This document shows, in pieces, positions 1 to 20,143 of a stretch of DNA of 20,143 nucleotides. A program made the translations under genes and the position numbers. Each line of letters opens with the position of its first letter. Positions within the stretch are counted from its first letter, which is position 1. Under the pieces are notes generated by a model, which searched no databases, was not told the origin of the DNA, and worked only from the letters and a program-made list of their open reading frames with translations. The DNA is from Candidatus Hodarchaeota archaeon (GTDB lineage: Archaea; Asgardarchaeota; Heimdallarchaeia; Hodarchaeales; Hodarchaeaceae). Location: positions 1 through 20,143 of the forward strand of contig JAEOTQ010000212.1 in assembly GCA_016839785.1 (NCBI GenBank), read 5' to 3'.

Positions 1-201
1 AAGATAATGGAATTAAATACAACGCATCCCATTGTCGTTGGATTAAAAAAGTTGTTTGAAAACGATCCAGAATCTTCTTTATTGAGAGAATGTTGTTTTC
101 AATTACTAGAAAATCAAGAATTGGCTGAAGGTAATTTAAAGGATGTTAATGCGATGATTGCGCGTACCACTGACTTTATGAAACAATTACTTGAAAAATA
201 A
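1..201 (+). CDS. htpG: Molecular chaperone HtpG (Hsp90), C-terminal fragment; gene begins upstream of the window
   Basis: The frame is open from base 1: KIMELNTTHPIVVGLKKL...CFQLLENQELAEGNLKD...ARTTDFM. This matches the HtpG C-terminal pattern LE(I/L)NxxHP(I/L)...LLxxQAxLAEG..D.....R. There is no MEEVD tail. Stop TAA is at 199-201. Confidence 0.8.
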   Translation, partial: KIMELNTTHPIVVGLKKLFENDPESSLLRECCFQLLENQELAEGNLKDVNAMIARTTDFMKQLLEK

Positions 202-356
202 TCCATTTTCTTGACCTCAAATGACAAGGAGTAACTCTCCTTCCCTTTTCCTTTCTAGCAATATGAGGTCCAAACCCTCATTAGAGGGGGAATTCCTTGA
301 TTTTTCTGAACATTATAGGCTGTAAGAAATTTTTACTACAAACACAACATTATAAT

Positions 357-364
357 TTTATAAA
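357..364 (+). promoter_or_regulatory. Candidate archaeal TATA box for the flavoprotein gene
   Basis: TTTATAAA about 48 nt upstream of ATG 412. The region is AT-rich, so the evidence is weak. Confidence 0.35.
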
Positions 365-411
365 GTCGAAAAAAAAATGAAATAGAACATACTGATTTGG
401 GGAATTTTGGA

Positions 412-1395
412 ATGTCAGAACGAGTAATGCATTTTGATGTAATTATCGTAGGTGGAGGACCTGCGGGATTATCAGCGGGAATTGTTGCTTCAGGAAAAGG
501 GTTACGATCTGCAGTTTTTGAAGGAGGTACCTGGGGTGGTCTTTTATCGACTATCTATCCTCATAAGAAGATTTACAACTATCCAGGAACTCCAAGTATT
601 CGAGCAGATCATTTGGTTTCAGAATGGGTTAGACAAGCCGCTGATCATGGTGTACATCTAATTAAAGATCGTATTACGAAAATTTACAAAGATCTCAAGC
701 TTGAATCTGCTGAAGGAGCGACATTTCAAGCTAAATCCATTATTATTGCCACTGGTATGAAACCTAATGAGCTGGGTATTCCAGGTGAGGCTAAATTTTC
801 GAAAAAAAACCGTGGCGTTTTTCCTTATGTTACTGAGCCTGCTGCTTTCTATGATAAACGAGTACTCGTGGTTGGAGGAGGAGATACCGCTATTGATGCC
901 GTTATTGATCTCGCCAATGTGGCAGACAAGGTGTATCTAGCCCATCGACGGGATACATTTCGAGCATCGGAAATGAACTTAGCGAAAGTCACCAATGAGA
1001 AGCTAGCCGAAATCCTTTTTAAAACTAATATCTTAGAAATTGCTGGAAAACAACGAGTAGAAGCGGTCATTCTAGAAAATGTTGATACAAATGAGAAATT
1101 TGAGCTGGAAGTCGACTGTGTTGTTCTTGCAGTGGGACTTAAACCCAATACAGAAATTTTTGAAAACTTGGGTTTAAAATTCTCTGGTAATTTCATTACT
1201 GTTGATGATTTAATGCGTACGAATGTTGAGGGTATATTTGCAGCAGGTGATATTGTTACTCCTTACCAATTAGCTGCTGTAGCTGCGGCTCAAGGAGCAT
1301 TAGCTGCTCATGGAGCGTACCTGTTTATTCGTGATCCATATTGGAAACAAGAACACTTGAAAGATCAAGATGAGGTCAAAAGACAGATTTTATAA
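412..1395 (+). CDS. Thioredoxin-reductase-fold NAD(P)/FAD oxidoreductase, probably ferredoxin/flavodoxin-NADP+ reductase (YumC-like, no CxxC)
   Basis: FAD motif IIVGGGPAG; GGLLSTIYPHKKIYNYPG resembles YumC-type GGQL..LYPEK.IYD; IIIATG; NAD(P) motif VVGGGDTA; HRRDTFRA NADPH-specificity motif; TNVEGIFAAGD. GVFPYVTE sits where TrxR has GVSxCxxC. ATG 412 is preferred over TTG 397. Confidence 0.8.
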   Translation: MSERVMHFDVIIVGGGPAGLSAGIVASGKGLRSAVFEGGTWGGLLSTIYPHKKIYNYPGTPSIRADHLVSEWVRQAADHGVHLIKDRITKIYKDLKLESAEGATFQAKSIIIATGMKPNELGIPGEAKFSKKNRGVFPYVTEPAAFYDKRVLVVGGGDTAIDAVIDLANVADKVYLAHRRDTFRASEMNLAKVTNEKLAEILFKTNILEIAGKQRVEAVILENVDTNEKFELEVDCVVLAVGLKPNTEIFENLGLKFSGNFITVDDLMRTNVEGIFAAGDIVTPYQLAAVAAAQGALAAHGAYLFIRDPYWKQEHLKDQDEVKRQIL

Positions 1396-1400
1396 CTCTT

Positions 1401-2162
1401 TCAAGGAATTTTCCTTTTTTCTACCCCTGTATATTTTGCTTCTGACGGGACAATTGTTCGTACAGGACGCTGTGCGAATTCCTCTAATATATGTGCTGTG
1501 AGCCCCGTTATACGTGAAATAGCAAAGAATGCTTTTCCTATTGCGGCTTCGAATCCCATATCAGCAAGTAATGCTCCAATTGCTCCATCAACATTGAGGG
1601 GTAACGGTCGACTTGATTGGAGAGTTAATTCTGTAGCAATTATTTTTGCTAGTTCTACAAACTTCCCACTGATTCCCTCTTCCGAGGCTACATGCAATAG
1701 CTTTTTTGTTCGGGGATCATCTGTATGAAAACGATGGCCAAAACCTGGTATTCGTTGTTTTTTCTTTTTTGCTTCAGTAACTACGTTTTTAGCTAATTCT
1801 GAAAGCGATTGATCCTTTTCTTGCATTCTAAACGCGTTTTTCAGGAATTTAATACATTCCTCTCCAGCTCCACCATGATGATCGCCAACTGCAAGTATTC
1901 CAGCCCCTAAAGCTGTGGTAATGGGTACACCACAAGAGGCTACTGTTCGTGCAGTCACTGCACTAGGAGCGGTCACTCCATGATCCATAGTTGCTACTAG
2001 AATGGCATTAATGACCCTTTCTTCTTGTTTAGTTGGTAATTCTCCCTTTAGTGCTAGATAAATGCCTGTTGGATAAGAAATGGAACCGATGAGTTCATCT
2101 AGGGGGTAGCCTCTAAATAGGAGTTCATTTGGAGAGACTTTCGTAATTTTAGTTTCCCACAT
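1401..2162 (-). CDS. Citryl-CoA lyase (short citrate-synthase-fold protein)
   Basis: About 253 aa. N-terminus WETKITKV..NELLFRGYPLDELIG; motifs DHG..APSA.TAR..AS, HHGGA, IPGFGHR, DPR, LNVDG, SRITG. The length and N-terminus fit Ccl rather than a full citrate synthase. The start at MWETK (2162) is preferred over 2210. Confidence 0.8.
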   Translation of the reverse strand: MWETKITKVSPNELLFRGYPLDELIGSISYPTGIYLALKGELPTKQEERVINAILVATMDHGVTAPSAVTARTVASCGVPITTALGAGILAVGDHHGGAGEECIKFLKNAFRMQEKDQSLSELAKNVVTEAKKKKQRIPGFGHRFHTDDPRTKKLLHVASEEGISGKFVELAKIIATELTLQSSRPLPLNVDGAIGALLADMGFEAAIGKAFFAISRITGLTAHILEEFAQRPVRTIVPSEAKYTGVEKRKIP

Positions 2163-2221
2163 ACGTTTTTCTTCCTGATTTTCTGTGAGGTGAAGGGATT
2201 GTTTTAACATTTCTGAAGACC

Positions 2222-2425
2222 ATGACTAATTTTGTCAGACAACTTATAATAACTAATTCTGGACAGGATGAGGTAGCTGTCGACGATGTAGTAGTTACAG
2301 TTCATGAAGTGATGGATCCATTAACAACCGATTTTTCTTCAACATCTGATCAGGGGAACTCTACTTCCTTCTCCACTATGGCAATGATATTCGCCTTGGT
2401 TATGGTTTGTCTACTAAGTGGTTAG
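2222..2425 (+). pseudogene. Small ORF or remnant resembling the C-terminal end of a membrane-anchored surface protein
   Basis: A beta-strand-like segment DEVAVDDVVVTV, then an S/T-rich linker (TTDFSSTSDQGNSTS), then a hydrophobic stretch (FSTMAMIFALVMVCLLSG). TAG follows, and the same frame continues KRCKR. A pyrimidine/T tract lies downstream. No signal peptide. Confidence 0.4.
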
Positions 2426-2446
2426 AAACGATGTAAAAGGTATGAA

Positions 2447-2469
2447 CTTTTCCCCCCTCCCTTTTTTTT
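2447..2469 (+). terminator. Pyrimidine/oligo-T tract, candidate archaeal terminator
   Basis: ttttcccccctccctttttttt directly after the small ORF at 2222-2425. Confidence 0.35.
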
Positions 2470-2604
2470 ATATTCTTATATTTTACAAACCAGCAATGCT
2501 TAAATCCAGTGATTTTTTCTCATCTGTCATTAAGCAAACCCTTTTCGTATTGGAACTTACTACCGTTTCCTAAATGTAGTGAAGCATTAAACGGAGCTCC
2601 TATA

Positions 2605-4164
2605 ATGGCTACACATGTTACAAATGTATTGGGAAGAAAATTTCCTAAGAAGGTTTTTGGCAAAGTTTTAGAGCCATATAAGGGAATTCACAATAGCACA
2701 ATTGCAGGTAAGAGAGTGGGTACTACTTATCAAGCAACATATATCTCTCGGAAAACTAAACGCTTTTTTGATTCACTGGAAGAGCTTTTCAAGGTTTTAC
2801 CTCTTCGGGATGGGATGTCCATATCATTTCATCACGCGTTGCGAAATGGTGATAATGTTGTCCTACCTATAGTGGAAGCACTAGCATCATATGGCATTAA
2901 AAACATTACTCTTGCTATTACAGCTTTATTTCCCGTTCATTCCCCTCTAATCGAATTCATCCAATCGGGAGTAATTGGAAGGATTGAAGGAAGTGTGAAT
3001 GGCCCCTTAGGCAATGCCATATCACGAGGGGAAGTTGCAGTTCCAACTACCCTTCGTTCACATGGAGGACGGACTCGTGCTGTCCAAGAAGGAAGTTTAC
3101 CCGTCGACATTGCATTTATAGCTGCCTCAACATGTGATTATATTGGAAATTTAACAGGTATGGTCGGTAAACACGCTTTTGGCAGTTTAGGCTATCCGTT
3201 AGAAACAGATTCCTTATATGCAGACATAGTAGTTGGGGTGACTGATACTATCATCAATGAACCCTTAACACAAATCAGTATTCCTTCAAGTCGAGTCGAT
3301 TATGTGTTAACAGTGGATTCTATTGGGGATCCTGCAAAAATTGCATCGGGGAGTTTAGGAAGAAAACCCTCCCCACAAAGGTTGGCTATTGCAGAAAGCG
3401 TAGTACAAGTCATGGAACTTTCTGGCTATCTGAATATTGGATTCAATTGGCAAGCTGGAGCTGGTGGAATATCATTAGCGGCTTCTCAATATCTGAAGGA
3501 ACTTATGGCTGATAAGAATATCCGTGGAGGGTATATATTTGGGGGTATCGCGACTAATTCAGTGAAGATGCTCGAAGAAGGATTATTCAAAGCCATTTAT
3601 GATGCTCAGTCTTTTGATTTAGGTGCTATCAAATCATTAGAAGAAAATGAGAATCATGTCGAAGTGTCTATCGATCATGCGTATAATCCATATAATAAAG
3701 CCTGTATTGCACTAAATACAGATTTTACAGTTCTTGGAGCAACGGAAGTCGATCTGAACTTCAATGTTAATGTAAATACTTTTAGTAATGGACTTCTAAA
3801 TTCGGGAATAGGAGGACATCAAGATGCAGCCCGAGCCAAGGTAAGTATGATCGTGGTTCCTGTTGCTCGGAAAGTACCCTCTATTCTTGACTCAGTTACG
3901 ACAGTAAGTACACCAGGAGACAGTATTGATTTAATCATTACAGATGGTGGGATAGCGCTCAATCCGCATTCTACTCCGAAACGATCAAAGATAGAAAAGC
4001 GGTTACGGAAGGCCGGAATAAAATTAAGAGCAATAGAAGATTTGAAAGAAGAATCGTATAGTCTTGCCTCCCCAATAAGTCCTGAATTTACTTCTGATAT
4101 CGCCACACTCATTGAATATCGAGATGGTACCTATTTAGATGTGATATACCAGATGGTAGATTAA
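2605..4164 (+). CDS. citF: Citrate lyase alpha subunit / citrate CoA-transferase
   Basis: CitF motifs: N-terminal NVLGRKFP, DGMSISFHHALRNGD, LRSHGGR, QAGAGG, LGATEVDLNFNVNV, GGHQDAA, TPGDSID..ITDGGIA.NP, C-terminal IEYRDGT.LD.I. ATG 2605 (GGAG at 2593-2596) is preferred over GTG 2509. Confidence 0.92.
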   Translation: MATHVTNVLGRKFPKKVFGKVLEPYKGIHNSTIAGKRVGTTYQATYISRKTKRFFDSLEELFKVLPLRDGMSISFHHALRNGDNVVLPIVEALASYGIKNITLAITALFPVHSPLIEFIQSGVIGRIEGSVNGPLGNAISRGEVAVPTTLRSHGGRTRAVQEGSLPVDIAFIAASTCDYIGNLTGMVGKHAFGSLGYPLETDSLYADIVVGVTDTIINEPLTQISIPSSRVDYVLTVDSIGDPAKIASGSLGRKPSPQRLAIAESVVQVMELSGYLNIGFNWQAGAGGISLAASQYLKELMADKNIRGGYIFGGIATNSVKMLEEGLFKAIYDAQSFDLGAIKSLEENENHVEVSIDHAYNPYNKACIALNTDFTVLGATEVDLNFNVNVNTFSNGLLNSGIGGHQDAARAKVSMIVVPVARKVPSILDSVTTVSTPGDSIDLIITDGGIALNPHSTPKRSKIEKRLRKAGIKLRAIEDLKEESYSLASPISPEFTSDIATLIEYRDGTYLDVIYQMVD

Positions 4165-4187
4165 CTGCTAATTTAATTTGGAACGAT

Positions 4188-4919
4188 TTAATCTTGGACG
4201 TCATCAGAAAAATGGACGGTAAAACCAAGCGATTGGAGATGTTTCAAGAAATCCACCGCTTCCTCGTCTGCAGTGGTTTTAAAACTAATGATTATCGAAG
4301 GAGCAAGCTCCGAAACCATTTTTTTGGTCAGTTTCCCAGATCGTGACTCCGTTGCTTGAATGCGTTTCTTAATGATTTTATTTCTAATGAGACTTGTTTT
4401 ATCATAAAAGCGAATATATGTGAATCCGAGGATAGGATCATCAGAGGGGGATCCTTCAGAGACTCTAGAAGCTTTTTTCTTCTTGATGATATCAAAAATT
4501 GTATCTTGAAGCTTTTCTCCAGCTTTAACCGCGAGTTTCGCTGCATCATCGACAGTTTGAGTGACTGTATCAACGATATTTTTGGGTTGACCTTCTTTAT
4601 CTAAGGAAATATAATTATACTTGATTTCATAGAAACTGGGTTCAAAAATAATATTATATCGTGGGGGGTATCCAATTTGGTCTTTTATAAGCCGATAGGC
4701 GAAGGAACCACCTGGGATGAATGATAGTATTCCGTGAAAAGCTGTTTCAATGGCAACAATCTTTGCAATTTCTGTTACACCCTCTATGTTTTGTTTATTG
4801 ATCCAAAAACATCTAGGTTGTTTCTGAATTATACCTGCAACAAGGTAACCCTGATAGGCTTCTAAGACTTTGATATGCTTCAAATCATAGTTTTGTTCAA
4901 AAAACTTAATTATGGACAT
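4188..4919 (-). CDS. Hypothetical protein (243 aa)
   Basis: Long ORF with ATG start filling the space between citF and the next divergent promoter. It has one amphipathic segment (AFHGILSFIPGGSFAYRLI) and Lys-rich patches. No family recognised. Confidence 0.7.
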   Translation of the reverse strand: MSIIKFFEQNYDLKHIKVLEAYQGYLVAGIIQKQPRCFWINKQNIEGVTEIAKIVAIETAFHGILSFIPGGSFAYRLIKDQIGYPPRYNIIFEPSFYEIKYNYISLDKEGQPKNIVDTVTQTVDDAAKLAVKAGEKLQDTIFDIIKKKKASRVSEGSPSDDPILGFTYIRFYDKTSLIRNKIIKKRIQATESRSGKLTKKMVSELAPSIIISFKTTADEEAVDFLKHLQSLGFTVHFSDDVQD

Positions 4920-5006
4920 ATTTATCTACCACAGATACTCCTCTTTGACCTTTCAACAAATATTTAGGGAAAAATCTTCAGAAATTCTCTATTATGAAGT
5001 TTTTAG

Positions 5007-5078
5007 AAGGAAATTAGTATATATATTGCTGCTTTTCCAAAAATATTAAGGATTGTTACTGCAGAACAAGGAAATTAG
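5007..5078. repeat. 11-bp direct repeat AAGGAAATTAG x2 in a divergent intergenic region
   Basis: Identical copies at 5007-5017 and 5068-5078. Confidence 0.5.
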
Positions 5079-5189
5079 ATTGATTTAAGTTTATACAAAA
5101 AGAAAAGATATTTAATTTAAGACCATCAAAAAAATAGTGAGAATAGCTCATTTTCCTCACGAAGACTAAACACGGATGTAAAGACTTCC

Positions 5190-6776
5190 ATGGCTGAACC
5201 CATAAGTATAATACTGTTTAAAGGTCCTAAATGCGCCATGTGCCGGCCCGTTGAACGCCACCTTAAACGTATCGTTGAAACTTCTCAAGGAGGGGCAACA
5301 TTAAAGACTATAGATACGGATGAACATTCTGATATTGCTACTAAACGCTATCATGTGTATCAGGTTCCCCATGTTCTGTTTAACGATGAAGAAGTGCTTA
5401 ATGCCACCCAAGCAGCGGGAATGTTCTCTTCGTTTGGGGGTGAAGATTCTGGTATGTTTTCTTCTGAGCAGTATGATCTCTTCAATTATCTTTTTAATAA
5501 GCTGATTGAAGCCGGTGTCAAAGATAGTGAGGCTTACCGGGATCGGTGGCGAAAACTGTCCATTATCACCGTTTCTGGTCGATTATTAGACGTCGATGAA
5601 TTGGAAACGGTCATACGACCGTCCATTGGGGATTATGTTCACATAGGTCATTTACAAGCAATTGTCACATCATTAATTGCAATTAATCCCGTTGCTAAGG
5701 GGTATTTATTCCGTGCGGGTGAGTTAGCGGGGAAGTTTGGTGCTGCGCAATCGTGGTTACACAGTTATAACCGCAATATTATGAATGAACACCGGATGAA
5801 AAACCGTTTTAATGAAATGTTGAAAGGGTTCAAAATTTTGTATGGTCCAAATCCCATGGCCTTAAATGTGGCTTCTGATCTAACTATTGATCGAATTTCC
5901 GATTATCATGTTAAACTACATGTAAATGGATCAGCTCATGCGGTTGAAAATTCTGATATTGGCCAAGATGTTTGTGGGTTTTTTGCTGGGGAAATTGCGG
6001 GGTTAATTGAGGTTACTCTTGGAGAAAAAGCAGCGGTTACGGAAACCAAGTGTTGGGGACTTGGTGATAATCATTGTGAGTTTGATATCAAGCTGGGAGA
6101 AGTTTCTGATCATTATAATATTTCAAATATCGAATCGAAAGAATTTTTCAGTGAGAATGATCGTCTAAGATTTGAATTGTCCATTGGCCAAATTTCTAAA
6201 AATATGTACGAATCTCTTCTGAATAAAAAATGGATGCGGCCTGAAATCGGAGATTTTATTCATATCTCTGTCTTACAGCATATTCTTACATCCCTTAAAT
6301 TTTCTGATCCATTTAATTCAACATTATTATCATATGCTGGCCAACATTATGGACAGATCTTAGAGGATATTGGTATTATTAGCAGAATTATCAATCGTCG
6401 GGGGCTAGATGCAAAACTCCTTGGGGCTATGGAATTTGAGCAAGCTTGTGAAGTCTTGAGCTACTATTTTGATAAAAACTTAAGTTCTCCAAAAATTCTT
6501 TCTGATGTTGTGGTTCAACAGATCGATGATGAGAGTGCGATTTTCAAAGTTTGGGAGAGTGCTGCCACCTCAGGTATTGATTTAACAACGGTTGATCGAG
6601 TCAATCTATTTCCTGGGTTAGATCAACCTCCTGAAGTAAATATGCTGGATGATTTTCTTTCTGGATTTATTAATGGTAGATTAGATCTTTTCATTGAGGA
6701 AGATGTTATTGTTCGTGAAACCAAATGTCAAGCTAGTGGACACCCTCACTGTGAATTTTTAGCAGAGTTAGATTAA
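5190..6776 (+). CDS. Thioredoxin-domain protein fused to two tandem V4R (4-vinyl reductase-like) domains
   Basis: N-terminal Trx fold: FKGPKCAMC (C15/C18) and YHVYQVPH cis-Pro loop. Two repeats start RPSIGDYVHI (aa 143) and RPEIGDFIHI (aa 350) and end ETKCWGLGDNHCEF and ETKCQASGHPHCEF, matching the V4R signature E..C...G...CEF. Confidence 0.85.
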   Translation: MAEPISIILFKGPKCAMCRPVERHLKRIVETSQGGATLKTIDTDEHSDIATKRYHVYQVPHVLFNDEEVLNATQAAGMFSSFGGEDSGMFSSEQYDLFNYLFNKLIEAGVKDSEAYRDRWRKLSIITVSGRLLDVDELETVIRPSIGDYVHIGHLQAIVTSLIAINPVAKGYLFRAGELAGKFGAAQSWLHSYNRNIMNEHRMKNRFNEMLKGFKILYGPNPMALNVASDLTIDRISDYHVKLHVNGSAHAVENSDIGQDVCGFFAGEIAGLIEVTLGEKAAVTETKCWGLGDNHCEFDIKLGEVSDHYNISNIESKEFFSENDRLRFELSIGQISKNMYESLLNKKWMRPEIGDFIHISVLQHILTSLKFSDPFNSTLLSYAGQHYGQILEDIGIISRIINRRGLDAKLLGAMEFEQACEVLSYYFDKNLSSPKILSDVVVQQIDDESAIFKVWESAATSGIDLTTVDRVNLFPGLDQPPEVNMLDDFLSGFINGRLDLFIEEDVIVRETKCQASGHPHCEFLAELD

Positions 6777-6787
6777 GAAAATACCCT

Positions 6788-7381
6788 TTATCTGGTGTGT
6801 AGGAGCTTCATTACATAATATCCCCCTATTAGTCCAAACAAGTGCGAAATGAAATTTGTATCCTGGCCAATGGTTATGACGAAAAATATGAATATGAAAT
6901 AAGCCATTGACCTTCTTTCTCGCTTTGATTTTCCTTTTAATACAAATAATACTGCACCTAGTAAGCCAAAGACTGCTCCTGATGCACCTAAAGAGATGAA
7001 ATCGACTCCTAGTAAGATAAATCCAAGAGTAGCGAGATTACCTATTAAACCACTTCCTAGAAATACTAGAAAAACGAGATATCCCTTTTCTAAGTCTTCT
7101 AGACGAGTACTGAAGATCAGGAGGAAAAGCAGATTGGATGCTAGATGAACAAGATTACCATGAATCCAAAAGGCTGTAATTAGTCTATACCATTCTCCTT
7201 GTAATATCAATTCATTGATTTGCCCCCACTGAAGTATCATATCAGGCGATTGTTCTAATAACTGGTAAGGATAAAATAACATTCCTAAAAGGTATATAAT
7301 TAGCAAACTTACCTCCAAAGATAGAGTTACAAATAATGAAGGCAATTGATTCCGGATTTGACTTATTTGTTCACTAAACAT
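6788..7381 (-). CDS. Rhomboid family intramembrane serine protease
   Basis: GEWYRLITAFWIH (WR motif), H.NLVHLASN, catalytic Ser in LGASGAVFG, catalytic His in ISHLFGLIGG, and about six hydrophobic segments. Probable ATG at 7381 (or 7390), overlapping the upstream gene's stop at 7374-7376. Confidence 0.93.
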   Translation of the reverse strand: MFSEQISQIRNQLPSLFVTLSLEVSLLIIYLLGMLFYPYQLLEQSPDMILQWGQINELILQGEWYRLITAFWIHGNLVHLASNLLFLLIFSTRLEDLEKGYLVFLVFLGSGLIGNLATLGFILLGVDFISLGASGAVFGLLGAVLFVLKGKSKRERRSMAYFIFIFFVITIGQDTNFISHLFGLIGGYYVMKLLHTR

Positions 7382-8636
7382 GAGATTCATTCCTTTCTTG
7401 CACGTGAGTGTTAGTGATGATTGACCAAAGGGAAACAAACGTAATAATTAAGAGACCCCCTATACACATCGCTGCAGAGATGGGAAATAAGACATTCGAC
7501 TGATGTGTCTGGTACCCCTCAATCGACCAGAGAATGGACCACCAAATATAACCAATATACAGCATTCCTAGTCCTAGTATAATTCCATAAATTTGCCATA
7601 ATGCATTCTTTGCGTTTCTACATTGATAGCGATCAATAAGATAGAAAAGTGTGAGAGTAAAGAACGGGAAGATCATTGGTATGTAGTGGGGATAAAGAAT
7701 TCGATTAAATGCAAGGAAGATTGTAACTATCGGTAGTACACAGACATAAATTTCTAATGGATCCTTAAATTCCATATAATAGAAAATAATAACACCAATT
7801 ACTGTAAAAAGGAGAAGTTGTATAATAAATGGAAAGAGAGTCGGTGACAATTCTGTAAAAATATACACATAGAATGACATGCTTGGGTCGAGACGATCTG
7901 TATGAACTAAGAAAACATCAGTAATGAATTCTGTTGGTGCTAAAAGAAGGAATGGCAGCGATACCAGTGTAAAGGTTAATCCAGCAACTAACCCGATCTG
8001 AAATGAAGCAAACCGTCTGTTTTTTAATCCCCAGATGAGAATTGGAATTATATAAACTCCTGCTATTGGTTTGATAAGTAGGGCTAATCCAAAGCATATT
8101 CCACTCAAAGTCATTCTCTCTTGTACAAAACAAAGAAATGCAAGTAGAATGAATAATAACATGTAGTTCTCATGATAACCTCCCAGAGTTATTCCTAAGG
8201 TTGATGGGTTTAATAAGAACCAGTTAAATGCCAGAAGGGCGATTTTTTTACCATAGTTAGTATTTATCAGGTGATATATGAGGAATGCGACAAGAAAATT
8301 GATAAGAACCAGAAACATTTTCACCATGTTGAATGTAAAGATATCTACTCCGACAACAAACATAAGAGCAGCGAGTGTATATAAATACAAAGGTGGATAT
8401 TGAGGATTAGGAAGAATAATTCCATTGTACACAATTTGATGAATATCCCGATATAATAGGTCACCTTGGGCAATTTGGCGAGCAGTTTCTACCTGTAAAA
8501 CGAAATCGATGGGATTAAAATAGATTATTGCGACAATGACTTGGAGAACTAAATTTAAAATGCTGGATACAACTAACCACTTATTTTCTTGAAGGAAGTT
8601 GTTAATAACTATAGAATAATGCCACATTGTACCCAT
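7374..8636 (-). CDS. GT-C fold polytopic glycosyltransferase (PIG-M/GT50- or GT87-like mannosyltransferase)
   Basis: Many TM segments. First loop PIDF..QVETARQIAQG..LY...QYPPLY; WFLLNP; GLALLIKP; LVHTDRLD.SMSFYVY; FLAFNRILYPHY. The motif order is typical of lipid-phosphate-sugar-dependent GT-C enzymes. Confidence 0.75.
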   Translation of the reverse strand: MGTMWHYSIVINNFLQENKWLVVSSILNLVLQVIVAIIYFNPIDFVLQVETARQIAQGDLLYRDIHQIVYNGIILPNPQYPPLYLYTLAALMFVVGVDIFTFNMVKMFLVLINFLVAFLIYHLINTNYGKKIALLAFNWFLLNPSTLGITLGGYHENYMLLFILLAFLCFVQERMTLSGICFGLALLIKPIAGVYIIPILIWGLKNRRFASFQIGLVAGLTFTLVSLPFLLLAPTEFITDVFLVHTDRLDPSMSFYVYIFTELSPTLFPFIIQLLLFTVIGVIIFYYMEFKDPLEIYVCVLPIVTIFLAFNRILYPHYIPMIFPFFTLTLFYLIDRYQCRNAKNALWQIYGIILGLGMLYIGYIWWSILWSIEGYQTHQSNVLFPISAAMCIGGLLIITFVSLWSIITNTHVQERNESHV

Positions 8637-8747
8637 AGCAATCCTCTTTTCAAGATGTCCCTCTATTCACAAAGGGGTAAGACAAGTCTTCAAGTAGTTG
8701 ATTCATTTCATTCCCATTGGTTAAAATACCTCTTGCTTATTTACTAT

Positions 8748-8771
8748 TTGAGAGGAAATAATTCTTCTCAA
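8748..8771. promoter_or_regulatory. Imperfect inverted repeat in a divergent promoter region (possible operator or hairpin)
   Basis: TTGAGAGGAA-ataa-TTCTTCTCAA: 10-bp arms with one mismatch (G-U pair in RNA). Confidence 0.35.
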
Positions 8772-8849
8772 GACATCTGTTATATTGCACAATAAGAACA
8801 TTCTCTTTGTGTTTATCTCCTAGAACGTTATCTCATAGAGGAAAAGTCA

Positions 8850-11393
8850 GTGGCTCGTAGGAAACCAGCAGCTCCGCAAATTGCTTTCTTTATTGTCAAC
8901 CATGGAATTCCTACTGTGAGTATAGGCTTTAGCAATGAACAAAGTGTTTTATTCGGTGGAATATTGACTGCTATTTCATCATTGACAAGTTCAGAAACTG
9001 GGATGGGGTTGTTGGATGACATTCAAGCTGAAAAGGGACGAATTTTTATCCAAAATGTTGGTCATGATTCTCTCGTCGGATTTTTCATTTGGAGTAAGAC
9101 CCATTTTGAACAAAAGATTGAGGGTCAAATCAAAGTTCTAGCAGGAGTTTTAGGAAACAAGTACCTTTCTGATTACATCTGGAATCCCGCATTTGAAGAA
9201 ATATTACTCGTTGGTTCTTTACCAGAACGATTTCAGGTCAAATTATGTTATCAAGCTGTTGTTGCTTGGCGGAAACAGGTTCGCCATTCACCATTTCGTG
9301 AAACCGACACTTTGGAAAAATTATTAACAGGAATAGATAAGGATTTTATTCAAGATGCACTGGGTTTAACATTAGCAGATTTAACCTATGCAGAGAAAAT
9401 TGAAAATGTCATTAATGAAGCTGTATGGCTTGCGTTGGGATCTTTATTAAAAGATGATATGTCCATATTAATAACTGCAAGAAAAATTGAATCTATTCTA
9501 CCAACTCTGCGATCCAAGATTAAAACCATTATTACTCAGGAAATTAATCTTCAAGGACCTGCTGCTGTATTGAACCAGGTGATGAAAGACATTGAATTTC
9601 ATTGGCCTGAGAGCCAGCCAAAACAAGTAACAGCTGGTTTACTACTTAAAGAATTTATTTCTGGCTATGTAGATACTCCGTTTGGGGAACAGGGTTTAGT
9701 AATTACCAAACAACTCCTTGATCTTGCTTTTCCAAACAAAACTCTTGATACGATTTTTCAATCGGGAGAACTAATTCAAATGTTAACCGAAGAAGAGGCT
9801 CATTTTAATTTTCGAAAAAATCCCTTCTTCAACGCTTTTTTAAGTTTTTTAATAGAGCTAACTCCAGAAAAAATAAAACCATTGAGTGGGTCTCAGCTCA
9901 AAAAAGAGTTAACGGGCTTAATTTCACGTAATAGACCTCTGCCTAGTATGGAGATCGATCGAGTATACGATTTATCAGGGAACCCTGAAACTGCAACCTA
10001 CGCTCAAAAATCCCTTGAAAATGCTTTGATTAAAACTACCTCATCTTTATTGTCTTATCTATTAATAGGTAATAATTCTAACGTAGGAAAGGTATTTTCA
10101 GACCTAACTTCCTATATTAAACAACTTGCTGAACGGGTGGAAGAGGTTAATCATCTTACTACATTTTTACAAGATTTACTTAACTATAAATGGCGTACGG
10201 TAATCCTTAATGGGTGTTTACCCTCCATCCAAGAGTTAAACACCACTAATATCTGTTCCATACTTAAAAATGATCCTGGTAAATACATCAAGCAATTTGA
10301 GCAAAATAATTCTCGTAAAATTCACGAAGAACTTCGAGAACCTCTTCTTTCAGCTATCGAAAATGCATGGATAAGTTTGAAGAGTGGAAATTCTACTTTA
10401 GACATTGAGATGCGCTTTGATTACCCTAATCATGAAAGCATTACAAAAAAAGTCGTAAATGGACTGAAAAAACTCTCAAAGAAGGTTAAATCCAAGAAGA
10501 ACATAAATGACCAGGAAATCGCATCAATAAAAGACTATGTGAACAAAGAGATTCAACGGCTAGAAGAGAAACTTTCGAAAGAAATCAACGGTTTTGAGAA
10601 GCTTATTCTAGCAAGGAAAGTACCTGAACCTCCCTGGTTTAAATTTGTACAAACAGACTCAGGTTGGCAGGTTCCTGAATCTTCAGCGATACTGAAACAC
10701 GTTTCTACAATTTTTACAATGGAAAATCTTTTTCCCAAAAAAGATAAAGAAAGTAAACAGGCGTATGCAGTGTTTGATCAACTCAATGGTCTACATTTTG
10801 CTATTGAGATGATTACAGCAAATCATTTCTATGATCAGATTCCTTCCAAGTTAATAAACATGGTCGAACATCCAGTAAAGTTTGAAAAGAATCAGGCAAT
10901 CAAAACCCTTCGAGAAATGCGGTATAATGAAGGAGTTATTGCATTAAGAGATTATTTAGTGTCAAACGCTGGGTTAATTACTTCCCTCCTCTCCCAAGGA
11001 TTTGCATCAATTAAGGATTCTTACATTAAGAATAATCCTGAGGTCCTAATGGACGATGAAAATCTCCAGAACCCAAATTATCTCCATCTTATGGAAATCC
11101 CTCGTGAAATTCTAGAAGATGTGCCTCCAGCAGATATATTTGGTGATAATTACTTTAATTACTTAACTACACATAATACGGTTAAAATTGGGTTTCATTT
11201 ATCCAAATGGAAAGGAAGAGGGAATGATTTGTATGAGTTACTTATATCTTCAAGTTCTTTGGAAAATGCTTATTTGTATAAACAAGCAACAAAAATCCTT
11301 GGGCATTTTTCAGGTTATGTTTATTCAGCCGCAGTTGGGAACTTGGAAGTTTGTCCACCTGAACTAACACGAATTAGTGACTTATTTCTATAG
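8850..11393 (+). CDS. Large hypothetical protein with N-terminal longin-like domain and a basic coiled-coil segment
   Basis: 847-aa ORF with GTG start and GAGGA upstream. The N-terminus FFIVNHGIP...SVLFGGILTAISSLTSSETGMGLLDDI..EKGRIFI follows the Asgard longin pattern GIP...LF.G.L.AI..F..E...G.L..I. The rest appears mostly helical and includes KKVVNGLKKLSKKVKSKK...EIQRLEEKLSKEI. Confidence 0.65.
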   Translation: MARRKPAAPQIAFFIVNHGIPTVSIGFSNEQSVLFGGILTAISSLTSSETGMGLLDDIQAEKGRIFIQNVGHDSLVGFFIWSKTHFEQKIEGQIKVLAGVLGNKYLSDYIWNPAFEEILLVGSLPERFQVKLCYQAVVAWRKQVRHSPFRETDTLEKLLTGIDKDFIQDALGLTLADLTYAEKIENVINEAVWLALGSLLKDDMSILITARKIESILPTLRSKIKTIITQEINLQGPAAVLNQVMKDIEFHWPESQPKQVTAGLLLKEFISGYVDTPFGEQGLVITKQLLDLAFPNKTLDTIFQSGELIQMLTEEEAHFNFRKNPFFNAFLSFLIELTPEKIKPLSGSQLKKELTGLISRNRPLPSMEIDRVYDLSGNPETATYAQKSLENALIKTTSSLLSYLLIGNNSNVGKVFSDLTSYIKQLAERVEEVNHLTTFLQDLLNYKWRTVILNGCLPSIQELNTTNICSILKNDPGKYIKQFEQNNSRKIHEELREPLLSAIENAWISLKSGNSTLDIEMRFDYPNHESITKKVVNGLKKLSKKVKSKKNINDQEIASIKDYVNKEIQRLEEKLSKEINGFEKLILARKVPEPPWFKFVQTDSGWQVPESSAILKHVSTIFTMENLFPKKDKESKQAYAVFDQLNGLHFAIEMITANHFYDQIPSKLINMVEHPVKFEKNQAIKTLREMRYNEGVIALRDYLVSNAGLITSLLSQGFASIKDSYIKNNPEVLMDDENLQNPNYLHLMEIPREILEDVPPADIFGDNYFNYLTTHNTVKIGFHLSKWKGRGNDLYELLISSSSLENAYLYKQATKILGHFSGYVYSAAVGNLEVCPPELTRISDLFL

Positions 11394-11418
11394 AAAAATA
11401 AAATTAGGGTATGGAGCG

Positions 11419-12774
11419 TTATTCTCCATAAATATTTAATATTTCGTTACGCCAAGGATGGTAGTCGGCAGGATCTGCAGGGAAGTTTTCGTACAGAGAC
11501 CTAGCCTTATCCATCTGTTTTAAAATGCCTCTAAATTTCAATAATGTTCCCAGTATTCGTTTTCCACGCCAAGCACGTAGTAAATTCACCATAAAGCCAC
11601 TGGAAATATTTCCTGACGCATTTCCATATAGTAAATCATTAGCTCCGAGAATTTCTTTATGAAAAATCTCATTAATGATTGAACTGGGCATGGGAATGAT
11701 AAAATCTTTCATAATTGCCAGCGGGGCATTAATAGCGGCAAGACTTCTCATGAATTGTACATTATAATCCCATAAACCTTCCATGGACACATTATCATTT
11801 TCTAATGCAGGAACAATGGTCGTACTTGCCATTGCTGCAGCATTAACGGAAATACCGATACCTCCTCCATCGGTGGGTTTAACTTGGGTTCCAGAATCGC
11901 CAATAAGCATGAAACCATTCCAAATGAGATTATCTTGAGGACGTCTAAGCGGTACACGCCAAGCACCTCCATGAATTAGTTTAGAATCTTCATAAAGGGC
12001 TTTTGATTGTTCAATAAAAACATCAAACTGCTTGTGAGGATTCATTTGGTAGTTTCGCATTACTCCTAATCCCGTATTCATGGAATGGGGACCTCTTGGA
12101 AATTCCCAGATATATCCCCCCTTTGCGACATCTTGATCGAAGATTAATCGGATAAATTCAGGAGATTCAATTTCAGGTTTTACATCTCTAATCTCACGAT
12201 AACAATTGCATATATCTTTTGGAGCTAATTCCAAATCCATAAATGTTTTTTCAGGATTTAATTTAGTTCTCAATACTCCAATGATCCCTGAAGCATCAAT
12301 GATCACCTTTCCATTCATCTCATGGATATTTTTGTCTTTTCCCCGGTATTTAATTCCTGTTACATAATCATTCGTAATTATCGGTTCTTTTACCATCGCT
12401 TCATCGAATAATTCGGCTCCAAAGTCAACTGCATCTTCCAATACACGCATGCCGAGTTTAAACCTGTCAATAATAATTCCCGTTCCTCCTTCTTCGACAA
12501 GTTCAAGTTTAATTTCCCGATCTGGAGAATATAACCAGGCCCCTGCCACTTTTTGAACTACCTCATCACCCTTTGGTGGATCAACTTTGGTAATATGCTG
12601 AATGCGTTTGAAATGCTCACCACTAGTAGCATCACCACATATTTTTACACCGATTTTTTCTTTTGGTTGTCGGTCTAACAACGCGACCTTCAGGCCTTTG
12701 TTAGCAAGTGCCGCCGCAGCCATACTGCCTGCAGTACCAGCACCAGTAATTACAACATCATAATTAGTGGTCAT
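11419..12774 (-). CDS. Geranylgeranyl reductase family flavoprotein (digeranylgeranylglycerophospholipid reductase-like)
   Basis: YDVVITGAGTAG FAD motif, KICGD, IDR, VIIDASG, GYIWEFP (YxWxFP GGR motif), LIGDSG..V.PTDGGGI. Confidence 0.88.
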   Translation of the reverse strand: MTTNYDVVITGAGTAGSMAAAALANKGLKVALLDRQPKEKIGVKICGDATSGEHFKRIQHITKVDPPKGDEVVQKVAGAWLYSPDREIKLELVEEGGTGIIIDRFKLGMRVLEDAVDFGAELFDEAMVKEPIITNDYVTGIKYRGKDKNIHEMNGKVIIDASGIIGVLRTKLNPEKTFMDLELAPKDICNCYREIRDVKPEIESPEFIRLIFDQDVAKGGYIWEFPRGPHSMNTGLGVMRNYQMNPHKQFDVFIEQSKALYEDSKLIHGGAWRVPLRRPQDNLIWNGFMLIGDSGTQVKPTDGGGIGISVNAAAMASTTIVPALENDNVSMEGLWDYNVQFMRSLAAINAPLAIMKDFIIPMPSSIINEIFHKEILGANDLLYGNASGNISSGFMVNLLRAWRGKRILGTLLKFRGILKQMDKARSLYENFPADPADYHPWRNEILNIYGE

Positions 12775-12846
12775 AATTGAAATCTATCCCTTAAATTGAT
12801 AATGAAGAATTTCGAGCTTCTCCTATAGTTATTTTTGCTACGCATT

Positions 12847-13968
12847 TCAGCTAAAGGATAATTTGTCTAATTTTTTCATTAGGGAAGATTGAGTTTTTCC
12901 ACGGATTTCCATTTGTTCTTTAAGAAAATCGATACTATCCACTGTATTCGGATTTTGGTCATTTAGTAAAGCAAGGTAGATGGAAATATAATCGCCTAGA
13001 TACGTTGCCGTAACCATTTGAGTGAGTAAATTACCTGAAACCACTTGAATTTCAAGTATTTCTACCTTAGGTTTAATAATTTCTTTGGAAATCTCGAATC
13101 GAAGAGAAACATTCGCGTGTTCTAAGGGAAAGCGAAAAACTATCACAATAAAGGGATTATTCTTTGCTAGGCTCTGAAAACCCACTATATGGTTATGGTT
13201 GAGTTCGGGTAATTCTTCAGCAATAGCAAGTTGTTTAGAATTTTCATTAATCTGACACTTTAGACGATTGGCTACACAGAAAAATGGGGACCAAATGACA
13301 GGAATGCGGTTTTGTAGTTTTTTAGCAATTTTTTTTGCTTGATTCTCGGATGCTTGTGTCTGAGGTCGTATGAGTTCCCTTAGTTCTTTCAAGTTTTGAA
13401 TAACTTCTTGGATAACATCATCTTCTAAATTAATAATGTTCATTGAGTCAAGTATTTTTAAAATGGGGAATAGTAGCAAGGGAAAGGACGCACGGGGTTG
13501 ATTTCCAGCAGGAATTTTGAAGTAAGGTATTTTATTTGATATACAAAAGTTTTCCATCTTTCCTCCACTTCCTACGCATATTATTGGGCATTTTTTCTTT
13601 ATTGCGGAGCTCATTCCCGAGATCGTTTCTTCTGTATTGCCAGAATACGAAATAGCAATGACTAATGTATTGCCAGAGGCAAATTTAGGCAAAGTATAAT
13701 TTCGTTGTACGATTATTGGTATATCTAGGGAATTAGCGTAATATGTGGAAATATAATCCCCACTTACCGCTGATCCACCCATTCCACAAATCAAAATATG
13801 AGATATGTCGTTCTTATAACTGATAAGGGTCGTACCAATCGAAATTTCAGAGGGAATATCAATTGATTGATCCATTATCTTTTCAATTAAGCTAGGCCAT
13901 GTAAAAACCATTCCAAGCATGTCATCGGTATCTAAACCCGAGATTTTCTGTAAATCGTCAATATCCAT
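12847..13968 (-). CDS. Bifunctional phosphoglucose/phosphomannose isomerase (SIS-domain, archaeal type)
   Basis: ICGMGGSA, ISYSGNTEET, GSGGK, QPRAS, KCQINENSK, PELNHN, C-terminal VDSIDFLK. Confidence 0.92.
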   Translation of the reverse strand: MDIDDLQKISGLDTDDMLGMVFTWPSLIEKIMDQSIDIPSEISIGTTLISYKNDISHILICGMGGSAVSGDYISTYYANSLDIPIIVQRNYTLPKFASGNTLVIAISYSGNTEETISGMSSAIKKKCPIICVGSGGKMENFCISNKIPYFKIPAGNQPRASFPLLLFPILKILDSMNIINLEDDVIQEVIQNLKELRELIRPQTQASENQAKKIAKKLQNRIPVIWSPFFCVANRLKCQINENSKQLAIAEELPELNHNHIVGFQSLAKNNPFIVIVFRFPLEHANVSLRFEISKEIIKPKVEILEIQVVSGNLLTQMVTATYLGDYISIYLALLNDQNPNTVDSIDFLKEQMEIRGKTQSSLMKKLDKLSFS

Positions 13969-14121
13969 CTCAATAACCCATGAATTCTATCTTTACCAAG
14001 CTCACAAAGTCTTGCTTTCATTAATTTGTCTCTTTGATATCTCAAGAATATATCATCCTCATGTTGTCTGAGTAAGATGTGGCCTAAAAATGGTCGAGGA
14101 TTATTGATAGATGAGTGCAAA

Positions 14122-14592
14122 ATGCAAACAGCCTACTTGGAAATCATTCATTTTCTCGGAGACACTGGTTATTATGCCAGAACAGAGACAGAAAGAGGTA
14201 TTTTGACTACTCTTTCTGAAAAAGGACTGATTCAGTTAAAAAAAGGAACTAAAAGTGTTTATTGTTTGACTAATATTGGTGAGAGATATCTTCAAGGTCA
14301 AAAACCCATGAAAGCAGATCTAAGTGATAATCAGTTTCTCTCACTACTAAGAGAAGCTTATACTTCCTTAGCCACCCCAATGAAACCATTGGTTCGCATA
14401 CCTGAGATCCGTGAAAAATTAAACACCAGAAACCCGATCCCCGATCCCTATTTCGATAAGAAGGTTCTATCCTTTCATGACCAAGGGGTCCTAACTTTAC
14501 AAACTGCGATGTCTAAATCTCATGCAGGATATGGAGGTATTAATTCCAATACTGGAACAGGTGTTTTTTACTACTTAACTTTTGAGGCCTAG
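14122..14592 (+). CDS. Putative DNA-binding protein with two winged-helix-like domains (RcaD-like by recollection)
   Basis: N-terminal LTTLSEKGLIQL....VYCLTNIGERYL is a typical wHTH wing plus helix. C-terminal LVRIPEIREKL....FDKKVLSFHDQGVLTLQ...GGI....GVFYY. It ends 6 nt before the ATPase gene. ATG 14122 is preferred over 14077. Confidence 0.6.
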   Translation: MQTAYLEIIHFLGDTGYYARTETERGILTTLSEKGLIQLKKGTKSVYCLTNIGERYLQGQKPMKADLSDNQFLSLLREAYTSLATPMKPLVRIPEIREKLNTRNPIPDPYFDKKVLSFHDQGVLTLQTAMSKSHAGYGGINSNTGTGVFYYLTFEA

Positions 14593-14598
14593 ATTAAG

Positions 14599-15969
14599 AT
14601 GACTCAAGTTACCAATCTAATTATAGAAAATCCTTTTCATAATTTTACTGCACGAGCGGACGTACCTGAAATATTCAATCTGTTACGCCCGAATAAAGAT
14701 GCTATAAATAGAATTTCTCATGCGCTTGAAACCGTAAGAAAACAAAAGAGGGAATCAATGATTGTCCCAGTCATAGCTGAGGCTGGATACGGAAAAACTC
14801 ATTTTTATTGGGTTGTTCGCGAGCAGGTCACGAATGCATATGTTGTTTACGTTCCTGTACCAACTAATCCAAATAGAATTTATTCCCACTTTTACTTCGA
14901 GACGGTTAAAGCAGGAGGTTCGGCTCTTTTGGAGTATGTTGCGGATTTCCTTGTTCAGAAGTATAAAAAGGTTGAAAATGCTGCATTCGAGTTTCCTGGC
15001 CTAGGAAATGTTGTTATCGAAGGTTTTTTTGCTCTTAAAGATCCTAAACAATCAAAATTGGCCCTCAAATGGTTTACCGGTTTTGATATCGATGAAGAAA
15101 CCAAATCATTTCATAGAACTATTATGGATGATGAAGAACTAGCGTTTGCAGCTCTCAAGGTTATTCTGAAGTCTGTGGACAAACCACTAATTTTCTTTGT
15201 AGATGAGTTAGAATCTCTTTTTATTTCCCTGGGACCTGAAGCAGAGCTTCAATTATTAGAAAGTATCAAAAAGATGCATAATGAGGCGAGTAATTTTGTT
15301 CTCTGTCTTGCCTGTCTGGCGACTTTATGGGATAAAATCCTTGATCTATCTAGCACCGCAGTTCAAAGTCGTATTGAACCCCCTATCCTGTTAAAGCGAT
15401 TTACTAAAAACGATATTCAAGATTACTGTGTTCACATGTTAAAAGATTTTCATCAAAAATTTGACCTTTCTTTGTCGGAAGAAAACTCTACTTGGCCTTT
15501 AGGGAAATCAGATATTGAATCTGCCTATGCCTATTCTCATGGAAACCCTCGTGAGGCAATCAAGTGGTTAGCGGGTGTAACTGAAGAGAAAAAAGCCCCT
15601 ATATTAAAAGAATTAGGAAAAAATCAGAAATTTCTAAGTAATCACGGTAAAAAGATCAAATCTGCACTTGGAAAACCCAAAGGAGTTACAATTGGAGTTC
15701 TTCAGCGAAACAATGGGCTTCAAATTTCGGTTTCTGAAAAGGATAATCGGTACTTGATAATAATTCCCCCTCAAATAGATCTGGAACCAATATTCGAAAA
15801 TTCATTCATTGAAGGGTTAAAAGAAGACCTCGCCAAAGAAAACTATTCCGAGGTCATTTTACTTGGTGAAGAGACACCCTTCAAGAAAAACGAGATGGAA
15901 GTCACTTCTTTCTCAAAAGATGATATAAAAGGTTTAACGGAATACGTGGAGAAAATTTCTAAAAATTAA
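14599..15969 (+). CDS. AAA+/STAND-like P-loop ATPase with uncharacterised C-terminal domain
   Basis: N-terminal NPF, Walker A AEAGYGKT (aa 60-67), Walker B IFFVDELE, Arg-finger-like VQSRI, sensor-2-like GNPREAI. Confidence 0.85.
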   Translation: MTQVTNLIIENPFHNFTARADVPEIFNLLRPNKDAINRISHALETVRKQKRESMIVPVIAEAGYGKTHFYWVVREQVTNAYVVYVPVPTNPNRIYSHFYFETVKAGGSALLEYVADFLVQKYKKVENAAFEFPGLGNVVIEGFFALKDPKQSKLALKWFTGFDIDEETKSFHRTIMDDEELAFAALKVILKSVDKPLIFFVDELESLFISLGPEAELQLLESIKKMHNEASNFVLCLACLATLWDKILDLSSTAVQSRIEPPILLKRFTKNDIQDYCVHMLKDFHQKFDLSLSEENSTWPLGKSDIESAYAYSHGNPREAIKWLAGVTEEKKAPILKELGKNQKFLSNHGKKIKSALGKPKGVTIGVLQRNNGLQISVSEKDNRYLIIIPPQIDLEPIFENSFIEGLKEDLAKENYSEVILLGEETPFKKNEMEVTSFSKDDIKGLTEYVEKISKN

Positions 15970-15994
15970 TGAGTAATAGATCTTTTACAGGAAT

Positions 15995-16462
15995 CTATTT
16001 CAATAATAGCCGCATTTCACTTGTTTTTGTAAATCCTAGTTGGGTATAAAGTTCCTTTCCCATCTCAGTTGCATGTAACGTCACTTTATTTATGCCCATC
16101 TGTTCTATCTTGGTAAGAGCTTCCTCAAGTAATTTTCGAGCAATTCCCTGTCGCCGATAAGTGGATAGTGTGCATAAATTCATCAAATACGCAATTTTCC
16201 CTGATAGATTACGAGGACCTGGTGGATGTTGATCGATAATAAGACCGATATTACTCACAATTACTCCCTTCGTATTTACTGCGACCCATCCATAAAATTC
16301 TTCTGTTGGAATTACTCGCTTAAAATAGTTTTCTGCTGCTGAATCTCCTGCTTCCAATAATTCAACGTCATCATGTCCCATAGATTCGAACATTAGGCGT
16401 CTTAACTTCACTAATGATGGTATATCTGAAATCGTTGCTTTTCTGATAGAAATAGAGTCCAT
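15995..16462 (-). CDS. GNAT family N-acetyltransferase
   Basis: IRKATISDI N-terminus, acetyl-CoA motif YRRQGIARKLL, and LHAT.MGKELYTQLGF. Confidence 0.92.
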   Translation of the reverse strand: MDSISIRKATISDIPSLVKLRRLMFESMGHDDVELLEAGDSAAENYFKRVIPTEEFYGWVAVNTKGVIVSNIGLIIDQHPPGPRNLSGKIAYLMNLCTLSTYRRQGIARKLLEEALTKIEQMGINKVTLHATEMGKELYTQLGFTKTSEMRLLLK

Positions 16463-16487
16463 TATCTTCCATCCCGCCTGAAACTTC

Positions 16488-16501
16488 TTTAAGTACTTAA
16501 A
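16488..16501. promoter_or_regulatory. Perfect 14-bp palindrome TTTAAGTACTTAAA; candidate bidirectional TATA element or operator for GNAT and hypD
   Basis: Reads TTTAAGTA on both strands. It lies in the 71-bp gap, 26-39 nt from the GNAT ATG (16462) and 33-46 nt from the hypD ATG (16534). Confidence 0.55.
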
Positions 16502-16533
16502 TACTTAGTAGAATTAGGAGAGCTTTACATTTA

Positions 16534-17652
16534 ATGAAATCTTATCAAGATCCTGAAGTCGTTAAGAAACTAGCTAGGAAAATTACTGATCTAGCTACAC
16601 AGCTTGGGGATAGAAAGGTCAAAATATGTCATGTATGTGGAACACACGAATACACAGTCTCACACTGGGGTATTCGATCTTTATTACCCTCCAATGTCGA
16701 AGTAATTGCTGGCCCCGGGTGTCCTGTTTGTGTTTGTCCTAATAGTGATATTGAACAAGCAATATGGCTTGCTAAAAATGGATATACACTGGCTACGTTT
16801 GGTGACATGTCTCGGGTGCCTAGTAATCAAGGATCATTGTTAACTGCTAGAGCAGAGGGAGCGGCCATTCATATTGTTTACAGCTTTCTTGATGTAATAC
16901 GATTAGCAAAGAAGAATCCTACTACTCAATATGTTTTTTTCTCCATTGGTTTTGAAACTACAGCTCCAATGGTGGCAATCGAACTTATTAACAATCGTAT
17001 TCCCTCGAATGTATCCATACTCTCATCTCACAGATTAGTTCCTCCCGCTATGGAACTGCTCTTGGAACAACCAGATATTCAAGTTGATGGTTTTATTGCT
17101 CCTGGGCATGTTTCAGCAATTACGGGTTATGGTTTATATGAACCAGTATCTCATAAATACCAAATTCCTATTGTTGTCGTAGGTTTTGAACCTGCTGACG
17201 TCATGTTTGGCATTCTTGAAGTATTACAGCAACTTTTACGAAATCAACCTAGGACAGAAAATCTCTATAAAAGAGTCGTAACCCATGATGGTAATAAAAA
17301 AGCACTTGACGCTATTAACACTGCATATTCAGTCGTAGACTCTCAATGGCGAGGGATTGGGATAGTTAAAAATTCAGGGTTGGAATTGGCAGAGCAATAC
17401 AATGAGTTTAATATTCGACTAAAAGAGGATATTCCTATATCAAAGGGTCGGGATATTCCCAAAGGATGTCGATGTGCCGATGTTATATTAGGAAAAATCT
17501 ATCCGCGTGATTGTGGTCTTTTTAACAAGAAATGCACTCCAGAAAATCCTGTAGGTCCTTGTATGGTTGGAACTGAAGGAACTTGTGCAATTCATGCTAA
17601 ATATGGAGGCTATCTTTCTCTAGATGAAGTTTTTGATTCAGAAGAATCGTGA
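16534..17652 (+). CDS. hypD: [NiFe]-hydrogenase maturation protein HypD
   Basis: HVCGTHE, GPGCPVCV, TFGDM.RVP, GFETTAP, PGHVS, GFEP, WRGIG, and C-terminal Fe-S Cys cluster CRC..V..G...P.DC.LF.K.CTP..PVGPCMV..EGTCA. AGGAG lies upstream. Confidence 0.97.
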   Translation: MKSYQDPEVVKKLARKITDLATQLGDRKVKICHVCGTHEYTVSHWGIRSLLPSNVEVIAGPGCPVCVCPNSDIEQAIWLAKNGYTLATFGDMSRVPSNQGSLLTARAEGAAIHIVYSFLDVIRLAKKNPTTQYVFFSIGFETTAPMVAIELINNRIPSNVSILSSHRLVPPAMELLLEQPDIQVDGFIAPGHVSAITGYGLYEPVSHKYQIPIVVVGFEPADVMFGILEVLQQLLRNQPRTENLYKRVVTHDGNKKALDAINTAYSVVDSQWRGIGIVKNSGLELAEQYNEFNIRLKEDIPISKGRDIPKGCRCADVILGKIYPRDCGLFNKKCTPENPVGPCMVGTEGTCAIHAKYGGYLSLDEVFDSEES

Positions 17653-17668
17653 ACCATAGGTATAGTGA

Positions 17669-19315
17669 CTATTTCTTTTGTAGGATTACACCTTCAAATG
17701 GTTCTAAGGATACTACTTCAGTTATTACTTTAGTTTGCGTTAATGTATGTGTTGAGAATATCAGCGATGACTCTAGAATGGGATTTATGACGTTTAATGG
17801 TCCTTTTTGAAAGTTCAGAATTATGACTCCATGATCGGTATCCATAGTCCGAGAATAAGCTAAACATTGGTCTGATTGAAGATCTAATACTTCTAAATCC
17901 CCTTCTTGAAGCCAAACTGTTTCTTGCCGAATGTGTAACAATTCTTTGTAGAAATTAAGCATGGACTTTTTGCTTTGGTGTTGTAACTCAACATTTATTT
18001 CTTGGATATTAGAAGATATGGGTAACCAAGGTATTACCATAGGATCTGGAGAAAATCCAGCATTTATTGTTGAGCTATTCCATTGGAAGGGAGTACGACA
18101 CCCATCTCTCCCAAAAAAACGTCCAACGGGGAGACCCCAAACTTTCAATTTTCCAACTGGATCTTTTACTTGTTTATTACCAATCTTCCCCTGAAGCATC
18201 CCAATCTCTTCTCCTTGATAAATAAAGGGAGTTCCTTTAATTGTTAGTAACAGAAGAGTTAATAGTCTAGCTTTTTGTCTATTATTACCAAAACGTGAAA
18301 TCATTCTTACAATGTCATGATTAGAGAACGTAAAACATGGCCAGAAATGGTTAAGAGTCGATTGTGAATCAAGGATTGAGTTTTGAAATTTTTTTGCGGA
18401 GAATGATTGATTAGTAAATTGGAAATCGAACACAAGATTTAACCCTAACTGTTTTTGGTTTCCGTATAGCGGAGAGAGGAATTTAGGCCCTCCTGTTGCT
18501 TCACCAACCAACACTCGTTCAGGTGTATATTCATCTACCAATGACCGTAATTCCAAACATAAATCAATTGTTTCTTTCTGAAATTGGGTATAGGTTGGTT
18601 TTTGAAGAAGAGAATCAAGATGTGAATGAGAGGAAAACAGGTGAAAGCTCCGAGGATTATCTCGAAATTCAACATCCTCAAACACTGTATGAATAATGTC
18701 TAATCGAAATCCATCAACTCCTTTATCTAACCAGAATTTCATGGAATCAAACATCATTTCTTTAACTTCTAGATTACGCCAGTTTAAATCAGGCTGACAA
18801 GGCAAGAATTGATGCAGGTAATATTCTTCAGTTTCCTCGTCCCTTTCCCATGCTGATCCACCCATGATGGCTTTCCAATTGTTTGGTGGCTTTTTTACAT
18901 TCGTTCCTTTCCCCTTTTGCCAGATATACCAATCTCGCTTCGGACTCGTTCTACTAGATCTTGACTCAATGAACCATGGATGTCTATGCGAGGTATGGTT
19001 CAAGACCATATCCAAGATTATTTTTAAATTGTTATCATGGGCTTGTTCCAACAACTCATCAAAATCCCTCATTGTCCCATATTCTGGATTTATAGACATA
19101 AAATCAGAAATGTCATAACCAAAGTCTTCTTGAGGAGAAGGATAAATAGGGGACAACCAAATCGCATTGATTCCGAGCTTTGGTAAATAATTGTTCTCAA
19201 TTTTTTGGATAATTCCTCGTAGATCACCTATTCCATTATTAGTACTATCAGAATAAGATCGGGGGTATATCTGATAAAAAACTGCTTTTTTCCACCACGG
19301 GGTTTGAGTAGACAT
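17669..19315 (-). CDS. GH13 alpha-glucosidase (oligo-1,6-glucosidase/maltase group)
   Basis: WWKKAVFYQIYPRS..DS...GIGDLRGI, WLSPIY.SP..DFGYDISD, DMVLNHTS, QPDLNW, catalytic GFRLD / VGE / NHD, YQGEEIGM, RDGCRTPFQW. ATG 19315 is preferred over 19414. Confidence 0.95.
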   Translation of the reverse strand: MSTQTPWWKKAVFYQIYPRSYSDSTNNGIGDLRGIIQKIENNYLPKLGINAIWLSPIYPSPQEDFGYDISDFMSINPEYGTMRDFDELLEQAHDNNLKIILDMVLNHTSHRHPWFIESRSSRTSPKRDWYIWQKGKGTNVKKPPNNWKAIMGGSAWERDEETEEYYLHQFLPCQPDLNWRNLEVKEMMFDSMKFWLDKGVDGFRLDIIHTVFEDVEFRDNPRSFHLFSSHSHLDSLLQKPTYTQFQKETIDLCLELRSLVDEYTPERVLVGEATGGPKFLSPLYGNQKQLGLNLVFDFQFTNQSFSAKKFQNSILDSQSTLNHFWPCFTFSNHDIVRMISRFGNNRQKARLLTLLLLTIKGTPFIYQGEEIGMLQGKIGNKQVKDPVGKLKVWGLPVGRFFGRDGCRTPFQWNSSTINAGFSPDPMVIPWLPISSNIQEINVELQHQSKKSMLNFYKELLHIRQETVWLQEGDLEVLDLQSDQCLAYSRTMDTDHGVIILNFQKGPLNVINPILESSLIFSTHTLTQTKVITEVVSLEPFEGVILQKK

Positions 19316-19463
19316 AATTAGAGGACTCTCCAGTAAATTGTCACTATCAGAAAATTCTTGAACTCTGTCAACAAAAATGTGTCTTATCAGAACTCTAGAG
19401 ATTCTTTTACACACGTCCGTGAGTAATGCCTGAAATTAAAGATTCTTTCTTTGCGTGAAGCAA

Positions 19464-19967
19464 ATGGACAAAAACGAAATAGAAGAAGTATTGGAAAAAA
19501 TCAGTGCTCAAGAGCCTGTACAGATCCAGAAGGCAATTGGACTTGTGGGTTTGAGTTATGGACTTATGGCTGCTGGAATTACATTTTGGTTTCTTCTCTT
19601 CACCTCAGGAAGAATATATTCCAGAGAAAACGCATTGTTACTTAGTATAGCCAGTAGTTCTCTCGTAGGAGTCACCTTATTTTTTTATTCAATCGGAACT
19701 TATTTCTATTTTATTCTTCACAATAAACACCTTCCCATTCACTGGTTCTTGAAGGGATTAATGCGTACCATTATTCAATTTTATTATTTTGGTTCTATTC
19801 TTCTATTATTCATTATTACTCAATATTTTTTTCCCCAAATTGGAAGTGAATTCATAATACTTTACTTAGCGTTATTCCTTCCTATTTATATTGGTTATAT
19901 GCTACCTAGGTGGGGTAGAATCAAGAATCTTATCGGTACTAATTTTTTAGAAAAATCCAGTGGGTAG
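19464..19967 (+). CDS. Hypothetical membrane protein (about 4 TM)
   Basis: Charged N-terminus followed by four hydrophobic, aromatic-rich segments. ATG 19464 (GTG 19455 is the alternative). Confidence 0.7.
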   Translation: MDKNEIEEVLEKISAQEPVQIQKAIGLVGLSYGLMAAGITFWFLLFTSGRIYSRENALLLSIASSSLVGVTLFFYSIGTYFYFILHNKHLPIHWFLKGLMRTIIQFYYFGSILLLFIITQYFFPQIGSEFIILYLALFLPIYIGYMLPRWGRIKNLIGTNFLEKSSG

Positions 19968-19978
19968 AGATTCCTTCT

Positions 19979-20143
19979 TCACCCTTTCTCAGAAGGAATT
20001 TTCTTAGTTGTAGATAATTTATTGATTTTTCGCATAATAAATGGACGTTTAATCTGGACGGAAAGCTTATGTATTCTTTTTTTAGCAATACCAAGCATCA
20101 GGATGTATGATTGAAGTATTTTGTCAATATCCTGGAAAGATCC
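19979..20143 (-). CDS. 3' end of a gene running in from beyond the window (unknown product)
   Basis: The longest minus-strand frame from the window edge reads GSFQDIDKILQSYILMLGIAKKRIHKLSVQIKRPFIMRKINKLSTTKKIPSEKG* and stops 11 nt short of the convergent gene's stop. The other two frames stop early. Confidence 0.5.
   Translation of the reverse strand, partial: GSFQDIDKILQSYILMLGIAKKRIHKLSVQIKRPFIMRKINKLSTTKKIPSEKG

Follow-up and report, generated by a model that had tools for sequence, protein, structure and literature searches.

Whether citrate can be split by the transferase subunit of a fermentative citrate lyase acting together with the lyase of an autotrophic pathway is a question raised by two neighboring genes of Candidatus Hodarchaeota archaeon (Hodarchaeales, Asgard; GCA_016839785.1, a MAG that is 84.5% complete). 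It is by cleaving citrate that both the reverse TCA cycle and citrate fermentation become committed, and four textbook routes exist for this step, i.e., CitDEF, ATP-citrate lyase, CCS/CCL, and reversed citrate synthase. The stretch of DNA that was analyzed, here called the window, comprises positions 1 to 20,143 of contig JAEOTQ010000212.1. Within it, the open reading frame (ORF) of Ccl (1401-2210, minus strand) and that of CitF (2509-4164, plus strand) are divergent, with 298 bp separating the ORF calls. The original prediction, which described a full-length citF with no citD, citE, citC, citG, or citX beside it and a Ccl-type gene diverging from it, was borne out on the first point by Pfam and NCBIfam profile searches and on the second by the ORF calls and by scores above cut-off for NF004869 and NF004866. 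The same profile searches of the window revealed neither a citrate transporter nor an oxaloacetate decarboxylase near the pair, which counts against the module proposed below.

The mechanical CitF ORF begins at GTG 2509 (551 amino acids [aa]). The likely translation start is ATG 2605, because the N-terminal motif common to the family begins there and because the upstream extension carries an in-frame TAG in a close relative (L050); this start gives a CitF-family citrate CoA-transferase of 519 aa (2605-4164, plus strand). The protein matched PF04223 over the full length of the profile (434.8 bits; positions 3 to 465 of 466), was 41% identical to Escherichia coli CitF over 481 residues, and had PDB entries 1xr4_A (E = 6.6e-110) and 2hj0_A (E = 2.6e-106) as structural relatives. 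Moreover, its T380-E381-x-D383 motif was invariant across 20 CitFs and aligned with 'ALEID' of the E. coli protein. As judged from its sequence, the ORF is a true member of the CitF family. Its score against TIGR01584 (citF) was 487.5 bits, just short of the equivalog cut-off of 501.45, and this slight shortfall counts against the module proposed below.

The divergent ORF (269 aa) encodes a short protein of the citrate-synthase fold. It scored 279.8 bits against the citryl-CoA lyase model NF004869 (cut-off, 212), 252.2 bits against NF004866 (cut-off, 245), and 239.8 bits against the equivalog NF004864, under the cut-off of 261. The match to Pfam Citrate_synt reached 146 bits, and its best stretch covered the C-terminal part of the profile alone (164 to 350 of 357). 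The closest solved structure was 6hxp_A, 'Citryl-CoA lyase' (E = 9.7e-58 over residues 15 to 269). The probable start is M17 at position 2162, giving 253 aa, as in the relatives, which have 253 to 256 aa and are annotated as citryl-CoA lyase. Residues H112-G-G-A, G158-H159-R160, D165-P-R167, D208, R233, and R251 were kept in all 15 aligned homologues; by reference to the residues of pig citrate synthase, we take H112, H159, and D208 to be the catalytic His/His/Asp and R167, R233, and R251 to be the oxaloacetate-binding arginines. The ORF is thus a predicted member of the citryl-CoA lyase family (EC 4.1.3.34).

No partner of classical citrate lyase was found at the locus or in the assembled genome. 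The whole-genome check for citD, citE, citC, citG, and citX that the original prediction had proposed found none of them, either with Pfam profiles (zero matches to PF03328 [CitE] and PF06857 [CitD] in the 84.5%-complete genome, and none to PF01874, PF03802, and PF08218 [CitG, CitX, and CitC] in five genomes, this one included) or by tblastn with the E. coli CitC, CitD, CitE, CitG, and CitX sequences, which returned nothing at 1e-3 in the genome under study. Across 18 genomes of the genus (this one plus 17 others), the searches yielded no CitD and no CitE above cut-off, the lone sub-threshold CitE match being one of 20.4 bits in G130. CitD was present in 9 of 78 CitF-bearing genomes, all 9 of them from Heimdallarchaeia families f7 (8/8) and f5 (1/1), in which citD, citE, and citF are adjacent and provide an internal control for the classical type. 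No CitD was found in the single genome of family f4 or in 50 non-Asgard CitF/Ccl genomes, among them a complete 1.79-Mb Thermoplasmatales chromosome. An HpcH/HpaI-family protein scoring about 100 to 116 bits, compared with 198 to 224 bits for CitE genes, occurred in 4 of these 50 genomes and in G181, where it lies on a contig other than that of CitF; these proteins are a point against the module. A tree of CitF, in which bacterial classical CitF was represented by one sequence only, split 12 CitDE-linked CitFs, that of E. coli included, from 75 carrier-less ones (SH-aLRT, 98).

Among 33 Heimdallarchaeia genomes, every short Ccl gene (8/8) shared a contig with CitF, at a distance of 0.3 to 2.9 kb. 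The spacing was 1.85 to 2.9 kb at three of the eight Hodarchaeales loci, and a GTPase gene lay between CitF and Ccl at the two widely spaced loci that were read (G119 and G107); this looser spacing counts against the module. For a wider count, the best 80 Ccl loci from 185,579 species genomes were used. CitF adjoined Ccl in 55 of these best 80 loci, directly upstream on the same strand in 48 and divergently in 7; the 48 citF-ccl operons came from Thermoplasmatota (46 loci) and from genomes labelled Methanobacteriota (2 loci). A CcsA/SucC-like (ATP-dependent synthetase-like) gene stood in place of CitF at 14 of the best 80 loci, 4 loci were interrupted by contig ends, and 7 had neither gene. 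Since it recurs in 8/8 short Ccl genes of relatives and in 55 of the best 80 loci, the adjacency is not due to chance. Co-occurrence and synteny, which the original prediction had singled out for examination, thus proved to be conserved in Hodarchaeales, with an operon in Thermoplasmatota. The identities of the genes, the missing classical partners, and the conserved linkage are established by these searches. It is very improbable that the two genes are neighbors with no common pathway, with CitF transferring or hydrolyzing acyl-CoA in general and Ccl working for a different synthetase: divergent transcription, the lineage-specific nature of the remaining neighbors (a TrxR-like gene and a gene for a 243-aa protein), and the position of other CitF paralogues of the genus beside ZIP transporters and CinA (three sister genomes; no metabolic clue) would fit such an arrangement, but the two genes are linked repeatedly, in three distinct lineages of Ccl and in two gene orders.

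Downstream of ccl, a fused aconitase-family gene was present at 8 of 19 Thermoplasmatota-type loci scanned, with best scores for the homoaconitase/isopropylmalate-dehydratase subfamilies (NF001614, 362 to 403 bits). This neighbor, the inclusion of 2-methylcitrate synthases within the citrate-synthase fold, and the TIGR01584 score of CitF could each point to a citrate analogue (2-methylcitrate, homocitrate, or citramalate) as the substrate of the pair instead of citrate. We consider this unlikely, given that Ccl exceeds the cut-offs of two citryl-CoA lyase models and that its match to a solved citryl-CoA lyase (E of 1e-57) compares with only about 1e-17 to 1e-18 for methylcitrate synthases. In addition, the genome under study encodes a second CitF, a 51% identical paralogue on contig C245, directly upstream of an aconitase that is a bona fide AcnA (1279 bits). 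This paralogue scored 504.1 bits against TIGR01584, above the cut-off of 501.45. CitF is thus not single in this genome, which qualifies the original prediction. Both aconitase associations, that of ccl in Thermoplasmatota and that of the CitF paralogue, also provide a citrate context in favor of the module proposed below.

Taken together, the sequences tip the balance modestly toward citF and ccl forming a two-enzyme, carrier-free module that would cleave citrate through free citryl-CoA. The substrates, CoA donor, direction, and physiological role that we infer are as follows. By virtue of its family membership, CitF would move CoA from acetyl-CoA to citrate, yielding (3S)-citryl-CoA and acetate (partial reaction EC 2.8.3.10). 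Ccl, because it is close to the solved Hydrogenobacter-type Ccl and has intact catalytic motifs, would split citryl-CoA into oxaloacetate and acetyl-CoA (EC 4.1.3.34), and this acetyl-CoA would prime the following round. [quoted passage not shown] Its role may be the cleavage of citrate derived from 2-oxoglutarate/isocitrate via aconitase, alongside ATP-citrate lyase. The original interpretation, in which CitF supplies Ccl, was supported, as each computational check that it proposed came out in its favor; the reaction itself is what we infer. Two points of chemistry weigh against it: citryl-CoA is labile when free, and the classical CitF is said to be less effective when its donor is free acetyl-CoA instead of acetyl-ACP.

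The proposed module resembles several known systems in part. Bacterial CitDEF with CitC/CitG/CitX (EC 4.1.3.6; citCDEFXG in E. coli) shares the CitF family with the Hodarchaeales pair, as well as the proposed chemistry, in which citrate first receives CoA/thiol and the resulting citryl thioester is then split, and the proposed net reaction. However, the classical system has CitD, CitE, and CitC/G/X, none of which was found in the Hodarchaeales genome; its lyase has the CitE/HpcH fold, whereas the Hodarchaeales lyase has the unrelated citrate-synthase fold; its thioester is held on a tethered prosthetic group, whereas the pair would use free CoA; and the CitDE-linked CitFs lie on the opposite side of a tree branch from the Hodarchaeales CitF. 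[quoted passage not shown] ATP-citrate lyase (AclAB) has a C-terminal module homologous to Ccl (6hxj and 6qcl) and also cleaves citrate via citryl-CoA; unlike the pair, it is an ATP-dependent ligase-lyase fusion that yields acetyl-CoA. [quoted passage not shown] The names of these two enzymes occur in PMC6593406. No description of a CitF and Ccl system was found in the openly accessible literature searched, in keeping with the earlier statement that the combination was not known as a described pathway.

The donor of CoA is the point at which the module might depart from a citrate lyase. The same two steps could run with succinyl-CoA or another acyl-CoA in place of acetyl-CoA, and with succinyl-CoA the net reaction, citrate plus succinyl-CoA to oxaloacetate, acetyl-CoA, and succinate, would equal that of an ATP-free ATP-citrate lyase and not that of citrate lyase. 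Several observations are consistent with such a donor. CcsA/SucC-like genes hold the position of CitF in 14 of the best 80 Ccl loci; CitF adjoins a CcsB-Ccl-type frame of about 710 to 720 aa in 9 sister genomes, and the product of CcsAB-type systems is acetyl-CoA; and the carrier-less CitFs fall in lineages apart from those that depend on ACP, which leaves room for a shift in donor specificity. Weak NCBIfam side-matches of Thermoplasmatota CitF to succinate/butyryl CoA-transferases reflect family kinship only. We nevertheless regard another donor as improbable: the sequence carries no sign of the donor, the nearest characterized CitF relatives use acetyl thioesters, and SucCD is encoded in the genome, so that succinyl-CoA would still cost ATP. 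If the transferase did use succinyl-CoA, the pair would be an ATP-free equivalent of ATP-citrate lyase and would reduce what a reverse or branched TCA cycle costs many sediment archaea.

The Ccl tree and the gene neighborhoods suggest some exchange between the two means of supplying Ccl, which favors the module. In the Ccl tree, the Calditrichota CitF-linked pair falls within the CcsA-linked Ccls of bacteria, and at least 3 changes are needed to account for CitF linkage. At the three loci with a CcsB-Ccl-type frame that were read in detail (L039, L040, and L046), a CcsA-like and CcsB-Ccl operon is convergent to CitF. A rather speculative extension is that one and the same Ccl module can be fed by either CitF-type transferases or ATP-dependent citryl-CoA synthetases, the two being interchangeable; some Hodarchaeales (G292 and G211) hold both at one locus, and switching between ATP-free and ATP-spending modes would be possible there.

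The genome under study contains other genes of citrate metabolism. A two-subunit AclAB is encoded on contig C168, and a full citrate synthase domain (411.9 bits) is encoded on C69. A dedicated ccsAB was found neither beside Ccl nor elsewhere in the 84.5%-complete genome, the CcsA and CcsB-Ccl queries matching only SucCD-like genes on C229 and the AclAB genes on C168. Hence, of the two systems that the original prediction proposed to look for, ccsAB was not found but aclAB was, and since the genome has AclAB, the citF-ccl pair is not its sole citrate-cleaving system. The presence of both AclAB and a full citrate synthase is a point against the module, as a second cleavage route then lacks an explanation. 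The citrate synthase also bears on direction. In principle, either of the two steps can run backward, and the pair could work as an energy-saving citrate synthase, Ccl condensing acetyl-CoA with oxaloacetate and CitF handing CoA to acetate without hydrolysis. Indeed, G301 (a complete Thermoplasmatales chromosome), G302, and G130 have the pair and no full-length citrate synthase was found in them, their citrate-synthase-type proteins being Ccl and AclA-like ones only; in genomes without citrate synthase, the pair, if it operates as proposed, may be the sole connection between citrate and oxaloacetate. Synthesis is nonetheless a doubtful reading for the genome under study, which has the citrate synthase domain on C69. 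Moreover, the interconversion of citrate with acetate and oxaloacetate is near equilibrium at standard conditions; cleavage would therefore be strongly favored at millimolar or lower concentrations, and synthesis would require very high acetate.

If cleavage by the carrier-free module is correct, it would be a fifth, hybrid route, with one part taken from a fermentative enzyme and one from an autotrophic enzyme, and it would require no ATP, carrier protein, or prosthetic-group biosynthesis. Pathway-calling pipelines that seek aclAB, ccsAB/ccl, or citDEF would overlook it. The route would be present in dozens of sediment archaea, here in Asgard archaea. Hodarchaeales are among the nearest archaeal relatives of eukaryotes, and Asgard central carbon metabolism is debated with regard to how eukaryotes, and the ATP-citrate lyase of eukaryotes, arose.

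Two further ORFs in the window were considered as partners and rejected. The 243-aa ORF at 4188-4919, convergent to citF, matches no Pfam family and is genus-specific and single-copy; it is present in 20 of 21 genus genomes, 2 of those that have it lack CitF, and in several it is distant from any CitF. The TrxR-like gene at 397-1395 is a neighbor in the three closest relatives only. Both are lineage-specific neighbors that are uninformative on function.

The divergent intergenic region (2211-2604) was examined by sequence reading and DNA alignment. Because the genes diverge here, they are not co-transcribed, which counts against the module. A riboswitch-like leader upstream of citF was rejected, as there was no Rfam match at E ≤ 1 and the consensus fold was weak (a hairpin of -5.6 kcal/mol with 2 compensatory pairs). 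The region presumably serves as a promoter, and a TATA-like A/T-rich stretch lies near 2465-2495. About 85 nt ahead of ATG 2605 (about 2520-2604) are conserved as DNA in a four-species alignment, and a GGAG lies about 11 nt upstream of that ATG.

The divergent arrangement of CitF (citrate lyase alpha subunit/citrate CoA-transferase) and a citryl-CoA lyase (Ccl) in the original prediction was borne out in the window, as the Ccl ORF (1401-2210, minus strand, 269 aa) and the CitF ORF (2509-4164, plus strand, 551 aa) point apart. The Ccl ORF encodes a short citrate-synthase-fold protein that scored 146 bits against Pfam Citrate_synt, the best stretch being limited to profile positions 164-350 of 357. 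It exceeded the cut-offs of two NCBIfam citryl-CoA lyase models (NF004869, 279.8 bits against 212; NF004866, 252.2 bits against 245) and fell below that of the equivalog NF004864 (239.8 bits versus 261). The closest solved structure was 6hxp_A, 'Citryl-CoA lyase' (E 9.7e-58, residues 15-269), which comes from the ATP-citrate lyase structure paper; citrate and methylcitrate synthase structures came next, none stronger than E 1e-22. Fifteen aligned homologues all retain the HGGA, GxGHR, DPR, and NVDG motifs and two more arginines, and these residues presumably correspond to the catalytic His/His/Asp and oxaloacetate-binding Arg of pig citrate synthase. The closest homologues and loci were named 'Candidatus Hodarchaeales/Hodarchaeota/Heimdallarchaeota archaeon', and the protein probably starts at M17 (2162), as do its relatives of 253-256 aa.

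The CitF ORF is full length, with 434.8 bits against PF04223 (profile 3-465 of 466), 41% identity to E. coli CitF over 481 residues, and PDB relatives 1xr4_A (E 6.6e-110) and 2hj0_A (E 2.6e-106); its score was slightly below the TIGR01584 equivalog cut-off (487.5 bits versus 501.45). Translation probably begins at the ATG at 2605, giving 519 aa, because the N-terminal motif N-x-x-G-R-x-x-P common to the relatives begins there, the upstream extension of one close relative contains an in-frame TAG, and a GGAG lies approximately 11 nt 5' of this ATG. The approximately 85 nt preceding it (2520-2604) showed stronger nucleotide conservation across four species than the rest of the intergenic region and contain a possible hairpin in which CGUUUC would pair with the ribosome-binding-site GGAG; covariation was weak, and Rfam gave no match for this segment.

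The absence of the classical partners, first noted for the neighborhood of citF, extended to the whole assembly (4.04 Mb, 248 contigs, 84.5% complete). Family searches gave no match for the beta lyase CitE (HpcH/HpaI), the acyl carrier CitD, or the maturation enzymes CitG, CitX, and CitC, and tblastn with E. coli CitC/D/E/G/X returned nothing at 1e-3. In the genome-wide check for citryl-CoA synthetase (CcsAB) and ATP-citrate lyase (AclAB), the sole responders to a citryl-CoA-synthetase-like query besides AclAB were SucCD-like genes (contig C229), and a two-subunit ATP-citrate lyase was present on contig C168 (427 aa, Citrate_bind and Citrate_synth_N; 610 aa, CoA_binding, Ligase_CoA, and Citrate_synt). 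A second CitF (535 aa, contig C245, 51% identical to the window CitF) was found with AcnA directly downstream. Because of this second CitF and the ATP-citrate lyase, the window pair is neither the sole CitF nor the sole potential citrate-cleaving system of the genome.

Among 301 sampled Asgard genomes, CitF was found in 28, all of one class: 17 of 20 genomes of the genus in addition to the genome under study, and 8 of 11, 1 of 11, and 1 of 1 in three other Heimdallarchaeia families (f7, f4, and f5, respectively). Short Ccl proteins above the NF004869 cut-off occurred in 8 of the 33 Heimdallarchaeia genomes searched, all 8 in the genus, and every one shared a contig with CitF. Five were directly divergent from CitF, with approximately 0.3 kb between matches (G000, G238, G130, G292, and G211), and three lay 1.85-2.9 kb away (G119, G107, and G190); of these three, the two examined (G119 and G107) have a GTPase gene inserted between CitF and Ccl. 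CitF also adjoined a frame of approximately 710-720 aa with a Ccl-like domain in nine genomes of the genus. At the three loci examined in detail (L039, L040, and L046), this frame was part of a two-gene operon convergent to CitF, consisting of a SucC/CcsA-like ligase subunit (428-443 aa) and a CcsB-like subunit of approximately 712 aa with a whole citrate-synthase-like domain fused to it. Both partners, the short Ccl and the CcsB-Ccl frame, flanked one CitF in G292 and G211. Across these systems of sister species (L039:6828-10249, L040:7463-10935, L046, and L048), the fusion subunit of approximately 707-714 aa combined a SucD/CcsB-like part with an almost complete citrate-synthase domain (profile 10-352 of 357); they are distinct from the 427- plus 610-aa AclBA of the genome under study and may be ATP-dependent citrate lyases of a separate type.

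Outside the Asgard archaea, the Ccl alignment was scanned against one genome per species (185,579 species), yielding 429 confirmed relatives; the 80 best loci were retained, and every one was classified by neighbor. CitF was directly upstream on the same strand at 48 of these 80 (46 Thermoplasmatota and 2 labelled Methanobacteriota), with a gap of at most approximately 60 bp by tblastn, and was divergent at 7 (5 Hodarchaeales and 2 Calditrichota). A CcsA/SucC-like gene took its place upstream at 14 loci, from assorted anaerobic bacteria; 4 loci had a contig end within 1.5 kb, and 7 had neither partner. The synteny is conserved, covering 8 of 8 short Ccl genes in the genus and 55 of the best 80 loci. 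Nineteen Thermoplasmatota-type loci were scanned against Pfam, and in 17 of them a small HD-domain gene adjoined CitF, usually in the order HD-CitF-Ccl; the order was CitF-Ccl-HD-CitF in L102 and L108, and no HD gene was seen at this place in L089 or L103. Downstream of Ccl, 8 of the 19 loci have a fused aconitase-family gene (L054, L059, L064, L065, L077, L086, L092, and L107) and 5 have a B12/radical-SAM gene. The CitF-adjoining HD protein is of the HDIG type (for example, L059:4976-5497), and a homologue in the Hodarchaeota genome, 40% identical, precedes an isocitrate/isopropylmalate dehydrogenase gene by 11 bp (C153:5684-7397, L134). Gene order thus associates this uncharacterized HD protein with tricarboxylate enzymes in two phyla.

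CitD and CitE were sought in 78 CitF-bearing genomes, comprising 28 Asgard genomes and 50 non-Asgard genomes with CitF beside Ccl. CitD was found in nine, exactly eight of f7 and one of f5, where citD, citE, and citF were adjacent (for example, 281977-282225, 282290-282946, and 283314-284711 on G289:C14). It was found in 0 of 18 genus genomes, 0 of 1 f4 genome, and 0 of 50 non-Asgard CitF-plus-Ccl genomes, the last including the complete chromosome CP070836.1 (G301). CitE-type proteins above the PF03328 cut-off occurred in the same nine genomes at 198-224 bits. Further proteins above this cut-off, at 99-116 bits, were present in 4 of the 50 non-Asgard genomes and in G181, where CitF is on another contig; these we infer to be other HpcH-family aldolases. 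The f7 genomes mostly have two complete classical citD-citE-citF clusters each (for example, G289:C14:281977-284711 and G289:C61:169561-172321).

A CitF tree of 87 rows (LG+G4, quick search, SH-aLRT support only, some rows labelled 'none' merely because their flanks were short) separated 11 Asgard CitDE-linked CitFs and E. coli CitF from 75 carrier-less CitFs with a support of 98, in an analysis with one bacterial reference, a long E. coli branch, and no outgroup. The Hodarchaeales CitFs formed a clade of 27 (support 100), divided into 12 linked to Ccl or CcsB-Ccl and 15 that include the aconitase-linked paralogues. On the Ccl tree, also of 87 rows, the CitF-linked groups were Hodarchaeales (9 rows, support 100), Thermoplasmatota (49 rows, counting two contig-cut rows, support 98), and Calditrichota (2 rows), the last nested among bacterial CcsA-linked Ccls; at least three changes of CitF linkage are needed. 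From gene order, we infer that ATP-dependent citryl-CoA synthetase was repeatedly replaced by CitF, or the reverse, and this pattern is the best argument for CitF being the source of citryl-CoA for Ccl.

In the proposed mechanism, CitF would convert citrate and acetyl-CoA to citryl-CoA and acetate, and Ccl would cleave citryl-CoA to oxaloacetate and acetyl-CoA. Each step is an established partial reaction (EC 2.8.3.10 and EC 4.1.3.34). The net reaction, citrate to acetate and oxaloacetate, is near equilibrium under standard conditions and would thus run in the cleavage direction at cellular concentrations. Since aconitase adjoins a CitF paralogue here and ccl in the Thermoplasmatota, gene context points to citrate as the substrate, possibly formed from 2-oxoglutarate via isocitrate. 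In three genomes (G301, G302, and G130), Ccl and an AclA-like protein were seen but no citrate synthase. Comparative genomics supports the reading of CitF and Ccl as a putative citrate lyase independent of both acyl carrier and ATP.

No description of a CitF-Ccl pair was found in searches of the openly accessible literature, including searches on Asgard archaea and Thermoplasmatota. PMC1403158 reports citE without citF or citD in Cenarchaeum and cites speculation that other enzymes replace CitF/CitD in Thermoproteus tenax, the mirror image of CitF without CitE and CitD here. Ignavibacterium has CitF with a CitE-CitD fusion (PMC3362086). In the portions available, PMC9802188 and PMC11287216 use only ACL or CCS/CCL as rTCA markers, PMC11976288 and bioRxiv 385732 mention ATP-citrate lyase alone for Asgard archaea, the terms citrate, citryl, and citF do not occur in PMC6461988 (Thermoprofundales), and PMC6593406, PMC13502194, and PMC12806544 contain nothing relevant.

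Beside CitF, the window encodes a 243-aa protein (4188-4919, minus strand) without a Pfam or NCBIfam family, which is single copy and restricted to the genus (20 of 21 genus genomes and 0 of 30 others searched); some genomes have it beside CitF or the CcsA-like operon, others far away. Further along on the plus strand are a 528-aa protein with an N-terminal thioredoxin-like domain and two V4R domains (5190-6776), an 847-aa ORF with no family match (8850-11393), and an ORF pair (171 and 456 aa) with nothing beyond a weak AAA_22 match (14077-15969). Of the CitF paralogues in the genus, the most widespread has a CinA-like gene on one side and genes for ZIP or ABC-3 metal transporters on the other (L135-L137; G256, G241, and G208), and a tie to metal-citrate uptake is purely speculative. 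On contig C69 of the genome under study, a full citrate synthase and a PduL-type phosphate acyltransferase form one fusion protein (C69:12075-14248, equivalent to L008:4075-6248; 618 aa; Citrate_synt, 409.9 bits; PTAC, 233.2 bits), with a 106-aa BMC-domain shell protein immediately 3'. At least six genomes in the genus have frames of 615-623 aa sharing its citrate synthase part, and BMC-domain proteins together with such a fusion look unusual in an archaeon.

Follow-up and report, generated by a model that had tools for sequence, protein, structure and literature searches.

The 20,143-nucleotide stretch of DNA analysed here (the window) encodes a multi-pass GT-C glycosyltransferase (hereafter GT) followed by a rhomboid protease. 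We conclude, with a probability of roughly 70%, that GT is a lipid-phosphate-hexose-dependent glycolipid glycosyltransferase and that the rhomboid is an independent housekeeping gene in its operon. A preliminary description of the locus had joined the two into an anchoring and sorting module. Such a module is not supported: the pair is often broken, the sorting signals have their own heimdallarchaeosortase on another contig, and the rhomboid looks like an ordinary neighbour of GT. Both reading frames are intact and lie on the same (minus) strand of a Hodarchaeales-type genome that is 84.5% complete, and the closest matches are named Hodarchaeales or Heimdallarchaeota, in line with the Asgard host first suspected. 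The features are collected in Table 1.

Table 1. Features of the window discussed in the text
Feature	Position	Strand	Remarks
Thioredoxin-like plus double V4R protein	5190..6776	+	Pfam; convergent with the GT–rhomboid pair
Rhomboid intramembrane serine protease, 197 aa	6788..7381	-	PF01694, E 5.5e-22, 78.9 bits (cut-off 22.6)
8-nt overlap between the GT and rhomboid frames	7374..7381	-	Probable translational coupling, judged from the sequence
GT-C glycosyltransferase (GT), 420 aa, multi-pass membrane protein	7374..8636	-	Hodarchaeales orthogroup; PIG-M/ALG3/PIG-U/GT87 fold group
H245-x2-R248-x-D250-x3-S254-x-Y256 motif	7869..7904	-	H245 and R248 correspond to the phosphate-binding H239 and R242 of Gpi14
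Asp44	8505..8507	-	Aligned to Gpi14 D39 (catalytic base, second Asp of DxD; 16 PIG-M sequences)
847-aa protein, no family	8850..11393	+	Divergent from GT (213-nt gap); in 15/17 loci
Geranylgeranyl reductase family protein (archaeal lipid saturation)	11419..12774	-	In 16/17 loci; conserved block
Bifunctional phosphoglucose/phosphomannose isomerase	12847..13968	-	In 13/17 loci; conserved block

Fold and nearest relatives of the glycosyltransferase

The Pfam matches of GT to GT87 (E 3.3e-5), PMT_2 (6.7e-5) and PIG-U (2.8e-4) are all below cut-off; for GT87 (PF09594, cut-off 25 bits) the score was 24.2 bits by hmmscan and 25.8 bits in the genome search. Relatives of GT are labelled GT87 or DUF2029 in databases, and among the 75 members of its family GT87 is the commonest Pfam label (60 at E<=0.1), a weak match to PIG-U occurs in 21, and PF05007 is found at E<=0.1 in nine. 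GT itself gave no match to PF05007 at E<=0.1 (cut-off 23.4 bits), the seven PIG-M proteins scanned as controls scoring 169-253 bits.

The profile of the GT family retrieved GPI mannosyltransferase 1 (Gpi14) with an E value of 6.8e-22 and PimE with 0.39, and gave no sequence-level match to the PDB chains of ALG3, ALG6 or PIG-U at E<=10. Aligned to PIG-M with hhalign, GT reached a probability of 99.6% (E 1.1e-24), and the six motifs from which a PIG-M likeness had been proposed, including QYPPL, WFLLNP and GLALLIKP, are all present in the translation and colinear with those of real PIG-M. On this profile evidence the likeness is beyond chance. The AlphaFold model of GT (pLDDT 94.5) has its best structural match in 9wno_A, which is Gpi14 (Z 31.4, rmsd 3.4, 364 aligned residues), followed by ALG3 (Z 28.4), PIG-U (27.7), ALG6 (25.7) and PimE (25.2); Foldseek gave the Gpi14 comparison an E value of 7e-8 and a TM score of 0.69. 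A control model was tied between ALG3 (Z 26.5) and Gpi14 (Z 25.5). By family profile and by model, Gpi14/PIG-M is the nearest solved relative of GT. The GT-C superfamily trait of a conserved N-terminal membrane module with an Asp at the first external loop is present. In the ESM Atlas, the features of GT led to GT87-like clusters, bacterial and archaeal alike, and a PIG-M query, once the PIG-M and PIG-U clusters were removed, led first to ALG3 and then to bacterial clusters.

Active-site residues

In Gpi14, D39 is the catalytic base, and E140, K173, H239, R242, Q318, Y319 and W322 bind the donor (PMC12653191). Our alignment equates D44, E156, K189, H245, R248 and Y318 of GT with D39, E140, K173, H239, R242 and Y319, so that the catalytic Asp and five of the seven donor-binding residues are retained. 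D44, K189, H245, R248 and Y318 are invariant in all 59 core relatives, in which position 156 is E or D. The mannose-contacting Q318 and W322 are replaced by H317 and M321 (position 321 is mostly F in relatives), and because these two residues differ, the donor sugar of GT is uncertain.

The preliminary description was also right that Pro stands in place of the first Asp of the DxD: P42-x-D44 occurs in 59/59 core relatives, and DxD in 11/11 PIG-M rows. Both Asp residues are needed in PIG-M (PMC12653191), and the replacement, together with the weak Pfam match and the structural score to PIG-U, could be taken to mean that GT became a non-catalytic, PIG-U-like scaffold after loss of the DxD. We find this scarcely credible, given the invariance of the catalytic and donor-binding residues across the core relatives. 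PIG-U, moreover, carries SSW where the DxD would be (PMC12653191), and in PimE, as outlined in one report, the upstream D55 is dispensable and D58 alone is essential (10.1101/2024.09.17.613550).

The HxxRxD..SxY match, which had been singled out as notable, was complete in 11/11 PIG-M rows, 10/10 rows of the GT orthogroup and 0/67 other rows, and the set formed by this motif with Q273 and N311 was found, among these 88 rows, in PIG-M and the GT orthogroup only. As the set is common to PIG-M only, our reading of GT as a glycolipid glycosyltransferase must invoke a retained ancestral motif. One remaining lead is that, of the 77 rows that are not PIG-M, only those of the GT orthogroup have the motif complete.

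Relationship to PIG-M

By tree tests on the aligned sequences, GT is not an orthologue of PIG-M. A position of PIG-M inside or sister to the GT orthogroup was rejected (AU p 1.9e-5), and placement tests under two models gave p values of 4e-4 and 1.5e-6 for PIG-M with the GT orthogroup; attaching PIG-M to the stem of the broader Heimdallarchaeia clade, as its sister, was not rejected (p 0.12-0.46). These trees contained no ALG3, ALG6 or PIG-U sequences. The 32-row tree is the 49-row set minus 17 rows, mostly long branches, and the quick tree of all 49 rows placed a single long-branched bacterial row beside PIG-M (SH-aLRT 89). GT belongs to a clade of archaeal sequences, separate from the bacterial proteins sampled, among which no grouping with generic GT87/DUF2029 proteins, the outcome that had been set against the PIG-M assignment, was seen. 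The initial label of a PIG-M-like GT-C enzyme is apt in so far as Gpi14 is the nearest solved relative, well ahead of PimE/GT87, and inapt as a statement of orthology.

Other lineages come closer to PIG-M. A profile of 16 PIG-M sequences gave GT 44.6 bits (rank 46 among 232 fetched proteins) and the clade of family f28, a homologue of which is named Sifarchaeia, 86-96 bits over the full length. GT matches 22 of the 73 PIG-M-conserved columns, the f28 clade 27-29, and GT87-GH99 fusion proteins up to 29; a control profile built from 13 such fusion proteins (one named Chloroflexota) also had GPI mannosyltransferase 1 as its best match (E 2e-14). A cluster-representative search with the GT sequence returned 192 matches, 148 of them new, and no true PIG-M was present among the first 101 of these 148 that were scanned (best PF05007 E 8e-8). 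PIG-M has many prokaryotic cousins, and GT, whose clade centres on Heimdallarchaeia, is one of them; the f28 clade and a trio of sequences are better candidates for the sister of PIG-M. A best hit to PIG-M is common in prokaryotic GT-C proteins and does not imply GPI synthesis.

The rhomboid protease and the gene pair

The Ser/His dyad of the rhomboid is retained, as had been claimed, with S134 at codon 6982-6980 and H180 at 6844-6842; H74, H79, N83, G132-x-S134-G135 and H180 are invariant in 22/22 aligned relatives. TTG/ATG codons at 7438 and 7390 offer alternative starts for a longer protein, but the alignment of close relatives begins at the ATG at 7381. The genome profile search found a single rhomboid in the source genome, scoring 27.7 bits against the GlpG profile (cut-off 250); of 83 genomes in the Heimdallarchaeia class, 65 have a rhomboid, mostly as a single copy.

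The rhomboid ATG (7381-7379) stands 2 nt ahead of the GT stop codon TAG (7376-7374). The two codons, which had been thought to overlap, do not; it is the reading frames that overlap. Judged from this overlap alone, the genes are probably co-transcribed. The contigs of three RNA-labelled runs (small shares) covered neither gene, and a sigma-70 promoter and terminator scan, a model ill-suited to an archaeon, found nothing beyond shuffles.

The adjacency proposed as a mark of common function is old within the genus and does not extend beyond it. GT and rhomboid are adjacent in 10 of the 15 same-genus genomes holding both and split in five; all ten adjacent pairs overlap or nearly so, at GT identities of 44-75%. 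Outside the genus the two genes are on different contigs in 7/7 genomes. The rhomboid tree suggests one relocation plus losses, in which case the five non-adjacent genomes would count as about one event and not five; the adjacency is ancestral within the genus. Relocated rhomboids have unrelated neighbours, with no GT-C gene among those scanned, and GT occurs without any rhomboid match in genomes G001 (94% complete), G017 (90%) and G007 (71%).

Counted over 17 named archaeal loci, the thioredoxin/V4R gene lies downstream of GT in 15 and the rhomboid in nine, and the former is the steadier neighbour. The 847-aa protein, which gave no Pfam or NCBIfam match above cut-off, corresponds to two ORFs in most relatives. 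Further along, the reductase scores 194 bits against TIGR02032 (cut-off 158.8) and 362 against NF041080 (cut-off 580), and the isomerase 313 bits against NF006426 (cut-off 295) and 260 against TIGR02128 (cut-off 214). Synteny is weak evidence here, because the conserved block also carries unrelated genes.

The tight junction kept in ten genomes might, by analogy, reflect a loose coupling, in which two envelope enzymes are co-expressed from one operon, with the rhomboid perhaps acting on GT or other glycosylation proteins to trim them or turn them over. Two accounts from Haloferax point this way, in outline: deletion of RhoII is described as altering S-layer N-glycosylation (PMC4343526), and the rhomboids are described as acting at the cell surface and as dispensable (PMC11985538). 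We nevertheless regard such a coupling as quite unlikely, as gene order is broadly kept in the genus, the rhomboid is a less constant neighbour of GT than others are, and GT persists without a rhomboid match in G001 and G017. The tight junction does count against an independent rhomboid, and the RhoII precedent, as that account presents it, makes an indirect link to GT plausible (PMC4343526). Among the papers listed on Asgard rhomboids, titles and abstract openings mentioned no GT–rhomboid pair of this kind.

C-terminal sorting in the source genome

According to the preliminary description, the rhomboid would act like a rhombosortase, cleaving C-terminal anchors and transferring the cleaved proteins to a glycolipid that GT makes. 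Rhombosortase does offer a precedent for a rhomboid in sorting (PMC3237569, 10.1101/2023.06.07.544157). The 8-nt overlap, the genus-ancestral adjacency and the intact dyad would fit, and 116 of the 2906 ORFs of the source genome combine an N-terminal hydrophobic segment with one C-terminal helix. The family assignment fails, however, with the rhomboid scoring 36.1 bits against the rhombosortase profile TIGR03902 (cut-off 84). No GlyGly-CTERM match occurred among the 37 candidates scored, where controls were equally silent, and the 105 longer rhomboids listed showed no GT-C domain, though this test is weak.

The tails of this genome are instead of the Heimdall-CTERM type (NF045529), with 45 matches at E<=0.1; of 15 C-terminal tails tested, ten match this model, one above cut-off. 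Their cognate heimdallarchaeosortase (NF045528, 278.4 bits, cut-off 130) is encoded outside the window on contig C222 (C222:14528-15280), adjoining ribosomal-type genes; it was reached, in the source genome only, by filtering 435 membrane segments for a motif and then scanning 12 selected candidates against NCBIfam. Heimdall-CTERM with heimdallarchaeosortase is the actual C-terminal sorting system of this genome. The expected co-occurrence of rhomboid and sorting signals was not borne out either: at E<=0.1, Heimdall-CTERM is present in 82/83 Heimdallarchaeia-class genomes (53 above cut-off) against 65/83 for the rhomboid; it persists without a rhomboid match in G001, G007, G009, G015 and G017, and in family f4 it occurs in 12/12 genomes and the rhomboid in 0/12. 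Rhombosortase, by contrast, is reported alongside its signal in 104/108 genomes. The rhombosortase-like scheme is highly improbable and already largely refuted.

Heimdall-CTERM was also considered as an orphan signal for the rhomboid, the archaeosortase profile PF09721 having matched nothing in the source genome and 5/22 genomes in the genus. With NF045528 present, this candidate is dropped and the PF09721 miss is a false negative; the PF09721-like ORFs of the genus belong to a different exosortase-family group, of which no homologue was found in the source genome. Heimdall-CTERM and Loki-CTERM did not occur in any of the papers that our literature search listed.

A GPI-like glycolipid as an alternative

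Could GT carry out the reaction of PIG-M with an archaeal lipid as acceptor? It would then transfer mannose onto glucosaminyl-archaetidylinositol, giving a GPI-like glycolipid that is free or serves as the anchor of Heimdall-CTERM proteins, with the rhomboid uninvolved. The profile and structural matches to Gpi14, the motif set held with PIG-M alone, and the Heimdall-CTERM system itself are consistent with this idea, as are the lipid reductase and phosphomannose isomerase in the conserved block of GT. The source genome also has an archaetidylinositol-phosphate-synthase-like gene, below cut-off (NF040950, 127.8 bits, cut-off 180), and two PF02585 deacetylases, and GPI-pathway genes have been assigned an Asgard ancestry at the pathway level (PMC12872458). 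Against it stand the rejected orthology, the match to 22 of 73 PIG-M columns, fewer than in the f28 clade, and the weakness of the synteny. Neither the inositol synthase nor the two deacetylase genes share a contig with GT, with no GT-C gene evident by eye among the neighbouring ORFs, and PF02585 also matched 8/14 control genomes. The PIG-X/Pbn1 profile PF08320 found no partner in the source genome, where its controls were silent too. On balance we consider the PIG-M reaction unlikely, and its extension, in which heimdallarchaeosortase and not the rhomboid would attach the mannosylated glucosaminyl-inositol lipid to Heimdall-CTERM proteins, somewhat more doubtful still. If true, the extension would mean a working GPI-like anchor in a lineage proposed as sister of eukaryotes. 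Should GT indeed mannosylate a glucosaminyl-inositol archaeal lipid, a single protein would suffice to test where GPI anchors came from.

For PIG-T, Gaa1 and the later mannosyltransferase PIG-V no match passed the cut-off: PF04113 and PF04188 had no match in the source genome and PF04114 was above cut-off in 0/22 genomes, controls being silent in each case. PF01650, searched for the transamidase subunit PIG-K, occurs in 11/22 genomes and is missing from nine GT-positive ones; the PF01650 protein of the source genome has no C-terminal helix by eye. Weak-match negatives of the genome profile search are soft, because with the PIG-M profile it missed the window's own GT, to which a local search gave its 44.6 bits. 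Our literature searches returned nothing on Asgard GPI anchors with PIG-M and nothing pairing archaetidylinositol with a GPI anchor, and PMC10307638 does not mention GPI. A further report (10.1101/2025.10.15.682550) concerns ALG1/ALG2 and has no bearing on GT.

Proposed function

We favour the reading of GT as a glycolipid glycosyltransferase. GT would be an active inverting GT-C enzyme on the outer membrane face, using a polyprenyl-phosphate hexose, at best guess Dol-P-Man, as donor. Asp44 would act as the base, and the hexose would pass onto a lipid-linked acceptor, most likely a dolichol-linked glycan bound for AglB or an archaeal glycolipid; AglB/STT3 is present in the source genome (E 3.1e-42). 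The rhomboid would be the sole general-purpose rhomboid of the genome, located behind GT since the genus ancestor and probably co-transcribed with it, and neither protein would require the other. GT adds modestly to what is known: its GT-C family, from Asgard archaea, is uncharacterised and now has a good model and an active-site map; the Asgard ancestry of the GPI pathway is already published at the pathway level.

Comparison with known systems

GT resembles PIG-M/Gpi14 (PF05007; PDB 9wno, 23gf, 23gx; CAZy family GT50) in its fold, its colinear motifs, the catalytic Asp, the equivalents of E140, K173, H239, R242 and Y319, and the HxxRxD..SxY motif. It differs in having 18% identity, no PF05007 match, PxD for DxD, replacements of Q318 and W322, no RHNF insert and no PIG-X/Pbn1 found in its genome (controls silent). 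With ALG3, ALG6 and PIG-U, the eukaryotic ER GT-C group, it has the fold in common, and unlike PIG-U it retains the catalytic residues. GT87/DUF2029 proteins, represented by PimE (PDB 9dm5), are similar in fold and Pfam label, whereas the rmsd of 5.2 and the sequence E value, 0.39 versus 7e-22 for Gpi14, set PimE apart.

As for the rhomboid, the rhombosortase/GlyGly-CTERM system (TIGR03902, TIGR03501) is similar in combining a rhomboid of intact dyad with a genome rich in C-terminally anchored proteins, and different in profile score, in its signal, and in that the window rhomboid does not track the local sorting signal. Like the archaeal housekeeping rhomboids Rho1/RhoII of Haloferax (PF01694), the rhomboid of the window is a small protein with a Ser/His dyad; it differs from them in having no extra domain.

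The gene pair and its surroundings

The window is the entire contig C194 of a 4.04-Mb, 84.5% complete genome (G000), and carries the genes of a GT-C glycosyltransferase (GT) and a rhomboid protease side by side. The preliminary description had the rhomboid ATG overlapping the GT stop; the frames do overlap, by 8 nt on the same strand, but the ATG lies 2 nt ahead of the TAG, not on it. All the GT motifs quoted there are found in the translation, and the rhomboid Ser/His dyad (S134/H180) is indeed intact, being conserved without exception in 22 aligned relatives. The presumed Asgard origin was borne out: close homologues of the GT (77 matches) are, where named, mostly Hodarchaeales or Heimdallarchaeota, and Asgard records account for 17 of the 22 loci of GT homologues.

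Features of the window and of the other loci discussed
Feature	Location	Strand	Remarks
GT	8636-7374	minus	420-aa membrane protein (ORF)
Rhomboid	7381-6788	minus	197-aa ORF; PF01694 at 5.5e-22
Thioredoxin-V4R gene	5190-6776	plus	thioredoxin-like domain and two V4R domains; 67-95% identity in genus
847-aa gene	8850-11393	plus	no family
Geranylgeranyl reductase and phosphoglucose/phosphomannose isomerase	11419-13968	minus	strand of the GT
Other window genes	1-201, 397-4164, 14077-19967		nothing tied to the GT-rhomboid finding; include contig-edge fragment, thioredoxin-reductase-like oxidoreductase, citrate-synthase-like, CitF, 171-aa winged-helix-like gene with AAA ATPase, GNAT, HypD, alpha-amylase-family glycosidase
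Joined ORF	L079:5980-7845	plus	621 aa; GT N-terminal half joined to DHHA1-containing part
PIG-M-like protein of family f28	L206:1345-2619	plus	similar proteins at L207 and L208
Heimdallarchaeosortase (L294)	G000 C222:14528-15280	minus	NF045528, 278 bits (cut-off 130)
C13 peptidase	L279:1002-2237 (G000 C87)	minus	412 aa, secreted-looking, no C-terminal helix; PF01650 at 9.6e-18

The window and 3 of 17 named loci have the 847-aa gene as a single ORF. Since most of the other loci carry its counterpart as two ORFs of about 254 and 598 aa, we regard it as a fusion in the sub-lineage of the window. A roadblock/LC7 gene stands upstream of the thioredoxin-V4R gene in seven named loci. In two loci without the 847-aa gene (L069 and L072), the geranylgeranyl reductase immediately precedes the GT, and a lipid-plus-mannose link through the reductase and isomerase is possible. 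The joined ORF at L079 is a rearrangement or a misassembly.

Likeness of the GT to PIG-M

The proposed likeness to PIG-M (Gpi14; GPI mannosyltransferase 1, GPI-MT1) stands: profile search, Foldseek and structural alignment all put this enzyme first, ahead of PimE. The GT sequence alone gave no PF05007 match in a Pfam scan, and its weak GT87, PMT_2 and PIG-U matches were each below cut-off. A profile of 75 relatives retrieved three GPI mannosyltransferase 1 chains from the PDB (7e-22 to 1e-20), with PimE next at 0.39. The AlphaFold model (pLDDT 94.5) found Candida glabrata Gpi14 as its top Foldseek match (E 7e-8) and superposed on it with Z 31.4 and rmsd 3.4 over 364 aligned residues, with lesser matches to ALG3 (Z 28.4), PIG-U (27.7), ALG6 (25.7) and PimE (25.2). 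As PIG-M references, we used 16 near-full-length sequences among 120 loci returned by a motif scan of metagenome contigs; the seven scanned scored 169-253 bits on PF05007. Profile-profile comparison of the GT family with PIG-M gave a probability of 99.6%. A control profile of 13 GT87-GH99 fusions, one named Chloroflexota, also placed GPI-MT1 first (E 2e-14), and in the model of such a fusion ALG3 and Gpi14 were tied (Z 26.5 and 25.5).

Searched against 400 Asgard genomes, the PIG-M profile gave matches in 86 at E ≤ 1e-6. Four genomes from family f28 came out on top, and in three of these the score reached 86-96 bits across almost the full model; GT orthologues scored 35-53 bits. The f28 proteins, the most PIG-M-like Asgard proteins found, carry the QY..W motif; one passes the PF05007 cut-off (44.7 bits) and has a homologue named Sifarchaeia. 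Judged by eye, the f28 gene adjoins TFB-like and proteasome-beta-like genes, with no rhomboid-like ORF seen at the locus. Of 73 columns conserved in PIG-M, 22 are shared by the window protein and 22-26 by its family, compared with 27-29 for the f28 clade and 19-29 for the GT87-GH99 fusions. The highest score in a set of 587 bacterial genomes, drawn from three phyla, was 54 bits and covered the N-terminal module only. PIG-M-like GT-C domains are also fused to a GH99-like endo-mannosidase or a GtrA/DPMS membrane domain (P0095, P0102, P0107-P0109, P0116; P0110, P0169, P0209) in source records named Chloroflexota and Thermoplasmatota, several retaining DxD-like and NK..QY motifs. An 82-kb contig of a viral collection (L205) matches the PIG-M motif pattern exactly, with no motif-bearing frame among those listed; the match is probably chance or a fragment.

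Relationship to PIG-M in trees

The GT is no orthologue of PIG-M. A 32-row tree (LG+C20, 333 columns; 17 rows dropped from a 49-row set; ALG3, ALG6 and PIG-U not included) recovers PIG-M as a single clade (100/99) and places the window protein in a clade of nine rows (98/98), those with labels being Heimdallarchaeia; the tree leaves its deep branches unsettled. An unlabelled GT-C trio of 313-351 aa (P0154, P0161, P0173) is the most frequent sister of PIG-M, in 749 of 1000 bootstraps and with weak support (75/59), against 30 for the wider clade of the window protein alone. The suggested kinship fared unevenly: placing PIG-M with the GT's Hodarchaeales orthogroup was rejected (p 1.9e-5), whereas placing it with the wider clade was not (p 0.124), nor with the f28 (0.215) or fusion clade (0.224). 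Regrafting PIG-M on all 49 branches under two models agreed with these tests; a position with the bacterial clade of three rows was rejected as well (p 0.001 and 0.0003). In a quick tree of the 49-row set, PIG-M was grouped with a lone bacterial row on a long branch.

GPI-anchor synthesis has been called 'unambiguously Asgard-derived', a supplementary row giving an Asgard weight of 1.0 over 14 clusters (PMC12872458), and four possible Asgard donations to the pathway have been listed (10.64898/2026.05.08.723234); either source may already cover PIG-M. Our literature search found no paper on the GT family or the gene pair.

Active site and proposed function

According to PMC12653191, D39 of Gpi14 is the base, and E140, K173, H239, R242, Q318, Y319 and W322 contact the head group. 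The corresponding GT residues are D44, E156, K189, H245, R248, H317, Y318 and M321; D44, K189, H245, R248, H317 and Y318 are invariant among 59 core relatives, and position 156 is E or D. As previously described, the first Asp of the DxD is replaced by Pro, and position 42 is Pro throughout these relatives. PimE likewise tolerates loss of its upstream Asp, reported as dispensable in 10.1101/2024.09.17.613550. Since the base and most donor-binding residues are kept, the GT is likely active, and an inactive scaffold, at odds with the invariance of D44, K189, H245, R248 and Y318, is the least credible reading. Q318 and W322 of Gpi14 contact the C4 and C6 hydroxyls of the sugar; both are changed in the GT, and therefore the donor need not be mannose.

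From the observed fold, residues, tree and distribution, we infer activity, donor, acceptor and operon, and favor, at a probability of about 0.7, a transferase that extends lipid-linked glycans. It would bind a polyprenyl-phosphate hexose via K189, H245, R248 and Y318, activate the acceptor hydroxyl with D44, and lengthen outside the membrane either the glycan precursor for AglB, a protein that G000 encodes, or an archaeal glycolipid. The rhomboid would be co-transcribed, with a separate function.

One result speaks for the preliminary description: the set H245, R248, D250, S254, Y256, Q273 and N311 is complete in 11 of 11 PIG-M rows and 10 of 10 orthogroup rows, and in 0 of 67 others. Reading this count with the tree, we take the set as an ancestral motif retained twice, though it may also point to a shared chemistry. 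GlcN-inositol archaeal lipid occurs in methanogens, a lipid for which our literature search found no paper, and PIG-M chemistry on it would account for the shared set, but the rejection of PIG-M with the orthogroup makes this unlikely. G000 also encodes two PF02585 deacetylases and, below cut-off, an archaetidylinositol-phosphate-synthase-like gene, on other contigs than the GT.

The rhomboid as a passenger

Of 22 genomes in the genus, 18 have the GT and 16 the rhomboid orthologue; the two are adjacent in 10 of the 15 with both, counts that are not independent among related genomes. In the other five, the GT directly abuts the V4R gene and the rhomboid lies elsewhere, 86 kb off on the same contig in G008 and megabases off in G010, beside unrelated genes (radical SAM, decarboxylase, M42 peptidase, GNAT, small GTPase, DNA glycosylase). 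No PF01694 match was found in the GT-bearing genomes G001 (94% complete), G017 (90%) and G007 (71%). Outside the genus, the adjacency is not kept: the genes are on separate contigs in all seven genomes with both, and none of 12 GT loci has a rhomboid within 1.5 kb. Because the five relocated rhomboids fall, with that of G021, in one clade (99/97) and the adjacent copies are basal, the two genes were already neighbors in the ancestor of the genus and came apart roughly once, with losses in addition.

G000, like most genomes of its class, encodes a single rhomboid. Across 17 named loci, the rhomboid comes after the GT in 9; at these loci the V4R gene is kept in 15, the 847-aa gene in 15, the geranylgeranyl reductase in 16 and the phosphomannose isomerase in 13. 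Of the 105 longer rhomboids listed, none is fused to a GT-C domain, which is a weak test. The rhomboid is a passenger beside the GT. A loose coupling of the two through the envelope, by analogy with Haloferax RhoII (PMC4343526), would be slightly less likely than PIG-M chemistry. No rhomboid was matched in any of the 12 genomes of family f4 (G025, G027 and 10 more), whereas all 14 control genomes gave a match; this looks like the loss, across a whole lineage, of a protease that is otherwise nearly universal.

Sorting signals and GPI-pathway genes

In G000, 116 of 2906 ORFs of at least 150 aa combine an N-terminal hydrophobic stretch with a single C-terminal helix, and many of these also have a linker rich in Thr, a PGF-like motif and a basic tail. 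Heimdall-CTERM (NF045529) was matched by 10 of 15 tested tails, one above cut-off, and 45 times at E ≤ 0.1 in a genome search. G000 carries a heimdallarchaeosortase, though PF09721 detected no archaeosortase there. The sorting signals are served by an enzyme other than the rhomboid. A second, patchy exosortase/archaeosortase-family group (TIGR04178; L283, L284, L285, L287), distinct from NF045528, occurs in four genus genomes and was not found in G000. Searches for PIG-X, PIG-T and PIG-V in G000 gave no match, and Gaa1 none above cut-off in 22 genomes, the controls being silent too. C13 peptidases match in 11 of 22 genus genomes and do not follow the GT distribution.

An anchoring module, in which the GT builds a glycolipid and the rhomboid processes C-terminally anchored proteins onto it, was not borne out and is very improbable, given the limited adjacency, the low rhombosortase score and signals with their own heimdallarchaeosortase. 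The observation in the preliminary description is confirmed and its interpretation partly supported. The rhombosortase-like role fails on a score of 36 bits against a cut-off of 84, and the expected co-occurrence with sorting signals on family f4, where Heimdall-CTERM is matched in 12 of 12 genomes, as it is in rhomboid-less genomes of the genus. Rhombosortase, in contrast to the rhomboid here, tracks its own signal, present with it in 104 of 108 genomes according to PMC3237569.
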